From positions 5,056 through 69,055 of the forward strand of contig CAZLQZ010000003.1 of NCBI GenBank assembly GCA_964561995.1: 64,000 nt of DNA. The letters are read 5' to 3'. The notes below the pieces were generated by a model, which was not told the DNA's origin, searched no databases, and saw only the letters and a program-made list of their open reading frames with translations. Positions 1-64,000 of the stretch are shown piece by piece (positions within the stretch are counted from its first letter, which is position 1; each line of letters begins with the position of its first letter). The position numbers were made by a program, and so were the translations under genes. Source of the DNA: an uncultured Methanosarcinales archaeon. Lineage in GTDB: Archaea; Nanobdellota; Nanobdellia; Woesearchaeales; JABIAG01.

Positions 1-174
1 AAGTTTTTCTGCAGTAGCAGCCCCCACACCAGGAATGTCAAAAATAGTTAATTTAACTTTTTCTTCTTCTGGTTTTTCTACTACTTCTACCTCGTCAATA
101 ATTTCTTCTTGCTCTTCATTTATTTCAGGAATTTCACTTGAACTTTGTTCTTTGATTTTTTTTTCTTTAGTCAT
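1..174 (-). CDS. N-terminal part of a gene continuing past the window start: acidic N-tail followed by a helix-hairpin-helix 'LTIFDIPGVGAATAEKL', as at the N-terminus of archaeal RadA/Rad51
   Basis: Hand translation of the minus strand from ATG 172-174 gives MTKEKKIKEQSSSEIPEINEEQEEIIDEVEVVEKPEEEKVKLTIFDIPGVGAATAEKL, open to the window edge. GGTGA sits 6 nt upstream of the ATG and a TATA-like 'tttataaaaa' lies further upstream. The + strand ORF 35..226 in the track is its antisense artefact. Confidence 0.4.
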   Translation of the reverse strand, partial: MTKEKKIKEQSSSEIPEINEEQEEIIDEVEVVEKPEEEKVKLTIFDIPGVGAATAEKL

Positions 175-267
175 TATTATCACCTTCTATTTTATTTCTT
201 TATATGTTTTTATAAACAAAAAATGAAAATTTTCCGAATTTTCTGGAAAATTTTCATATGGAAAAAA

Positions 268-561
268 TTACTCATCCTTCAAGACAAGATATTCAAAAGC
301 TTTGTTTGCAACTAAAGCTACTTTTGGTAAATCATTAATTCTTAAAGAAGAAGTTGATTTCCAATTATCATCTTTATCTTGGTATCTTCGCTCAATACTT
401 ATAGTTCGGAATTCAGTTTCCTCACCCTCAGAATTTTTTCCTTGGTTTTTCCAGATTACAGCACTTACAACGCCAGTGCTAAACTTTTTTTCTATTTCGT
501 TTACTCTACTTGTTTCTAATTTTGGTTTTTTATTCATTTTATTTGCTCCTTGCTTTCGCAT
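268..561 (-). CDS. Small basic hypothetical protein (97 aa); weak resemblance to the PC4/Sub1-like ssDNA-binding fold ('IERRYQDKDDNWKSTSSLRINDLP')
   Basis: Intact ORF with a K/R-rich N-terminus. The PC4-like call rests only on motif resemblance. Confidence 0.4.
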   Translation of the reverse strand: MRKQGANKMNKKPKLETSRVNEIEKKFSTGVVSAVIWKNQGKNSEGEETEFRTISIERRYQDKDDNWKSTSSLRINDLPKVALVANKAFEYLVLKDE

Positions 562-783
562 TTTATTTCAACTATTGTTTCCAACAGCGGAGTCGATTTG
601 TAAATCGATAATGATTGTAAAGGTTATTTCATTTATATACTCTTTCCGGGAAGATGTCCAGTGACCAGTGGGTTTTTATGTCGATAAAAGAAAAAGGGGG
701 TGTCCAGTGGGTCCATCTAAATAAAAACAATAAACTAAAAAAAGTAAAACAATTTAAAGCACTAATTCTTACCTTTAAGTATA

Positions 784-1368
784 ATGCTTGAAAATCTAAT
801 GTTAAAAAGAGATTGGTTTCCACTAACAAGAATGGAAGGTGAAAAAAAATACCCTGAACAATCTAATAACATAATCCCTTTTTTACATCCGCACATAGTC
901 AAAAAGGGCATAGAACTCGATTTGTTTAATGAGAAACTCATTCAAGAAATAGAGGAAATTGCAAGTTTAGATAAAGGATATCAGATAAAAATAGGAAATA
1001 AAGAAATTGAAAATGATCACATATTCTTTCCAGATTATATACCAGGATTATGCATCCACCCACATAAAATAACACCTAGTGGATACGATAGCGGAATTTA
1101 TATCGAGGGAAATGTTGCTAAGGAGAATGGTTGTAATGGATTATTATGTAGCCAAAAAGGATTATACCGATTACCTTTTGGAATTCAGTTAAATTATGAA
1201 ATATTAAAAGAGTATCAAATGAATCAAGAACAAAAAAAGGAACAATGCACACTAAGAGTTCAAAGAGGATGGCATGATCATAATGTTTATGAGCCGGTGA
1301 TAATTAAAAGTGTTGTAATTAGTTTAAATAATGCTATTGTTAGACAAATTCATTCAAAACAAAAATAA
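784..1368 (+). CDS. Hypothetical protein, 194 aa
   Basis: ORF with no recognisable motifs; the only sizeable plus-strand gene in this region. Confidence 0.35.
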   Translation: MLENLMLKRDWFPLTRMEGEKKYPEQSNNIIPFLHPHIVKKGIELDLFNEKLIQEIEEIASLDKGYQIKIGNKEIENDHIFFPDYIPGLCIHPHKITPSGYDSGIYIEGNVAKENGCNGLLCSQKGLYRLPFGIQLNYEILKEYQMNQEQKKEQCTLRVQRGWHDHNVYEPVIIKSVVISLNNAIVRQIHSKQK

Positions 1369-1382
1369 ACAAATTTCCAAAC

Positions 1383-2423
1383 CTAAAAGAATTTCTTAAC
1401 GACTTTCAATATACCTTGTTTCCAGGGAACTCTATGACTTACACCTTCTTTATTTTCATATTCTTTGTAATGTTTTTCATACCATTGATAACTCCTAATT
1501 AATGCCTCGGCAGTAGAATATTTTGGTTTCCATCCTAATTGCTTTTCTGCTTTTTCTATTGAAACAAAAGAATCGCGATGAGCAGTTTCGTAAACCCATT
1601 TGTACAATGGACTAAGTTTTAAAAATTCTAAAAATCTCAAAATCAAAATTGTCGGTCTTGCGGGTGTTCCGATTACTCTTTTACCTGTTTTTGCATATTT
1701 TATAACTGCTCCAAAATCTTTTTTCATTGTTGTAAATTCTTTCGAACCAATATTAAAAACATCATTAACTTTATTTTTTTCTCCAGTCATACAAATATGA
1801 ATTGCATCACACAAATCTTCTACATCTAAAAGTTGATAACGATTATTTCCCCACCCAATAATAGGTAAATTGCAACCTGATTTTATCCAATCAAAATAAA
1901 TTGCAAAAACACCCAACCTTTCTTTACCTACAAAAGATTTTGGTCTTAATACTGGAATAATAATCCCTTTTCTTCTATACTTATTGCACACTTTTTCAGC
2001 CAAAACTTTAGCTTCACCATATGGACCAACACCATACATTTTATCAGTTTCAAATAGCGGATGATGTTTAGGAATTCCATAAACTGCAGTTGTTGAAATA
2101 TGAATAATACGTTTTACATTCTTTTCAATAGCACACCTAATTACCTTTTCTGTACCTTTATAATCCGTAGACATAATTACTTCTTTAGGATATAACGGTA
2201 AAGCAGCAGCACAATTAACAACATAATCAACATCTCTCATTACAAAATCTAAATCGTCTAAACTTCTTATGTCTCCTTGATAACGCTCAATTTTATCATT
2301 ACAATCTTTATAATCAAATTTTTCAAGGTCAATAATTCTAACATCATACCCTTTACTTAACAGAAATCTAGTTAAATTTATACCTAAAAAACCCGCCCCA
2401 CCAGTGATTAATACTCTTTGCAT
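1383..2423 (-). CDS. NAD-dependent NDP-sugar epimerase/dehydratase (SDR family, UDP-glucose 4-epimerase-like)
   Basis: Rossmann motif 'VLITGGAGFLGINLTRFLLSKGYDV' near the N-terminus. The likely start is the internal Met of 'MQRVLITGG' at 2421-2423, not the track's 2495. The length matches the family. Confidence 0.8.
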   Translation of the reverse strand: MQRVLITGGAGFLGINLTRFLLSKGYDVRIIDLEKFDYKDCNDKIERYQGDIRSLDDLDFVMRDVDYVVNCAAALPLYPKEVIMSTDYKGTEKVIRCAIEKNVKRIIHISTTAVYGIPKHHPLFETDKMYGVGPYGEAKVLAEKVCNKYRRKGIIIPVLRPKSFVGKERLGVFAIYFDWIKSGCNLPIIGWGNNRYQLLDVEDLCDAIHICMTGEKNKVNDVFNIGSKEFTTMKKDFGAVIKYAKTGKRVIGTPARPTILILRFLEFLKLSPLYKWVYETAHRDSFVSIEKAEKQLGWKPKYSTAEALIRSYQWYEKHYKEYENKEGVSHRVPWKQGILKVVKKFF

Positions 2424-2522
2424 TAGACAAGTAAGTCGGTAGGTATTTATATAGATATATAATTTTAAACACTTAATTCTAATAAGTGGAATCAAATAAA
2501 AATCAAAATATAATAACCAAGA

Positions 2523-2975
2523 TTATGGCATTTTGATAACTAGAATTATATTAATTATAATAAAGATTAAAAATATTAAAAATTCTAAAAATGTTCCAGT
2601 TCTTAAAAAACCCCTTATTCTTATCTTTGAAATGGGATGAAAAGGCATTATTCCCTGCCTTGTAATTAAATCACCAATTAAGTGAGACGTGTAACCAACC
2701 ACAAAAGCAATTACGTAAATTCTTCGAGTGTATGTTAAAAGTACAAACCCAAAAATCATTAATGGAAATACTGAATGAAAAAAACCACGATGTTCAAATA
2801 AAAAAGATAAAGGTTTGAAATATCTGCCCAATTTTGATTCGGGATGGTCTATGTCTGGCAACATTGACGAAATTAAAGCAATTCCTAAAAATAATATTTG
2901 ATTAGAAGGATTAAACAAAGGAATAGTAAACATAACTAACAAAAACGAAAAAGCTAAATGAGTTTTATACATCAT
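2523..2975 (-). CDS. Membrane-bound metal-dependent hydrolase (DUF457/YdjM-like)
   Basis: Multi-TM 150-aa protein with His-rich motifs 'DIDHPES', 'HRGFFHS' and 'YTSHLIGD' typical of this family. Confidence 0.5.
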   Translation of the reverse strand: MMYKTHLAFSFLLVMFTIPLFNPSNQILFLGIALISSMLPDIDHPESKLGRYFKPLSFLFEHRGFFHSVFPLMIFGFVLLTYTRRIYVIAFVVGYTSHLIGDLITRQGIMPFHPISKIRIRGFLRTGTFLEFLIFLIFIIINIILVIKMP

Positions 2976-3951
2976 TTTTTAATTTGGCAAGTTCTTCTTT
3001 TGGGTCGGGATTAATGTTAACTCCACTCGCCATGAATTCTAACCTTTCAAACATTTGATTTTTAACAACTCTTCCCGTAACTTTAACTAAACTACCAAGC
3101 ATATTCTTTTTAACATCTGCAAAAGATTCAGGTTCGTCCCTTATTTTCAACATATCTTCATCTTTCATTGAAGTTAAAGCTAAAGCTTGATCTCTAAAAA
3201 ATACTGCCCTTAAATTATCTGTACCATCATCTAAAAAAGCATTAAGTACATAAGAGAATTTAATATCTGCATTAGGATGAGCTTGACAAGCGTTTTCTTT
3301 AACACTTTTATTACATTGTGAGCAAACTGAAAAAAACTTTGGATCAAACATATCAACTAAAGTACCCAACAATTCAATATTTGTTTCATTTTCTTTTAAA
3401 TCCGCAATATTCTTTCTTTTAAATTCTGTTTTAATGGGTTGATTTGATACTTCCACCGTTTCTCCCTTGGGATTGATTTCTAATTCACTTCTTTCATTCA
3501 TATGAATTTCCATATTTCCATTATTTTCTCTTGAATATGCAGACTTTACTTTTACAATATCATTTTCTTTTATTTCATTAACTTTTTCAGCAACATGTCC
3601 CCACATTACTAGTCGAATAGTTCCAGTTTCGTCACCAATTAATAAATTCGCAACCTTTCCTTTTCTTTCACCCACTTGAAATTCTTTTAAATCGTATTTT
3701 CTCAAAACTTTTCCTAATACTTCAACATCTCTTAAACCTTGAAGAACATTTTTAATTTGTATTCTTCCTGAAAATTGAGCATTTAATTTAATATTTAATT
3801 CATTAGCAATAATATGTGCTGCTCCTTCCTTTGAAATTAATCCAGAAAGTTGATCCATTTTCTTTTTAATTTTAGTTTCAATCTCTTCTTTAGAAATACT
3901 AGAATTTTCAACAATTTTTTGAACTAAATCATCATAAGGAATTTTAATCAT
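2965..3951 (-). CDS. rpa: Replication protein A (RPA) ssDNA-binding protein with a C-terminal Zn ribbon
   Basis: The N-terminus 'SKEEIETKIKKKMDQLSGLISKEGAAHIIANELNI' matches the characteristic archaeal RPA N-terminal helix (as in Pyrococcus RPA41). There is an OB-fold region and a Cys cluster 'CSQCNKSVKENACQAHPNAD'. Confidence 0.7.
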   Translation of the reverse strand: MIKIPYDDLVQKIVENSSISKEEIETKIKKKMDQLSGLISKEGAAHIIANELNIKLNAQFSGRIQIKNVLQGLRDVEVLGKVLRKYDLKEFQVGERKGKVANLLIGDETGTIRLVMWGHVAEKVNEIKENDIVKVKSAYSRENNGNMEIHMNERSELEINPKGETVEVSNQPIKTEFKRKNIADLKENETNIELLGTLVDMFDPKFFSVCSQCNKSVKENACQAHPNADIKFSYVLNAFLDDGTDNLRAVFFRDQALALTSMKDEDMLKIRDEPESFADVKKNMLGSLVKVTGRVVKNQMFERLEFMASGVNINPDPKEELAKLKNDV

Positions 3952-3992
3952 ATTACTTTTTCTCTTCTTGTTCTTTATATATTTTATTGTTA

Positions 3993-6032
3993 TTAAATTA
4001 TTGAAACTGGTGCTTCTCCATGTTCATTATAATCAAAATTATCTTTTTGAACGCCAAGATTATTAATAGAAGGGTCTACAGGAATTAATAAAAATTCAGC
4101 CTGATTACCATACCTAAAAGGGTTTTTTAGTGGAATTAGTCCTAATGGGGCAAGTGTTACCACATTATAAACCGGTTCGCCAAATCCTGAATTTAATGCA
4201 TTTGAGATAAGAACACTGGGCATTTGACCCATAGTATGATAAAAGTAATATTTGTTTTGGAAATCTTTTGTTTCAGTTCCATCTAAATTTTCTAAAACTA
4301 AAGTTGGATCCCTTAAGTTTAATTTAACAGCAGCATATTCAATAGAAGGATAAGGGGGGATTGCAACAGTTAACATTGGAGAAATAATTTCTAAAGGTTT
4401 AATAGGTAAAGTATCTTTAGAAGTTGCCTGCTTTTGTATTTCAAAAATATTACCATCATCATCATAAGCTACAATTTTAATGTTGTAGGGTTGATTATCT
4501 ATTAAATCATTTAAAACATAAACAAATTCACCATTATCATTAAAATAATAAGACATACCATTTTCAAACAGTCCTTGAGCACCAAAATTATATTCACACT
4601 TTAACGAATTTCCGGCATTTTGCATCCTACATCTATCAAAAGGTTTTTGATTACCATATCCCCAATCAATTTCATCATAAACTAAAACATCTTTGAAAGG
4701 AATAATTGTCTTTTTCAATTTATTATCAACATAAATCTCATACTTTTTCAAATCTAAAGACAAAGTATCTTTCCAAATAACCAATAATGTTCCTTGAGAA
4801 AACTCTTTTGATTCAACTCTAAAATCCTGAAGAGATAAAAAGGGTTCAACTTGGTCTTCAATATAAACTGCGAAATTATACTCCAAATTGTTTTCATAAG
4901 ATTGAATCTTTGATTGTGTTAAGTTAAACCTAAACATCCTATTTTCATAATCACATTCTTTTAAATTTAAACCATTATATAATTTTGATTTAGGTATGAA
5001 ATAAACATTTTTTGAATCTTTTTTATAAAAATCAATTTCGTCCATGGGAGTTAAGGGCAAGTTATTAGTTTTAATTGTGTCTTTTAAGTTATATTTAATA
5101 TTATTAACCCGGGGAACAGGAACATAATCATTTTGATTTTGTTCTGCAATATGAAAATTCAAACTTGTTTGATATAAATTTCCACTTTCGTTAATTACTC
5201 TATTACCAACATCAAAATCAAAAGTAATATCTTCTTTTAATGAAGAAAAAGAGACGTAACAATCTTTCTGCTTAATTCTTTCTAATGTTTGAATGTAATC
5301 AATAAATTTAATCTTTGGATTTGTAATAATTGTTTGTTTTAATTCAAAAGGTATTATTTTATTAAATTCCTCGGTTTTGATTTTAACACAATCATTCAAA
5401 TTTTGTGTTGTTTTAGTATTTTCTTTATTATTACAATCTTCTAAATTTAGAATAAATTGTTCAATTGCTTGATAAGCGGATAAATTATAATCAAAATATT
5501 TAGTAAAAGCTGGTTTAAAAGAATAAATCCTTTTATCTGGTTCTTTTTTAGAAATGTTTATTTCCCTATCTAAAACAGATAATCCAGTTATGCTAAATTT
5601 AGTATTGTTATTTGCAAAAAATTTGAAATAGTTTTTATTTAGTTTATTGGTTACAATTAAGTCCTGAAATGATTTATTAAAAGGAACTAAAATTTGTTTT
5701 TCAACATTAGGAATGCATTTTGCATATTCTTCATTTGAATTTTTATAACTCCACAAATTAGCATTTTGGTAACTGCCACACTTGTTTTTATCGGCAAAAC
5801 CACCATTTGATGCCAACTCATATATTGCATCAATACCTGCAAGATTAGCAACAGTGTCATATTGAAAAAGTTCTATTTGAGCTTCTTGGTATTTAAAAAT
5901 TATTTGAGACTGTATTGTTCCTAAGGGGTCTGCATTGAATTTTTCACTAAAATTAACAAATGCAATTAAAAGAGAAATAAGAGTAATAAAAACTAACATT
6001 ATGCTAAAGATATATGCTTTTTTATTCATCAT
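3993..6032 (-). CDS. Large (679 aa) surface protein with a prepilin-like N-terminus; last gene of the pilin-like array
   Basis: N-terminus 'MMNKKAYIFSIMLVFITLISLLIAFV' (basic, KA|Y, hydrophobic helix). Its start overlaps the upstream gene's stop by 4 nt. Confidence 0.6.
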   Translation of the reverse strand: MMNKKAYIFSIMLVFITLISLLIAFVNFSEKFNADPLGTIQSQIIFKYQEAQIELFQYDTVANLAGIDAIYELASNGGFADKNKCGSYQNANLWSYKNSNEEYAKCIPNVEKQILVPFNKSFQDLIVTNKLNKNYFKFFANNNTKFSITGLSVLDREINISKKEPDKRIYSFKPAFTKYFDYNLSAYQAIEQFILNLEDCNNKENTKTTQNLNDCVKIKTEEFNKIIPFELKQTIITNPKIKFIDYIQTLERIKQKDCYVSFSSLKEDITFDFDVGNRVINESGNLYQTSLNFHIAEQNQNDYVPVPRVNNIKYNLKDTIKTNNLPLTPMDEIDFYKKDSKNVYFIPKSKLYNGLNLKECDYENRMFRFNLTQSKIQSYENNLEYNFAVYIEDQVEPFLSLQDFRVESKEFSQGTLLVIWKDTLSLDLKKYEIYVDNKLKKTIIPFKDVLVYDEIDWGYGNQKPFDRCRMQNAGNSLKCEYNFGAQGLFENGMSYYFNDNGEFVYVLNDLIDNQPYNIKIVAYDDDGNIFEIQKQATSKDTLPIKPLEIISPMLTVAIPPYPSIEYAAVKLNLRDPTLVLENLDGTETKDFQNKYYFYHTMGQMPSVLISNALNSGFGEPVYNVVTLAPLGLIPLKNPFRYGNQAEFLLIPVDPSINNLGVQKDNFDYNEHGEAPVSII

Positions 6033-6628
6033 TTTTTAAACATCCGATACGCAAATAATACAGTACCATTATCTGTTGGAATTAAAATCTCTACTGACGG
6101 TGAAGTGATCCAAGTATTAATTGTACCTAAATGCATTAATTCACTATTTTGATACATAAACATACCATTTTGATCTTCTAAATAATAAGACATCCTTTTA
6201 TCAGCATCATTAAAAAAAACTTCCATGCATTCATGCCAAACTTTGTAAGATTTTGCAGCCAGTTCATCATTAAAACTATTTTTTAATTTTTTTTCATCAT
6301 CCAATACAGAATAAAGATTTTCAGCTTTTTCCTTGAGCCCTTTTTTAATGAAATAATTTACCAAATCAACAGGAGTCAAATTATCTAAATCATTTGCTTT
6401 TGCAAAACTACAATAATCTAATCGCGTGTTTAAATAAGCCACACCGTAACTTAAATCTGGAATGTTTTGATTTAATTCTCCTTCTATCTTTTGTTCAGAA
6501 GCGCTAAAATTATTAGTGCATGCCCTTAAATTAAACAAAACAATAAATACAATAATTACTAAAGCCCAAACTACCCAACTCCATACATCTACTATTGTTT
6601 CTGAAGGCCCCATAGCTCGTTTATTCAT
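6029..6628 (-). CDS. Pilin-like protein, 199 aa
   Basis: N-terminus 'MNKRAMGPSETIVDVWSWVVWALVIIVFIVLF'; 4-nt start/stop overlaps on both sides. Confidence 0.55.
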   Translation of the reverse strand: MNKRAMGPSETIVDVWSWVVWALVIIVFIVLFNLRACTNNFSASEQKIEGELNQNIPDLSYGVAYLNTRLDYCSFAKANDLDNLTPVDLVNYFIKKGLKEKAENLYSVLDDEKKLKNSFNDELAAKSYKVWHECMEVFFNDADKRMSYYLEDQNGMFMYQNSELMHLGTINTWITSPSVEILIPTDNGTVLFAYRMFKK

Positions 6629-7131
6629 TTTTGTACCAACACATCAATTATTATTTTTCCTTTCCAAAAATTAAAACCATCTCTAATTAATACAGGTCTT
6701 TCTACTTGCAAAGTTGCTAATCTTTCAGGATAATCTCTTAAAACATCAATTTCTGCATAATTTTTTTGCGTATCTTCATCATCTGAAACATAATACCTTT
6801 TTACAATTGAATTAGATGAATTAAACAAGTCTATTTTAAATGCGATATTATTTTTTTGAGTATATAACTTATTTGAAAAATCTACTGTTTGAAATTTATT
6901 TAAATCTACCACCCCGAATTCAACTCTTTTAGTAATTTGATCTTGATACATAATTAAATTTGAATTATAAATTTCTTCAGTAATTGATTGCATTTGAAGA
7001 TTTTCTACTTTGATGTCTTGTAAAACAAAAGTATAAGTAATAACTGAAACAACAATTACAGTAATTGCTAAGAAAATCATTTTCATAATGTACATTATAA
7101 AATCATAACTTAATGGACTTTCATTGGCCAT
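6625..7131 (-). CDS. N-terminally TM-anchored protein, 168 aa, within the pilin-like array
   Basis: N-terminus 'MANESPLSYDFIMYIMKMIFLAITVIVVSVITYTF'. The hydrophobic helix is present but there is no clear K/R-G motif. Confidence 0.5.
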   Translation of the reverse strand: MANESPLSYDFIMYIMKMIFLAITVIVVSVITYTFVLQDIKVENLQMQSITEEIYNSNLIMYQDQITKRVEFGVVDLNKFQTVDFSNKLYTQKNNIAFKIDLFNSSNSIVKRYYVSDDEDTQKNYAEIDVLRDYPERLATLQVERPVLIRDGFNFWKGKIIIDVLVQK

Positions 7132-8347
7132 TTCTTAACACCTCAGCAATTAAAGCTAGTTTATCGTCATTATGTAATACATTTTTATTTACATTACCAA
7201 TTTCAAAAATAATGTGTTTATCGTGAGTAGGAATTATTGCAACACCATCGATTGCAACATTTAATTGATCTTTGTAAAATTCAACACTCTGAGAACTAGC
7301 CCCACAAGTTAAAGATAAAACATCAATTACAATTTGTAAGTTATTATTATTTGAACCTTTAATTTTATCTAAAACTTCACAAGTATTGACATCATTAGGA
7401 GATGTCATAAATTGTTTACAAATAGCATTAATATCAGAATTATCAATTTCATCTTTCCAAATGTCTTGCACTTCACATAATAACTTAATTTGATTATATT
7501 CAAAACTAGATTCATCTATAGTTGGATCTAAAAATTGATTGATAATATTACAGGCAACATTATAATTTTCTTCATAATTTTCTTTGGGAACGTAAGCAAT
7601 AATAAATGAATGTCGAGGTTCATAATCTCCAAATGAAAGTAAAATGTGTTTATCTTTCAAATTTTCAGGACTAATATAATTATCAGTTAAAGAGGGGTCA
7701 ATTAATTTAGATAATTTTAAAGATTTATCAATTCCCAACCCCTTGTAAACTCGTTTATTATCAGTATAAAATTCTTCTTCAAAACCATTTAATTTTGTTA
7801 TTACTTCTCCAGTAATTTCATTACCTTGCTTATCATAGTATTTATTTGCATCTCCAGATTTTAATGGCCTAATTGGAAGATTATAGGATGTTTTTGTACA
7901 TTCTAATTTTCTAAGTTCTTTATTGATTGATTGTTTTAACTCAAAATTATCCGTTTTTTGAATAGTTATTGAATTTTTTCCCACAGTTACAACATTAGAA
8001 GTTATATCAAATACTTGATCTATAATCAAAAGTTTAAGTCCAACATTTGAAATTGGAACTTCATCAGCAGTTTCTGCATATGAAATCCCGTCCTTGGTAA
8101 TATGAGAATAATAATCGTCCCATTTAAGCATTTGATTATCTTCCTCAGTTAAATAAGAATAATAAAAATTACCAGGAATTGCAGCAATGGTTGACATTAC
8201 AAATCCTAAGTTTTCTGACACCATTATTCTTCTTAAAGAATCTATGTCAATAGAATTAGCTCTGCCAATTAATGCAACAAAAATAATTCCTAATAATACG
8301 ACCTGAATGATAATAAGATACGTATCACTAATACCTCTTTTATTCAT
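7121..8347 (-). CDS. Pilin-like protein with a large ecto-domain, 408 aa
   Basis: N-terminus 'MNKRGISDTYLIIIQVVLLGIIFVALIG' (KRG|I). TATA-like 'tttatata' sits ~35 nt upstream in the 116-nt gap 8348-8463. Confidence 0.6.
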   Translation of the reverse strand: MNKRGISDTYLIIIQVVLLGIIFVALIGRANSIDIDSLRRIMVSENLGFVMSTIAAIPGNFYYSYLTEEDNQMLKWDDYYSHITKDGISYAETADEVPISNVGLKLLIIDQVFDITSNVVTVGKNSITIQKTDNFELKQSINKELRKLECTKTSYNLPIRPLKSGDANKYYDKQGNEITGEVITKLNGFEEEFYTDNKRVYKGLGIDKSLKLSKLIDPSLTDNYISPENLKDKHILLSFGDYEPRHSFIIAYVPKENYEENYNVACNIINQFLDPTIDESSFEYNQIKLLCEVQDIWKDEIDNSDINAICKQFMTSPNDVNTCEVLDKIKGSNNNNLQIVIDVLSLTCGASSQSVEFYKDQLNVAIDGVAIIPTHDKHIIFEIGNVNKNVLHNDDKLALIAEVLRNGQ

Positions 8348-8463
8348 ATTAAGAATTCTAATGTTTTTAGTATATAAATTTTGGGGAAAAGATTATGCTC
8401 ATAACGAAGTGAGGTTGTATAAATGTTTTATTTTTAAACTTAAAATTCACTTATAATCTTCAC

Positions 8464-9699
8464 TTAAGATTCAACAGTAATTTTGTACCCTTGTGCAGTA
8501 CAGTTTTTAATAAAATCTTCAGTCCCCTTAATATCGTCCCTACTAACTAAAGGATTAGGATAAGTTTCAATTAAATATTTAGCAAAACTATTAATAAAAG
8601 AATTTTCATCCCCCGGTAAATCTAACTCGGTTACTTCCTTAAAATCTGAATATTGAGGATTTTTCACTAAAGAATAAAGCCATTTGTATTCTCTAATATC
8701 AAAAGAAACAGGAGTTCCATCATCATAATAAACAAAATCACGTTTGAATTTTCCAATTATACATTTACAAGCATCACATGGTCCACCACAATCAATATTT
8801 ATTTCACCTTGTGAAATACTCCAAGATTCATCTTCACAATGTGGTACACAAATTCTGTCGCTTCTTCTGCACCCCTCGCCGTCTTGACAGTCATCATCAC
8901 CAATACAACCACACAATTTAGAAGAAGGATTACAGTAATTTGTTATACAATCATAATCACGTTGGCATTTTCTACCTATTGAACAAAATATGGGACATGA
9001 ACCTCCACAATCAATATCGGATTCAGAAGAATCTAAAATGTCATTAGAACACTTAGTAAGAAGGGCAGTCATAGAATTTATTTCAGTTCTTGTTAAACCC
9101 TTAACATCATTATTATTTTCTTTTATTGGAGTTGTTCTTATTACAATGTTTCCGTTTAAGTCAATTTTTTCTATAAGAATGTTAATTAAATCAAAATCAG
9201 TTAACGTTGTATAACTTCCAGAATATCCATAAGGTAAGGAATTTTTAAGTCTTGTTGAACCACTATAACCTTTTCCGTTAAAAATTGTTGGAGAAATGAA
9301 ATAAATATTATTTTCAAGAATTGAAGAACAAGCTAAAATTTTACTTTTTTCTTCAACTAAACAAATACAACCACCAGTTTTACAACCTAAATCTTCATAT
9401 TTTAATTCAATTGGGGAACCGGGTTCAAAAAGATTAGAACTTTTATCGGCATTTATATCAATTGCAATAAGACCATAACCATTTTTAATGTAAAAAGGCA
9501 TTTCTTTAGCAATATACTTTTCTTCAGATTCTAAAAAATATTCTACAGTAGACGTAAATCTTTCATAATTTAACTGTGAAGCCGGATGTATCCCATCTGA
9601 TAAAAAAATACCATAAAGTTTAGCACCAATCATAATAATAATTAATAATGCAATACCTGCAAGAACTAAATGCAAAACTTCACCCATAAATCCTTTCAT
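8464..9699 (-). CDS. Pilin-like Cys-rich protein, 411 aa, carrying two 'DIDCGG' Cys modules
   Basis: N-terminus 'MKGFMGEVLHLVLAGIALLIIIMIG'. Modules 'ESDIDCGGSCPIFCSIGRKCQRDYDCITNYC' and 'EINIDCGGPCDACKC' are related to the modules in 10325..11575 and in the giant protein. Confidence 0.6.
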   Translation of the reverse strand: MKGFMGEVLHLVLAGIALLIIIMIGAKLYGIFLSDGIHPASQLNYERFTSTVEYFLESEEKYIAKEMPFYIKNGYGLIAIDINADKSSNLFEPGSPIELKYEDLGCKTGGCICLVEEKSKILACSSILENNIYFISPTIFNGKGYSGSTRLKNSLPYGYSGSYTTLTDFDLINILIEKIDLNGNIVIRTTPIKENNNDVKGLTRTEINSMTALLTKCSNDILDSSESDIDCGGSCPIFCSIGRKCQRDYDCITNYCNPSSKLCGCIGDDDCQDGEGCRRSDRICVPHCEDESWSISQGEINIDCGGPCDACKCIIGKFKRDFVYYDDGTPVSFDIREYKWLYSLVKNPQYSDFKEVTELDLPGDENSFINSFAKYLIETYPNPLVSRDDIKGTEDFIKNCTAQGYKITVES

Positions 9700-9763
9700 A
9701 GTTATCAGAATAGAATTTAAGGTTTAAATACTTTTTTATTACAAATGAGTTATTTGGCTTTAA

Positions 9764-10264
9764 TTATTTTGCAAGAACACAACAACATCCATCTTTTGCC
9801 AAACAATCCTCTGCATGACCCACACATTTTGTAATTGAATCAAAAACATCTTGTTTGAAATCAGTTTTACACTTACTTTCGATATAACATCCTTTTTGTC
9901 TTGCACCAGTTTTAGAATCAACAATGTCAGAACACTTCTCAACAATACAACATTGAGAGTAGGTATCTATTTCATCATTAGAATAATCTGCTTGACTTAA
10001 TTTAAGTGCGACCTTTATTTGACTAGAAGGACAACCACCTTTTACCGTTCCCAATTGTTCGGAAGATTCAGTTGGACATCCTGTGTTTGAGCACATTCCA
10101 TAATTACTACCCACTGCATTTTCACAAGCAGAATAAGCCAAAACATTACTTGTACCAGACCTTATTTTAGTAATCCAAGGCAAACCAACAAAAGCTAAAA
10201 GTAAAAGTAAAACAACAGTAACTACCATAGTTGCCAATGCCAATTGTACTGCTTTTTTATTCAT
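9764..10264 (-). CDS. Pilin-like, extremely Cys-rich small protein, 166 aa
   Basis: N-terminus 'MNKKAVQLALATMVVTVVLLLLLAFVGL'; more than 20 Cys in about 130 mature residues. Confidence 0.6.
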   Translation of the reverse strand: MNKKAVQLALATMVVTVVLLLLLAFVGLPWITKIRSGTSNVLAYSACENAVGSNYGMCSNTGCPTESSEQLGTVKGGCPSSQIKVALKLSQADYSNDEIDTYSQCCIVEKCSDIVDSKTGARQKGCYIESKCKTDFKQDVFDSITKCVGHAEDCLAKDGCCCVLAK

Positions 10265-10324
10265 TTTTATTTTTTAGTTTTATTTGTTTTTAATTGTTTT
10301 GATTTTAATTAACTATTATATAAT

Positions 10325-11575
10325 TTACTTTGAACACAAATGGTTAGAATCACAATTTGCCGATTTACAATCCAAATTTATTAAACAATTTTCTCCAATT
10401 TCACATTTAAGACGACATGAACCACCACAATCAACATCGGTTTCGTCACCATCTTTTAAACCAGTATTACAAAAAAGATCCAAACAAATTCCTTCTTTAC
10501 CATACATAGTTTCACAAAAATCAGATTCACAATCTAAATCAATTTCGCATCGTTTTCCATTTTCACATTTAAAACAATGACCTCCACAATCAACATCGGT
10601 TTCATCACCATCTTTTGAACCAGTGTTACAATAATTTTTCATACACTTTTTTTCTTTATCATTTGCAGATATTCCACAAATACTAGATTCACAATCCTGA
10701 CCATTTAAACATTTATTATCGTATTCACATTTATTACATCTATCGCCACCACAGTCAACATCAGTTTCGTCAGGATCTTTGTTACCATTATTACAAAGAC
10801 TTTCACGACAAATTCCAGTTTTATCATTAGACATTTCACAAAAATCAGATTCACAATCTAAATCTATTGAACAATTTTTTCCATTTTCACAGCTATCACA
10901 TTCTTCACCACCACAGTCAACATCAGTTTCATCTTCATTAACTTCACCATCAAAACAACGATGTATATCTAAATCATAACCTTTATACTTACAATAAGAA
11001 ATAAAATATTTAATGCCTTTTTCTTCAGATTTTGAATTCATATCAACAGCTATTGTTTTATGTTCACCGTACAATGAATCAATAATTTCATCATAACTTC
11101 CTTCCTTATCATTAAACTTCAAAGTAAGTACATCGCCAGAATAAATATATTGAGTAGTATCACCATATAAATTAAATATTAATTCGTCCAAATAATTAAT
11201 TTTACATGAAGTTTCGCTATCTTTGCCTTCTTGTTCAAGATATATACAACATTTTAAATCATCAGCGATAGACTCTCTAGAATAAGTTATAAAATAATCT
11301 CCTTCAACTTTTGTTAATTTTTTACATTCCGCATTATTTAATACTGTGACTGAATCGTACTTTTTACCAGAACTTTTAACAATATCTAGTTCATTATATT
11401 CGTCTTTAATTTGAGAACAAAACTTTTTTGTTTTATCTTGAATTTCATTAAGACTTGAGCTTTGTTGGGAAAATGATTTGAAAACAATCAATAAAACAAC
11501 CGATGCAACAATAAGTACCATTACCATTATTACGGCTCCATTCATACTCAAACCAAAACCACCTTTCTTGTTCAT
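10325..11575 (-). CDS. Pilin-like protein (416 aa) with a paralogous N-domain plus four tandem six-Cys 'ETDVDCGG' modules; candidate tip adhesin
   Basis: N-terminus 'MNKKGGFGLSMNGAVIMVMVLIVASVVLLIVF'. Its N-domain aligns to the 137-aa protein 11635..12048 ('KFCSQ...ECKKL...LKCCIY' against 'KYCFQ...ECQVL...LLCCLY'). The C-terminal half holds 4 repeats 'NxGxKDxDETDVDCGGxxCxKCE..C....DCxSxxC'. A TATA-like motif lies in the upstream gap. Confidence 0.65.
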   Translation of the reverse strand: MNKKGGFGLSMNGAVIMVMVLIVASVVLLIVFKSFSQQSSSLNEIQDKTKKFCSQIKDEYNELDIVKSSGKKYDSVTVLNNAECKKLTKVEGDYFITYSRESIADDLKCCIYLEQEGKDSETSCKINYLDELIFNLYGDTTQYIYSGDVLTLKFNDKEGSYDEIIDSLYGEHKTIAVDMNSKSEEKGIKYFISYCKYKGYDLDIHRCFDGEVNEDETDVDCGGEECDSCENGKNCSIDLDCESDFCEMSNDKTGICRESLCNNGNKDPDETDVDCGGDRCNKCEYDNKCLNGQDCESSICGISANDKEKKCMKNYCNTGSKDGDETDVDCGGHCFKCENGKRCEIDLDCESDFCETMYGKEGICLDLFCNTGLKDGDETDVDCGGSCRLKCEIGENCLINLDCKSANCDSNHLCSK

Positions 11576-11634
11576 TATTTAAATAATTGAAGTTTTAATA
11601 TAAATACTTTCTTGTTTAAAAAACTTTTAAAAAA

Positions 11635-12048
11635 TTATTTCCCATCATCTGACCTATATAAACAACAGAGTAAATTATCTTCTTCTACATCTTTTGTTGT
11701 AAATACAGCATAATCAGTTTCTTTTATTCCTTTGTCGTCATCACCAACTTTAACAGAATTTGCTTTTTCTTTAGCTAATACTTGACATTCTGAATCTTTA
11801 AGAACATTAATTGATTGATACCTTATATATTGTTCATCTTCATTTTTTGAAGTTTCATATTTTTTATTTAACTCTTCAACAACTTGAAAACAATACTTAC
11901 TTCTTTTATCCTCAATATTGCCCAAATAACCTGAAAACGATCTCACTCTATTAAATACGGCAGGAATTGTAAAAGCTAATAAGAAAACTAAAACAAGCAT
12001 AATTGCAACCGTTGTAATTGTAAGTGACACGCCTTTATTGTTTATCAT
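11635..12048 (-). CDS. Pilin-like protein, 137 aa (paralogue of the N-domains of 10325..11575 and 12783..13145)
   Basis: N-terminus 'MINNKGVSLTITTVAIMLVLVFLLAF' (KG|V). Confidence 0.6.
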   Translation of the reverse strand: MINNKGVSLTITTVAIMLVLVFLLAFTIPAVFNRVRSFSGYLGNIEDKRSKYCFQVVEELNKKYETSKNEDEQYIRYQSINVLKDSECQVLAKEKANSVKVGDDDKGIKETDYAVFTTKDVEEDNLLCCLYRSDDGK

Positions 12049-12106
12049 GATATAAATTTAGAATGAAGATATATAAATATTATTATTTGTAGAAAAATTT
12101 AAAGAA

Positions 12107-12406
12107 TTACGTTGTTGCTGGAATACAACAAACTGATTTACCAAAAATACCCTTACTACATTCAACATTATTAGATTTACAAACATTGGCTCCAACATAC
12201 TGAATGTGTGTTTGTTTATTACATGATACACCACATGAAGTACAATCACCGCCTTTACTTTCACAATCACCAATACCAGTAGTAAATCCGCCAGCTTGTT
12301 CTCTAAATATAAAAATCATAATTAATAAAACTATTAAAGCTAAAACAGCTATAACGATAGTAGAAATCGATAATTCAAATCCTTTATTATTTTTGAATAG
12401 TTTCAT
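12107..12406 (-). CDS. Small Cys-rich archaeal pilin, 99 aa (candidate major pilin, copy 1)
   Basis: N-terminus 'MKLFKNNKGFELSISTIVIAVLALIVLLIMIF' is a textbook class III signal (KG|F). It is a tandem paralogue of 12424..12714; both share 'GGF..G..DC.SKGGDC..C....VCCI'. Confidence 0.7.
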   Translation of the reverse strand: MKLFKNNKGFELSISTIVIAVLALIVLLIMIFIFREQAGGFTTGIGDCESKGGDCTSCGVSCNKQTHIQYVGANVCKSNNVECSKGIFGKSVCCIPATT

Positions 12407-12423
12407 TTTAATATAAAAAAAAA

Positions 12424-12714
12424 TTAAACGTTTGCTTCTGGACTAATGCAACAAACTTGTTTTCCATCGCCTGCAGAATTGTCGATTTGTCCACAATCTG
12501 TTCTTGCGGGATATCTTACTATTTGTCCAGTTGAAACTGCATCAACAACATCACAAGAATCGTAACAATCTCCGCCTTTACTTCGACAATCTTTTACTCC
12601 TACAGCAAATCCACCAAATTGACCAGTAAATACTGCGACTAAAACAACTAAAATTAGTAAAGCAATAGCTGCAACAACAATTGTAGTTATTGATAATCCT
12701 TGACCTTTTGACAT
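12424..12714 (-). CDS. Small Cys-rich archaeal pilin (candidate major pilin, copy 2) with its own promoter and Shine-Dalgarno
   Basis: Starts 'MSKGQGLSITTIVVAAIALLILVVLVAVF' from ATG 12712-12714; the track's three extra codons begin at a GTG. AGGTG (12721-12725, minus sense) lies 6 nt upstream and a TATA box 'agtttataaata' (12733-12744) lies about 20 nt further up. Confidence 0.7.
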   Translation of the reverse strand: MSKGQGLSITTIVVAAIALLILVVLVAVFTGQFGGFAVGVKDCRSKGGDCYDSCDVVDAVSTGQIVRYPARTDCGQIDNSAGDGKQVCCISPEANV

Positions 12715-12732
12715 TATAGACACCTCATGTTA

Positions 12733-12744
12733 TATTTATAAACT
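12733..12744 (-). promoter_or_regulatory. TATA box of an internal promoter driving the small Cys-rich pilin gene 12424..12714
   Basis: Minus-strand 'AGTTTATAAATA' sits upstream of an AGGTG SD and the ATG, inside an otherwise coupled gene array. A second 'ttatatat' lies at about 12765. Confidence 0.5.
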
Positions 12745-12782
12745 TTTTATCGTGGTTCTAATATATAAATCTTTCTATGATT

Positions 12783-13145
12783 TTAAGAGCAATACTTTTT
12801 AACATTATCATCAGAATTACTTAAATTGGGATTATCTGTACAAAAAAACTTTTGTTTTTCTTCTTCTTCCATTATAACTTGTTCTGGACCAAAACATTCA
12901 GAAGAATATTCATAATAAGATAGTGCGGCAGTATTGTCGTGAAGTTTTGCTTGTAAATTTTTTGAAAAGTCACCCAAATTAGTTTTTGAAATTTCACAAT
13001 ACTTATTACCGGAACCAAGTCCAATAACAGAAGCAAGCCTATCCTTTGTTCCCTTAAAAACAGGAGCAAAAACCATTAAAAGTAATAAAGATATAATTAC
13101 AATTACCGAAAGAGTTAATGTTAAATTAAATCCTTTTTTATTCAT
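12783..13145 (-). CDS. Pilin-like protein, 120 aa
   Basis: N-terminus 'MNKKGFNLTLTLSVIVIISLLLLMVFAPVF' (KG|F). 'KYCE...ECFG' is related to the 11635 and 10325 N-domains. Confidence 0.6.
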   Translation of the reverse strand: MNKKGFNLTLTLSVIVIISLLLLMVFAPVFKGTKDRLASVIGLGSGNKYCEISKTNLGDFSKNLQAKLHDNTAALSYYEYSSECFGPEQVIMEEEEKQKFFCTDNPNLSNSDDNVKKYCS

Positions 13146-13291
13146 CTTATATTTTTATACGCTTGAAAAAAGTCGGCAGAGTTAATTAAAAACCAAATTA
13201 CAATAAATAATAATATTCCAAGCATAACCCAAATAATTATGCTTTTCCAAGCAAGATCAAATCCGCCTTTTTTATTATTAAATAATTTCAT
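13142..13291 (-). CDS. Minimal 49-aa prepilin ORF missed by the ORF track
   Basis: Hand translation of the minus strand: MKLFNNKKGGFDLAWKSIIIWVMLGILLFIVIWFLINSADFFQAYKNIR. Its ATG overlaps the TGA of 13288..14220 (ATGA), and its TGA overlaps the ATG of 12783..13145 (ATGA). Confidence 0.55.
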   Translation of the reverse strand: MKLFNNKKGGFDLAWKSIIIWVMLGILLFIVIWFLINSADFFQAYKNIR

Positions 13292-14220
13292 TCTTCAAAC
13301 AACCTCACAGGTATGTGAGTACAATTAATTTCTTTTGTTAGTGTTTCATTAGTATAAGGTCTTAATAAAACTTCCGAATAATGTTCAAAATCTTTAGCAG
13401 CAATTCTTGCTTGAATAGCAGCATAAGCTCCACCACCAATCACCAGTAATGTACCAACGCCTGCCGTAACCAAACCAACTGTAGCACCAATTCCAGTAGC
13501 AGAAGCACCCAATCCACCCTTAATAAAAAAAACTCCAGTTGCTACAGCAATTCCTGCCCCAGTTATCGCAGTTGCTGCCCCAACAACCATAGTTCCACCA
13601 GCAGCAGCAAATTGTGGACTTCTTTTTATATAATTTGACAACAAATCTTGTCCTTTAATATCTACGAAAATGACAGCATACCTTTCATCATCATTAAATA
13701 TCATTTTTTCATTGACAGATTCACGAGAAATTGCTTGCTCATAGTCTTGAACAATTTTGGCGTCTTGACTTTCAAAATCTTGTAAATAACTTAAATAGCT
13801 ATATCCTTTGCCAGGAACATAAGCGTCAACAAGGTATTTTCTAAATGCAGTAACTTCTTTAGTTTCTTCAGCTTCAATTATAGAACAAACTGAACAAAAG
13901 ACACCATCACCATTAAATAAATTCAATTTTCCTTCACCATACAGGTCCCAACATTCTCGCATTTCTTCTGCTAATTGTCCTTTAACTTTTTGTTCATTTC
14001 CTTTAAGAGTAATTTTATTTGCAGGACACTTGATTTCTTCAACTTTAGCTTTTAGACCATTATCCAATAATTTAGCATGAGTTTGTACACTAGTTTTACA
14101 AGTTCTATACCTTGTTGCCTCTTGAATGGTATCAGTAACAGTATAAACTAAAACTCCTAACAATGACAATATAATTAGAAAAAATATAACTTGTACCAAT
14201 TTGTTTTGAATAAATTCCAT
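13288..14220 (-). CDS. N-terminally anchored surface protein (310 aa) with a Gly/Ala-rich glycine-zipper TM hairpin near the C-terminus; paralogue of 14224..15042
   Basis: N-terminus 'MEFIQNKLVQVIFFLIILSLLGVLVYTV'. 'KCPANK...ECWDLYGEGKLN...CSVCS' aligns with 'KCPAKD...DCWDKFGEGKLN...CYVCS' of the neighbouring gene. C-terminal region 'AAAGGTMVVGAATAITGAGIAVATGVFFIKGGLGASATGIGATVGLVTAGVGTLLVIGGGAYAAI'. Confidence 0.6.
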   Translation of the reverse strand: MEFIQNKLVQVIFFLIILSLLGVLVYTVTDTIQEATRYRTCKTSVQTHAKLLDNGLKAKVEEIKCPANKITLKGNEQKVKGQLAEEMRECWDLYGEGKLNLFNGDGVFCSVCSIIEAEETKEVTAFRKYLVDAYVPGKGYSYLSYLQDFESQDAKIVQDYEQAISRESVNEKMIFNDDERYAVIFVDIKGQDLLSNYIKRSPQFAAAGGTMVVGAATAITGAGIAVATGVFFIKGGLGASATGIGATVGLVTAGVGTLLVIGGGAYAAIQARIAAKDFEHYSEVLLRPYTNETLTKEINCTHIPVRLFEE

Positions 14221-14223
14221 TTT

Positions 14224-15042
14224 TTAGTTTTCTAATGTATTACACACATCATTTATCTTTTCAGGTTCAATAAAAGCCATTTTTGAATATGTATCGTGAT
14301 TTGAAAATCCAAATGCAGCAGTCATGATTGTACCCCAAAAACCAGCATCTTTACCGCCCAAGTCCTTATTTACTACAAAGACATTAAGTAAATAATAAGT
14401 TTTTCCTTGTTTTAAATTTAAATTCCAGGGGTCAATAATTGCATCTTCAGCTTTACTAAACCAACCATCAAACCATAATTCTTTGTAACTTAACTTTTCA
14501 ATTCCATAAAAAGGTAAATTGTTTTTAAAAATAATTCCTGGTTCTAAAAAATCCCTATTTTTGTCATCTATTGAAAGATAAGTGTTTAAAGGGCCTTGCA
14601 TAACAAGTGATGAAAAAGAATTATCAGGCATTTTGAATTGTGAACAAACATAACAATGCGTTTTTCTTTTAGAATATTCACCCGGCAAAGGGTTTAGTTT
14701 TCCTTCACCAAACTTATCCCAACAATCAACCATTTCATCAGCCATTAACACTGCCATTTCTTTTTTAGCCCTATCTTCATTAGAACTCAAATCAATAGTA
14801 CCCAAATCTTTAGCAGGACATTTAGCATAAACAAAATCTTTATCATCCAAATATTTAGAAAACTCTGATGCTTTTAAAACTTCCAACTTACATTTCTTAC
14901 TATCTGTTTGACTTTCAGTATGTACTCTTAATTCATTTAAAAAAACAAACAAAATAGCAAAAATAAAAAGAGATATAATTATCACAACTAATGTTGTTTG
15001 CGTTAAAGTTACTCCTTTTTTGTTTTTTATCATTTTATACAA
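14224..15042 (-). CDS. Pilin-like protein, 272 aa (paralogue of 13288..14220)
   Basis: N-terminus 'MYKMIKNKKGVTLTQTTLVVIIISLFIFAILFVFL' (KG|V). Confidence 0.6.
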   Translation of the reverse strand: MYKMIKNKKGVTLTQTTLVVIIISLFIFAILFVFLNELRVHTESQTDSKKCKLEVLKASEFSKYLDDKDFVYAKCPAKDLGTIDLSSNEDRAKKEMAVLMADEMVDCWDKFGEGKLNPLPGEYSKRKTHCYVCSQFKMPDNSFSSLVMQGPLNTYLSIDDKNRDFLEPGIIFKNNLPFYGIEKLSYKELWFDGWFSKAEDAIIDPWNLNLKQGKTYYLLNVFVVNKDLGGKDAGFWGTIMTAAFGFSNHDTYSKMAFIEPEKINDVCNTLEN

Positions 15043-15128
15043 TATTATTTACAATTACTATTAAAAGTACGAAAAATATGATTAACAAAATCAAATACAA
15101 TAATGTTTTTAATGTTGGGGATAGCATT

Positions 15129-15689
15129 TTAACATACCTTTAATATTATCTCTACTGCTCCTTTATCGGACGTAAATATAAATGTATCTGCGTAAACCTT
15201 TCTTGCACGCTCACAACCAGTTACATCCGGTTCGAAGTTATAAGTTGTTTTATTAATCAAACAACCATCTCTCATTCTAATCTCAAATTCATAGTTTATC
15301 TTGCTTTCTTCTAAACTGTTTTTTAATATTTGCGTTATTGCACCATCTATTGGATTAAATAATTCATAATAACTATTAGTATATGAAGTACATTGAATTT
15401 GATCATAAGCATTTTCTGCATAAGCACATTTTTGAGGGTAAGTATCACTATAAGTTAAATGTGAAGCCACATCATTAATTAAAATTTCAACTCTTTGATT
15501 TTTACAATCAGTAGTCGTATCTTTCATAGTATTCAATATCTTAGTAGGAAGTTGCTTAAATAAAAAATCCTCAGCAATTTCTTGTTTTTCGTCTGAAAAT
15601 TTAATAAATAAAAGTAAACCAAGCATAAAAAGCACCATAATTATTGCTAATCCAAATATTTCCAATTGTCCTTTTTTATTGTTATTCAT
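15129..15689 (-). CDS. Pilin-like protein, 186 aa
   Basis: N-terminus 'MNNNKKGQLEIFGLAIIMVLFMLGLLLFIKF' (KG|Q). Confidence 0.6.
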   Translation of the reverse strand: MNNNKKGQLEIFGLAIIMVLFMLGLLLFIKFSDEKQEIAEDFLFKQLPTKILNTMKDTTTDCKNQRVEILINDVASHLTYSDTYPQKCAYAENAYDQIQCTSYTNSYYELFNPIDGAITQILKNSLEESKINYEFEIRMRDGCLINKTTYNFEPDVTGCERARKVYADTFIFTSDKGAVEIILKVC

Positions 15690-16288
15690 GAATATGCCTC
15701 AATAATTAACCAACCAAAATAACTAAGTTCTGGAACGCATCGTTTATCCAACAATGTTAAAGGAAAGTAAAATGTTTTTTTACTTTGTAATCCCGAACTA
15801 AAATCAAATAAAACTTTTTCTGGAACTGTTATGGTTGTATCAGTTGGATTTAATGCAAAAAACGCAGGTGCTTTTGTGTTACAATTATCTTCATCGAATG
15901 CTGGACTATAAACCCATCGAATTATTACTTTAGTATTTCCAAACTCTTCCCGATAATACCTCGGCCTAAACCGTACATTATCAACAAAACTCTGAAGTTT
16001 TTGAATTTCAAAACAATCTTTTGTTACATCTGAATTAATAGAACATTCCAATTCAGGAGTAAACAATACTTTTCGTGCAATTTCAGTTGCTTTTTGCTCA
16101 TTTAAAGTACTTGTTAACCTTTCTAATTTAGAAGCTTGAAAATTCGAATAAATACTAACTCCGATAATTAATAGAATAAAAAATACAAACAACACAACTG
16201 TTGATTCCATTAATTGAAGTTGGCCTTTCTTAGAAATCTTTGATTTCTGAGATACAAAAAATTTAATATGCTTAGTTGGGATTTTCAT
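15686..16288 (-). CDS. Pilin-like protein
   Basis: Class III motif 'SKKGQLQLMESTVVLFVFFILLIIGVSIY'. The probable start is the internal Met 'MKIPTK' at 16286-16288; the track's longer start (16321) would overlap the upstream gene by 32 nt. 4-nt overlap with the downstream gene. Confidence 0.55.
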   Translation of the reverse strand: MKIPTKHIKFFVSQKSKISKKGQLQLMESTVVLFVFFILLIIGVSIYSNFQASKLERLTSTLNEQKATEIARKVLFTPELECSINSDVTKDCFEIQKLQSFVDNVRFRPRYYREEFGNTKVIIRWVYSPAFDEDNCNTKAPAFFALNPTDTTITVPEKVLFDFSSGLQSKKTFYFPLTLLDKRCVPELSYFGWLIIEAYS

Positions 16289-16289
16289 T

Positions 16290-17315
16290 TTAATATATGG
16301 TTGCGCAAGACTTTCTTGCAAGTTTTCTATTTGTGTTTTCTAATATAAATTTACTATTTTGTAATTCATCAGTATCAATTAAATTAGAATAAAAAGTATC
16401 AAAAGCATCTAAATTTGGCAATATTTCAGTTTCTAAATCAGATTTACAATAAGTTCCCCTTACTACATTACCCCAATCATCATTACTATAATAATCAATA
16501 AAATAATTGGTTTTACCGACTAAGACTTTTGATGTTAGTCTCGATTTAAAAAATGCTTTTTTCATGTTACATTCAAATAAAGCAGCATCTTCAGAAAATA
16601 TTGCTCCTAAAATGGAATCTTTAACAAAATAAGGAAAACCATCGGGAAAATTGACCGTTTTATCGGGCCTACCATTATTAAAGAAAAATAATCCGGATTG
16701 ATTAATACAAATTTCGTGAGGTTTATTTTCAGAAGTACACTCGCCAATTTTAAAAAAAACATGCCTTACAAAATTAAAAGATGTGGGTTCTATTTGTGTA
16801 ACTATTCTTGAATCTTTATATCTTTGAGGAATCATGGAATAAACTTCACCACATAAACCATTACAATTAGCCGGAAAAACTATTTTTTCACCAGGAACAG
16901 CTAAATAAAGAAAATTTGCAGCATGGAATGGAATATCCCAACTTGAAGCAAATGAAATCAATTCAGTTGCTTGTAAATTTCTTATTGAAAATAAAGGTTG
17001 AGTATTAAAATCAATTGAAGCTTCAGAACTTTTTAAAGATAAAGAACTATCACAACCAATCAAATCAGAACAAGGTTCAGCACAATCATAAACAAAATGT
17101 TTATTTGAAATTTGAACTGTTGAAGAAGTATCAGTTGAAACAGATTTACCAATTAATAAATCTTCCATATCCTTAAGAATTCTCATTTCTAATTCTTTTT
17201 CTGTAATTTTTGTTTGAGCATTGATTATATTAAAAAAAAACATCATAATTACTGCTCCCGCAATGAGTACAAATACCCAATTAAAAACCACAGGAGTTAA
17301 GGCCTTAGAATTCAT
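16290..17315 (-). CDS. Pilin-like protein with a large ecto-domain, 341 aa
   Basis: N-terminus 'MNSKALTPVVFNWVFVLIAGAVIMMFFFNII'. Confidence 0.55.
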   Translation of the reverse strand: MNSKALTPVVFNWVFVLIAGAVIMMFFFNIINAQTKITEKELEMRILKDMEDLLIGKSVSTDTSSTVQISNKHFVYDCAEPCSDLIGCDSSLSLKSSEASIDFNTQPLFSIRNLQATELISFASSWDIPFHAANFLYLAVPGEKIVFPANCNGLCGEVYSMIPQRYKDSRIVTQIEPTSFNFVRHVFFKIGECTSENKPHEICINQSGLFFFNNGRPDKTVNFPDGFPYFVKDSILGAIFSEDAALFECNMKKAFFKSRLTSKVLVGKTNYFIDYYSNDDWGNVVRGTYCKSDLETEILPNLDAFDTFYSNLIDTDELQNSKFILENTNRKLARKSCATIY

Positions 17316-17815
17316 CTTGTCAATGGTTGAATTTTCGTTGCGTCACCCAAACCTTCCATCTTAACTTCAATTTTACCATACTTAGTTTCATAACAAGTGT
17401 AATTATCGTCGTTAATACTAGTGAAATTTCCAATTTTAACACTTCCTAAATCAAATGCTTCTAAAACAAAACCGCCCTTTCCTAATAAAAATAAATTTTT
17501 GTTTGGAGATTCTCCTTCATAAGCTTGTAAAGCATAAGGCACTAAATTTCTATAAAAACTACAATCACTACAAGAAGTAATAAAACAAACTTGTTCGATT
17601 TTACTAGGAACATTATAAGAAAACACTTCAGAAGTACCCCTTAATCTTCTTACAGAATCTACATCTTCAAATATTTTATTAGTTAATTTAACCAAGGACA
17701 CATCATCAGAAGTTGAAAATATTGCGGCAATTCCTTTAAAAGATATTAAAAACATTAATCCTATTACTAAAGCAATTAAAATAAAAATAAATACTGTTGA
17801 TGTTTGTGCTTTCAT
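17312..17815 (-). CDS. Pilin-like protein (167 aa), translationally coupled to the giant gene
   Basis: N-terminus 'MKAQTSTVFIFILIALVIGLMFLISF' (KA|Q). Its ATG (17813-17815) overlaps the TGA of the giant ORF (17812-17814), forming ATGA. Confidence 0.6.
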   Translation of the reverse strand: MKAQTSTVFIFILIALVIGLMFLISFKGIAAIFSTSDDVSLVKLTNKIFEDVDSVRRLRGTSEVFSYNVPSKIEQVCFITSCSDCSFYRNLVPYALQAYEGESPNKNLFLLGKGGFVLEAFDLGSVKIGNFTSINDDNYTCYETKYGKIEVKMEGLGDATKIQPLTR

Positions 17816-20800
17816 TTTTTAGTCATCCTCTTTAATTTTTTGAATGGTGAAGATCTATTTTTCTTTTCGGGTAGTTGTTTTAAATCTTTAAATACGCCGG
17901 GCCCCGATTTAGGTTTTTCTAATGCTTCTAAATCTTTTTGTAACTTTTTTAATCTTGAAAAGGCATCATCAACATCAGATTTTGGTTTTTTAGTTGACTT
18001 TGCTTTTTTATTTAATTCATCTAAACTTATAAATTTATTACTTTTCTTTTTTCTTTTGGTTCTTTTCTTTTTAGGCTTTGTTTTGGGTTTTATAGGTTTA
18101 GAAATTGTTGATTTTGCTAAAGGTTTGCCACTGATTTTATTTTCAATAGGTTTTGTTTTAGTTAAAGGGGAAAGTTTCTTTTTCAAAGGAGGTAAATTCT
18201 TATTTAAAGATATAACCTTTTTACCCAAAGGAGGTAATTTTTTATTTAAAGGGGGAAGTTTACTCGTTAAAGGGGGCAATTTATTTAATGGTTTTCCAGT
18301 CCTGCCCAAGGGTGGAAAAGAATTTTTTGGTCTAACCCTTGGTGCGGTGGATAGGGAAAGTGGTGGCTTAGCAAAAAATTGCTTATAAGCAAAGAACCCA
18401 CCTACACCTAGAGCTGCCAAAACTAATAAAATTAGTAATAATAAAGGCCAAATTGAACCACCATCAGAAGCATCTAATGGATCTCTTCCAGCAGAAATTT
18501 CATCGCCGTCATTCATATTATCGTCATCACTATCCTCGTTTTTCGGATCAGTATTATATTGACTTTCTTGTAAATTGGTTAGACCATCTTTATCAGGGTC
18601 TAAAAATGCATCTGCGCTATCTCTTGGATCTAAATTAAATCTTATTTCCCAATCATTATCCATACCGTCCCCATCAATATCTTCGTCACACTCATCTCCT
18701 TTTCCATCACCATCTAAATCAGCTTGATTTTCATTAGGAACATTGTCACAGTTATCATTTGAATTCAAGAATCCATCATCATCGGAATCTACATCTTTTT
18801 CAGTACATCTTCCCGAGTCACACAATCCAGATAAACAATCTGCATTTTCAAAACAAACACTTCCTAAAGAACATTGATAGTATGGTAAACAAACTCCGCC
18901 ACAATCTAAATCAGATTCTCCAAAATCTAAATTGCCATTTTCACAAGAGTCCAATTCACAAACACCATTTACTACATCGCAATTCTCAGATTCACAATCT
19001 GAATTCAAATCACATTCTTCATCAATATCACACTTCTTTGAACATGTTCTTCCACAATCTACATCGGTTTCTTTACCATTTTTAATTCCATCACTACAAC
19101 TTGGAGCTAAACATACATTTGAAACGCAATTATCATAAATACAATCACTATCGTTTATACAAACTTTATTGTTGTAACATGAACCACACTGAGGTCCACC
19201 ACAATCTATATCAGTTTCATTACCGTTTTTAATATCATCGTCACATTCGGGAGGAGCTTTAGAATAATCAACAGTAAATTCGTCAGATTCTAAATCATCA
19301 CTTTCTAATCCAACATTATTTACTGCAATAACTTTCAAAACGTATTCAGTATCATTTTCTAAATCATTAACATCAAATCTTCCAGAAGCAATATATAATA
19401 TACCAGATTCAAACTCTACCGTTTCATTAACACACTCTTGCCCTTCTGAAGTCGAGATTTTATCGTCATCTAAGAAATCTTCATCTTCTAAACATTCCTC
19501 AATATCATCAGATTCTGAATCAGTTAATGCAAATTCCAAATAACAATCAAATCTATCATCTTCATCGTCATCAGCACTTCTTAAACAACTAACTAATTTA
19601 TCAACACTTAAATCAACCGAATCTACATCACTATCTATTTCGTCATCTATTGGTTCATCATCCAATTTTTCATAGATTTCCAATTTAAATTTATTTATTC
19701 CTGATTCATTATCATAAGCACTAACAAAATATCTTACTTCTTCATCATAATATGAATATTCTTCATCAACTAGACCCGTAATTTTGACTTGCTTCATTTC
19801 TGGTTCAGTCAAATCAACAATAAAAGAAGATGTTGCAGTTGTTGTATTAAGATTATAAATTCCAAATCTTCTACACATTACATCCAATTGGTAAGAACCA
19901 GTTTCCAAATCAGTAACTGGTCTGTAATGTTCTCTTTGATCAGATATAGTAAGATTGTTTGAAACTGAATTTAATTCAAATTCACAGCTTGCGGGTTTAT
20001 TAGTAGTTACAGCAATTGTTAATGAAGAGTTGCTTAATTTTGCACCATTTACTGGTCTTAAAATAGTTGCTGCAAATTCAGCACCAGGGTCTACTTGAAC
20101 ATCTACTGCACCAGTCCAATTATAACCTGCCTTATCAACACATCTGATTTGTATTGTGTTTACAGTATTATTATTAAGATGCTGTCCAACAACAAATTCT
20201 TGAGATTGTAAACTTTTGTAACTAGTTTCGATATCTTCATCCAAACCAGCAAAGATTTCCCATCCTAAAGAAACATTTCTATAACAAACCATGTTTTTCT
20301 CATCAGTAGTATATGCATACAAAATTCCAGAGTCAGTTGTAACCTTATTCATGTTTAAAGTTACACTCAAAGAATCTATGTCTTTTGTAATTACAAATGT
20401 GGCTGCATGATCAATTCCTTCTGCTTCTCCACCATAATTTTGATCTCTACAGATAACATATAATGGTTGATCAAACAATCCAGTAAATCCAGTTTGGTTA
20501 TGAATTATTTCATTTAATGATGAAAAATCTCTCATTTCAGTGGCATCGAAGTTGGTATCAAAATTAGACCACCTACATTCGGCACTTCTAGAAGTTTCAA
20601 TAACAAAATCTACAGGATCAATTTTAGTGTAACCAAAACTTGGATTAATTAATTTGATTCTAAAATCTTCAATTTCAATTTTAAAATTAAATACTTGTTT
20701 ATTTCCTTTATTTCCATATTGATCAATAGCTTCTATTTCTAAAACATAATCTGCTTCATTTAAATTTTCAAGAACTGAAATTGTAAAATTGTTAGAATTG

Positions 20801-23800
20801 TTATCGGTAATTGAAGTCAATACAATATTATCAGAATCATCTTTAATTACATAATAACTTACATTTACATTTTCTTGATAAATTATTGTCATATTTGGAC
20901 GGAGTTCAGTAAGAATATTTTCTAAAACGTCTGCTGCCGAAAATGGACTTTCGGGTTTGTAACCTTGTTGAATTATATTTACTTCGTCAAGCGAAACAAA
21001 TAAAAATTTATCATCAACATGAATTGCCTGATTCAAAAGTTCTTCTAATTCCTCGGGGTCAGCACTATCAAAAGGAAATGCTTCAATAAATTGATTTACA
21101 TCATTTTCAATGATATTTTGAAATTCTAAAGCTCTTAAATTGGATTTAAAAGACATAATAAGCACTCTTACATCTTCATCCGATTCACTTTTATAAGCTA
21201 AATTTAATGCATTTTCAATTCCAAAATCTTTTGCTTCATCACCTAACCCCACAATATCATACTCTTCATAAGTATAACCAATAATTTCTGAATTGATTTT
21301 GTCAATTAAATCTTTAATTTTACTTGTATAAGATAATTCTACAAATTCAGGTCCATCAGTATCAACCAAGAAATTACCTTTATATGTTCCGACATTGTTT
21401 GATATAACGCCAGTAGCGTTTATTTCATACTCATAATTTCCATCTGACGGAACTGTGAAGCTAAAATTAAATTCTACATAAGTTGCAGAAGCTGCATTTG
21501 CATCATGACTATATCCATCAATAAGTAATTCAGAATCTTTTACTTCTTTATCTGAAAATGCAGCAATTTCAATATCTTTAGAAGTTAAAACATTATCATT
21601 AACTGAATCGATAGTAATAACTGGCAAAGAATCATCAATAGTAAATTCAATTGAATTAGTTGGACCTTTACCACCTAAAATATTTATTAAAGTAATATTT
21701 AAAGTATAAGTTCCATTAGGAATCACTCCGAAATCCGATAAAGAAACTTTACTTAATTCTGAATTGATTTCAATAGTTCCATCGTTACATTTTGAATCAT
21801 CATTGCATAAAACTACATTAGTTTCATTATACACAATAAATTCTGCCTTGTTTACTTCAACTTCAGAATCAAATTTAGCAGAAACCTCAAATAATTTACC
21901 ATATTCCCCGTAATTTTCAGGAACTCTTAATTTGTTATCTAATACAACAGGTAAATTAGTGGTAAAATTAACAACGACACTTGATTGAGCAACATTACCT
22001 ACTTCATCAGCAACCTCCACTGTAATAACATTAATTCCTTTTTGAACTAGTTGAGCAGTTGTTGTATGTTCGCCATCTAAAGCAAATAGTTCTTCAGTTA
22101 AAATGTTATTAATAAATATCTTTGCTGTAACGTCTTCAAAAACTTCATATTTAAGTTCAGGATAAGTATTAGTTAAATACGGTCTTAAATTATCATAAGG
22201 TGTAATTATTCTTGCAGGGTCTACAGTTGTATCAACTTCAAAACTAACTACTTCATAAACGTCCGATATTTTTGGATCAAAAGGAAAACAAGATATTGAA
22301 AAGGGATAAATTCCATCTTTTAAATCAACAATAGAATTAGAAAGGTATGAAAATTGCAATTCATGATTTTTAAGATTATCATTTTCAGATTCCAATCTTA
22401 AAGTAACTTCTCCACTCGAATTAATTAAATATCCACCATCGAAATGAACATCACAAACTGCATCCCAATAAGTTTTAACTAATAATTTAGGTGTTGCATC
22501 TGCGGTTTTACCATTAGGTTTAATACTAACAATTTGTAATTCTAAATCAGTATCTACTGTTAAATTAACTTCTTGTTCAACGAAATTACCTGCACGGTCT
22601 AAACAATTAACAAAATAAGTATAATTACCATCCCCCACTCTGAACTCATCAGTTGAAAAAGTTGTTCCAAAGTCTTGTCCTAAAGAAGTGTAAACTGCTT
22701 CATCTTTTTCTTTATATTTACATTTAATTTCATCAAGAGAACTAACAGTTAAACGAGTTTTATTAATTTCATACAGCAAGTAATCATTAACTTCAACTTT
22801 AAATGCATTTTCAAATTCTGAACTAAAAACAGGTTCATTAAAATCAACAACAAGTTCTAATTGTGTTGTTTTATTATTACCAAATAAATCTTTACATGAT
22901 ACATCTAAACTATTACTTCCTTCAATTAGTTCTTCAACCATAGTATGATTAAATATAGTATCATTTTCTTTATTCATTGACATTTTATCATTATCAAAGT
23001 AAGAGACATAACATTCAGTACTTGGTTCGTGAGTTATGATTTTAAATGTAGCAAGGAGTTTATTTGTATATCCAGGATTTATATTTTGAGGGAAAAATAA
23101 TACTTTTGGGCCGTCTTTATCGGTAATCATGTTAATCAAATAGGATTTATCATTTCCTACATCATCTTGAATTGTAACATAAAGTACGTTTGATGTTTCA
23201 GCATTTTCCTCTTCTTCTAAAGTAACACCATTAATATCAAATTCAACATCATTACCACGTATAATTACATCATAACTGTCATCAGTATTGTCTAAGTAAG
23301 AAGATAAAATTATAGATGCATCAGTATCATCTTTATTATATCGCCCAAAGATATTAACTAATGAAGAATTTGTTCTAAATGCATAATCGTGAGTTTGTGA
23401 ATCTGCAGTCATAATTACACCATCATTACCAGTAACATCAATAAATGTGATTTCGGGAGTTGAATTGTCCACAAATATCGACCTATTAAATGAGTCTGAA
23501 ACTCTTCTTGAAGAATCATTTGCATAAATCTCAATTATGTGTTGTCCAGGCTCAAGATTAAATTCAATATCGTCGTCTTCGCCAAATTTGTAAATGCCAA
23601 AACCCTCACTATCTGTTTGAATATATTCTGCTATTTTTGTTGTAAATAATAAATTGTCAACTAAAACAGACAATGTTTTGATTCCATCACTTCCAACAGA
23701 ATAATCTTTTAATCTTCCCTTTAAACTAATTTTTTGATATTTTGATCTGATGTTATCCATGCTTTGGGTACTATCATAAACATCAGAAACTACAATGCTA

Positions 23801-26800
23801 TTTTTTACCAAAGGTACATCTGCATCCAATTTAAGACTGTATATTTCAGGAGTAGAATTGTCTACAAAGAATGAATAAGTGGAAGGAATTTCTGAATCAA
23901 CAAATAATATTTCTCTTACTGAGATTAAAATTTCACAATGTGAACATTTCCATTCTTCTTTAGGTGTTAAATTAAATAATCTTTTACCATCTCCAGTATC
24001 TGCAATAGTAATATTGACAATGAAATCATCTTGATTCATTAAAACTTCATCACCGCCATATTCTCTTACTTCGATAGGAGTTTTTATTGCATCTGTAAAT
24101 CCTAATTCTAAATCACTATCTTTTTTATCTTCAGCATCATTAAACTTAACAAACAAAGACTCTTTATCACTTTGAGTATATTCTGGTGCAAAAGTCCAAT
24201 CTGTATCATCACCTAAACTCCAACCAACAACACCGGGCATGCTTGTATCAAAACCAAAAGCTAATTTAAAAGGAGTTGGGAAAGGACTAAGTAAGAATTG
24301 GTCTTTTTCATTAACAGATGCTTTATTTCCAAAATCATCTTCTACACTATAATATATAAAATATATTGAATCTTCCCATCTTGAAGGACTTTCTAAGTCT
24401 AATGCATAGAATTGGAAAGTTGCTTCTGTTAAAGATTCAGCATTAGGATTTATTTCCCAAGTTTCATTTTCTTCTACAGTTGGACTCCAAGTATATTTGT
24501 AAAGTATAAATGTTCCATTATTAATTCCTGCATTATCTTTAAATGTTAAAGTAAATGGGTCATCAACATTACTTAAATATTGATTATGTTCATTAATTAT
24601 TGAATCATATAAAGGGCGACTTTGCATTTTTAATATTGAAGGGCCTTTCCAATCATTAATAAAAATAATTGTTTCTGAAGAAATGGAATTACCTGCTAAA
24701 TCTGTAACATTGAAAATAAAAGTTTTATTTACTTCTAAATTTTCAAGTTTTTCAATATTAAAACTATAATATAAAGAATCATTTATTTCTGATTTTCTTT
24801 CGTAGGTATTGTCATGGTCTTTTTCATTTAAAGTAATTAATGAAAATTCATTTACGCTAATGTTTATTTCTAGTTCAAAATTGTCTGGAACATGATAATA
24901 ATAAAGTATGCTTCCGCTTCTTTCTATTGGTTGACCGGGATATTCGGGATGAAATTCAGAATAAGTTGTTGGTACTATTTCTTCAATTTCTGGATCAATA
25001 GTGTCTAATGTAATGTTTAAAACAAAAGGATTTTCCATTTCATTATCTAAATCATCTTTAGCAATAAGTGTGATTTCTTCTAGGTCCCCTTCTTCTAATT
25101 CTAAATTTAATGTGATATTGTATGACAAATTCTTTCCAACTTGAACAAAAGATTCATGCTGTAATGGAAGATTTATTTCTGAATCAAAATAAGTTAATTT
25201 TACGTCGCTTAATTCATCAAGATTTTCAGCAATGTCGATTTGTAAACACATCAAACCACTTTCTTGAGTGTAATAAGAATTGCCAAGTCTACTGATTTCA
25301 GTTAATGGTGAACCACAACTTCCCAAACTTAAAATCATATCGTTGACAATTGGAGGTTGGTCATCTAAAGTTAAATTAACTCCATCAATTGGAACTCCGC
25401 AATCATTCGAAGTAAAACATTCATAATTTTTGGAATCAGTTAATTTTCCCGAACATTCAATATTAATTGTATTAACAACATTTTCAAAGAAATCATTTTT
25501 ATCTAAAGATGCTTTGTAAACGCCACCAGATTCAAATAATTCTTTTGCTCTTCCAACTATAGGTACGTTATCTTGATAAGATAATGTTTTTCTAGATTTG
25601 GTTATTCCAGTTTGGGAATTTTTAACAATATAAGAACACTTAATTGGATCTTGATCTTCGGAATATTTCCCACCAGGAACATTTGTTCCAATAATCAAAT
25701 CATAATTATCAAAATTTGGAACCCTTGAATTGTTTTCAGGTTGAATAAATGAAAAATTAAGTTTCGGATTAGATTGATAATTAAAACTTCCTTGAATTGT
25801 ATTTTCTTTACCATAATAATTTTTACAAATGATTGTTAAATCTGCATTATAATTTTTACCAACTTCTAAATCATTAGCAATTTCTTCAGACATAGAAACT
25901 TTTTTAGGTACAACTAAATCAAATAATTTATCTTCATAAGTTACTATATTTTTGCTTGGATTGTTTTGTGTAAAATTATAATTACATTTAACTTTTATAT
26001 TTTCTTGAGTATAAACTTCCATAGTAAAAGTTTCAGTCAAAAAGGACTGAGTTGTAATTATGGGAGAGAGTTCTAAGGGACTTTTTAATGTATAATCATC
26101 ATTATTAAGATATAATGGCCTAAATTCATAAATTTCATTTTCAAGTTCATCAACACAAGTAAAATGTAAATATTGCTGAGTTGCTAATGACAAAAATTCA
26201 ATTGAATGATTATAACCAAAAACATTATCATCTTCATTTGATGCTTGATTTCCAGAATTAGCCGGTTTTTCATTAGTATATTGATTACTAACCCAACACT
26301 TAGCAGGCTCATTTGTTTTAAAATAAATTTCAACATTGTCATTAATAGTATAATAACCCGGACCAAAATAATCATTACTTATTTCTGTATCAAAGTGATA
26401 ATAAGATTCTTTTCCTTCGGTAAAACTATTAGAATGCTCAATAACTGGACCAGCATTATCAATATTCATTTTTGCAAAAGAAAAACCAACATTATTTGCT
26501 AAATCGTTTGCTTGACATACAACAACTATCCTATTTTCTTTACCTGAATCTGGCAATTCAATATCATCTGTTGAAATATCAAAAGCATCAGAATAATCAT
26601 TAACTCCATTATTCATATAGGGTGTCCAATTATAAGAATAGTTGTTATAATTAACTTCTGACACATCTTCAAAAATTTTGTATATTATATTTTGACAATC
26701 TGTATCATCACTACATTCACAACTAAAGTTTGCAATTATGCCGTCACCAATCCATTTGAATTTAAGAGGTGCTAAAGTATCATTTAATTTTGCATCAATT

Positions 26801-29800
26801 ACAGGTTCAACATTATCAATAATAACTTCAAAATCTTTAGTAATTACATTAGTTGATTTATCTTCCATCATTAATTGTAACATTATTTTTTCATAAGAAT
26901 AAAGAGTTGTATCAAACTTAAATCTAATTTGGGGACTTTTTATTTTTCCAGGAGTTAGTAATTTTGGCGAATCTATTTCTTCACTGTAATAATAAAAATC
27001 AATCTTTTCTTCTGCAAAAGGGAGAGTATCATTTGTTACATTAATTCTGTATGCTCCATAATTATAACCTGCGTGATTTCTAATATCTAAAAAATCAACA
27101 TCTAAACTTAAAATGGGTTTATTATTTCCAATAACTAAACTTTCATCTTCGCCTTCAATAGACTTGATTTGGGGGTTTTCATCATCAGTATGAACAATTG
27201 CATAATGTTCATATTGCTGCCCTTCATCTCCAGAATCACGATTTACATAAATTGAAGAAATATTAATCAAATAATCCTTTCCATTTTCTAACAAATTACC
27301 AGATTTAAAAGAAACATTATATTTGTTTAAACCTTCATAAGTTTCAGGTACATCAAATACTTGTATTTGTGCTTTTTTAATTGTATCTCCACTTATTGCA
27401 GTTACGTTTCTTAATGAAATATTAAACTTGTTATTAGTAGTATATAATTCAATTGTAAAACTAGTTTCGCAATTGGCATTAAGATAAAAGTGTTCAATAT
27501 AAGGCATATCCTTATACTCTTCGGGTTCATACAAATTGTCAACTTTTCTTCCAGAATCTAAAAGATTCATTTCAATATCAAAAGCACAAGGGTCATAATA
27601 AATAGTGTTTAAATAACTTCCAGTTTGAGAATTTCCCACTTTATCTTTTGCTTCAACATTTATATCAAAAGAAACTCTATTTTCAGTTGTTTCATCACAT
27701 TCAAAGAAATCAAAAAAATCAACATTTTCATCAGTTAACAATTCACTATTAATACCTATATTAAATATGTTACCTTGAGAATTTTTAACAACATAATCTA
27801 ATGACAGTTCTTGAATATAGCCATAATCATTCAAAACGTATTTTAGGTCTGAATCAAAACCAGTAATTGTTAAAAAAATTTTACCTTTTGAAATGGTAAC
27901 TTTAATTGAAGATTTGTTTAATGAATCTACTCCAGAAAATTGTTCAACTAATGTTATACCAATTCCTCTTTCTAATGTTGAATATGCATTATCTAAAGGT
28001 ACAACATTTACTTGCGGACCAATTAAATCAACAAAAAACTCTTTTTGTTCAGTATGATAATTAGCTACATCATCATACAACTTAAAATCATAAACATACC
28101 TTCCCCTTTCATCAAAATCATCAGATTCATTACTAAAAGTAAACAATCCGGGATAGTTATCATAATTATAAAAATTAAATATTTCAGTGTCATTAGTTAA
28201 GAAAACATCAACTGCATCAATTAAAGTAATATGATAATACAATCCAGAAGAACCGTCACATTCACCATTTTCTGCAGAGAAAGAAGCAGGAAGGTCATAT
28301 CCATAAAGTTTTAAGTTTATAGGACCATTAACTGCAATATATTTGTTTTCATAAGTTCGTATTGCTTCTTTATCATTTTCATCAATTAAATCATTAGGAA
28401 TACACAAAAGCAAATTATCGTTTTTTGTTTGTTTCAATATCTTTCTATCTGAAATAGAAAATTCCATTTCTTCATCTAAAGCATAATTAACAATTAAATT
28501 TTCTAAAAAAATAATTTCATTTTTATCTGAAGCAATAACTTCTACAGTGTCATCAGCTGAAACGCCAACAAAATTAATTGTTTGTCCTGAACCATAAAAT
28601 TGTCCATCTGCCGGACTATTCCAATCAATACTTGAAGGGGCAGTCGTATCTAATTTAAAATTAATATCGAAATCAGCAGATAATTGAGAATTTACACTTT
28701 TAACATCAAACAATCTTAAGGTTTTTTCATTACCTGACTCATCTTCTTTAAAGATTTTTAATTCATAAAGTTTAGAATTTTCTCCAGCTTCATTAAGTAA
28801 AAAATTATAATTTTTATCAAATCCATTCAAGATTCCTGCATTTCTAAAAATAGTTTCAACATTTTCGTCAAAAGTTAGATTTATTAAAAATGCATCATGT
28901 AAATCATCTGAATCATAATCACCATAACCTATTTTGTAAGTATCAGTTTGCGAATTATATTGACAATTAGGTTTTATTTCACAATCTATAAAAGTATAGT
29001 TCAATAATACTGCTGGCGTTGAATCATTTACTGAAACATTAAATTTAATTGTATCATTACATACTCCTGCAGCATCACACAATTTTATAAACATAGAATA
29101 ATTTCCAAAAACTAAGAAATCGTAATCATCTTGAGTTAAGTTACCTTCAAAAGTATTTTCATCAATTAAATCTAATTCAAAATCTTTTACATTACTTCCG
29201 TCTTTTACAAATTTAATACTGCTAAAGTTAACCAATTGAGTATATTTTGGATCTGCACCTTTAACAACAAAAGTATAGTTTTGTTTTTTATCTAATGTGA
29301 AATTCTCTTTATTATATGGTAAAACAAATCCATCATCAATTTTAGTAATTGTTATGGGATTTTGTGATTCTGTTTTTTCAATTAATACTGGAGGAATAAA
29401 ATCAACAAAATAAACAGACAAATCAGAACTGGTTTCTTGATTCAAATGGTCTATGGCGTATACCGTTACTAAATTCATACCATGATTTAATTTTATTTTC
29501 CCATTGTAAGTATATTCAGTAGGGAAGTCATTATTAGTTGACAATTCAGTAATAAATACATTACTATCTAAAACCCATTCGGTAGATTCAAAATCGGATT
29601 CTGACTCATAATTTTTAACTTCTACTAAAGCTGCCTTCATACCTTTATCTTCAGAAATAATTACCTCAGCATCAATATTGATTATTTCTAAAGGAACACT
29701 AAGATAAATAGAAAGTTCTTCACTATTTTTTTTTAGTGTTGTACTTTGAATTTCTGGTGCACCCGAATCTAAATTAGATGAAAAATCAAATAATACCTTA

Positions 29801-32800
29801 TTTAAGTTTGAAATACCATCTTGTGCACTTACTTTAACTAGGCCATCGACACTTTCTAAACTAAATACTCCATTATAAGAAGTTGAAGTTGGAGGAATTG
29901 AATCAGAATAAGTAAAAATTTGACAAACATCCAATCCTGCTTCATAAGGATAATTGCTTACATCTGCCAAAGTGATTTTTGAAATTATTTTTTGAGAATA
30001 TAATGGTGCCTTTAATTTATCACCACAATTATTTAAATCGTTAATTTTAAATTCATAATCTTTTTTACCATCAATTGTAAAATTTTCAAACACAAAATTA
30101 GCATACTCATCAACAACCATATTCTCTGAATTAATCAAAATCGATTTATCAATTAATAATCCATTTTCATAAGCTTCAATTGAATAATCGCAACTTGATG
30201 AAGGTTTACTAGCAATCATTAAATCAAAAGAGTGCACTAAATATTCATTATCAAAACTAAGAGTAACATTAATTTCTAGATTAGATGTTGTTATTCCAGA
30301 AGGAATATTATCTATTTTTGCAATTTCATTTCCTGCCAAATGTAATGATTGTCTTGTATCTTTACATTCTAATTTAATTTGAGAAGAAGAAGAAAATGCC
30401 ACATTACTTGTTTTTCTTAAAAATCCATAACTGTCAGTATCTCCATCATTAAAATCATTAAATTCTTCATCATTAATTTCAATTACAATTTCAGGAGAAA
30501 AAGCATCAATAACTAATGTAAAACTTTCATTATCAGAAATAGTCTCACCATTAATTGTTTTTGAACAATTATAATCAACTTGATAAACGCCATTTGGATT
30601 ATCGCCCAAAAGGTCTCCATAATCTATAAAATCACTTTTTAAACAAAAATATCCCTCTTCAAAATATGTATCACTACAACCAGAATCAACATTAACAACT
30701 TCATATTGTTGTGAAGTAAAACCATTTCTAAATGTATAACTACATTCGCTTGGTTCAAATGAAAAACTAGTTGTATAGGATAATAATTTAAAATCTGATC
30801 CTTTTGTTCTTATTCCTGTATCTAAATAATTATGAACTTCATCATCTAAAGAAACTGCCTTAAATAAAGATTTCTCAATTATTGGGTCTTTATCAACTAA
30901 AAAATGGCGTGTTGCAATATCAATGTTACCAGTAACATCCAAGCATCTTAATTTTAAAATATATTCGCCATCTTTTAATCCGGGCACAGAAATTTCCGCT
31001 ATGTCCCCTTCAGAAACTTCAATTCCATCTCTTAAATAATCACTATAAATTAAATAATTAAAACTCTCATCGTACAATTTTTCAAAAGTTTCAGTACAAC
31101 CTCCTCTTGCAGAAGTACTTACCTTATATTGCACATTAAGAGTCATTCCTTGTGCATCTTCATCTAAACTTTGTTCTAAAATATTAATTAATGGAGGAGA
31201 AGTATCAATAGGAAATGATAACTCTTTAACTTTTTCTTTATTAAAATTTTGATCTTCAGTAAAATATCTTACAAACCTTGTTCCAGAAGGAATAGGTAAA
31301 TCACCATCATAAAAATAAGACCTATACTTTTGATTTTCTATTTCAATTGGATCTAAACTAATGGTGGGGTCTAAAGCATAAATAAAATTTTGATTTGACC
31401 AATCATTATCTAAAATGTGTCTATCATAAGTACAATCATTTAGCTCATCTTCTCCAAAACAATAATATAAAATAAAATTAGCCAAATAATATTCATCTAA
31501 ATATTCATCCTGGTCATCAACTTGAATTGTGAATTTCACTTCACTTTCAGACATAAAAGTTGAAGTTTTAAGTTGATCATTTGCAGAAGTACTTTTCTTA
31601 ACTATTTGAACAGAAGTTCTAGGGGGATTTAAATCCTGTTCACATTCAATAAATATTGAATCAAATTGCGGTGAAGGATCTGTTAAAGCACGTCCATAAC
31701 TTCCTTCAATATTATCACAACTACTCTTTCTACAAAATTCTTCAGTCGGAATTTTATCACCATAAAGTGCATCATTTTCAAATCTTCTATCGCTCACATC
31801 CCAATTACAAGCTTCAAAACCACATGAATTATAATATTCAACAGAATCAGCATCCACAAAACCATTACAATCTTCAGCTTCAAAAATCATACATCCTTTT
31901 TTCAAATTAATAATATCTTCACAATCAGAACAAACACTGACTTCATCAGAATCTAATTTTCCACAAGATTCATTATGACCTATTGCTGAACAAACATCTT
32001 TATTACAGCCAGAAAGCAGATCAATTTTATCACATTCAGAACATAAATTTTCATTTTCATCTTTTGAAACACAAATTCCTTCTCCTAAATTAGTTGTTTC
32101 TGGAATAGAAACCCAACTACATCCTGTTTCTTCAGAGCTTTGCAATCCTAAATTACAATGGTCTATTTCACAAGCATATTGAGATTTATATCCTAAACAA
32201 CTATCAATTCTAAGACAACTTCCACAAGAATCGGTTACCCTATTATCAATTGAAGTTATAGAATTTTCATCATCAAGAACATATCTTGAATAATCCAAAT
32301 AACAATAATTAGGATTAGTTGAACTACCTTCACACGTTTTAGCATTGTTTGTTTCCCATGAATAAGTTTTAAAATTGAGTAATCCAAAAAAGTTTGAAAC
32401 TCCAAACAAGTTTCCTGTATAAGAAGTACCAAAAGAACTACATTCATCAGCTTCAACACAATTTGCATTTGGTTTACCATTTTCGTATGAATTTAAACAA
32501 TAAAGGTCATAAGGATCAGAAGGACAATCATTCAATCCCAAAACTTTCAATCCTCCCAAATATTCAAATAAAAACTCACTTCCAAGTTCATAACTTAAAG
32601 TGGATCTACTTTGATCATTACAACTGTATTTTGTTTTTGAATTTAAAGAAGGAATACAAAAATTATCATTCAAAGATAAACCATCACAAATTTTATCGCC
32701 AGAAAATTTGACACTTGTATTTTTAATACCATTACATCCACCAACAGTAACATCATCAGAAATACCACAATTTCCTACTCCTTTTATAATTAATTCATAA

Positions 32801-34860
32801 ATATAATAACTATCGTATTCAGTAGAATCATCAATAAAAGTAAAAGCTTCTAAATTTTTATGAAGTCCAGATTGTGATCCTGAACCTTGAAAATCATCTT
32901 CTTCAAACAAAAATATTTCGTCAATTTCAAATTTATCGTCCAACTTACTATTTATGTTGAATTTCTTTCTAATTATTTCAACTTCAGCAATTTTATCAGC
33001 ACACAAATCATTAATCCAATTAATTGCTAAACTGGGTTTATTATATGCATAATTTAATACATCATAATTATTAGTAGGGAATTCAGGATTAAAATCACTT
33101 GCAACATTACAAAGATGAGCTTCGGGTTCTGGAACAATTAAATTGCCAACATCAGCTTGGGACCCAGCATAATAGGTATTTATTGTCTCATCGGGTTCAG
33201 CATAAACATATTGAACTGCATTAGGATTATATATTAATTCGATTTCTAAATTTCTTGAAATGCTAAAAAATTTAATTTTCATTTCATTAGTAAAAGTATC
33301 AGGAAAAACTGGCAAAGCCAAACTAAACTTTCCGGGATTGGAATTAGATTCTGTTCCTGTTGTAATATATTCATCACTTTCAAGCGGCTTTCTAAAAAGA
33401 AATATATCATTTTTATCATAAACTTTAACATAAATTGGTGTATTTTCTAAAGCTGGATAAGTATCTTTTGGTTCTCCATTAATTTCTTCAACAATTTTAC
33501 CAAAAATAATTTTTGGTACTCCACCATCACAAGGAATATTTGAAAATTCAAAACTGTTTGAACTTCCACAACAAAATTGTCTTTCATATTCATCATAATT
33601 AATAAAGAAACCATCGGTTTGATTACCACAAAAACAATCATCAGTTGATACTTCGGAACCAAAAGTACAAGATTTAACATCATCAACTTTCAAATTACAA
33701 CAAACTTCACTTCCATCTTGACAAACAAGTCTGGTTTCATTTTCTCCACTTATACCTTCACATGTTGCTTTAGACATACAATGTCCGCCATTAATATGAT
33801 AATCATCACATTTGTCAACGCAAGTACCTAATTTACATCTAGCATTAGCATCACAATCGGTGTCTGCAATACATTCTGCATCATAACTACTTTTTTCTAA
33901 AGTAACTGTTTGTGAATAATCTTCATTAGAAGTATAAACTGCAGAATAAGTTTGATAACCAGATTTATAAAATTGAATTCCAACTTGAGTACTTGAAAGA
34001 ATTTGAATTGTTACTTCTCCGTCAGAATCAGTAATTCCAGAATCAGTACAACCAGAAATACAATTAACGGCAACATCATCTAATAATTCATCATCACTTT
34101 TATTTTGAACAGTAAATTCTACATCAACATAACTCAACTGAGAAGGTGTTAAACTTATTTGAATTGTTTCGTCTGAATCAGTTACAGTAATAGTTTGTTC
34201 TAAAGGTAAAAAACCTATAGCATCAAAAGTAAATCTATAACTTCCCTTGGGATGAGATATTTTAAGTAGGGCCAAATTATTATTTTCGTCATCATCACTT
34301 TGATCTTGCCAAGTACCAAAAACTGAAGAAGCAATACCATTAGAAGAAGTGATTTTTGAACCATCGTTTTTATTTAAAAATTTAAAAGTAATTGGTTCTT
34401 CAGGGATTTGATTACCGCATTGATAAAAATCATCAGATTCAAAAAAAACAGTATTTAAATAATCTGCAATTTGAGAAGATTTATTTTCACATTCAATTTT
34501 GGAAACTAATTCAATTACTTGTTCTTGGCCGCCATCAGTAGTAGTATAATAACAACAACCTTCTTGACACTGACCGCCAAGCGTAGGACTCGAACAAGCA
34601 GTTAATCTAAAAAAATTAGAACCAGAACAATCACTCCACGAACGATAAGTACAATAATCTTCACCCTGATCTAAAGGAATTAAACAACACCCATTATTAT
34701 CACAAGAACCTACTTCAGATGTATAGCCAGAACATGAAATTTCATCATCATCAACACATTGGCCGTCAATAATACAAACATCGGCAAATACTGGAAATAA
34801 GATAGTTAAGAATAAAACTAAAAATACCACTAAACCTAGCACTATCCCTCTTTTTTGCAT
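17812..34860 (-). CDS. Giant (5,682 aa) Cys-rich, beta-rich surface protein: N-terminal signal, C-terminal six-Cys modules, thrombospondin-type-3-like Ca-binding repeats, a single TM helix and a ~190-aa Pro/Lys-rich cytoplasmic tail; putative adhesin
   Basis: Uninterrupted 17-kb ORF. N-terminus '[29 protein letters not shown]' is either a Sec signal or a class-III-like signal. C-terminus: '...[46 protein letters not shown]...' (DxDxDG repeats), then TM '[23 protein letters not shown]', then '[22 protein letters not shown]...[12 protein letters not shown]'. GGTGA SD and TATA lie in the 89-nt upstream gap. Confidence 0.8.
   Translation of the reverse strand: [5682 protein letters not shown]
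18150..18330. repeat. Tandem ~33-36-nt DNA repeats encoding the '(N)KLPPL(xK)' repeats of the giant protein's cytoplasmic tail
   Basis: The + strand shows 'aaaggaggtaaattcttatttaaag / aaaggaggtaattttttatttaaag / ggggaagtttactcgttaaag / ggggcaatttatttaatgg'. The antisense ORF 17804..18388 in the track is an artefact of this region. Confidence 0.6.
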
Positions 34861-34949
34861 AAGTCACCCATAAATTAAATAATATTTAATTTCCCTTAAC
34901 CTTATTTTCTGAAGAACTACTATATAAATCTTTTTATTGGTTATAGAGA

Positions 34950-36392
34950 TTAATTGACTATTATTTGGGCAGTATCATAATCAGAATATTTTTTCCAATT
35001 GGCACCCATTTTACCAGTAACGCCATCTTTTATTATGATGTCTAAATTGTACAAACCGTTCGAAGTAGGCGAAATTGTATAATCATAACAATCACAATTA
35101 ATTTCATCAACAATGCAAGACCTTTTAACAGTTGTCCAAGTAGAAGGAATTCCACTAATTGTTGGATTCATTCCAAATATAAACTCTTCATCTGGATCAA
35201 CATAACAAACTTGCAAAGTCCTATGTTTATTATCAAAAGTAATTACACGAACATCTTGTAAAACTGGAATTCTATTTTCCACAGCGAAAGTAAACTTGAA
35301 GGGTTGTCCAGCCAAAGTTCCATCATCATTATCTAAAACAACTTCATAAAGATGATAATATTTCCCATTGTTTTCAATGTTGTGAACATAATTAATCATT
35401 GGATTTTGAATCCTTGCAGCCAACTGTAAACCGGCCTGTACATCATTAAATCCTTTTGAAAAATTAAATCCAGGAATTTGTGCTTCAGATTCCAAAATTT
35501 TGTTTAAGGTATCAATAATTGATTTAAGTTTTATTGCAAATCTTCTTGACCTAACTTGCGGTAATTCGGCACTAAATACATTATCTTTTGAAGAAATTGT
35601 AAGATTTGGAATAATTGAAAAATCTAAACTTCTTCCAGAAAAATCAGAATATAAACTAAAATCAGATAACTTAACATCATATTGAGGAAAAGTGATATTA
35701 TTAAAACATTCAGGAAAAGTTTTTTCTACAAAATATTCAAGCATATTCTGAATAGAACCATTACAATTTATTGAACACTTACATCCTAAATCTTCAGAGG
35801 AATTTCTCCCACACAATTTTAATCTTTTATTTGTTGAAAAACCAGCAATAGGAATATCCAAGGTATAATCTTTCATACAGTTTTCACCAAATTCTGAAAA
35901 ATTAATTTGAACTTCAGAATCAAAAAAAGGAGATTTGTACATTGAAAAACAAGGATATAAAGGAGGAGTAAAATGTACTGGAGAATCAAGGTTCACGTAA
36001 TCACCATTTATCCCACTAGAATCTGTCAACTCAGAAGCAGTAATTAAAATAGTATAATTCTTATCACTAACATTTATTGTATTTCCACTTGGGTCAAGAT
36101 CAAAGTCTCTTCCAACTTGTATTTCATTACCTCTTTTTGTAGTATAATTTTGATTTTTGTACAAAAAACCACCTTGCCTAGAAATTAATTTTAAACCTTC
36201 AGTTACTGATTCATCTAAACAAGATTTAATTGTTTGATCAACATTAGTATTTGCAATAATTTCTTCAACAGTAATTTGTATTTGTTCTTGAGTTTTTTGT
36301 TGAGCAGATTGATTAAGTACATAAAACATAAATCCAAAAACAAACAAAACAAGAAGCATCAAAATAATAAAAATAGTAACTTGGCCTTTCAT
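34950..36392 (-). CDS. Surface protein with a prepilin-like N-terminus, 480 aa
   Basis: N-terminus 'MKGQVTIFIILMLLVLFVFGFMFYVL' (KG|Q). It lies immediately upstream of the giant gene on the same strand. Confidence 0.6.
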   Translation of the reverse strand: MKGQVTIFIILMLLVLFVFGFMFYVLNQSAQQKTQEQIQITVEEIIANTNVDQTIKSCLDESVTEGLKLISRQGGFLYKNQNYTTKRGNEIQVGRDFDLDPSGNTINVSDKNYTILITASELTDSSGINGDYVNLDSPVHFTPPLYPCFSMYKSPFFDSEVQINFSEFGENCMKDYTLDIPIAGFSTNKRLKLCGRNSSEDLGCKCSINCNGSIQNMLEYFVEKTFPECFNNITFPQYDVKLSDFSLYSDFSGRSLDFSIIPNLTISSKDNVFSAELPQVRSRRFAIKLKSIIDTLNKILESEAQIPGFNFSKGFNDVQAGLQLAARIQNPMINYVHNIENNGKYYHLYEVVLDNDDGTLAGQPFKFTFAVENRIPVLQDVRVITFDNKHRTLQVCYVDPDEEFIFGMNPTISGIPSTWTTVKRSCIVDEINCDCYDYTISPTSNGLYNLDIIIKDGVTGKMGANWKKYSDYDTAQIIVN

Positions 36393-36393
36393 T

Positions 36394-37863
36394 TTATATT
36401 ACACATTCGTACCTTTTCCAAAGCTGCATGCCACCCGTTTCATAACAATCATAACATTCAGCATATTGAATTGAACATTCACCTGCATTAAAAATAGCAC
36501 CATCGTCACCATCACAATAATCAAGTTTATCCGCAATACAGCCAGTACCACTTTCATCCTGATATTGCCAAGTATAAGTTACAGGATCATTAATAGCATC
36601 ACAAGATAAATCGGCCATAGTTTCAGGCACTTCAAAACCACCGACTTGACCATAACTACGATCAGACAAAGTATCAGAACTATAAATTCTGATTTCTTTT
36701 GAATCAATTAATGGAAGATAAATATCTACCGAATTAACATGGATATTTTCAACCGAACCAGGCATATAAACCGAACTGGAAGAACTAACTTCATAAAGTC
36801 CATCAATATTATAATCAATATCGTAAACATTTAAATGATCATTTTCAAAATCACTTTGTTCAACAACATACAATTTTCCATTTTCAATTTCTTGAACATC
36901 TGAAGAACCAGGTAAAGTAAAACTAGTAAGTTCATTTAAATCGTAATCATAAACTTTAACAGTAGTTTGAGTTCCTGCCGCATTTATAAAAGATATAAAA
37001 ATTCTATTTTCAGATTCATCCCCTGCTTTTCCTTCGAAAAATGAAGAAGGTTCAAAATCATCAACACAAAATTGGTTTTGTGGAACAAGATTTAAGTCAT
37101 ATCTATTTACACATCCATAATACTCATCAAGAACATAAATCCCGTGATTATTAATTATAATATCTTCAGCTTTTCCTAAAGAACTACCATCAGCATCATA
37201 AGTGATTTTTTTACAACTTGAAGAAGGATCAGTTTCTAAAAAAGAAGAAGGATCAATTACTGCAAAAGAACCAGAAGAAGTTCCAGCATAAATCTTTCCA
37301 TCATAAAGTTGTACTTGGATAACATTTTGAAGACCTCTAACCTGTTTTAATTCGCATTGTTCAAATGAATTACTACAATCTAATTTGGCAATTGCATTTT
37401 TATAAGCAACCCAAAGTACCTTATTTACAAGAAATACATCTGTTGCTTCAAAAAATCCTTCAGGGTCAATTACTGAACTATAACCGCCAGAAGCCATAGA
37501 GGTAGCTTCCAAAGACAAACCACAAGAATCCGCATCAATATCGTCACAAGACAAATAGATTCGTTTACAGGTTACACCAGATTCATCAAAACCTGAAACA
37601 AAGGCTCCAAAAGAATTACACATTCTTGATTCTGCTAGTGACCAATCAATTTGATTCCATTTTACATTATTAACCAAATTGGCTTCATCAATTACCCCAT
37701 CACCATTTCTGTCAACACTTTCACCATCATCATTAACCAATTCTTGCAAAGTATGGTATGCTTTACTTAAGTCAACTTTAGCAGAAGCAGTAACAACAAC
37801 AATTAGAAGTAATAGAGTAAAAATTATAAAATTAGACATTTTATTTGAAATAACAATTTTCAT
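36394..37863 (-). CDS. Secreted protein (489 aa) with an EF-hand-like Ca-binding loop and a Cys pair near the N-terminus
   Basis: Sec signal 'MKIVISNKMSNFIIFTLLLLIVVVTASA|K'. 'DRNGDGVIDEANLV' then 'CNSFG...GVTC', as in 49280..50029 and 50069..50479. 1-nt gap to the downstream gene. Confidence 0.65.
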   Translation of the reverse strand: MKIVISNKMSNFIIFTLLLLIVVVTASAKVDLSKAYHTLQELVNDDGESVDRNGDGVIDEANLVNNVKWNQIDWSLAESRMCNSFGAFVSGFDESGVTCKRIYLSCDDIDADSCGLSLEATSMASGGYSSVIDPEGFFEATDVFLVNKVLWVAYKNAIAKLDCSNSFEQCELKQVRGLQNVIQVQLYDGKIYAGTSSGSFAVIDPSSFLETDPSSSCKKITYDADGSSLGKAEDIIINNHGIYVLDEYYGCVNRYDLNLVPQNQFCVDDFEPSSFFEGKAGDESENRIFISFINAAGTQTTVKVYDYDLNELTSFTLPGSSDVQEIENGKLYVVEQSDFENDHLNVYDIDYNIDGLYEVSSSSSVYMPGSVENIHVNSVDIYLPLIDSKEIRIYSSDTLSDRSYGQVGGFEVPETMADLSCDAINDPVTYTWQYQDESGTGCIADKLDYCDGDDGAIFNAGECSIQYAECYDCYETGGMQLWKRYECVI

Positions 37864-37901
37864 AACCTAAAAAATGCAACAATAGTATATATATATTTCG
37901 A

Positions 37902-38156
37902 TTAATTAGATAAAGACTCTTTTAGTAATTTTTCTTTGATTTCTTTAGAATCAGAAAAATCCTTTTTTAATTGGGATTGTTTAATTAATTCATTTTGAAA
38001 TTCATCCATAACAGATTCATTTTTTGAAGTGATTTTTACAATTATTTCATCATTTTCCTTATCTAAAGAAAAATAAGCCTTATCCAATAATGAATTTGCC
38101 GCAGCAATTATTACATCCAAAGAATAAATGCTTGTTTTTAATATTATTTCATCCAT
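37902..38156 (-). CDS. Small conserved protein (84 aa), paralogue of 48891..49214; rSAM-associated
   Basis: 'NSLLDKAYFSLDKENDEIIVKITSKN...EFQNELIKQS' against 'NSYLDKAYFLIDGDKNELMVNFMPKN...EFKNQLINYS'. It is divergent from the rSAM fusion gene. Confidence 0.5.
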   Translation of the reverse strand: MDEIILKTSIYSLDVIIAAANSLLDKAYFSLDKENDEIIVKITSKNESVMDEFQNELIKQSQLKKDFSDSKEIKEKLLKESLSN

Positions 38157-38227
38157 TAAACATTACTTAATTGAAATATATTTAAAGATTTAGGAAATTT
38201 TATAATTACAAGAACATTATTTAGATT

Positions 38228-41173
38228 ATGAATGAGTTACAACTGTGTTTAACTAACAAATGTAATATAGGATGCAAATACTGCCATATTGATAAATCCA
38301 AAATAAAAAACATCAGTTTAAAAGTTGTTAAAAAAACAGTTAAAGAAGCTAAAAAGAACAACATTGAGTACATAAGATTAACTGGAGGAAGTATTTTTGA
38401 ACATGAAAATTTAAATGAGATTATTAATTATATTAAAGAAAGCAAAATTAAAATTATTCTTAACATATCTTCAAAAGAATTACACAAATTATATCATTTT
38501 TATGATATTCTTTTAATTTCTTACTTAGGTGTTGAAGATTTAAAGAAATTAGAACAAAAAGAAGTAATGGGTTGCATCGTATTTCAAAAAAAATGGTTAA
38601 ATCACATTAAAGAAGTAGTGAATTTTGTAGAAGATAATAATTTCGTAAGTTTCTTTTTTTTAAGAGATACAAATGAAAACAGTAAAGAATATTTTAACGA
38701 TTATTGTGAGTTTATTGAAAGAATATGTAGATTGACAGATAAAATTACTTTTGCTAATGCATTCCCATTATGTTACATTTCTTTTAACAATATAAAGTAC
38801 TGTTCGGGAAGTAAGTTTGATAATGGAAACAAAAGAATGTACATTACCCAAGAAGGGAACATTAAAGCGTCATCATATTCTAAAGTATTGGGAAATGTAT
38901 TTGAAGATGATTTAAAAGAAATTTGGCAAGATAATAAAAAGAAAATAAATGAAGACTTTGAAAAAATTGAATTGTGCAAAAATTGTAAAATTAAAGATAT
39001 TTGCAAGGGCGGGATTCATAATGATTTAATAAAAGAAAATGTTTTTGAAAACAATTTTAAAACAAAATTACAAAAAAAGATAATAAAAGTTCTACCAGAA
39101 ACAAATTATAATGCAGATTTAAGACAACTGTATTATGAAAACTCTGATTTTTTTATGAGGTATATTCCCTTTAATATTATGAAAAAAGGAATCACACCAG
39201 AAATAAATAATGAAAAACTATCACTATATGTTCATTTCCCATTTTGTAAAGGTTTTTGTAAATTTTGCAAAATTGAAAAGTTAGAAAAAAGTGAAGAATA
39301 CATTCAAGACCTATTAAAAGATATTGAAAATAATAAAGAACTTATTCAAAATAATAAAATTGAAGCAATATATTTTGGAGGCGGGACACCCCAATTAATG
39401 GGTTTAAATAATGCCAAAAAAATATTTGAAAAACTATTTTCATACGTTAAAGAAGTTAAAGAAGTAAGTTTTGAAACATTTCCTGGTTATTATGATAACG
39501 AATTGTTTAAATATATTAAAAAATATGTAAATAGAATTAGCATAGGAGTTCAATGTTTTAATGATGAAATTCTTAAAAAAATGAATAGAAATTCTTCTAA
39601 AAGAGAAATCATTGATTTTATAAAAAAAATTAAACAACTAGGTTTTGAAACAATTAACTTTGATGTGATTTATGGACTATTTATCAACAACAAAGAAGAA
39701 TTTGAAAAAGATTTTAGAGAAATTTTGGAATATAATCCTGATCAAATTACCTTACAACCCTTACATTTCATTAAAGAAATAAAATATGAAGGAAATATTG
39801 AAAATGAGATTGAGCTAAATAAAACTGCAAGAAAAATATTAAAAGAAAAAGGTTTTAATCAAACAACAGGTGAAGATTTTTCTAAAGGAAAAAAATTTCT
39901 ATATCAAAAAAATCTACTAAATGACAATAATATACTGGGGTTAGGAAATAAAACATTTAGCATAATTAACAACACCCACCTGTGGAAAGAAAATGGCATT
40001 AAAAGTTATAAATCCACCCGTTTTGACCAATTATATAGTCGGTTATTTCTTAAATCAAGAACTTTAAACTTAAATATAGAGGAATTAAACAGCTATGAAA
40101 TTAATTATAAGACAATGTTCTCAGACAGTTTAAAGTATTTATTAAAATTAGATTGGATAATAATTAAGGACAATATAATTACAATAACAAAAGAAGGAAA
40201 AGAGTATGTAGATTTAATATCAAACATATTATCATTAAGTAATTTGGACTATAAAAAATCAATAGATAAAATAAACAAAGTAAAAATAGTAGCCCCAGCA
40301 AGTAATTTGAAAGATGTAGAAGAATATGAAAAATTAAAAGTTGATGAACTATATATAGGTTTAATTGATTCTGATGATAATAAATGGCATCAAATAAATA
40401 AAAGAAATGAAAATAATGCCAATTTTACAAACATTGAAGATATTAAAAAAATTAAAGAAATAAACAAATATTCAGAAGTTTCATTGACTTTAAATGCTTC
40501 TTTTTATAATAAAAAAGGAATTAAAAAAGTTAAAAAACAAATTGAAGAAACTAAAAATTATGTTGATAACTATATAATAGCAGACCCTTCAATAATCCCT
40601 TTAGTTAAAAAAACAGGAAAAGGAATTATTTTAAGTTGTATTTCTGCCACCATGAATTCGCAAGCAGTTAAGTTCTTTAAAGGATTGGGAGTTAAAAAAA
40701 TAATTCTTCCAAGACATCTTAATATTAAAGAAATTAAAAAGATAATAAGTGAAAACAAAGACATGGAATTTGAAGTTATGATTCTTAACCAATTTTGCAG
40801 AAATGTAGATGGTCTTTGTTCAAGATGCCACATTCCAAATGGAGAATATGCATTATCTAATTGTTACATTCCTTACAAAAGCAAAGTAATTAAACTAAAA
40901 GAATGTAACGATGAAACTGTAAAAAAAGTCCATCAAAACATTGCAAATATATTAACTAAATTTAATCCAGAATGTGGAATTTGTTTTATTGAAGAATTTG
41001 AAAAATACGGAATTGATAGTTTGAAAATAGTCGGAAGAGATCACTTAACTGAAAAGAAAATAAAAGACGTTAAACTAATTAAAGAAATTTTGAAAGGTTT
41101 AACTAAAGAAGAATGTAAAGATAAATTTGAAGAAAACTTTGGATTTAAATGCAACAACAATTGTTATTATTGA
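38228..41173 (+). CDS. 981-aa triple-domain fusion: N-terminal radical SAM with a SPASM/twitch domain, central HemN/HemW-like radical SAM, C-terminal peptidase-U32-family domain
   Basis: Domain 1: 'CLTNKCNIGCKYCH' (CxxxCxxC), ending 'CKNCKIKDICKGGI' (SPASM-type CxxCx5CxGG). Domain 2: 'HFPFCKGFCKFCKI' plus 'IYFGGGTPQLM' (HemN GGGTP motif). Domain 3: 'KIVAPASNLKDVEEYEKLKVDELYIGL' resembles the U32 N-terminal 'LLAPAG..E.L..A...GADAVYLG'. TATA 'aaattttataatt' sits ~25 nt upstream, so probably leaderless. Confidence 0.7.
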   Translation: MNELQLCLTNKCNIGCKYCHIDKSKIKNISLKVVKKTVKEAKKNNIEYIRLTGGSIFEHENLNEIINYIKESKIKIILNISSKELHKLYHFYDILLISYLGVEDLKKLEQKEVMGCIVFQKKWLNHIKEVVNFVEDNNFVSFFFLRDTNENSKEYFNDYCEFIERICRLTDKITFANAFPLCYISFNNIKYCSGSKFDNGNKRMYITQEGNIKASSYSKVLGNVFEDDLKEIWQDNKKKINEDFEKIELCKNCKIKDICKGGIHNDLIKENVFENNFKTKLQKKIIKVLPETNYNADLRQLYYENSDFFMRYIPFNIMKKGITPEINNEKLSLYVHFPFCKGFCKFCKIEKLEKSEEYIQDLLKDIENNKELIQNNKIEAIYFGGGTPQLMGLNNAKKIFEKLFSYVKEVKEVSFETFPGYYDNELFKYIKKYVNRISIGVQCFNDEILKKMNRNSSKREIIDFIKKIKQLGFETINFDVIYGLFINNKEEFEKDFREILEYNPDQITLQPLHFIKEIKYEGNIENEIELNKTARKILKEKGFNQTTGEDFSKGKKFLYQKNLLNDNNILGLGNKTFSIINNTHLWKENGIKSYKSTRFDQLYSRLFLKSRTLNLNIEELNSYEINYKTMFSDSLKYLLKLDWIIIKDNIITITKEGKEYVDLISNILSLSNLDYKKSIDKINKVKIVAPASNLKDVEEYEKLKVDELYIGLIDSDDNKWHQINKRNENNANFTNIEDIKKIKEINKYSEVSLTLNASFYNKKGIKKVKKQIEETKNYVDNYIIADPSIIPLVKKTGKGIILSCISATMNSQAVKFFKGLGVKKIILPRHLNIKEIKKIISENKDMEFEVMILNQFCRNVDGLCSRCHIPNGEYALSNCYIPYKSKVIKLKECNDETVKKVHQNIANILTKFNPECGICFIEEFEKYGIDSLKIVGRDHLTEKKIKDVKLIKEILKGLTKEECKDKFEENFGFKCNNNCYY

Positions 41174-41217
41174 AATAATAATTCAATAAAAACTAGAAGA
41201 AATAAAGAAAAACCAAT

Positions 41218-42003
41218 ATGAAATACGGAATAAAAATTAACAACATCGAAGAAGATTTGAAAGGTCTAGACAAATATGATTTTGTTTATTTTGGAAGTGA
41301 ATTCTGTGAAAGAAAAATCCCGAATTTTGAATTTTGTAAAAAAGTATTTGAATTTTGTAATAAAAATAATAAAATACCCGTATTGTTGACTCCTTACTTA
41401 ACTGACAAGGGAATTAATACATTGAAAGATTTAATTTCAAGACTGCATATATTAAAAAAAGATTTTGAAATAACAATCAACGATTTTGGAATGATATACT
41501 TACTAAAAGAATTTCCAGAAATCAAAATTAATTGTGGAAGATTGTTAATTAAAATGAAGAAAGGACCAGAAATTATGTCTGGTGCATTAAATCAAAGTCC
41601 TGAAATGTTTAAAGATTCAAGTTTATCTAATAATTTATTCATAGATTTTATGAAAAATAACGGAATTAAAAGATTTGAAACAGATTTGCCACACCAAAGA
41701 TTAAACTTACCCAATGAAAAAATTACTGCTTATTTGGGAAATATAGTGATTAGCACAACAAGAAGATGTAATTTTATAGATTGTGAAAAAGAAATGCAAT
41801 ACCAAATTAAAGATTGTGAAAAAGAATGTTTAAAATATTGTGTTGTTAAAAATACCGAATTTCATGATGAATTAATATATGTAATGGGTAATGCTGAATT
41901 TTTAAAAAGTGATAAGGATAAAAACAGTATTAACAACGATAATATACTTGAAGGAAAATTTGACCGAATTGTTGAATTTCAAAAAATCACTAAAGTTCTT
42001 TAA
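41218..42003 (+). CDS. Stand-alone U32-family-like protein with Cys clusters, 261 aa
   Basis: 'KYDFVYFGSEFCERKIPNFEFCKKVFEFC' resembles the U32 'ADAVY.GGE.F' region. A second cluster is 'RRCNFIDCEKEMQYQIKDCEKEC'. The call is motif-level only. Confidence 0.45.
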   Translation: MKYGIKINNIEEDLKGLDKYDFVYFGSEFCERKIPNFEFCKKVFEFCNKNNKIPVLLTPYLTDKGINTLKDLISRLHILKKDFEITINDFGMIYLLKEFPEIKINCGRLLIKMKKGPEIMSGALNQSPEMFKDSSLSNNLFIDFMKNNGIKRFETDLPHQRLNLPNEKITAYLGNIVISTTRRCNFIDCEKEMQYQIKDCEKECLKYCVVKNTEFHDELIYVMGNAEFLKSDKDKNSINNDNILEGKFDRIVEFQKITKVL

Positions 42004-42066
42004 TTTTATTATTTGAATTAAAAACAAACAAAACATTTTTATACCTGTTTTATTAAAAAGATATAA

Positions 42067-42891
42067 ATGAAAAATTATCTTAAATATATCTTATTATTCT
42101 TAATATTAATTATTGTAGTAACTTATGGTGTTTATTTTTTTAGCGAAACTCCACAAAAAAAACATCAAGATGTTTATATTAGTTTAAGCGATAATATGTT
42201 TTTACAATTTGAACCTGAAGTTCAAGAAACTTATAACGAATACTTTTCTGAAATAATTTCCTTAAAAAATGCAGAATATGATAAAGAAATTAAAGAATCC
42301 ATTGAAAAAGGAACAAAAGGAATCGAAACTTACAGAAACTATCACATTGTTGAAAAACGATTAGTAGTTAATCTCTATGAAGCAATGATTGATGAACTTA
42401 AAAATGAAGAAGTCGATAAAAATAAAATCGATTTACTTTTTCCAGCAATTGAGCGTCCAATAACTAAAAAAGGTTACATGGTTGGAGACCAACAACAATA
42501 CCTTGCAGAAGTAAAACAATTAGTTAAAGAAATAGAAAATGGAGATAAAAGTAAAATTCCTGAACTTCAAAAAAAATCAGAAGAAGTGATTGTAGTGTGT
42601 TTTGCTAAAGAACTTGCAGATTATGTGAAATTCAAAGAAAGAAATGATGAGTATAGTATGTCAATTGCGCTTTTAGAAATGGTTCTTTATTTTGATGGTT
42701 TAGACCACAGATTTAATGAGCAAGATTCAAAATACATTATGGCAACTAAAGATGCAGACAATCTACACACAATAAACACTACCAAGATTATTAACATTAT
42801 GAAGGCTGAATTCCCTAAATTTGAAAATTATCTTGATGAAAAAATAGAACAAACATTAACTGGCGAAGAACCAGAAGATGATGATAATTAA
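42067..42891 (+). CDS. N-terminally membrane-anchored hypothetical protein, 274 aa
   Basis: N-terminus 'MKNYLKYILLFLILIIVVTYGVYFF'; charged soluble remainder. Confidence 0.5.
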   Translation: MKNYLKYILLFLILIIVVTYGVYFFSETPQKKHQDVYISLSDNMFLQFEPEVQETYNEYFSEIISLKNAEYDKEIKESIEKGTKGIETYRNYHIVEKRLVVNLYEAMIDELKNEEVDKNKIDLLFPAIERPITKKGYMVGDQQQYLAEVKQLVKEIENGDKSKIPELQKKSEEVIVVCFAKELADYVKFKERNDEYSMSIALLEMVLYFDGLDHRFNEQDSKYIMATKDADNLHTINTTKIINIMKAEFPKFENYLDEKIEQTLTGEEPEDDDN

Positions 42892-42959
42892 ATTTCTTTA
42901 AAATAAGGTTTTAGGAAAAAGAAAAGTTTATATATTCTGATATTGAGAGTTAAATCAGT

Positions 42960-45900
42960 ATGGCTTTAAATAAGAAATTGTTTTTGTTATTAATAGTTCT
43001 AATAGTATCTTCATTAAGTGTTAGCGCATATTATAGGGAACTGGGACAAGGTTGCGTTGCAGGAGATTATTATGTTCCCTGTACTGGAGAATGTGAATGG
43101 CAATGTGATGGAAACGGTAACCTCGTTAAAATCTGTCAACAAGCACACGGATGGTGTTTTAATGATGATGGCAACACATGTTATTCTTGTGATTATGTTA
43201 GTGACGCAAATGAAGTTTGTGGAACAATTAATTGTTCTAACTTAAATTATAATGATGAAAGAAGTCAAATGTGTAGCTCGTTAGGAAATTTACTTGAAAC
43301 ACAGCACATATTTTCTTGTAACTCGGCTTTAAAAATGTGTAAAGAAGAACGAAGTGGAGACCCAGTTGAAGAATATTCAGGTGAATGTTGTCCAGCTCAA
43401 GGAATCATTAGTCAAGGATCTGGAACTATTTCCTCAGGACAATTTGATTCTTCATTTGATATGTATATTGATAAAAACCCATCAAATAATGACGAAATTA
43501 ATGGTTTAACTAATGAATTTCATAATGTAATTAATGCAAATAGATTAAAAGTATATTTTGAAGTTAGTTTTGATTCAACAGATAGTGATCAATATCCTTC
43601 TTCAGTTACATTAAGGGCTAGCGGTGACAAAACAACTAATGTGTTCCATCATTCTGCTGAATCATCAACAGGAACATTAAGTTTTCAAGGAATTTTGCCG
43701 AGTGGAACTAAAGAACTTAAAGTAATAAAAGATTGTCCAATTGATGATGGTAATAAAAATTGTCCTCTTGTTTCTTTTTCAGTATCTGTAGAATGTACTG
43801 AATGTGAAGACAAAGCATGGGCTTTTGATTATGATGGAGATGGTTATTATTCATTATTTACTGAAAATTCAAATGATTGTTTACCTCCTTATGAATCAAA
43901 CAGTTGTGAAGGTTTATTTCCTCTTGGTACTTGTTCTGGACCGTGTGTGGCATGTGAAAGTTCGATTTTCTGGACTTCTGTAACTTCAGATGAATTTAAC
44001 AACAAAATAGAAAAAGGATGTGAAGCTTCTGCAATTAGTCAAGATTGTTTAGATGCAGATAATGATGTATTAGATAATCCCGAGACACTTTATTGCGAAG
44101 ATAAAGATAACGATAAATATGGCAATCCAAATAAATGTGAATTAAGAAGTAGTTTAACATTAAGTGAAATCAACTCAAGAAGTATGAAAAAGATTTATGA
44201 TTTAATTGATAAAAATGATTGCGATGATAACTCTGTAACAGGAGCTTCTAAAAACCCAAACTCAACTTATGTATTAGATAATGACAGAGATGAAAATTGG
44301 GGAAGTTCAACAAAAAGTTGTAATGATCCGGATGGAATTGCAAACAAATGGCAATTGTATACTGATCAAGACTTTGATTGTGATGATGATGATGAATTTG
44401 TTTCATTTCCTAAATCTTGCAATTGTTATGATTATCAAGAAGGTTATACTTTAAGTGATAATTATAATAATGATTATTTTTGTTACAACATTACTAAAGA
44501 ATCTAGTACTCTTGCTATAGATGCAAACTCAGAATTTGAAATTAAAACAACACCTTCAAATTTGAAATGGGTTTTAGCAACAAAAAGAAAAGATCAAAAT
44601 GGTGCACAAATAGATTTTGCATGTCCACTAAATACTTGTCCTTTAACTTTAACAACAGAAAAGAAGTGTGTTGAAGTTGGAACCTTTTGGTCAGATGATG
44701 GAAGAGCAGAAATGGGTAACAATCTTTGTGAATTAAAAGATGAAAATGCAGAGTGGAGCTCAAGAATTGCAAAAGCAAGCTCTTTTTTAATTGCAGTAGG
44801 TGAAGCATCCAAAGAAGATTTTGTGGTTCATTGTGATGATTTTGATAACATTAAACATACTTATCAAGCATCCGAATTCCCAAAACCGGAAGATTTTGGT
44901 GTGGCAGATCTTGAAATTGAATGGCAAACATTAACTAATGAACCTGGCAACGTAGGAGAAGGATGTGTTTTAATAATTAATAAAGATTATACTAATGATA
45001 TTTCTTCAGGAAATAAACCAGGAGAAGATTCTCAAATTGTTGCAATAGCAGTACCATTTGTTCAAGATATTGCAGATAACTATCTAAGAATTGATTTTGA
45101 TGACCCTCGTCCAGAAGGTAACTGGTTAGTTCAAGACAGTTTATATGTTCATGAACCCTACAAATTGTTATTTATTTTAGAAGGACAAGGGGCAAACTCA
45201 GACTCATTAAAGGGCTGGTTTAATGAGATAATACAACCAAATAATGCCTTTTTAAACATGATAAGATTTTTAAGAAGTCCATTAAAACACCTTCAAGAAA
45301 TAATGAGTGAAGATCCAAGAATATCATTTTTTCAAGAAAACTCTTTTTTTAAATTTAACAAAATGTTTTTAGGAAAAGAATCAACAACCTATTTTTATTC
45401 AATATTAGAAAAACAATCTAATGATAATAATAAACTTACTGTGAAAATAACAAATCCAGAATATAATGAAGCAGAAAATGAAAAACTAAAAAAATTCATT
45501 TCAGATTCTTGTAATCCTGATAAAGGTTTTTTAAATAATCAAAATTTTGATTATTGTGCAGGAGTTGATAGTATAGAGGGAAACTTTGAAAATACAAAAA
45601 CTACAAACCTGGTTGGAGATGTTGTTGGTTTAACAATAGACGACCTCGATAATTCTGAAGGAAATTATTTATTTAATTATTTAAGCAGAAAAATTAGATT
45701 GCAAAATAATGACGAAGGAACTGCCAAGTTTTACACTTCTCAAAAAGAATGTACTGGTACAGACTTAAACACTTGTACTGAAAAGACTTGTTTTGAAGCA
45801 GTTGATTGTAGCGTAGGATTATGTATGTATGATGAAATAACTGTTTGTGATGATGGAACAGATGGTTGTTGTCCTTATGGTTGTAGCTTTGAAGATAACG

Positions 45901-47132
45901 ATTTAGATTGTGAAGCAGTCAATGAAGTAATTGGTTTTAATGTGAGATATGATAATTCATGTAATGACGATGAAGTTACGCTTCTTAGTATGTCGGATTC
46001 AGTTAATGGTCATGCTTCCTTACCTAATTCACCACAACAATTTAGCAATAAGATTTGTTTAAAACCTGACAAAGGAACTTTTACTGTTAATTCCGGTACA
46101 AGTTGTGCGGGTACAGAAGTTATTTCACTATATCAAACATCAGACAGCCACATCGGAATAAATGGACCACAAAAAATATGTCTTAGTCATTCACAATATT
46201 ATGTTTCTTGTTTAGTTGGAACAATTGAAGAATGCAATAGTTACAATATAATTACAAGTTTAACTGGTGAAACTAACGCTCACATTGGTGAAGAAAAATC
46301 ATATGATACTAAAATATGTTGTAAATTGATAGAAGCACAACCAGCAAAAAGATGTTATTCAAACTCAGATTGTGATGATACCAAATATTGTAATGGTCAA
46401 GAAACTTGTAACTCACAAACAAAAACATGTAATCCAGTTACACCTGTTGATTGCTCAAATAATAACATAGATGAAATTGAAGAATGTGATTATAATCCTG
46501 ACGGAATCAGCGCAACCATGGATTCTTTCCCTGCTTTCACTTCACAATGTGATGAAAGTATTGATGCATGTACTTCGACTCCTATTGAAATAACAAGCAC
46601 ATGCGATACTTCTTGCGATGCTCAATGTGTTGCAAATGCTGATTGTGATGATGAAGATGATTCCACTACAGATATATGTGAAAATGATTGTGTTTGTTCA
46701 AACATGAATACAGTTCATTTAATAGATGGTTGGAACTCATTATCTTTTCCAAGTAATACTCAAATAACAGTAAATGAACTTGAAGAACAATGTCCAGAGG
46801 TTACAGGTTCAATATGGTATTTTGAATCCAGTTCATACAAAGAAGAAGAAGTGAAATTTAACCCTGAAAACGGCTATTGGATTTATTCAAAATCAGAATG
46901 TGACTTTAAAATGATTTTTGATTATGATTTCGAGGATGTTAGTTTAGAATCTGGTTGGAACTTTATTGGATCTGATTCTCAATTAGAAAGTCTTAATTCT
47001 ATTTATAGACAAGAAATTGTTGGTCCAGGATGGGTTTACAATGGTGAAACATACGAAAGTACTGAAGATTTAATACCTGGAAAAGGAACTTGGGTAACAA
47101 CAGCAGGTGGAAGTCCACCGTCGAGTCCTTAA
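42960..47132 (+). CDS. Giant (1,390 aa) secreted Cys-rich surface protein with a duplicated ~60-aa W/Y-rich C-terminal module
   Basis: Sec signal 'MALNKKLFLLLIVLIVSSLSVSA|YY'. More than 90 Cys. C-terminal repeats 'DGWNSLSFPS...GSIWYFE...NGYWIY' and 'SGWNFIGSDS...GPGWVYNGETY...GTWVT'. No C-terminal TM. Confidence 0.75.
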   Translation: MALNKKLFLLLIVLIVSSLSVSAYYRELGQGCVAGDYYVPCTGECEWQCDGNGNLVKICQQAHGWCFNDDGNTCYSCDYVSDANEVCGTINCSNLNYNDERSQMCSSLGNLLETQHIFSCNSALKMCKEERSGDPVEEYSGECCPAQGIISQGSGTISSGQFDSSFDMYIDKNPSNNDEINGLTNEFHNVINANRLKVYFEVSFDSTDSDQYPSSVTLRASGDKTTNVFHHSAESSTGTLSFQGILPSGTKELKVIKDCPIDDGNKNCPLVSFSVSVECTECEDKAWAFDYDGDGYYSLFTENSNDCLPPYESNSCEGLFPLGTCSGPCVACESSIFWTSVTSDEFNNKIEKGCEASAISQDCLDADNDVLDNPETLYCEDKDNDKYGNPNKCELRSSLTLSEINSRSMKKIYDLIDKNDCDDNSVTGASKNPNSTYVLDNDRDENWGSSTKSCNDPDGIANKWQLYTDQDFDCDDDDEFVSFPKSCNCYDYQEGYTLSDNYNNDYFCYNITKESSTLAIDANSEFEIKTTPSNLKWVLATKRKDQNGAQIDFACPLNTCPLTLTTEKKCVEVGTFWSDDGRAEMGNNLCELKDENAEWSSRIAKASSFLIAVGEASKEDFVVHCDDFDNIKHTYQASEFPKPEDFGVADLEIEWQTLTNEPGNVGEGCVLIINKDYTNDISSGNKPGEDSQIVAIAVPFVQDIADNYLRIDFDDPRPEGNWLVQDSLYVHEPYKLLFILEGQGANSDSLKGWFNEIIQPNNAFLNMIRFLRSPLKHLQEIMSEDPRISFFQENSFFKFNKMFLGKESTTYFYSILEKQSNDNNKLTVKITNPEYNEAENEKLKKFISDSCNPDKGFLNNQNFDYCAGVDSIEGNFENTKTTNLVGDVVGLTIDDLDNSEGNYLFNYLSRKIRLQNNDEGTAKFYTSQKECTGTDLNTCTEKTCFEAVDCSVGLCMYDEITVCDDGTDGCCPYGCSFEDNDLDCEAVNEVIGFNVRYDNSCNDDEVTLLSMSDSVNGHASLPNSPQQFSNKICLKPDKGTFTVNSGTSCAGTEVISLYQTSDSHIGINGPQKICLSHSQYYVSCLVGTIEECNSYNIITSLTGETNAHIGEEKSYDTKICCKLIEAQPAKRCYSNSDCDDTKYCNGQETCNSQTKTCNPVTPVDCSNNNIDEIEECDYNPDGISATMDSFPAFTSQCDESIDACTSTPIEITSTCDTSCDAQCVANADCDDEDDSTTDICENDCVCSNMNTVHLIDGWNSLSFPSNTQITVNELEEQCPEVTGSIWYFESSSYKEEEVKFNPENGYWIYSKSECDFKMIFDYDFEDVSLESGWNFIGSDSQLESLNSIYRQEIVGPGWVYNGETYESTEDLIPGKGTWVTTAGGSPPSSP

Positions 47133-47141
47133 TTAAATTTC

Positions 47142-47384
47142 TTAATAAGAACTATGATTTGCATGTCTAATAAAATTTTCTTCATAATTAGCAGTCCAAT
47201 CACTAGTTTCAACAGCAGAAACACTTGTTGCAAATAAAGTAGTAGCAGCAATTAAACTTAAAGAAACTACGGCCTTTTTACTTATTTTTCCTTCTTCGTT
47301 TGAAAGAAACATACCGACCTTCTTTTTAATCTTAGGCAAATTCATAATAGTTAAAATAATAATATTATATTTAAACTTTTCCAT
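47142..47384 (-). CDS. Small ORF immediately downstream of the SPASM rSAM: hydrophobic leader plus 23-aa polar tail; candidate precursor or secreted peptide
   Basis: 'MNLPKIKKKVGMFLSNEEGKISKKAVVSLSLIAATTLFATSVSA|VETSDWTANYEENFIRHANHSSY'. It overlaps the rSAM stop by 14 nt. Confidence 0.4.
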   Translation of the reverse strand: MEKFKYNIIILTIMNLPKIKKKVGMFLSNEEGKISKKAVVSLSLIAATTLFATSVSAVETSDWTANYEENFIRHANHSSY

Positions 47385-48735
47385 CTAACCATTGCATAAA
47401 TACTTCTTTAGACTTTAAATCTCGCAACTTTTCAAAAATATAATCAAATTGAGCCATATGTAATTTGCACCAATTGCTAGTAGGAATACAACCTATTATA
47501 GACCCCTGGTCTGCATAATTTAAAACAGGACATACACCACAAAACGGCTTATAAACACAACTATTACAAACATAAGAGTCATTTATTGAACTACTAATGA
47601 TTGTTTTAGCTTTGTCTGAAGTTGTTAAATTCTTTAATTTATCTTTACAACTTCCAATACAAAACAAATCATCATTTAACATCCTGCCTTCATCGCAAGT
47701 ATAAATTTTACCATCATAATTGTATAAAACTTGCCCAATTATTGCACCACAGGGACTTCTTAAATCCAAATAATTAGGTTCCTTACCAAATATCTTTTGA
47801 AGAATTATTAATGCTTTTCTTTCTTTAATATTAATACCCTCAATATTCTTTTGAATTATATAATCAACAGACTTTTTCCAAAATTCAATGAATTCTTCAA
47901 CACTATAATAAATATCAACATTATCTCTTGCATCACCTAATCTGTTAAGATTTCTTAAATGGATAGATAATATATTATTTTTGATATATTCATCAATAAT
48001 TTCTTTATAGTAATTTAATGAGTCTTTAGTTACTGTAACTAAAGCATCAATATGATTGATTTTTTTAATCCATTTTATAGTTTCACTATATTGGAAACGG
48101 TTTTTATTATGAATTAATTCTGGACCATCTAATGAAGTACAAATTCCCACATTATTTTTCACTAAAAAATCTAATTTTTCATCAGTCATCAAAACAAGAT
48201 TTGATACTAATGAGAATTTGATATTTTTATCTTGTTTTCTTTTGTTTACTTCATCAATAATATGTTTTAATACTTCGAAATTCAATAATGGTTCCCCACC
48301 TTGAAACTCAATATTTAAACTGTTAGAATTTGATTGAAAAATTAAATCAATTACTTTGTTAGCAGTTTCAACAGTCATATCATAATTTGCTTCATTAACT
48401 GGTTTAGAACTTGCATGACAATATACACAATTGTGATTACATCTTAAAGATAAAATAATTATATGTAAAGATGGACCATTGAACAAAAATTGTTTTGATT
48501 TTCTTAAATCTTTTTTGATTTGTTCTTTATTATTGTCAGTTATAATTAATCCTTTTTCTTCTAATTGATTCAAAGTTTCACTAGAGAGATTATTTAACTC
48601 ATTTTTATCTATAAACATCCAACTACCTTGATCTGAAGTTAACAAATAATCGTCTTTTAAATTACCTTTTACATATAATTTACTTTTATAATTCTTTATC
48701 ATTTTGTAGTGCCAACACATAATTGCAAAATTCAT
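47371..48735 (-). CDS. Radical SAM/SPASM-domain peptide-maturase-like protein with a ~80-aa N-terminal extension (possible RRE)
   Basis: 'LRCNHNCVYCHAS' (CxxxCxxC), 'IEFQGGEPLLN', and a C-terminal Cys-rich SPASM region 'CNSCVYKPFCGVCPV...GCIPTSNWC'. The true start may be an internal Met (M12 or M40). Confidence 0.75.
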   Translation of the reverse strand: MNFAIMCWHYKMIKNYKSKLYVKGNLKDDYLLTSDQGSWMFIDKNELNNLSSETLNQLEEKGLIITDNNKEQIKKDLRKSKQFLFNGPSLHIIILSLRCNHNCVYCHASSKPVNEANYDMTVETANKVIDLIFQSNSNSLNIEFQGGEPLLNFEVLKHIIDEVNKRKQDKNIKFSLVSNLVLMTDEKLDFLVKNNVGICTSLDGPELIHNKNRFQYSETIKWIKKINHIDALVTVTKDSLNYYKEIIDEYIKNNILSIHLRNLNRLGDARDNVDIYYSVEEFIEFWKKSVDYIIQKNIEGINIKERKALIILQKIFGKEPNYLDLRSPCGAIIGQVLYNYDGKIYTCDEGRMLNDDLFCIGSCKDKLKNLTTSDKAKTIISSSINDSYVCNSCVYKPFCGVCPVLNYADQGSIIGCIPTSNWCKLHMAQFDYIFEKLRDLKSKEVFMQWLDGKV

Positions 48736-48922
48736 AAGGTATTAATTCATTTTCCTGTTTTAAAATAATAATTAAAATATCATTTTCAAAACTTGCCTCT
48801 ATAAAATCTGAAAAATCTTTAATTCCTTGATTTATTGCTTCTTTATCGTAAAATAAAGCATTGAATTTAATTTTATATTTATTATCTTGTTTACAAATCA
48901 TCTTCAAATAATACCTCTTCAA
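48686..48922 (-). CDS. Small hypothetical ORF (78 aa) between the 107-aa protein and the rSAM
   Basis: An ORF overlapping the rSAM's annotated 5' end; no motifs; coding status uncertain. Confidence 0.25.
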   Translation of the reverse strand: MKRYYLKMICKQDNKYKIKFNALFYDKEAINQGIKDFSDFIEASFENDILIIILKQENELIPYEFCNYVLALQNDKEL

Positions 48923-49214
48923 AATAATCAGGATTGTTAGTTAAAACCGTTCTTGCAACAATTGTTTCTTTCAAATTTTTAGTTTTATCAAACTCATTGT
49001 AATAAAAAGAATAATTGATTAATTGATTTTTAAATTCTAATTCTAAATTTGATTCTTTTTTATTTTTAGGCATAAAATTAACCATTAATTCGTTTTTATC
49101 CCCATCAATTAAAAAATAAGCTTTATCTAAATATGAGTTAATAGCATTTCTAACTACTTTAATTGGAAAAATTTCTAAATTTACTTTAAATTGGAAAAAC
49201 ATGATTAAAATCAA
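48891..49214 (-). CDS. Small conserved protein (107 aa), paralogue of 37902..38156; first gene of the rSAM cassette
   Basis: Alignment with the 84-aa protein (see 37902..38156). Both sit next to SPASM rSAM genes. Confidence 0.5.
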   Translation of the reverse strand: MILIMFFQFKVNLEIFPIKVVRNAINSYLDKAYFLIDGDKNELMVNFMPKNKKESNLELEFKNQLINYSFYYNEFDKTKNLKETIVARTVLTNNPDYFEEVLFEDDL

Positions 49215-49279
49215 ATTTATGACTATTTAAAGATATTCTTACCGAAATATATAAATACTAATAATTCATAAAGCAAAGT

Positions 49280-50029
49280 ATGCAAGTAATTATTGAAAAA
49301 AAAGCTAAATTTACAATGATTTTACTATCTTTAATTTTAATAGTTTTATTAGCAAACATCTCATTATCTAGTGAACCAGCATTTTATAATACCTTACAAC
49401 AAGTGGTAAGAAGCTCTCAAGAACTTGTAAGTGTTGATTTAAACGAGAATAATATAATTGACAGGGCTGAATTAGCCTATAGCTTTTCTGGAGGAAATTT
49501 TGAAAATACACCTGGAATATGTCCAAAAGAACATCTTTTAAAGGGTTTTCTTTCAACAGGTGAACCATATTGTGTTGTTGCAAAATGGAATTGTAATGTT
49601 GATGAAGATTCTAGAAGTTTTGTTTGCTTTTTTAGCGAGAGCGAAAGTGCAGATTTTGAGGTTATTGAAGTTGTTTTTTCAGCTGCAAAGAACACTTTAA
49701 ATTTCCCAGAAGAGGTTAGATTTTTAGAAAGCTTTGAAACCGAATCATTTAGTACAACTTTAAATTATTGCAAAAGTTCAGATACAAGTGTTGAAGCCGA
49801 TGAAATTTGTTTAACTGAAATTAATTTAGTAGGTTCAAATTTAATTATCGATGCAAAATATACTAGTATTGGAGCGTCATTTATTACCGACTTGGAAATG
49901 TCGGGTTCTTTAAATGGCAAATCATTCTCAGGATCAAGAGTTTTTGACGAATCAGCAAGAGGAACAGACAAACAAATACAATTTATATTTGACCTGGAAG
50001 AAAGTTCTAGACGCCACGGCGGGTGGTAG
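49280..50029 (+). CDS. Secreted protein (249 aa) with an N-terminal EF-hand-like loop and a Cys pair; 3' end disrupted by a GC-rich insertion
   Basis: Signal 'MILLSLILIVLLANISLSSEPA'. 'DLNENNIIDRAELAY...GICPKEH...GEPYCVV'. The C-terminus is 'SSRRHGGW*', encoded by the GC-rich 50006-50026. Confidence 0.6.
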   Translation: MQVIIEKKAKFTMILLSLILIVLLANISLSSEPAFYNTLQQVVRSSQELVSVDLNENNIIDRAELAYSFSGGNFENTPGICPKEHLLKGFLSTGEPYCVVAKWNCNVDEDSRSFVCFFSESESADFEVIEVVFSAAKNTLNFPEEVRFLESFETESFSTTLNYCKSSDTSVEADEICLTEINLVGSNLIIDAKYTSIGASFITDLEMSGSLNGKSFSGSRVFDESARGTDKQIQFIFDLEESSRRHGGW

Positions 50030-50068
50030 AACAAATAAACAAGTACAATTTACATTTAACTTAGAATA

Positions 50069-50479
50069 ATGAAGAAAAAAATACTGATTTTTGGAATAGT
50101 AATGATTTTGATGGCTGCTTTTATTAATGCTAATAATCAAGCAACTCAGAATTTAAAAAATATAGTTACAATTGATGGACCAAGAATTAATTCAATTGAT
50201 GATGATAATGATGGAATTATTGATGAAGCTGACGAGGCCAATAGAGTTCATCCGGGCATAGTTGAATCATTAGGTAATTGTGATGATTCTCTTGCAACAG
50301 GAGTTGAGGAATCAGGAATTACCTGTAGAGAAGTAAATGACTTTTTAGATTGTGTTAATATTGAAGGAACTGGTCCCGGTGGAAATGGGTGGGTGTATAT
50401 CAATGTTGAATGTCCAGAAGGAAAACAATTAGTTAATTGGGAAGCAAGTAATAGAGATGGAAAGATACTTTGCTGTTAG
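50069..50479 (+). CDS. Small secreted Ca-binding (EF-hand-like) Cys-containing protein, 136 aa
   Basis: Signal 'MKKKILIFGIVMILMAAFINA'. 'IDDDNDGIIDEADEANRVHPG' (DxDxDGxIDEAD) then 'GNCDDS...GITC'. Confidence 0.65.
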   Translation: MKKKILIFGIVMILMAAFINANNQATQNLKNIVTIDGPRINSIDDDNDGIIDEADEANRVHPGIVESLGNCDDSLATGVEESGITCREVNDFLDCVNIEGTGPGGNGWVYINVECPEGKQLVNWEASNRDGKILCC

Positions 50480-50515
50480 CATAAAACTTATAATTAAAGA
50501 AATTTTTAATATTCT

Positions 50516-51460
50516 ATGATAAATCTAATTATAATATCAATACTTGGAATTATTATTAGTTATCAAGATTTTAAAAATGGAAAAATTAGAAATAAGTGGA
50601 TAATTTTAGGCATTATAGCAGGATTAATTATCAATTATTCATATTTTTTATATGATTTTTTAAATCATGTTTTTAATATAACCATATTGTATAGTTTCTT
50701 ATTAAATTCCTTAATTACCATCTTTCTAGGTTATTTATTATGGCATTTTAAATTTTGGAGTGCTGGTGATGGAAAACTGTTCATAATGTTTTCATTTTTA
50801 TTACCATTAGAATTTTACAAAAGCTTTTTTCCTTCATTTACAATCATATTTAATTCTATTGTTCCAATAGGAATTGTTCTTTTTTTAATGAGTCTTAATA
50901 AAAATAATTTTATAAATAGTAAAAAAGATTTAATTAAAGAATTTAATTTACTAAATATAATTGAAAGTTTGATTTTGATTGTTGGATTTTATTGGGGTAT
51001 TTCCCAAACTTTATTTTTTATTAATGAAGTATTAAAATACTTCTTTGTTGCTCTATTGGTTATATTCTTAAAACACAAATTTAATAAAATAATTTATGCA
51101 GGGATTGTTTTAGTTATTATTAGAACCTTTTTTGAAAATATCCTTAGTTTTGATTTTATAATTCAAACAATAATAATATTTGTTATTTTTCATGCTACTA
51201 GAAGCATAATAATCCCATTAACAAATAATCAATATGTTAAAAAAACAAAAATTGAAAAATTAAAACCAGGCATGTATTTAGAAAAATGGTCATCTAGCTT
51301 AAATACTGAAGATATAAAAGAATTAAACAAAAAAAATCTAAAAGAAGTAAATGTTGTTGAAACTATGCCTTTTGCAATTTATCTTTTTATTGGAACACTT
51401 TTAACCATCATATTACAAACTGACTTGTTATCTTTTTTAATAAAGTTTTTTTTTAGTTAA
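50516..51460 (+). CDS. Archaeal type IV prepilin peptidase (A24 family, FlaK/PibD/EppA-like)
   Basis: Polytopic membrane protein. First catalytic Asp in 'SYQD18FKNGKIRNK' (cf. FlaK D18, D-x5-I-P/R-N). Second in 'WSAGD85GKLF' (GxGDxK motif). The spacing fits the family. Confidence 0.7.
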   Translation: MINLIIISILGIIISYQDFKNGKIRNKWIILGIIAGLIINYSYFLYDFLNHVFNITILYSFLLNSLITIFLGYLLWHFKFWSAGDGKLFIMFSFLLPLEFYKSFFPSFTIIFNSIVPIGIVLFLMSLNKNNFINSKKDLIKEFNLLNIIESLILIVGFYWGISQTLFFINEVLKYFFVALLVIFLKHKFNKIIYAGIVLVIIRTFFENILSFDFIIQTIIIFVIFHATRSIIIPLTNNQYVKKTKIEKLKPGMYLEKWSSSLNTEDIKELNKKNLKEVNVVETMPFAIYLFIGTLLTIILQTDLLSFLIKFFFS

Positions 51461-51778
51461 AAGTCTATCAAAAGACTTTAAGAATGTTGCATCTTCTTTT
51501 TCAAAAGAAAGAATTTGCGTTTTCACTTTATACTTTTTGCACAATTTATTATTTTGTTGCATTCTGCCAAAGACGATTGCTTTGTTTTCAGATTTTATCC
51601 AATCGGAAAAAGAAAATCCAATGATGTCATGTTTTTGCTTAGCAATCTTTGCTAAAACTTGATTCATACCCGAATTTCTATGAAAAATAAAATCTTTTCT
51701 TTTACTAAATTCTAAATAGTATATTAATTGATTACCTTTTTCAAATGTCTTTCTATCATTTCCTGTAGCTTTATACAT
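51437..51778 (-). CDS. Hypothetical protein, 113 aa
   Basis: ORF with no recognisable motifs. Confidence 0.35.
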   Translation of the reverse strand: MYKATGNDRKTFEKGNQLIYYLEFSKRKDFIFHRNSGMNQVLAKIAKQKHDIIGFSFSDWIKSENKAIVFGRMQQNNKLCKKYKVKTQILSFEKEDATFLKSFDRLLTKKKLY

Positions 51779-51816
51779 AATTATAATAAAATATACTTTA
51801 GAATATAAAAAGCTAG

Positions 51817-52530
51817 CTAAAAATCGTGCCTTTTACTAAAATAATTTCTCAACCAAAATATCATCAAAATAATAAAAATAGGAATTAAACCAAACAAAAC
51901 AAATTGATTAAAAACCGCATAAAGATACAAATAAACATAAAAAAACATACCAATAGTCAAGTATATAAAAAGAAACTCATGCACTTTTAAACCCTTTTTT
52001 ATTGCTATTATAAGAGCTTTTTTGAAACTTTTATGTTTGATATAATGCAATTGAAAAAAGGTACTAAAATGAGAAAAAAAGATCCCTAAGTAAACCGCAA
52101 CAATTAAACCAGAATAATGAAATTGTAGTACAAAAAAACCTTCTAAGATAATTAAAGCTAAGAATAAAATAAAATTAATAAAAAAATATTTTACAAATCC
52201 TTTCTTATGAAAATTTTGTTCTAAAATATTGTTCCAAATTAAGTATTTGAACAAAGAATATATCCCTGAAGCAATAAAAGCAAAAATTATTGTCCCTAAA
52301 ATTAAAGAAATATATATTTGAAAGATTTCGGGATTATTATTTGTTAAAAAAGAAAAATCAATAAAAGGTTTAGATGAAAAAGCTAAATTCAAAGTTAATC
52401 TTAAAAAAAAATATCCAACAACAATTAAAATCGCAAACATAATACAATCATAAGCTAAAGCCAAATAATTATTCCTTTTGAATTTGAAACTTTTTTTCAA
52501 ATATCTTAATTCGTCTCTTATATAACTCAT
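51817..52530 (-). CDS. Polytopic membrane protein, last gene of the wHTH/607-aa/1289-aa operon
   Basis: 6+ hydrophobic helices. The probable start is the internal Met 'MSYIRDEL' (ATG 52528-52530) abutting the upstream TAA; the track's longer start would overlap by 74 nt. Confidence 0.5.
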   Translation of the reverse strand: MSYIRDELRYLKKSFKFKRNNYLALAYDCIMFAILIVVGYFFLRLTLNLAFSSKPFIDFSFLTNNNPEIFQIYISLILGTIIFAFIASGIYSLFKYLIWNNILEQNFHKKGFVKYFFINFILFLALIILEGFFVLQFHYSGLIVAVYLGIFFSHFSTFFQLHYIKHKSFKKALIIAIKKGLKVHEFLFIYLTIGMFFYVYLYLYAVFNQFVLFGLIPIFIILMIFWLRNYFSKRHDF

Positions 52531-52531
52531 T

Positions 52532-55500
52532 TTAATTGTAAATTTGTTGACATACTGTTCCTGAATCGCCAAATGTAGTATCTGTTGTTGATATACATAT
52601 TTCACTATAATTGGTAGGTAAAGCTATTGTTTTTGAATCGATAGTATTTTGACCAGAAAGAAGAATACCATCGTCTCCTTCAATAATGTTTAATCTATCT
52701 GTTTGATTAATTAAATATATTTCAAAATATAAATTTAATCTACAAGCGTATGCGTCATAATTAATATCATAAACAAAATCATCTCCCGAAGTTGTTACCC
52801 CTATATTTTTTATTCTTATTACCGTTTCATCACTAGTAATACATGGCGGAACTTCTACAATTTCAGTATTTATTGTTTGGTTTGCACAAGTTGGATAACA
52901 ACTTAAATCGGTAAAACAAGCTTGATCGGGTGGAAGTCCATTACATCCATTATAATCGCATTGATTATCATTATCATTATCGATACCATCTTGACATTGT
53001 GATGTTCCATCATCTTCCCTATCATCTTGTGAATTAGTACAACCGGGGTCATCTAAATCAATAAGTAAATCATTATCATTATCAAGTCCATCTTGACATT
53101 GAGTAGTTGCTGCAGCTTCATTATTATCGGTATTTCTACTACAGCCAGGATCACCCGGTAAATCAATTCCATCAATAGTACAACCATTAACATCACAACT
53201 TCCATCTCCATCGTTATCGATACCATCTTGACATTCTGAAGTTTCAGGATATTCATCATCATCCCAAGCATCTTCACAGCCAGGATCATCTAAATCAATC
53301 AAATCGTCACCATCATCATCAATTTGATTACTACATTTAGTTTGACCAAATTGGAAACATAGTGGTTGGTTATCAACACTTTCGTCAGAAACATAAATAC
53401 AAAACTCATTAAAAGAAAGCGAGCTTTCATAAATATCATTATCTGTTAATCTATAACCTGTACTAAGGATAGTTGAATGAAGTTCTTCAATTAAAATATC
53501 TTGTCCAGTAAAAGACATTTGAGATATTTCTACTTGTTGTGAGCTTTCATCTTTTATACACATAAATGAATCACCATCATAATTTCCCGCAGAAACGTAA
53601 CCAGACTCACAAACATCACCTAATTTAGGAATAAAAGTAGTTACAGATCTTTGAACACAAAGGCTTTTGTTATCTACATCTCCCTTATTAACAAAATTAA
53701 TAGGGCACTCGTTGGTAATTTGAAAATAAGGAACAAACTCGGGCAATATGCAAAAGTTGAAACCTTCCTTGGTTTGGTATTCAACCCCATAATCACTAGG
53801 ACAAGTTTGATACCTAATTTGTACTAAATCTTTAGTTGTTGTAAAATTAACAACATTTGAATCAATTAATCCTGAACCTGAAACAAACCTATTCCTAAAA
53901 TATACATCTACAAAAACATCTTCATTGCATGAAAAAATATCATAATCGTATTGATATTTGTAAATGCCACCTTCAAAAGTTTTTGAACCAGCATTTCCAA
54001 TGATATCAGTTGTAAATGAATCCATACAAGATTCTGGCCTAAATCTAACGCCCAAATCTAATAAACCGCCACACAGTTTTTGAGGTTCATGTAACATATT
54101 TTCATCAATAGAATAATAAGTATAGCCATCGGGTCCAATTACAGAACCATCTTCATTAATATCATAATCATTTCCATCTCGATCTTCACCAGTATCTGTG
54201 TCTACATTGCCCCAAGGTGTGGTTACTGTTGCAAAACCAGTTATTGATGTAAAAGCACCAGTTAAAGCATGTAAACTTGGTACACTTAAAAAAGTTAAAT
54301 CAACTTCAATTTCTCCATTTTCAGATTTATCTTTTGCGGGAGTTGGAAAATCTTTTTCTTTAGTATAATTATTGCCTGCAAGTTTTACTTTTACATTAAC
54401 ATTTTTGACATAACTATCTCCGCCTTGATCATATTTAAGTTTAAGTTGAATGTTATTCCTATTAACAATTATTTGATCTAAACAAACTTCATCAATTATA
54501 TCTCTATCATTGTCGAGACTACATTCGTCCAAGTTTTTAGTAAAGGGTATTTTTGTAATATATGCTTGATAAAAAATTGAATCAGGAGTATTATTTTCTC
54601 TACCAACAATATCTGTAAAATTTAATTCAATTTCTAATCTTTGAGGTGGAGCAGTAATACCTTGAGGTACTTCAAAAACCTCTACTTCAGAAGTTGGTGT
54701 TGATGCTTTTCTTGAATTTGAATCATATAACACAGTTTTAATATCATGAGTTCCTTTTGTTAAATTGACTTTTATCATTTTTGAACTATTAGTTTCAACA
54801 TTCCCAATTTGAATTGACTGCTTACCATCATAAACTACATAAGTTAAATTACTTTCATCATTATGATTAACAAAAATTCTAAAATTAAACTCGGGTAAAG
54901 AAATCATTTCTTGTTCTAATGTTGAAGTTATTGTAAAATCTGATACATTTACTTCGATTGTTTTACTATCGTGATGTAAATTACCATCCAAATCTTCCAA
55001 TTTAATATACAGTTCATGAATTCCATCTTCCAGAGGAGTTGGAATCGTCAAAGTATTATTTGCAGGCATATAACCCCACGCAAGATTATTACTATCTTCA
55101 TCTAAATAAACTTTATACCTTAATATTTTACTTTGATTGTCGGATGCATTTATTACTAAATCAAAATTAGGGGTGTTGATTTTTTCTCCATTAAAGGGAC
55201 TTATTATTTCAACAATAGGCTTAATTCTGGTTTGAAAATAATCCTTACTTCTATCAACTGGTGTTTCAATGTAATCACAAAAATTCTTAGTAAAAGAAGA
55301 ATCAATAATTGTGGTTTCTCGTTTGGGAACAAATGTGCTACTTGTTGTTACAATGTTTCCTTCTTGATGACAGAAGTCTTCATCTTCATCTAAAATAATA
55401 ATTAAGTCATTATTTTCCATAGTAAATTTGCACTGTCCTTCATAAAATGAAACAGGTTGGGTATCTACTGCATCTAAATAATGATATATTTCATAATCAA

Positions 55501-56401
55501 AAAGTAAAGCAGAATTATTTCTTAATAAATTAGACATCAATCCTAAAGATTTTTCATTAATATTTACATAGTCTAAATTTGACTTTTTTGCAAAAATAAT
55601 ATTTGTTCTATTTTTACTTGAATTCCAAAATGGCGAAGAAGGAATACAAGAAGTTGGTGATAAGAAAAAAACATTTGGATTGCCCTTAGGTTCATTATTA
55701 ATCAAAGTTTGAATTTTTACACGTTCCATTTTCCAGATCATAGGATGATCAGATGAATCCCAAGTTCCAGAATATGTTAAATCATTAGCATAATTATCTT
55801 CATTTAAACCAAAATCATAAATTCTAAAAGTATCATTATAATATCTTGTTGTTAATCTTACTTGAACGTGATCTTGTTCTTTCATTAAGTTCGATTCAAT
55901 TTTAAACAAATCGTTAATTTTACCTGAAAAAGGTGTTGGAGTTATTGAAAGTACACCATCGGTGTCTACAAACATATAGCCCCCTTGATCAGCAGGCCAA
56001 GGTGGTGCAACTAAACATTCCCGGTATTGTTGACATTCTCTACCTTGAATAAAATCATTTCCTTCACGGTCACAATAGTTCTTAGCATAATTAGTATAAC
56101 AATACCCTTCATCATCAATACAGCATCCAATATTGCATTCATCTAAATCAAAACAAGACTCTTGATCATGAAAAAAATTGCTTGGACAATCTGTAAAAGA
56201 AGTTTCTGTACATGTTAAATCACAACAACCATGATTTGGTAAAACAACATTTCCAGTAATTTGTTGTTTAGGTTTTAATGTAAATGAAAAAGAAACTAGT
56301 ATTATTGCGAGTATTGTTAAAGATATAATTATCTTATTTGTTCTATTAATTCCCTTTCCGTTTTTCTTTTTATTCTTAGTCATTTGTAATAAGCCGTACA
56401 T
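52532..56401 (-). CDS. Giant (1,289 aa) N-terminally anchored Cys-rich surface protein with MopE-like 'CxDGxDNDxDG' putative metal/Ca-binding repeats near the C-terminus
   Basis: N-terminal TM 'KIIISLTILAIILVSFSFTL'. Repeats 'CQDGIDNDGDGSCDVNGC', 'CQDGLDNDNDLLIDLDDPGC', 'CQDGIDNDNDNQCDYNGC' and 'CSNQIDDDGDDLIDLDDPGC'. Overlaps the upstream gene by 22 nt. Confidence 0.75.
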   Translation of the reverse strand: MYGLLQMTKNKKKNGKGINRTNKIIISLTILAIILVSFSFTLKPKQQITGNVVLPNHGCCDLTCTETSFTDCPSNFFHDQESCFDLDECNIGCCIDDEGYCYTNYAKNYCDREGNDFIQGRECQQYRECLVAPPWPADQGGYMFVDTDGVLSITPTPFSGKINDLFKIESNLMKEQDHVQVRLTTRYYNDTFRIYDFGLNEDNYANDLTYSGTWDSSDHPMIWKMERVKIQTLINNEPKGNPNVFFLSPTSCIPSSPFWNSSKNRTNIIFAKKSNLDYVNINEKSLGLMSNLLRNNSALLFDYEIYHYLDAVDTQPVSFYEGQCKFTMENNDLIIILDEDEDFCHQEGNIVTTSSTFVPKRETTIIDSSFTKNFCDYIETPVDRSKDYFQTRIKPIVEIISPFNGEKINTPNFDLVINASDNQSKILRYKVYLDEDSNNLAWGYMPANNTLTIPTPLEDGIHELYIKLEDLDGNLHHDSKTIEVNVSDFTITSTLEQEMISLPEFNFRIFVNHNDESNLTYVVYDGKQSIQIGNVETNSSKMIKVNLTKGTHDIKTVLYDSNSRKASTPTSEVEVFEVPQGITAPPQRLEIELNFTDIVGRENNTPDSIFYQAYITKIPFTKNLDECSLDNDRDIIDEVCLDQIIVNRNNIQLKLKYDQGGDSYVKNVNVKVKLAGNNYTKEKDFPTPAKDKSENGEIEVDLTFLSVPSLHALTGAFTSITGFATVTTPWGNVDTDTGEDRDGNDYDINEDGSVIGPDGYTYYSIDENMLHEPQKLCGGLLDLGVRFRPESCMDSFTTDIIGNAGSKTFEGGIYKYQYDYDIFSCNEDVFVDVYFRNRFVSGSGLIDSNVVNFTTTKDLVQIRYQTCPSDYGVEYQTKEGFNFCILPEFVPYFQITNECPINFVNKGDVDNKSLCVQRSVTTFIPKLGDVCESGYVSAGNYDGDSFMCIKDESSQQVEISQMSFTGQDILIEELHSTILSTGYRLTDNDIYESSLSFNEFCIYVSDESVDNQPLCFQFGQTKCSNQIDDDGDDLIDLDDPGCEDAWDDDEYPETSECQDGIDNDGDGSCDVNGCTIDGIDLPGDPGCSRNTDNNEAAATTQCQDGLDNDNDLLIDLDDPGCTNSQDDREDDGTSQCQDGIDNDNDNQCDYNGCNGLPPDQACFTDLSCYPTCANQTINTEIVEVPPCITSDETVIRIKNIGVTTSGDDFVYDINYDAYACRLNLYFEIYLINQTDRLNIIEGDDGILLSGQNTIDSKTIALPTNYSEICISTTDTTFGDSGTVCQQIYN

Positions 56402-58203
56402 GTTAAATCACATGAATAACATTTAAAATTTCCCGTTTCACACTCTTCAGCTACCGCTACGAGTTGTTGTGTCTCACCTGCATAAACTGTAAATTCCTTT
56501 GTTGAATCTGAAGGAATTTGTTCACCGTTTAATTCACCATATCCAGAATCCAGTTTACTACCTCCTTTACACACAACTTCAACTATTTGATCGCAAGTAG
56601 GAATAAAGTTAACGTAAGTATCTCCTCCATCATAATCCTGTGCTCCAAAGGCTGTTAATCCTACAGAAGCTACACCCATAATTATAGCAATACCGCCTAT
56701 ATAAGCTGCTGCCGTTGCAGCAACACCAACAAATCCGCCAGCCGCCGCTACAACAGTTCCTGAAAGAGTACCTAGAAGAGCAACATCTGCCATATTCACT
56801 AATACTGTATATAAAGCTCCCCCAAAACCAATAGTAGCAATAATTAAAATTATAACAATAATTATCAAAATAGGTAATAATGTATCCATTATGGCACTTA
56901 TTGCACACAATAAACTTTTTTTAGGTTTACTTTTAGACTTTACAGAAACTTCTTTACAAGGTTGTCTATTACAATCTATTGGTGAATATTCAGAAAATCC
57001 AGTGATATCAGCAAAAACAAAACTATTATTGTAATCGACATCTGTAATTAAAGGACGCCATTCGTAATCTGATAAAGGTCCACGATATAATATTCCCATA
57101 GGTCCTAAATTAGGAATCTTATCATCATCCCAATAAATTGCTAAACGTTGTGGAAAAACATTGCCCGTTGAATCTGTAAACTTGGTACCATCTGGACCAA
57201 ATTGATAAATTGGATAATTCAAATACCAAGTTATATTTTCTTTTATTTTTGGACCAGGTTTAAGTCCACCTTTTATTGTATATTCCACATGAGATATAAC
57301 TTCCCTTGTGGAATTTTTATCATATTCTTGCCATACTTCTAAAAAATTACTATCAACATTTACTCCCCTTTGTAAAAATAATTGAGCCATTCTATCGGGA
57401 CTGTAAACAACAAAAGTCATAAAAAAGTCTAAAGCTTCAGGAGATACATCGACAGTTCTTTTCAAATAACTTCTATTCAAATTAGTTGCAAAATTAAAAA
57501 TATATTTATTATTTTGTTCAAGTTCTACATCATCAATAACAGTAAATAACAAATTATTTTCATCATTTAAAGTATAATTAATTTTAAAATCCCTTGAATC
57601 TACTAGTTGGAAAGGTTGCCTATAATCAAAAGAAGGAATAAAATGTGCATTAACCATTTCTCTTGCTCTTTCATATACTCTTCTATATCTAACATTTAAA
57701 ACATTTTCAAAACTATCAATTGTTTTTTGCTTATCTTGTTGAGTTACTTTTAAGGGATAATTTAATTTTATTATTACTTCTTCGGCAGAATAATCTATTG
57801 TTGAATTAGCACTTCCAGTTTCAACATTATAACCTACAAAAGAACTATAATCTACACAATTTTCAAAATTATTATTAAACCAAATTTGGAATTCATCAAT
57901 TGATGAATTTAATATTGGCATAACATTAGCATATTGATAAATCCAATATGAAGTGCCGTTAACTTCCAAAACACCAGGAACATCAATATAATTACCATTT
58001 TTACCCAACAAATCTAGCCCTTCTCTACCGACTTTACTGATACAATTATCAATCATAAACTCAATTCCCCTTGCATCTACTTCTCCTTTGAAAACTACTT
58101 TGTCATCATTATTAACTAAAGCCACATAAAAAACTAATCCAGCTACAACTAACAAAATCAATCCCATGATTATAAACAATGTTACTTGTGCTTTATTTTT
58201 CAT
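56380..58203 (-). CDS. Prepilin-like N-terminus surface protein (607 aa) with a C-terminal Gly/Ala-rich multi-TM glycine-zipper region and a Cys-rich tail
   Basis: N-terminus 'MKNKAQVTLFIIMGLILLVVAGLVFYVAL' (KA|Q). '...IATIGFGGALYTVLVNMADVALLGTLSGTVVAAAGGFVGVAATAAAYIGGIAIIMGVASVGLTAFG...', then 'CKGGS...CETGNFKCYSCDLTC'. Confidence 0.65.
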   Translation of the reverse strand: MKNKAQVTLFIIMGLILLVVAGLVFYVALVNNDDKVVFKGEVDARGIEFMIDNCISKVGREGLDLLGKNGNYIDVPGVLEVNGTSYWIYQYANVMPILNSSIDEFQIWFNNNFENCVDYSSFVGYNVETGSANSTIDYSAEEVIIKLNYPLKVTQQDKQKTIDSFENVLNVRYRRVYERAREMVNAHFIPSFDYRQPFQLVDSRDFKINYTLNDENNLLFTVIDDVELEQNNKYIFNFATNLNRSYLKRTVDVSPEALDFFMTFVVYSPDRMAQLFLQRGVNVDSNFLEVWQEYDKNSTREVISHVEYTIKGGLKPGPKIKENITWYLNYPIYQFGPDGTKFTDSTGNVFPQRLAIYWDDDKIPNLGPMGILYRGPLSDYEWRPLITDVDYNNSFVFADITGFSEYSPIDCNRQPCKEVSVKSKSKPKKSLLCAISAIMDTLLPILIIIVIILIIATIGFGGALYTVLVNMADVALLGTLSGTVVAAAGGFVGVAATAAAYIGGIAIIMGVASVGLTAFGAQDYDGGDTYVNFIPTCDQIVEVVCKGGSKLDSGYGELNGEQIPSDSTKEFTVYAGETQQLVAVAEECETGNFKCYSCDLTCTAYYK

Positions 58204-58414
58204 TTTTTATAGTTATTATATGTTTTACAAACAAATGATTTTTATTCAATGAATAGAGATTAGTAGGTCCTATTTTTCTAACAAAAAGAATTTTATTTTT
58301 AACAAGTAATTTCAACCATTTTACGGCGGTGGCTTTAGCCAAACTTACTTTTTTAATTAACTCAACTTGAGAAAATTCTCCAGAATTATCTAGAAAAAAC
58401 AATACAAGATCCAT
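58193..58414 (-). CDS. Small winged-helix transcriptional regulator
   Basis: 'MDLVLFFLDNSGEFSQVELIKKVSLAKATAVKWLKLLVKNKILFVRKIGPTNLYSLN'. The track's longer ORF begins with TTG at 58451-58453; the ATG at 58412-58414 is the likelier start. Overlaps the downstream 607-aa gene by 11 nt. Confidence 0.5.
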   Translation of the reverse strand: MDLVLFFLDNSGEFSQVELIKKVSLAKATAVKWLKLLVKNKILFVRKIGPTNLYSLNKNHLFVKHIITIKNEK

Positions 58415-58572
58415 AACTTTTTTATTACCTAAAAGTTCAATTGATTGAACCAACCATTACACCCATTTATTCCTTTAAGTTCATTTGAATAAAACAAAAA
58501 CAATAAACAAACAAACCAATTAGTTCAAACAATTGAACCAACAATATTTAAATGTTTCTATTTAAAATTTAT

Positions 58573-59811
58573 TTAAACCCAAATATGTAAAATTGGAGAA
58601 AGTAAAATCAAAAATAAAATTAACCTACCAACATTGGTTGTGATCAAAAAAGACAATCTAAATAACCAAACTAAAATATTTAAAACAAAAGAATTGATAT
58701 TTTTGGGTTTAGTTACTAAATTAAAAGCATTGTACTTGTACCATTTAAAAGAAACTATTTTTCCCTCTTTTTTATAATCTTCATACATTTGTGTACCAGG
58801 AAATGGTGTTAAAACTGAAAATAAACTTAAGTTCAAATTTGCTTTGAAAGTGAAAACGAACAATTCCCATAATGACTTGTAAGTATCTTCATCAAAACCA
58901 AACATGAATGTACCTCGAATTTTTATCTTTCTTTTCTTGATTCGTTTAATTAACTCTAAATAATCAAGATACATGTTTAACTTACCAGGATTATTAGCAA
59001 TTACTTTTTCATTAATAGTTTCAAAACCAACATGTAACCTATAACAACCTGATTTTTTAGCCAAATCAAGTAAACTTTCATCTTTTGCAATATCTATAGA
59101 ACATAATGCTTCCCACCTTATTTTCAAAGGAATTAAAGCTTTAAACAAAGCTCTGGCATAAGAAACATTTGCAAAAATATTATTATCATTAAATAAAAGT
59201 CCATACTTTCTAAAACCTTTAATTGATTTGACTTCTTCAATAACTTTTTCAATAGGGACATGACGAATATTTCCTTCATAAAGTTTAGGAATCATACAGA
59301 ATTTACATTTGAATTTACAACCACGAGTTGTTTGGATTGTATTTTGTTTTTTATTATCACTTAAATTCAAAAAACCTTCATGATAATATTTCCAAAAATC
59401 ATCAACAGCTTCGCCGTAATAAATTTGTTTTAAACAGTCATTTTCATAATCTTCAATAATTTGTTTCCAAATACTTTCAACTTCCCCAATAATTACAGAA
59501 TCACAATATCTTAATGCTTCTTTAACATTAAACATAACGTGACATCCGCCCATAATTACTTTTGCACCTTTCTTTTTAAACTTATTAGCATGTTCATAAG
59601 CACGATACACATTAGAAGTAAAAGAAGTAATTCCAACTAATGCTTTTTCATACTTAACAAAGAAGGGTTGATTATAAACTTTAATTTCATAACCAGGAGT
59701 CATAGATTCCAGTTCAGCAAATACGGGAGGATAACCAAATTTGAAAAACTTTCCAATTAACCCCGAAAGCGTTCCTCCAAAAGCAGGATTAACTAAAATT
59801 AATTTTTTCAT
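58573..59811 (-). CDS. B12-binding-domain radical SAM protein
   Basis: N-terminal Rossmann-like B12-binding domain ('MKKLILVNPAFGG...') then 'TTRGCKFKCKFCMIPKLYEG' (CxxxCxxC). C-terminal hydrophobic tail. Confidence 0.7.
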   Translation of the reverse strand: MKKLILVNPAFGGTLSGLIGKFFKFGYPPVFAELESMTPGYEIKVYNQPFFVKYEKALVGITSFTSNVYRAYEHANKFKKKGAKVIMGGCHVMFNVKEALRYCDSVIIGEVESIWKQIIEDYENDCLKQIYYGEAVDDFWKYYHEGFLNLSDNKKQNTIQTTRGCKFKCKFCMIPKLYEGNIRHVPIEKVIEEVKSIKGFRKYGLLFNDNNIFANVSYARALFKALIPLKIRWEALCSIDIAKDESLLDLAKKSGCYRLHVGFETINEKVIANNPGKLNMYLDYLELIKRIKKRKIKIRGTFMFGFDEDTYKSLWELFVFTFKANLNLSLFSVLTPFPGTQMYEDYKKEGKIVSFKWYKYNAFNLVTKPKNINSFVLNILVWLFRLSFLITTNVGRLILFLILLSPILHIWV

Positions 59812-59833
59812 AAATTATAAAAGATTTAAGGAT

Positions 59834-60238
59834 TTATAAAGTCTTTTTGTTATTAATTAAATCAATTAATGTTTTAATAATATTTTCTATTTTTTCAATG
59901 TTTTGAATGACATAATTGGATTTGATCATAAAACCCTCATAAGAAATTCTATTTCGATAATCTCGCATATCTTGAAGAAAATATTTTATTTGAAGTTCAA
60001 AATTATATTTTTCACAAACATAGTCGATTAATTCTTTATGTGCTCCTTCTCCTTTGATTTTAACTCCCTCTAAAGAAATCAAAGACTCCATCAATTCATG
60101 CAAAACATCATAATAATCTTTAATAGTATTAGTAGGATATTTTTCTAAGTTTGTTTCATTCAATCTTTCAAGAGTAATTTTTGCCATATTTAACAAAGAT
60201 ACTGCCTTTTTCTGATCAACATTAACAAATAATTTCAT
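59834..60238 (-). CDS. HEPN-domain protein (toxin-like partner of the upstream nucleotidyltransferase)
   Basis: 134-aa all-helical protein whose start overlaps the MNT stop by 4 nt. The arrangement is the canonical MNT-HEPN pair. Confidence 0.5.
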   Translation of the reverse strand: MKLFVNVDQKKAVSLLNMAKITLERLNETNLEKYPTNTIKDYYDVLHELMESLISLEGVKIKGEGAHKELIDYVCEKYNFELQIKYFLQDMRDYRNRISYEGFMIKSNYVIQNIEKIENIIKTLIDLINNKKTL

Positions 60239-60783
60239 TTAAAACCTTCCAAGAATCCACTTAAAACAATACCATTAATAATATTGTTTTTTAAATCATT
60301 AGAAAAATCTTTAAAATTAAATTTAAAATGTAATTGTATTTTTCTATTAAGTTTTTTTTCAAATTTTATTAAATTTAATTCTTTTTTTTGACAACAAACA
60401 AATAAATCAATGTCACTATCTTCAATATCTTCGCCCCTTGAATAACTACCAAATAAAACAATTGAACTAGGCATCAAATCATCATTTAAAAAATCAATTA
60501 AACCTATTTCGATTAAAGAATTTATATTTTTTAATTTTTTATATAATTTATATTGATTATTACTTAAATTTGCTTCATATAAAGGAAAAATTCTTTTTCC
60601 CTTTTTTTCAAAAGAAACTTTTATTAAATTATTTTTAACTAATTCATCTAAATGTTTTTTTACAGAAGTGTGCGCAATTTTTATGTTTCTACTTATTTCA
60701 ATAAGATAATGTTTTTTTGTAGGTTCTTTAAAAAAAACATCTAAAACCGACAAAATACTACTTTTTTGTAACATATATGACAA
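60235..60783 (-). CDS. Minimal nucleotidyltransferase (MNT) with an N-terminal winged-helix domain
   Basis: 'SIVLFGSYSRGEDIEDSDIDLFV' (GS...D.D NTase motif). N-terminal wHTH 'LIEISRNIKIAHTSVKKHLDELVKNNLI'. Confidence 0.7.
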   Translation of the reverse strand: MSYMLQKSSILSVLDVFFKEPTKKHYLIEISRNIKIAHTSVKKHLDELVKNNLIKVSFEKKGKRIFPLYEANLSNNQYKLYKKLKNINSLIEIGLIDFLNDDLMPSSIVLFGSYSRGEDIEDSDIDLFVCCQKKELNLIKFEKKLNRKIQLHFKFNFKDFSNDLKNNIINGIVLSGFLEGFK

Positions 60784-60786
60784 TAA

Positions 60787-60817
60787 TGTGACATAAGTTT
60801 ATAAAACTTGTGTTACA
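60787..60817. promoter_or_regulatory. Imperfect 14/3/14 inverted repeat overlapping a TATA-like motif in the MNT/HEPN promoter region; candidate autoregulatory operator
   Basis: 'tgtgacataagttt-ata-aaacttgtgttaca' (12/14 arm matches), immediately upstream of the MNT start at 60783. 'aagtttataa' is repeated at 60837-60846. Confidence 0.4.
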
Positions 60818-61034
60818 AAAAAATAACATATAATACAAGTTTATAACATATAGATAAATGCACAACATTTAAATACCAAAACTCTAGAAGAATAATCATG
60901 ACAATGGTTCACTCTAAATGTAAGATTTGTTTTAATCCAATTAGAGCGAGCTATCTGTTTTGTTAAAGCAACATCAGGAGCTTTAACTGAACAGACAAAT
61001 TCTGAAATGATGTTAAGGCCCTTGGAGGTGAAAA

Positions 61035-61331
61035 ATGCGTTGCACAATATGTGATGAAGGAATCACAAACCCAATATGTATCGAGTGCCTTGGAAAGGAA
61101 ATAGAACAATGGTTAGTTGAAACAAAGCCAGTATTAATTAATGATTTAAAAGAGATTATGGCTTTTTATAATTCAATGGGACCAATATCTAACTGTATCA
61201 TATGTAAACGGGATATGGGTGTTTGCAGACATTGTTTTACTAAAGAAGTATTTAATCTAATTCAGGAAAACAACCCTAAATTAGAAGAAGACTTCTTAAG
61301 ACAATTCAATTATGAATTAATAGGATATTAA
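61035..61331 (+). CDS. Small zinc-ribbon protein, 98 aa
   Basis: 'CTICDEGITNPICIEC' and 'CIICKRDMGVCRHC' (two CxxC...CxxC knuckles). Confidence 0.45.
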   Translation: MRCTICDEGITNPICIECLGKEIEQWLVETKPVLINDLKEIMAFYNSMGPISNCIICKRDMGVCRHCFTKEVFNLIQENNPKLEEDFLRQFNYELIGY

Positions 61332-61332
61332 T

Positions 61333-61707
61333 TTAAATCCTAAAAATTTTATTTTTATATTCTTTTATTGCTTTTTTAAGAGCTTCTTGAGCTAATACAG
61401 AACAATGAACTTTCACTTGTGGAACATCGCCCATCACTTTTAAAACATCTTCACTAGTTATTTTTTCTGCATCCTCAAGAGTTTTTCCTTTAGCAATTTC
61501 ACACAAATAATCTGATGATGCTAATGCTGCAACACAACCAAAAGTTTCAAAAGAAACATCAACAAGAATATTATTTTCAACTTTAATGTAAACTTTCATT
61601 ACATCTCCACATTTCATATTTCCCACTTCTCCAACAGCAGAAGCATTTTCCATTTTACCAGAAAATTTAGGGTTTTTAAAACGGTCCATTACTTTTTCTG
61701 AGTACAT
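61333..61707 (-). CDS. iscU: Fe-S cluster assembly scaffold IscU/NifU-like
   Basis: 'GNMKCGDVMKV', 'FETFGCVAALASSD' and 'HCSVLAQEALKKAI' are the three conserved Cys plus His motifs of IscU. Confidence 0.85.
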   Translation of the reverse strand: MYSEKVMDRFKNPKFSGKMENASAVGEVGNMKCGDVMKVYIKVENNILVDVSFETFGCVAALASSDYLCEIAKGKTLEDAEKITSEDVLKVMGDVPQVKVHCSVLAQEALKKAIKEYKNKIFRI

Positions 61708-61709
61708 TT

Positions 61710-62825
61710 TTATTTTATTGGACTTAAAGTCCTTAACCTCTCAATTATTTCTTTTAATTTTTCAACACAATAATCTATTTCTTCTTTTGTAGTATATTTA
61801 GATAATGTAAATCTTATACTTCCATGAGCAGTCCCATGATTTAATCCAATCGCTAATAAAACGTGAGAAGCATCTAAAGATTTAGAGCTACATGCAGAAC
61901 CAGTAGATACCATTATGCCATCTAAATCTAAACTCATCAAAATACTTTCACCTTCAATTTTTAAAAATGAAAAATTAACATTATTACATAGTCTTTTAGT
62001 TTTTGAACCGTTAAATCTAACATAATCAATTTCTTTCTCAATTTTTTCAATTAAATAATTCCTTAAATTTTTGATTTTTTCAACATCAATTTTTAAACTA
62101 ACTGCTTTACCAAAACCAACAATTCCTGGAACATTTTCAGTACCAGATCTTTTACCAAATTCTTGTCCGCCACCAATTAAAAGAGGTTTTAATTTAACTT
62201 TTTTAGATGCATATAAAGCTCCAACACCCTTTGGACCGTGGATTTTATGCGAAGAAAAACTGGCTAAATCCAATCCAATTTCTTTAACATCAATTTCTTC
62301 TTTTTTAAAAGACTGAACACAATCTGAATGAAATAAAACATCTTTACAAATTTCTCCAATTTCTTTTAAATCTTGAACAGTACCAATTTCATTATTTCCG
62401 TGAATTATAGAAACAAGTTTAGTGTTTTCTTTAATTGAATCTTTTAATTGCTCTAAATCAACAAAACCTTCTTTATCAACCTTCAAAAAAGTAACTTCTA
62501 CACCTTTTTTTTCTAATTCTTTAGATAAAATATGAATAGAGTGGTGCTCTATAATAGTTGTAATGAAATGATCCCCTTTTTCTAATAAATTCAAAACCAA
62601 ATTGTTAGATTCAGTCCCACCAGAGGTAAAAATTATTTCATCAGAAGAACAATTAATTTCGTTTGCAATTAAATCTCTTGCTTCATCAAGTAATTCAGAT
62701 GCTTTTCTTCCATACTGATGTAAAGAAGAAGGATTACCATAATTTTCTAAAAAAACTTTTTGAATTTCTTTAACAACTTGCTCATCAACTTTAGTTGTTG
62801 CCCCATTATCAAGATAAACATACAT
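61710..62825 (-). CDS. iscS: Cysteine desulfurase (class V aminotransferase, IscS/NifS)
   Basis: 'SLHQYGRKA', PLP-Lys motif 'SFSSHKIHGPKGVGALY' and active-site loop 'STGSACSS'. The probable start is 'MYVYLDNGATT' at 62823-62825. Confidence 0.85.
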   Translation of the reverse strand: MYVYLDNGATTKVDEQVVKEIQKVFLENYGNPSSLHQYGRKASELLDEARDLIANEINCSSDEIIFTSGGTESNNLVLNLLEKGDHFITTIIEHHSIHILSKELEKKGVEVTFLKVDKEGFVDLEQLKDSIKENTKLVSIIHGNNEIGTVQDLKEIGEICKDVLFHSDCVQSFKKEEIDVKEIGLDLASFSSHKIHGPKGVGALYASKKVKLKPLLIGGGQEFGKRSGTENVPGIVGFGKAVSLKIDVEKIKNLRNYLIEKIEKEIDYVRFNGSKTKRLCNNVNFSFLKIEGESILMSLDLDGIMVSTGSACSSKSLDASHVLLAIGLNHGTAHGSIRFTLSKYTTKEEIDYCVEKLKEIIERLRTLSPIK

Positions 62826-63159
62826 TTTTACATACCTCACAATCTTCAGGAATAATACTATTTTCAGTATAAATTTTACAAATTTTTCTTTCTGATTTTA
62901 ATTTTTGAATGAGTTTTTGAATTTCAGTTAGATAATTATTACCTTTCATTATATTTTCACAAGTATCTTTAACCAATTCTTTACTTAAAATAAACTGTTT
63001 TCCTCTTTTACCGGACAAGTATTGAGAAACTGCAGATTTGGTTAAATGAAGGATATCCGCAATTTTTTTTTGATTTTCACCTTTTTCAAGCATAAGTTTA
63101 ACTAATTCTCTTCTAATAGCTGGAATTAAATAATATGTTTCAATCTCTTGGCTAATCAC
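62809..63159 (-). CDS. HTH transcriptional regulator with a C-terminal four-Cys cluster, first gene of the isc operon
   Basis: HTH 'QKKIADILHLTKSAVSQYLSGKRG'. C-terminus 'CKIYTENSIIPEDCEVCKNVC' (C-x12-C-x2-C-x3-C). A palindrome lies in its promoter. Confidence 0.55.
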   Translation of the reverse strand: MISQEIETYYLIPAIRRELVKLMLEKGENQKKIADILHLTKSAVSQYLSGKRGKQFILSKELVKDTCENIMKGNNYLTEIQKLIQKLKSERKICKIYTENSIIPEDCEVCKNVCLS

Positions 63160-63163
63160 ATAG

Positions 63164-63184
63164 ATAGTTAACGGCGTTAACTAT
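63164..63184. promoter_or_regulatory. Perfect 21-bp palindrome abutting a TATA-like motif upstream of the isc-operon regulator; candidate operator
   Basis: 'atagttaacg-g-cgttaactat' at 63164-63184, followed by 'ctatataaat'. It lies 5 nt upstream of the regulator's ATG (63157-63159). Confidence 0.5.
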
Positions 63185-63367
63185 ATAAATATTGCTATTT
63201 TCCACATGAAACAAAGGGGTAAAAAAATAACCACCAAGTATAAAATTAGTGAATTTTAAGGGCTCAAGCCCCGTAATTATGCTTTTCCAGTGGAAATGAA
63301 GGGGCACATAGAACTCAAAAAGATAAAGATTTATAAATAAAAGCCTTTATAAATAAGTATACGCTGC

Positions 63368-63377
63368 TTTATAAAAG
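63368..63377 (+). promoter_or_regulatory. TATA box(es) for the TBP gene
   Basis: 'tttataaaag' lies ~20-25 nt upstream of ATG 63393, so the transcript is probably leaderless. Further 'tttataaata' copies sit at 63329-63358. Confidence 0.4.
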
Positions 63378-63392
63378 AGGTACCTAAAAAAA

Positions 63393-63950
63393 ATGGCTAA
63401 AAAAACAAATGAAGGTAAAAAAGAACTTGCTATCGTTAATATTGTTGTATCTACAAGTTTAGAACATGATATACCTTTAGAAAGAATGGCTGCAACATTA
63501 AGCAACACAGAATATAATCCTGAACAATTTCCTGGATTAGTAATTAGAATCAAAGATCCTAAAACTAGTGCTTTAATATTCTCAAGTGGTAAAGTCGTTT
63601 GTACTGGTGCTAGAACAATGGATAAAGTTGCTGAATCCATCAAAAAGATTATCAAAAGTTTAGAAAAGATTAATGTTAAAATCAAAATAGATCCAGTAAT
63701 TACAATTCAAAATATTGTAGCTTCCGGTAGTGTCGGAATGGATTTAAATTTAAATATTCTAGCAATGAAATTAGACAACACAGAATATGAACCAGAACAA
63801 TTCCCTGGATTAGTATATAAACTTCCAGCTGCAAAAGCAACATTCTTATTGTTTAGTAATGGTAAAATTGTTTGTACTGGTACTAAATCAGAAGATGAAG
63901 TTAATAATGCATTAGAATTGTTAATTGGTAAACTTAAAAAAGTAATGTAA
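63393..63950 (+). CDS. tbp: TATA-box-binding protein (archaeal TBP, two direct repeats)
   Basis: Two internal repeats: 'NIVVSTSLEHDIPLERMAATLSNTEYNPEQFPGLVIR...SGKVVCTGAR' and 'NIVASGSVGMDLNLNILAMKLDNTEYEPEQFPGLVYK...NGKIVCTGTK'. Confidence 0.9.
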   Translation: MAKKTNEGKKELAIVNIVVSTSLEHDIPLERMAATLSNTEYNPEQFPGLVIRIKDPKTSALIFSSGKVVCTGARTMDKVAESIKKIIKSLEKINVKIKIDPVITIQNIVASGSVGMDLNLNILAMKLDNTEYEPEQFPGLVYKLPAAKATFLLFSNGKIVCTGTKSEDEVNNALELLIGKLKKVM

Positions 63951-64000
63951 ATTTTTTTTAACTTATATTATGCCAGAAAAATTTTATTTCTGAGCATTTG

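What the first reader, a model, noticed from the sequence alone, without database searches (positions are those of the whole stretch)
38228..42003. Unusual triple fusion: rSAM-SPASM plus HemN-like rSAM plus U32 domain in one 981-aa protein, followed by a second U32-like gene
Two complete CxxxCxxC radical-SAM cores sit in one polypeptide. The first ends in a SPASM-type Cys motif 'CKNCKIKDICKGG'. The second has the HemN/HemW 'GGGTP' signature. The C-terminal ~300 aa start with the U32-family N-terminal signature (xxAPAxNxxxxxExxKLxxDELYIG). U32 proteins are now understood as Fe-S-containing O2-independent hydroxylases (UbiU/V, TrhP/RlhA) rather than proteases. A stand-alone U32-like protein with two Cys clusters follows immediately. 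This architecture is not a standard one. Its position between the pilin or giant-protein operon and another giant Cys-rich surface protein hints at anaerobic post-translational chemistry on these proteins or their glycans or lipids, such as thioether formation, hydroxylation or methylation.
Basis: partly seen in the sequence, partly recalled or inferred. Interest (0 to 1): 0.7.

Follow-up and report, generated by a model that had tools for sequence, protein, structure and literature searches.

The report
Fused peptide-maturase module of archaeal HxS system
The 981-residue protein is a real, one-off fusion of three enzymes (two radical-SAM enzymes and an oxygen-independent hydroxylase of the U32 type). 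Together with a hidden U32-like partner next door, it most likely tailors a small His-x-Ser-repeat peptide encoded 5 kb away, not the giant surface proteins beside it.

Summary
ORF 38228-41173 encodes rSAM/partial-SPASM, HemN-like rSAM and Peptidase_U32 domains. The 261-aa protein that follows has no Pfam or NCBIfam match, but it has a U32/CutC-type TIM-barrel model and a UbiV-like four-Cys motif.

The interpretation changes. In about a dozen related DPANN archaea the same parts form a three-gene cassette: double rSAM, U32, partner. Only this genome fuses genes 1 and 2, in frame, and independent assemblies show the same fusion.

The cassette's constant companion is an archaeal His-Xaa-Ser (HXS-type) operon: A24 peptidase, HxsD, small HxsD-like protein, HxsB and an HxsA-like peptide ending in ...HSSY. 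The window holds all of these at 47142-51460, plus an extra HxsD paralog at 37902-38156. It has no HxsC.

Other fusions tie the parts together: U32+HemN-like, and HxsC-like+rSAM+HemN-like. Elsewhere, the partner+U32 pair sits inside quinohemoprotein amine dehydrogenase operons of anaerobes, where aerobes use the O2-dependent Trp hydroxylase QhpG.

Best reading: an accessory tailoring module that replaces HxsC and adds C1 transfer and O2-independent hydroxylation to the peptide. The chemistry is inferred, not shown. This is a new variant of a known kind.

The parts
38228..39079 (+). Domain 1 of the 981-aa protein (aa 1-284): radical SAM with a partial SPASM/twitch-type C-terminal Cys region. 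It takes the place of HxsC.
   Evidence: CxxxCxxC at C12/C16/C19 and CKNCKIKDICKGG. Pfam SPASM 25.2 bits and Fer4_12. TIGR04085 27.7 bits. It is 31% identical (E 4e-30) to the stand-alone 337-aa rSAM that sits directly upstream of the HxsA-like gene in L007. No HxsC-like hit anywhere in the 64-kb window.
39140..40258 (+). Domain 2 (aa 305-677): HemN-like (class C type) radical SAM.
   Evidence: CKGFCKFC, 'YVHFPFC' and GGGTP. NCBIfam STM4012, HemN, HemW, ChuW and HemZ at 120-157 bits, all below cut-off. PDB sequence hits: HemN 1OLT E 8e-25 and methyltransferase NocN 9p2u E 9e-12.
40280..41173 (+). Domain 3 (aa 685-981): Peptidase_U32 domain of UbiU type. It is a separate gene in all relatives.
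   Evidence: Pfam PF01136 at 90.3 bits. UbiU and TrhP at 56-60 bits. Conserved C857-X6-C864-X14-C879-X36-C916, compared with UbiU CX6CX16CX38C. Junction analysis.
41218..42003 (+). 261-aa partner protein: an unannotated family, a U32/CutC-type TIM barrel with a UbiV-like four-Cys motif.
37902..38156 (-). Extra HxsD paralog (84 aa), divergent from the fusion gene.
   Evidence: TIGR03976 38.9 bits (cut-off 50) and NF038315 26.7 bits. Precomputed Pfam PF27806:HxsD. 33-36% identity to the HxsD proteins of the window, L002 and L004, 25% to that of L007.
47142..47345 (-). HxsA-like precursor peptide (67 aa from MNLPK; the ORF extends to 47384): basic leader, hydrophobic segment, C-terminal ...RHANHSSY.
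   Evidence: Weak NF038309 HxsA3 hit, 24 bits. Homologues in L002, L004, L007 and L009 share P.IKKK..FL..EEGKISK and end in HxS repeats ...SHSSY. My HXSA HMM scores 101 bits.
47371..48735 (-). HxsB radical SAM/SPASM maturase.
   Evidence: TIGR03978 at 445 bits, cut-off 370.
48686..48901 (-). Small HxsD-like protein (71 aa, '...EFCNYVLALQNDKEL'), missed by the ORF list restricted to 80 aa or more.
   Evidence: Translation. Homologous to the 66-77-aa genes between HxsD and HxsB in L002, L004, L007 and L011.
48891..49214 (-). HxsD.
   Evidence: TIGR03976 at 40.2 bits, cut-off 50. Orthologues carry Pfam PF27806.
50516..51460 (+). Peptidase_A24 (prepilin-peptidase type) membrane protein, a conserved member of the archaeal HXS-type operon.
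   Evidence: Pfam PF01478 at 32.9 bits, cut-off 26.5. Orthologues lie next to HxsD in L002, L004, L007 and L011 and in many metagenome loci.

Best explanation
The 981-aa protein plus the 261-aa protein is an accessory tailoring module of an archaeal His-Xaa-Ser (HXS-type) peptide-maturation system.

Proposed pathway, all steps inferred:
1. The substrate is the HxsA-like peptide at 47142-47345. It has a leader, a prepilin-like cleavage region 'SKKA|VV', a hydrophobic helix and a C-terminal ...RHANHSSY.
2. The small HxsD-type proteins hand the peptide to the radical-SAM enzymes.
3. HxsB and the N-terminal rSAM/partial-SPASM domain carry out radical H-abstraction or cross-linking in the HxS motif. 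This domain stands where HxsC normally is.
4. The HemN-like domain adds or rearranges a one-carbon unit on an sp2 carbon of a His or Tyr ring.
5. The U32 domain pairs with the 261-aa UbiV-like partner, like UbiU-UbiV, to hydroxylate an aromatic residue without O2.
6. The A24 peptidase removes the leader, and the modified peptide ends up membrane-anchored or on the surface.

Fusing three enzymes in one chain couples these steps on one bound peptide.

Shown here: the domain identities, the fusion, the partner's fold and Cys motif, the gene linkage and the independent fusions. Inferred: the substrate, the order of steps and every chemical reaction.
For: Separate-gene cassette in relatives: double rSAM (about 700 aa), U32 (303-316 aa, 4-nt overlap) and partner (258-260 aa).

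The cassette lies 0-8 kb from HxsB and HxsD in every locus with enough flank: the window, L009, L002/L010, L004 and L011.

L007 has all four enzymes as separate genes interleaved with A24, HxsD, HxsD-like, HxsB and HxsA. There the rSAM-SPASM orthologue sits directly upstream of HxsA.

Stand-alone homologues of the N-terminal rSAM domain (scored with my 'RSAMN' HMM) lie inside HXS operons in L092, L131 and L147.

Fusions as Rosetta stones:
- P0188 = HxsC-like + RSAMN + HemN-like, followed by U32 and partner.
- P0178 = U32 + HemN-like.

The distribution is complementary. No HxsC-like gene is found in the window or in cassette-bearing loci other than L006, whereas 27 of 39 other archaeal-type HxsB loci have HxsC-like rSAMs.

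The partner+U32 pair occurs in peptide or protein-maturation settings elsewhere. At least 13 qhp operons have the form qhpADCB-partner-U32-(FE). Aerobes there need the O2- and FAD-dependent Trp dihydroxylase QhpG (PMC7876137).

U32 chemistry: UbiU-UbiV is a heterodimer with one 4Fe-4S cluster per subunit and performs O2-independent aromatic hydroxylation with prephenate as the O donor (PMC6747719; PMC10990095).

HxsD binds HxsC, and HxsA is the modified and cleaved effector in E. coli (PMC13128918).
Against: No experiment exists for any archaeal member.

Seen from the HxsB side, the link is rare: only 1 of 39 well-flanked metagenome loci carries U32+partner.

In the window the cassette and the HXS operon are 5 kb apart, on opposite strands, with two unrelated genes between them.

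In the window, L001, L002 and L004 the cassette is also consistently divergent from surface or pilus operons, so synteny alone cannot separate the two candidate substrates.

The window's HxsA-like peptide has only one or two HxS units and scores far below the HxsA3 cut-off.

The N-domain is not an HxsC orthologue by sequence.

Direct hydroxylase activity of U32 proteins has not been demonstrated in vitro. DPANN archaea usually lack the shikimate pathway that makes prephenate (my own knowledge; not testable from 64 kb).
Confidence: 0.62

Rival explanations
1. One reading: the fused enzyme post-translationally modifies the neighbouring pilins or giant Cys-rich surface proteins (or their glycans or lipids) by thioether formation, hydroxylation or methylation.
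For: The cassette is divergent from a giant-protein or pilus operon in the window, L001/L009, L002 and L004. These operons include T2SSE, T2SSF, pilin-like genes and a 5682-7512-aa protein. A 1390-aa Cys-rich protein lies downstream on the same strand, and its homologue is also nearby in L001/L009.
Against: That neighbourhood is absent in L007, where the flank holds DNA polymerase and Cdc6, and in L170. It is not seen at L011 either, although there only the side facing the HXS genes was read. The HXS genes or HxsC-type fusions persist in all three. The giant-protein homologues are found only in the closest relative. SPASM and twitch rSAMs with an HxsD-type helper normally act on short precursor peptides.
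Confidence: 0.15
2. A small-molecule or cofactor pathway unrelated to peptides, for example anaerobic tetrapyrrole or quinone tailoring. This would combine an AhbD/NirJ-like rSAM, a HemN/HemW-like rSAM and a UbiU/UbiV-like ring hydroxylase.
For: The best NCBIfam names for the stand-alone N-domain orthologue are AhbD, NirJ and MoaA (66-86 bits). For the middle domain they are HemN, HemW and ChuW. The only well-studied U32 pair acts on a quinone precursor. Two UbiE-type methyltransferases lie near the cassette in L001.
Against: All these scores are 3-6 fold below the family cut-offs, so they reflect generic SPASM and HemN-fold similarity. There are no other tetrapyrrole or quinone genes in the loci. 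The linkage to HxsB, HxsD, HxsA and A24 and the fusion to an HxsC-like domain have no explanation under this reading. DPANN archaea generally lack such pathways (my own knowledge).
Confidence: 0.08
3. RNA modification: a TrhP/RlhA-like O2-independent hydroxylation of tRNA or rRNA, coupled to radical-SAM methylation.
For: The top NCBIfam name for the U32 domain is TrhP (60 bits). U32 proteins with known roles outside quinone synthesis act on RNA.
Against: The score is far below the cut-off of 534. The Cys spacing is of UbiU type, and an obligate UbiV-like partner is present. The genomic company consists of peptide maturases and a peptidase. The family is patchy even among close relatives, which would be unexpected for a core translation function.
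Confidence: 0.05
4. The triple fusion is an assembly or sequencing artefact, or a dead pseudo-fusion, with no functional meaning.
For: Only one genome shows it.
Against: The junction is in frame with an 8-residue linker, and ATG has been replaced by GTA, which requires several substitutions. The same product is called on three contigs, including an independent Logan assembly. All catalytic Cys motifs are intact. Other lineages made analogous fusions.
Confidence: 0.03

Closest known systems
Bacterial HXS (His-Xaa-Ser) antiphage system: HxsA, HxsB, HxsC, HxsD (Li et al., Nat Commun 2026, PMC13128918)
   Same: An HxsB equivalog is present (445 bits). HxsD-type small proteins are present. The precursor ends in HxS repeats. 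Maturation depends on rSAM enzymes and includes N-terminal processing. In E. coli, HxsD binds the second rSAM (HxsC), and here an HxsD paralog sits beside the fusion gene.
   Different: The host is archaeal (DPANN), whereas 99.7% of described systems are in Pseudomonadota. There is no HxsC; an unrelated rSAM/partial-SPASM domain stands in its place. Added components are a HemN-like rSAM, a U32+partner pair, a second small HxsD-like protein and a dedicated A24 peptidase. HxsA is about 67-85 aa with a prepilin-like leader and no peptidoglycan-binding domain. An antiviral role is untested.
UbiU-UbiV O2-independent hydroxylase (U32 family; PMC6747719, PMC10990095)
   Same: Two adjacent genes encode a U32 protein and a divergent second subunit. 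The Cys motif of the U32 domain (CX6CX14CX36C) is of UbiU type. The partner's motif (CXnCX15CX3C) has its first Cys far upstream, as in UbiV. The TIM-barrel fold is shared.
   Different: Neither protein reaches the UbiU or UbiV equivalog thresholds, and the partner is not detected by any U32 model. There is no UbiT and no quinone pathway. The U32 domain carries additional conserved Cys residues (C804, C867, C919, C963, C975, C979). The presumed substrate is a peptide residue.
Quinohemoprotein amine dehydrogenase maturation: QhpD rSAM and QhpG FAD Trp dihydroxylase (PMC7876137)
   Same: A SPASM rSAM acts on a small peptide or subunit and an aromatic residue is then hydroxylated. Homologues of the 261-aa partner together with a U32 gene sit inside qhp operons of anaerobes and denitrifiers.
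   Different: The substrate (QhpC) and the product (cysteine tryptophylquinone) differ. That U32+partner replaces QhpG is my inference from gene order only. The pairs are only about 22-30% identical to the window's.
HemN-like / class C radical SAM enzymes (HemN 1OLT; methyltransferase NocN 9p2u)
   Same: The CxxxCxxC motif sits in a 'YxHxPFC' context, the GGGTP motif is present, and the whole domain aligns, including the C-terminal helical part.
   Different: It falls below every named equivalog (HemN, HemW, ChuW, HemZ, STM4012). The Pfam HemN_C domain is not detected. It is embedded between two other enzymes. The reaction is unknown.
Peptide-derived cofactor systems with a C-terminal Tyr (mycofactocin MftA/B/C, PQQ PqqA/D/E); comparison from my own knowledge
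   Same: These have a short precursor with a conserved C-terminal aromatic residue, a small chaperone protein, a SPASM rSAM and later oxidative tailoring.
   Different: No sequence membership was found: MftC and PqqE models score only 20-66 bits on the N-domain family. This is an analogy only.

Membership tests
Radical SAM superfamily (N-terminal domain) | CxxxCxxC cluster motif and a SAM-binding GGE-type motif | tested here: met
   C12/C16/C19 are conserved in all full-length homologues, and 'RLTGG' is conserved. Pfam Radical_SAM and Fer4_12 hit.
SPASM domain (N-terminal domain) | Full seven-Cys pattern, including CX2CX5CX3C, that binds two auxiliary clusters | tested here: not met
   Pfam SPASM (25.2 vs 21.5) and TIGR04085 (27.7 vs 27) only just pass. 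The fourth Cys of the motif is Ile263, and only C182, C192, C250, C253 and C259 are conserved. This is a partial SPASM or twitch-like domain, probably with one auxiliary cluster.
HxsC (TIGR03977 / HxsC4 NF038332) | Sequence membership of the rSAM paired with HxsB | tested here: not met
   HxsC is not among the best 25 NCBIfam hits of the N-domain. BLASTP to an HxsC4-like protein from L006 gives E 0.046. It does occupy HxsC's operon position in L007.
HemN-like (class C) radical SAM | YxHxPFCxxxCxxC, GGGTP, and alignment to HemN across the barrel | tested here: met
HemN / HemW / ChuW / STM4012 equivalogs | Score above the curated equivalog cut-off | tested here: not met
   Scores against cut-offs: 126 vs 325, 123 vs 205, 122 vs 400 and 157 vs 380 bits.
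Peptidase_U32 (PF01136) Fe-S hydroxylase type | Pfam domain plus the conserved four-Cys motif | tested here: met
   90.3 bits against a cut-off of 22.4. C857-X6-C864-X14-C879-X36-C916 is invariant in four orthologues, compared with the UbiU motif.
UbiU / TrhP equivalogs | Score above the equivalog cut-off | tested here: not met
   56 vs 440 bits and 60 vs 534 bits.
U32 hydroxylase activity | O2-independent, prephenate-dependent hydroxylation and Fe-S binding | not testable with these tools
   Requires biochemistry. Even for UbiU/V the in vitro activity has not been shown.
UbiV-like second subunit (261-aa protein) | U32-type TIM barrel, CXnCX12CX3C-type four-Cys motif, and a gene adjacent to a U32 gene | tested here: inconclusive
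His-Xaa-Ser (HXS) system | HxsB equivalog | tested here: met
   TIGR03978 at 445 bits against 370.
His-Xaa-Ser (HXS) system | HxsD | tested here: inconclusive
   TIGR03976 scores 40.2 and 38.9 bits, below the cut-off of 50. Pfam PF27806:HxsD is on record for the 84-aa protein and for orthologues.
His-Xaa-Ser (HXS) system | HxsA with His-Xaa-Ser repeats | tested here: inconclusive
   The window peptide ends in HAN-HSS-Y and scores 24 bits on HxsA3 (cut-off 65). Orthologues carry 3-5 HxS units and the same leader.
His-Xaa-Ser (HXS) system | Antiphage function that blocks DNA entry | not testable with these tools
   Known only for E. coli. PADLOC 2023 has no HXS models.

The most novel reading that the evidence does not exclude
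U32 proteins paired with this unannotated UbiV-like partner are O2-independent hydroxylases of protein or peptide aromatic residues, which would be a substrate class not yet described for U32. In DPANN archaea they would work with two radical-SAM domains to build a hydroxylated, C1-modified (possibly quinone-like or metal-binding) His/Tyr motif at the C-terminus of a pilin-like HxS peptide. In anaerobic bacteria the sister pairs would replace the O2-dependent QhpG in making the cysteine tryptophylquinone cofactor of QHNDH.
Probability: 0.3. Interest if true: 0.85.

Novelty: new variant of a known kind. Interest (0 to 1): 0.62.

Why it matters
Known U32 substrates are quinone precursors and RNA bases. 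None of my searches of the held library, nor the 2024 review I read, links U32 to peptide maturation or to QHNDH. I ran no search on U32 with the HXS system.

The fusion here, together with two independent fusions elsewhere, acts as a Rosetta stone. It connects U32 hydroxylases, HemN-like rSAMs and HXS-type peptide maturases.

It also exposes an unannotated protein family, the 261-aa partner. I found 133 relatives among GTDB species genomes, and the family appears to be the missing second subunit of many U32 enzymes.

The work yields directly testable hypotheses on two questions:
- how strict anaerobes hydroxylate aromatic residues, including how they make cysteine tryptophylquinone without O2;
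- what archaeal HXS-type systems do, given that the bacterial ones are antiphage barriers.

Tried and rejected
- Direct sequence tests that the 261-aa protein is U32 all failed: BLASTP against the U32 domain, hhalign of four-sequence profiles (E 0.17) and a PDB profile search. The case rests on fold, Cys motif and context.
- A PDB profile search with the U32 family found nothing, not even 5d88. The N-domain has no PDB sequence relative.
- I tested whether distant partner homologues (Thauera, Sterolibacterium, Bathyarchaeia and others) are simply UbiV. NCBIfam gives no hit.
- I tested whether the N-domain is an HxsC orthologue. It is not.
- The afdb50 fold library was unavailable.
- The search for related loci with the 38-sequence partner alignment failed for lack of conserved stretches, so I used the four-sequence alignment instead.
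- PADLOC gave only irrelevant weak hits.
- Most other window proteins have no Pfam family, so the surface-operon context could not be characterised further.
- I did not test for QhpG absence beyond the gene list of L005, and I could not examine the shikimate pathway of the host genome.

Full report
**1. What is in the sequence**

The window is AT-rich (about 23-32% G+C). Its proteins are most similar to those of Woesearchaeota, Pacearchaeota and Nanobdellota MAGs, so it is a DPANN-type archaeal contig.

ORF 38228-41173 (+) encodes 981 aa. It contains two CxxxCxxC motifs (C12/16/19 and C340/344/347), 'CKNCKIKDICKGG' (250-262), 'GGGTP' (384) and 'KIVAPAS' (686).

Pfam finds Radical_SAM twice, SPASM (just above threshold) and Peptidase_U32 (90 bits).

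NCBIfam places the middle domain among HemN-like enzymes: STM4012, HemN, HemW, ChuW and HemZ score 120-157 bits, all well below their equivalog cut-offs. The C-terminal domain falls near TrhP and UbiU at 56-60 bits, also far below cut-off. The HemN-like domain aligns to E. coli HemN (1OLT, E 8e-25) and to the class C methyltransferase NocN (9p2u).

The SPASM region is incomplete. The fourth Cys of CX2CX5CX3C is Ile, and only five auxiliary Cys are conserved.

**2. The fusion is real but unique**

A word-indexed search found about a dozen homologues of 685-727 aa (plus one N-terminally truncated, 617 aa). They cover only the first 69% of the protein, that is, the two radical-SAM domains.

In their contigs the U32 domain is a separate gene of 303-316 aa that overlaps the stop of the double-rSAM gene by 4 nt. 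A 258-260-aa gene follows it.

At the junction, relatives read '...NLDYKLK(K)*' and then 'MKIVAPAS'. The window reads '...NLDYKKSIDKINKVKIVAPAS' in frame, with GTA where the ATG was. Several substitutions are needed for this, so it is not a one-base sequencing error.

The same 981-aa product is called on three contigs, including an independent Logan assembly.

An exhaustive HMMER pass over 1.84 billion cluster representatives found no other protein that spans residues 1-981. None of the 120 best relatives of the U32 domain is fused to anything but the usual U32 C-terminal domain.

**3. The 261-aa neighbour**

No Pfam or NCBIfam model matches it. BLASTP and a shallow profile-profile comparison with the U32 family are not significant.

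A profile search found 41 homologues, all unannotated. In an alignment of 38 of them, four Cys are invariant: C30, C184, C200 and C204. This gives CXnCX15CX3C.

UbiV binds its 4Fe-4S cluster through CXnCX12CX3C, with the first Cys far upstream. Most U32 proteins have CX6CX15CX3/4C (PMC6747719).

In GTDB species genomes, 133 relatives were found. Of the 80 loci kept, 62 have a U32 gene directly adjacent on the same strand.

The U32 domain of the 981-aa protein has C857-X6-C864-X14-C879-X36-C916, the UbiU pattern (CX6CX16CX38C). The pair therefore looks like a UbiU-UbiV-type heterodimer. The 261-aa protein is a cryptic, UbiV-like member of the U32 fold. It fails the sequence membership tests, so I treat this as probable rather than proven.

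**4. What travels with the cassette**

- HxsD, 48891-49214 (-);
- a 71-aa HxsD-like ORF, 48686-48901 (-);
- HxsB, 47371-48735 (-), TIGR03978 at 445 bits against a cut-off of 370;
- an HxsA-like peptide, 47142-47345 (-), ending in ...RHANHSSY;
- a Peptidase_A24 membrane protein, 50516-51460 (+);
- an extra HxsD paralog, 37902-38156 (-), directly upstream of and divergent from the fusion gene.

The same set lies 0-8 kb from the cassette in every related locus with enough flank: L009, L002/L010, L004 and L011.

In L007 all four enzymes are separate genes interleaved with the HXS genes. The order is U32, partner, A24, HxsD, HxsD-like, HxsB, then, on the opposite strand, the rSAM-SPASM gene followed by the HxsA-like gene, and finally the HemN-like rSAM gene on the plus strand. 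The stand-alone rSAM-SPASM is 31% identical (E 4e-30) to the window's N-domain. It sits directly upstream of the HxsA-like gene.

The HxsA-like peptides share a leader (P.IKKK..FL..EEGKISK), a hydrophobic stretch preceded by SK[KHNR][AS], and HxS repeats ending in SHSSY.

**5. Fusions as independent evidence**

P0188 (1086 aa) is HxsC-like + N-domain-like rSAM + HemN-like. On its contig it is followed by U32 and a partner homologue. P0178 (705 aa) is U32 + HemN-like. Different lineages have thus fused different pairs of the same components, which argues that they act together and belong with HxsC-type enzymes.

**6. Reciprocal test**

I searched metagenome contigs with DPANN-type HxsB and found more than 555 relatives. 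The core operon is A24 - HxsD - small HxsD-like - HxsB - HxsA.

Among 39 loci with at least 8 kb of flank:
- 27 carry HxsC-like rSAMs, often several in tandem;
- 4 carry an N-domain-like rSAM;
- 4 carry a HemN-like rSAM;
- only 1 carries U32+partner (the L007 contig).

The window has no HxsC-like gene in 64 kb. The cassette is therefore a rare accessory module of archaeal HXS-type systems. It is found where HxsC is missing. The one exception seen is L006, which has both.

**7. What is known about the relatives**

In E. coli, HXS is an antiphage system. HxsB and HxsC mature HxsA by N-terminal cleavage and a +8 Da change in the last HxS repeat. HxsD binds HxsC. Of the described systems, 99.7% are in Pseudomonadota (PMC13128918).

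UbiU-UbiV hydroxylate aromatic rings without O2, using prephenate as the O donor (PMC6747719, PMC10990095). A 2024 review lists only quinone and RNA substrates for U32 enzymes. Searches for U32 together with QhpG, precursor peptides or RiPPs found nothing relevant.

**8. A side result that bears on mechanism**

Homologues of the partner plus a U32 gene are embedded in quinohemoprotein amine dehydrogenase operons, in the form qhpA-D-C-B-partner-U32-F-E or at the operon end. The hosts include Geopsychrobacter, a Desulfuromonadaceae MAG, Thauera, Sterolibacterium, Rhodocyclaceae and Heliobacteriaceae MAGs. At least 13 loci show this.

Aerobic QHNDH biogenesis needs QhpG, an FAD- and O2-dependent enzyme that dihydroxylates a Trp of QhpC bound to the rSAM QhpD (PMC7876137). 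The L005 gene list shows no flavin monooxygenase.

The simplest reading is that the U32 pair is the anaerobic substitute. That would make a peptide-bound aromatic residue a U32 substrate. This is inference from gene order only.

**9. Most likely mechanism**

Confidence is about 0.6 for the system assignment and lower for the chemistry. The steps are:
- The HxsA-like peptide is presented by HxsD-type proteins.
- HxsB and the N-terminal rSAM domain perform radical chemistry on the HxS motif.
- The HemN-like domain transfers or rearranges a C1 unit on an sp2 carbon, as class C enzymes do.
- The U32 domain with the 261-aa partner hydroxylates a His, Tyr or Trp ring without O2.
- The A24 peptidase removes the prepilin-like leader.

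Fusion of three enzymes would channel one bound peptide through these steps.

Caveats:
- No archaeal member has been studied.
- The cassette also keeps a conserved position beside surface or pilus operons in four loci.
- The window's HxsA has very few HxS units.
- U32 hydroxylase activity has never been reconstituted.
- The source of prephenate in a DPANN cell is unclear.

**10. Verdict**

This is a new variant of a known kind, namely an HXS-type rSAM peptide-maturation system expanded by a HemN-like rSAM and a UbiU/UbiV-like hydroxylase pair, with a unique triple fusion. It also exposes an unannotated partner family. Interest is moderately high, because it opens testable routes to a new substrate class for U32 enzymes.

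Noticed in passing
L005 2513-11215; L088 5330-14062; L075 2931-11762; also L066, L069, L078-L081, L083-L085: Homologues of the 261-aa partner plus a U32 gene are embedded in quinohemoprotein amine dehydrogenase (qhp) operons of anaerobes and denitrifiers. Aerobes there use the O2-dependent Trp dihydroxylase QhpG. This is a candidate O2-independent route to cysteine tryptophylquinone, and no paper with both QhpG and U32 was found in the literature search.
   Followed up: partly
window 48686-48901 (-): A 71-aa HxsD-like ORF ('...EFCNYVLALQNDKEL') overlaps the end of HxsD and the annotated start of HxsB. The ORF list restricted to 80 aa or more does not show it. It is conserved between HxsD and HxsB in most archaeal-type loci.
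   Followed up: yes
window 50516-51460 (+): A Peptidase_A24 (prepilin-peptidase family) membrane protein is a conserved member of archaeal HXS-type operons. The HxsA-like peptides have an SK[KHNR][AS]-hydrophobic junction that resembles a class III (prepilin) signal.
   Followed up: partly
L101 1-6411; L102, L112, L121, L150: Archaeal-type HXS loci often carry arrays of three to six tandem HxsC-like radical-SAM genes next to one HxsB.
   Followed up: no
L027 3132-6845 (+): One open frame of 1237 aa in a Woesearchaeota MAG combines a B12-binding rSAM, a GT1 glycosyltransferase, a partner-family domain and a class I methyltransferase. It lies next to HxsD and HxsB. It could be a real mega-fusion or merged genes.
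   Followed up: no
window 58573-59811 (-): A further B12-binding radical-SAM protein (412 aa) lies in the window. It is weakly similar to the N-terminus of the L027 giant ORF.
   Followed up: no
window 38001-42000 and 48001-52000: G+C drops to 23-25% over both the cassette and the HXS operon, against 28-30% in the flanking surface-protein genes. This could reflect amino-acid composition or a shared foreign origin.
   Followed up: no
L024, L028, L037 (about 9950-10770) and nine similar loci: A subclade of the partner family, mostly in Thermodesulfobacteriota, stands alone without a detectable U32 neighbour. In L028 and L037 a gene whose N-terminus looked to me like a DAHP synthase lies about 2 kb upstream. 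That identity was not verified.
   Followed up: no
P0186, P0187, P0191 (representative library): Proteins of 900-1044 aa consist of two HemN-like radical-SAM domains in tandem.
   Followed up: no
window 17812-34860 (-) and 42960-47132 (+): A 5682-aa and a 1390-aa Cys-rich secreted protein flank the region. The former ends in thrombospondin-type-3-like Asp-rich repeats and a Lys/Pro-rich tail. Homologues were found only in the closest relative (L001/L009).
   Followed up: no

Follow-up and report, generated by a model that had tools for sequence, protein, structure and literature searches.

A probable HxsC-less, A3-type His-Xaa-Ser peptide-maturation cassette in an archaeal genome and its linked A24 peptidase

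Introduction

The His-Xaa-Ser system was reportedly first predicted in silico by Haft and Basu in 2011. The HXS antiphage system of E. coli and Klebsiella consists of HxsD-HxsB-HxsC-HxsA (Li et al., Nat Commun 2026, PMC13128918). In E. coli, HxsA undergoes N-terminal processing that depends on the radical SAM enzymes, is exported, and is site-specifically modified in its last HxS repeat, in which the His and the Ser are both essential (PMC13128918). The modification was observed as a mass shift of +8 Da in this last repeat; the reaction was not reconstituted, and the roles of HxsB and HxsC were not separated (PMC13128918). HxsC is essential in this antiphage system and is bound there by HxsD (PMC13128918). 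Almost all HXS systems (99.7%) were reported in Pseudomonadota (PMC13128918). A further precedent is offered by the radical SAM/SPASM triceptide synthases, which form a crosslink between the C2 of a His and the C-beta of residue i+2 (PMC11499958).

Here, a four-gene locus from an archaeon, probably of the DPANN type, is described and compared with these systems. The locus is a variant of the named and curated Hxs family, on which experiments are scarce.

Results

The cassette was found in the window, by which is meant the whole 64-kb stretch of DNA that was analysed. It consists of four ORFs on the minus strand. HxsD (48891-49214) is a 107-aa ORF with a TTG start, for which the public gene call gives 103 aa from position 49202. 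It is followed by an HxsD-like protein (48686-48922), a 78-aa ORF that also begins with TTG and has a probable 71-aa form from 48901, the length given in the public gene call. The radical SAM/SPASM maturase HxsB (47371-48735, 454 aa, ATG) and a probable minimal precursor of the HxsA3 type (47142-47384, longest ORF 80 aa, ATG) complete the cassette. When the longest ORFs are taken, adjacent reading frames overlap by 14, 50 and 32 nt. The strand and the coordinates of all four ORFs, as well as the ending VETSDWTANYEENFIRHANHSSY of the 80-aa product, were exactly as described in an earlier note on this DNA. A terminator-like hairpin on the minus strand (47106-47119) lies 23 nt past the stop codon of the peptide gene; it was found by a consensus scan only and is weak. 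Scans of the 64-kb window for tRNAs and Rfam families gave no RNA genes.

All four ORFs matched profile HMMs, with E-values of 2.9e-133, 1.4e-12, 3.4e-10 and 2e-5. These E-values, and the recurrence of the whole set in 55 of 80 related loci, show that the reading frames did not arise by chance. The earlier note had seen a maturase cassette of the RiPP type, and this reading is supported, but the family had already been named as the His-Xaa-Ser system and was not recognised. A linked A24 peptidase gene at 50516-51460 had been missed as well.

Like the HXS system of E. coli, the locus encodes a maturase of the HxsB family, a probable member of the HxsD family and a substrate with an N-terminal export or processing region and a C-terminal His-Xaa-Ser. 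In contrast to E. coli, HxsC is missing from the window, two HxsD paralogs are present instead of one, and the host is an archaeon. The substrate is short (67 to 80 aa), contains a single HxS motif and lacks a peptidoglycan-binding domain, whereas HxsA of E. coli has about 214 aa and five basic repeats. The long conserved leader, the linked A24 peptidase and the acidic core also set the locus apart from the E. coli system. A resemblance was also found to HxsA3-type loci from IMG/VR (L086-L090), a type defined by the NCBIfam models NF038309 (HxsA3) and NF038315 (HxsD-like). These loci contain HxsD-like, HxsD, HxsB and an A24 peptidase, and their peptides share the leader pattern PKxKK..FL..EEG..K.G followed by a hydrophobic stretch. 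Unlike the locus in the window, however, they also have a genuine HxsC gene (250-290 bits), and their HxsA3 proteins comprise 173-272 aa with 12-14 HxS motifs and Thr/Pro-rich tails, while the window peptide scores below the HxsA3 cutoff.

HxsB matched TIGR03978 with 445.1 bits (E 2.9e-133, cutoff 370) over residues 26-450. The radical SAM motif CX3CX2C occupies residues 99-106 (48418-48441; C99, C103 and C106), and seven SPASM cysteines are located at residues 329, 347, 390, 393, 399, 402 and 423 (47467-47751). In the alignment these cluster cysteines were invariant or nearly so. About 85 residues ahead of the radical SAM core form an N-terminal domain. In the AlphaFold model (AF2, pTM 0.82) residues 21-80 or thereabouts (48496-48675) form three strands followed by three helices, an RRE-like fold with block-mean pLDDT values of about 52-81. 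A Foldseek search with the model gave CteB (5wgg) as the best match (E 4.8e-18). The RRE-containing maturases CteB, TigE and SuiB aligned with the model over the full length, while anSME aligned with the core only. This identifies HxsB as a radical SAM/SPASM enzyme whose N-terminal domain is RRE-like and is predicted to recognise the peptide; the recognition domain proposed in the earlier note is supported by the model.

CteB/SCIFF and SuiB-type maturases (PDB 5wgg, 5v1q) were the best matches of HxsB by sequence and by fold, with an identity of only 17-19%. Their architecture is that of HxsB: an RRE at the N-terminus, then the radical SAM core and a SPASM domain that holds two auxiliary clusters. 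In contrast to their systems, the substrate in the window contains no Cys for a thioether, and the partners with the HxsD fold have no counterpart there. The model for the triceptide synthase YhhB scored 65 bits on HxsB (cutoff 445), and HxsB was no nearer to the triceptide synthases than it was to the remaining SPASM maturases.

The two small upstream proteins, which had been suspected to be accessory partners of the enzyme, are paralogous HxsD and HxsD-like proteins by profile and profile-profile comparison. HxsD-like scored 47.6 bits with NF038315 (HxsD_rel), above the cutoff of 41, and hhalign related it to the HxsD family with a probability of 97.5%. HxsD scored 40.2 bits with TIGR03976 (cutoff 50) and had a precomputed Pfam match to PF27806 (HxsD). 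The family motifs are LYW and LLNDYxLRE; HxsD of the window carries a degenerate QLINYSFYY and lacks the C-terminal tail DPxGIAxPWEEKYGK, which is present in 34 of 44 homologs. The structural matches of a single-sequence model of HxsD (pLDDT 59.9) were all weak and of the ferredoxin/ACT-like kind (best E 4e-3, TM<0.5). No solved structures related to HxsD by sequence were found, and a word-index protein search with HxsD returned no homologs.

The precursor probably starts at Met14 (position 47345), judging from homology, which would give a peptide of 67 aa and leave a gap of 25 nt after the HxsB stop codon. Residues 1-30 of this form, MNLPKIKKKVGMFLSNEEGKISKKAVVSLS (47256-47345), correspond to the conserved leader of the family logo. 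In 200 family peptides the characteristic leader residues were P (97%), F (94%), L (91%), E (100%), G (98%) and K (98%). The leader ends in K-x-G before the hydrophobic stretch, with Gly at the last position in 90% of these peptides; the window peptide has Ser instead. The hydrophobic segment LIAATTLFATSVSA (47214-47255), assigned from the family hydropathy profile, ends with an AxA-like site (SVSA), at which the precursor would be cleaved; in the family the A-x-A pattern follows about 16-18 hydrophobic residues. The predicted core or mature region VETSDWTANYEENFIRHANHSSY (47145-47213) has 23 residues, a pI of 4.8 and a net charge of -3, and has HANHSSY as its terminal motif at 47145-47165. 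In the earlier note the leader had been described as hydrophobic, but the hydrophobic segment comes only after an N-terminal part of about 30 residues that is charged and conserved.

The NCBIfam model for HxsA3 (NF038309) matched the precursor with 24-25 bits (cutoff 65) over positions 2-50 of its 81, so that no more than the leader is covered; the window peptide has no counterpart to the repeats of the model. One strict HxS motif (HSS) and the sequence HAN are present, and there is no extra domain. HANHSSY was identical in P0002, the only close homolog, with three synonymous and no non-synonymous codon changes. No maturase was found near this homolog on its contig, which counts against our reading of the locus. 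The word-index protein search returned only this one peptide homolog. The other relatives came from tblastn and HMM searches of the loci and from an exhaustive profile search, which gave 416 cluster representatives at E<=1e-3.

Conservation was examined in 80 related HxsB genome loci from DPANN archaea, CPR bacteria and others. HxsD homologs were located upstream of HxsB in 73 loci, HxsD-like between HxsD and HxsB in 67, and a peptide with the leader in 60; all three occurred together in 55. The small ORFs are thus conserved together with the enzyme, so that a lack of such conservation, which the earlier note had named as refuting its reading, does not hold, and the leader is common to the peptides adjacent to HxsB in these 60 loci. 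The peptide gene was directly downstream of HxsB in 45 loci. Among 49 downstream peptides, 48 matched HxsA3 and 31 matched HxsA4. Most of the peptides with the leader carry long HGSHSSH repeats and end with H-x-S-W/Y. Of 57 complete family peptides 29 ended with H-x-x-[W/Y], 20 of these with H-x-S-[W/Y]. Three or fewer HxS motifs were present in 20 of the 57, a recurring "...HSSY" subtype encoded beside intact HxsB genes.

HxsC (TIGR03977) was not detected within the 64-kb window. The only other radical SAM ORFs in the window encode a 981-aa fusion protein and a B12-radical SAM protein, neither of which is HxsC; the N-terminal radical SAM/SPASM domain of the fusion protein was tested as a displaced HxsC and was rejected. 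HxsC was also not found in the DPANN and CPR relatives. Second radical SAM proteins near HxsB in relatives were PapB/CefB-like, and HxsC- or HxsC4-like domains occurred in two Spirochaete loci only, with scores below the cutoffs. Since the E. coli system depends on HxsC, to which HxsD binds there, the absence of HxsC here counts against our reading.

The A24 peptidase gene (50516-51460, plus strand) encodes a membrane aspartyl protease resembling the FlaK/PibD-type prepilin peptidases (Pfam Peptidase_A24, 32.9 bits, cutoff 26.5). It is divergent from HxsD at a distance of 1.3 kb, with two unrelated genes between. Homologs were present in 43 of the 80 HxsB loci, in 33 of them directly upstream of HxsD, and the linkage occurred in three gene orders in archaea and several bacterial phyla. 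The catalytic Asp residues were conserved in 97% (D18) and 100% (D85, in WxAGDGKLF) of the homologs, and members of the family also matched Arc_PepC. The occurrence of the peptidase tracks that of the A3-type leader and that of HxsD-like, and it was present in the HxsA3-type loci of IMG/VR and absent from the HxsA2-type loci. The FlaK/PibD-type A24 peptidase is genetically linked to the A3-type cassette, and because of the co-variation with leader and HxsD-like it is a candidate leader peptidase. One 2023 review of RiPP leader proteases makes no mention of leader removal by an A24 peptidase.

As in prepilin and class III processing by PilD, FlaK and PibD, the linked protease has A24 and Arc_PepC domains with both catalytic Asp residues, and the substrates of the family have a positively charged N-terminal leader that ends with Gly directly before a hydrophobic helix. 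In contrast to prepilin-type substrates, strong conservation extends over a Hxs leader of about 30 residues, a basic residue is found at -3 and not at -2, and the window peptide has Ser at -1. Pilus assembly genes are also absent near the cassette in the window. The leader pattern FLxxExG resembles that of Flp pilins, but this likeness is not supported by Pfam, as Flp_Fap matched none of 49 peptides.

Discussion

The locus is probably an HxsC-less, A3-type His-Xaa-Ser peptide-maturation cassette of a DPANN-like archaeon, for which we propose the following mechanism; its chemistry and function we infer. In the cytoplasm the leader would dock on the RRE of HxsB, with HxsD and HxsD-like as putative accessory or scaffold partners. 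HxsB would then modify the terminal His-Xaa-Ser(-Tyr) by SAM-derived radical chemistry. The likeliest product would be a side-chain crosslink between the His at position 1 and the Ser at position 3, in the register of triceptide cyclophanes. The hydrophobic segment would enter the membrane, and the A24 peptidase would cut off the leader at the cytoplasmic face, at K-x-G/S just before the hydrophobic stretch. The modified C-terminal tail would come to lie outside the cell, either anchored to the membrane or freed by signal peptidase at SVSA|VE. Besides the absence of HxsC and the homolog P0002, several observations weigh against this reading: the low HxsA3 score of the precursor, its one strict HxS motif and its Ser in the place of Gly, the missing tail of HxsD, the opposite strand of the A24 gene, and the lack of any special closeness of HxsB to the triceptide synthases.

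The proposed crosslink has a parallel in the triceptide synthases HaaB, HtkB and YhhB (PMC11499958), which are radical SAM/SPASM enzymes acting on aromatic-X-X motifs. Position 1 of such a motif can be His, so His-Xaa-Ser agrees with it in register. In contrast, membership of HxsB among these enzymes is unsupported by its low score with the YhhB model, and the crosslink is hypothetical. The change in the E. coli HXS system is +8 Da and not the -2 Da of a triceptide-type crosslink.

The earlier note had offered as an alternative an anSME-like maturase that acts on neighbouring Cys-rich surface proteins. Although anSME is among the structural neighbours of the HxsB model and large Cys-rich proteins flank the cassette, TIGR03942 scored only 91.5 bits (cutoff 349) compared with 445 bits for HxsB, and the quinohemoprotein maturase model reached 97.8 bits; by these scores the enzyme does not belong to the sulfatase or quinohemoprotein maturases, the other case that the earlier note had named as refuting its reading. 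Moreover, anSME lacks the N-terminal domain seen in HxsB, and the flanking giant proteins are not conserved beside HxsB in other loci. The (C/S)xPxR motif was looked for in the Cys-rich giant proteins and was absent, which leaves this alternative unsupported; we regard it as extremely improbable. It is very unlikely, too, that the cassette is a relic in decay, whose substrate has degenerated and which yields no functional product. The single remaining HxS motif, the Ser in place of the conserved leader Gly, the missing C-terminal tail of HxsD, the inverted A24 gene and a related genome that keeps the peptide without the enzymes could all be signs of decay. Against this, HxsB retains all catalytic and cluster cysteines and scores above the curated cutoff, all ORFs are intact, peptides with few HxS motifs form a recurring subtype beside intact HxsB genes, and the C-terminal motif has undergone synonymous changes only.

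The part of the A24 peptidase can be read differently. The precursor might be an ordinary Sec substrate from which signal peptidase I, cutting after SVSA, frees the modified 23-mer, and the A24 protein would then be a syntenic housekeeping prepilin or pre-archaellin peptidase outside the cassette. The AxA-like site after the hydrophobic segment is found family-wide and would permit ordinary signal-peptidase processing without A24. The position of the window A24 gene on the opposite strand behind two unrelated genes also fits this reading, as do 23 loci with a leader peptide in which no A24 gene was detected, and a leader that has neither the strict class III [KR]-G motif nor a Flp_Fap match. 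RNase P p30 is likewise syntenic in 9 loci, and the A24 linkage in DPANN could therefore partly be inherited synteny. Against this, the peptidase recurs in three gene orders in archaea and in several bacterial phyla, 43 of the 80 loci in all, and it is present in HxsA3-type loci on viral contigs but not in HxsA2-type loci, the peptides of which have ordinary signal peptides. The 90% conserved Gly immediately before the hydrophobic stretch is a further argument, and we consider the Sec-only route unlikely. As to function, the E. coli system suggests by analogy that the product may be an antiviral factor located in the envelope. That it acts just as the HXS system does, by being retained in the envelope and blocking viral genome entry, with the hydrophobic helix as an anchor in place of the peptidoglycan-binding domain, appears rather unlikely. 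In its favour is the homology to the maturation proteins of HXS, a system in which processing, export and anchoring in the envelope are all required of the effector (PMC13128918). The long His-rich arrays that are common in relatives of this clade and the HxsB cassettes on IMG/VR contigs also speak for it. On the other hand, the acidic core with a single HxS motif argues against the published electrostatic DNA binding by basic repeats, HxsC is absent, and no defence genes were found near the cassette. PADLOC gave only irrelevant weak matches in the window, because the 2023 release used predates HXS and contains no model for it.

Beyond the assignment to the Hxs family, the cassette could represent a streamlined pathway of DPANN and CPR organisms with a single radical SAM enzyme and a dedicated A24 leader peptidase for a RiPP, in which two proteins of the HxsD fold replace the pair HxsC-HxsD and a peptide with a His-Ser(-Tyr) crosslink is made and then either secreted or anchored in the membrane. 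This extended reading is tentative, and we hold it to be possible rather than probable.

The A24 linkage suggests a route for leader removal and may also explain the non-canonical N-terminal processing in E. coli. Hundreds of related loci were found here among DPANN archaea and CPR bacteria as well as further phyla, whereas the published survey had reported the system almost only from Pseudomonadota. The radical SAM chemistry of the Hxs systems is unsolved, and the locus in the window is a natural minimal case, in which a lone radical SAM enzyme would act on a precursor of 67 residues with just one His-Xaa-Ser-Tyr at its end. The reaction of HxsB is therefore directly testable by co-expression and mass spectrometry. 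If the streamlined pathway is true, no A24 protease would have been linked to the maturation of a RiPP before, and the pathway might be what corresponds in archaea to the antiviral barrier that HXS forms in the envelope.

Identity of the cassette genes

The earlier note had placed four overlapping or abutting minus-strand ORFs at window positions 47142-49214, and an ORF check located all of them: an HxsA3-type precursor of 80 aa (47142-47384), HxsB of 454 aa (47371-48735), an HxsD-like protein of 78 aa (48686-48922) and HxsD of 107 aa (48891-49214), the last two starting with TTG. The adjacent ORFs overlap by 14, 50 and 32 nt, respectively. The G+C content of the window is about 28%, tRNA and Rfam scans of its whole length gave no matches, and the GC skew changes sign at about 38 kb, where coding also passes from the minus to the plus strand.

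With NCBIfam models the 454-aa protein scored 445.1 bits as HxsB (TIGR03978; E 2.9e-133, cutoff 370), far above its 91.5 bits with the anSME model and 97.8 bits with the quinohemoprotein maturase model. The 78-aa protein matched HxsD-like model NF038315 with 47.6 bits (cutoff 41). The 107-aa protein reached 40.2 bits with HxsD model TIGR03976, under the cutoff of 50, and had a precomputed match to Pfam HxsD family PF27806; profile-profile comparison gave the two small proteins a 97.5% probability of being paralogs. An acidic linker and a DPxGIAxPWEEKYGK tail, present in 34 of 44 homologs, are missing from the HxsD of the window, and no frameshift remnant was visible at 48891-49214 (-). HxsB carries CX3CX2C at residues 99-106 and keeps the full set of seven SPASM cysteines. 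In its AlphaFold model (pTM 0.82) residues 21-80 form three strands and then three helices, and the model could be aligned end to end with CteB, TigE and SuiB, three maturases that bear an RRE, but only over the core with anSME. On the strength of the HxsB and HxsD scores, the cysteine motifs, the modelled N-terminal domain and the structural alignments, the enzyme can be taken for a RiPP maturase with an RRE, as the earlier note had proposed.

The alternative in the same note, an anSME-like maturase acting on Cys-rich surface proteins, was rejected because of the low anSME score and because the sulfatase-type (C/S)xPxR motif was found in neither of two giant Cys-rich secreted proteins (42960-47132 (+), 1390 aa; 52532-56401 (-), 1289 aa). 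Pfam and NCBIfam scans of both giants gave no match; the 1289-aa protein bears repeated QCQDGIDNDGDG-type acidic Cys modules. A further uninterrupted ORF of 5682 aa with 147 cysteines lies at 17812-34860 (-).

Conservation and absence of HxsC

Eighty genome loci with an HxsB alignment were examined by tblastn and home-built HMMs. The nearest HxsB relatives were from Woesearchaeota, Pacearchaeota and Nanoarchaeota, which makes a DPANN archaeon the most probable source of the window. HxsD was present upstream of HxsB in 73 of the 80 loci and HxsD-like in 67, and both occurred together with the leader peptide in 55, so the small ORFs are conserved with the radical SAM enzyme, contrary to the outcome that the earlier note had named as a refutation. 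Among window ORFs of at least 100 aa, only HxsB, HxsD, an A24 peptidase and RNase P p30 had counterparts in the related loci, a tally that does not include the HxsD-like and precursor ORFs, which are shorter and have counts of their own. Tandem HxsB paralogs, each paired with a separate HxsD-like gene, or a second precursor gene were seen at L061:6742-9936, L024:8535-9359 and L032:8398-9845. At loci of CPR bacteria (L037:3311-4825, L041:9700-11265, L056:8496-9989, L080:8382-9956) one protein combines the leader and HxS repeats with a conserved C-terminal domain of some 300 aa, which had no Pfam match in the two examples scanned (L037, L056).

No HxsC was found across the 64-kb window. A second radical SAM enzyme on the same strand within 2.5 kb of HxsB occurred in only 14 of the 80 related loci; these were PapB/CefB-like, save in two Spirochaete loci with HxsC/HxsC4-like domains scoring under the cutoffs. 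With HxsC missing here and nearly so in relatives, the window locus is best read as an HxsC-less derivative of an A3-type system. PapB/CefB-like second SPASM maturases stand beside HxsB at L013:6373-7920 and in L012, L027, L036, L045, L052 and L080; the Cys-rich tail of the peptide beside the L013 maturase suggests hybrid HxS/thioether products. The window is otherwise rich in radical SAM genes. In a 981-aa triple fusion (38228-41173 (+)) an N-terminal radical SAM/SPASM domain, which is not HxsC, precedes a HemN/HemW-like radical SAM domain (residues 324-597), and residues 686-967 form a U32 peptidase domain at the C-terminus. At 58573-59811 (-) the window also encodes a radical SAM protein that binds B12; just 2 of the 80 loci have a counterpart close to HxsB.

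The precursor peptide

The 80-aa ORF matched HxsA3 model NF038309 over residues 16-62 only, with 24.3 bits (cutoff 65). Its sole non-self homolog in a word-indexed search was P0002, an 82-aa peptide on the related metagenome contig L001. Both carry the leader LPKIKKxV..FL..EEGKISKK, and their C-termini are identical (HANHSSY); over the HANHSSY-stop block the genomes differ by three synonymous and no non-synonymous codon changes. Judged by this homology, translation probably begins at Met14 (47345, 67 aa), 25 nt past the HxsB stop. The 23-residue tail is acidic (pI 4.8).

The leader was found in 60 of 80 HxsB loci, directly 3' of HxsB in 45. Related peptides consist of the leader, a hydrophobic segment with an AxA-like end, a variable spacer and HGSHSSHGSH-type repeats. 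The 57 complete peptides contained 0-64 HxS motifs (median 6), three or fewer in 20 of them; C-terminal H-x-x-[W/Y] occurred in 29, of which 20 had H-x-S-[W/Y]. NCBIfam matched 48 of 49 downstream peptides to HxsA3 and 31 to HxsA4, and an exhaustive profile search with the peptide gave 416 cluster representatives at E<=1e-3, many short '...NHSSY' forms among them. Judged by leader, layout, HxsA3 matches and these short relatives, the window peptide appears to be a genuine, minimal member of the HxsA3-like precursor family, though under the curated cutoff. The leader-plus-core peptide postulated earlier is thus supported, as is the main reading of a RiPP-type SPASM cassette, given the HxsB identity, conserved small ORFs and shared leader.

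A linked A24 peptidase

Clustering of flanking ORFs, followed by targeted searches, revealed a gene that the earlier note had missed. It encodes an A24-like membrane protein at 50516-51460 (+), divergent from the cassette (Pfam Peptidase_A24, 32.9 bits, cutoff 26.5). Of the 80 HxsB loci, 43 had a homolog; in 33 it immediately precedes HxsD and shares its strand, and in three bacterial loci it comes straight after HxsB. The family keeps D18 (97%), D85 (100%, within WxAGDGKLF) and a PFAPF motif; members also match Arc_PepC, the FlaK/PibD architecture. In a logo of 200 leaders P (97%), F (94%), L (91%), E (100%), G (98%) and K (98%) dominate, and the leader ends in K-x-G (G 90%), which abuts the hydrophobic stretch in a prepilin-like manner; in the window Ser stands in place of this Gly.

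More distant HxsB genes (32-35% identity) on IMG/VR contigs served as an internal control. One type has the order HxsD, HxsD-like, A24, HxsC, HxsB, X, HxsA3 (HxsD-like 61, HxsC 250-290, HxsA3 90-115 bits) and a leader matching that of the window. The other (HxsD, HxsB, HxsC, HxsA2) has an ordinary signal peptide and neither A24 nor HxsD-like. The joint presence of A24, A3-type leader and HxsD-like in three gene orders argues for functional coupling instead of mere synteny.

The window also holds a fragment of archaeal RNase P p30 (component 3) at 51437-51778 (-), 113 aa long and without about 70 N-terminal residues of its homologs; nine DPANN loci show synteny of p30 and the Hxs cassette. At L001:7257-8249 p30 is followed directly by P0002, and no gene for A24, HxsD or HxsB separates the two or lies in the 8 kb upstream; the maturation genes may have been deleted there, or the maturase may be remote.

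Proposed function

In E. coli a four-gene HXS system stops phage DNA entry (Li et al. 2026, PMC13128918). There HxsA is exported and undergoes a non-canonical N-terminal processing, and its last HxS repeat, in which both His and Ser are indispensable, gains +8 Da; all of these steps need HxsB, HxsC and HxsD, and HxsC is bound by HxsD (PMC13128918). According to the same study, Pseudomonadota hold 99.7% of HXS systems and 99.8% are four-gene; it mentions neither archaea nor a peptidase (PMC13128918). A chemical parallel to His-Xaa-Ser comes from triceptide synthases, which crosslink His C2 to C-beta of residue i+2 (PMC11499958), but HxsB lies outside those families.

In the window, the leader would dock on the RRE of HxsB, assisted by HxsD and HxsD-like, and the terminal H-x-S(-Y) motif would be the site of radical modification. 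The hydrophobic segment would insert into the membrane, the A24 peptidase would remove the leader, and the modified tail could then be exposed or released outside the cell. An antiviral role is possible by analogy with HXS; the published electrostatic DNA-binding model seems incompatible with the acidic, single-motif core predicted here. The locus is a stripped-down variant within a known, curated and experimentally almost unexplored family. A review from 2023 on the proteases that remove RiPP leaders mentions no A24 or prepilin-type enzymes, and the A24 peptidase is an additional, previously undescribed link of the Hxs cassette.
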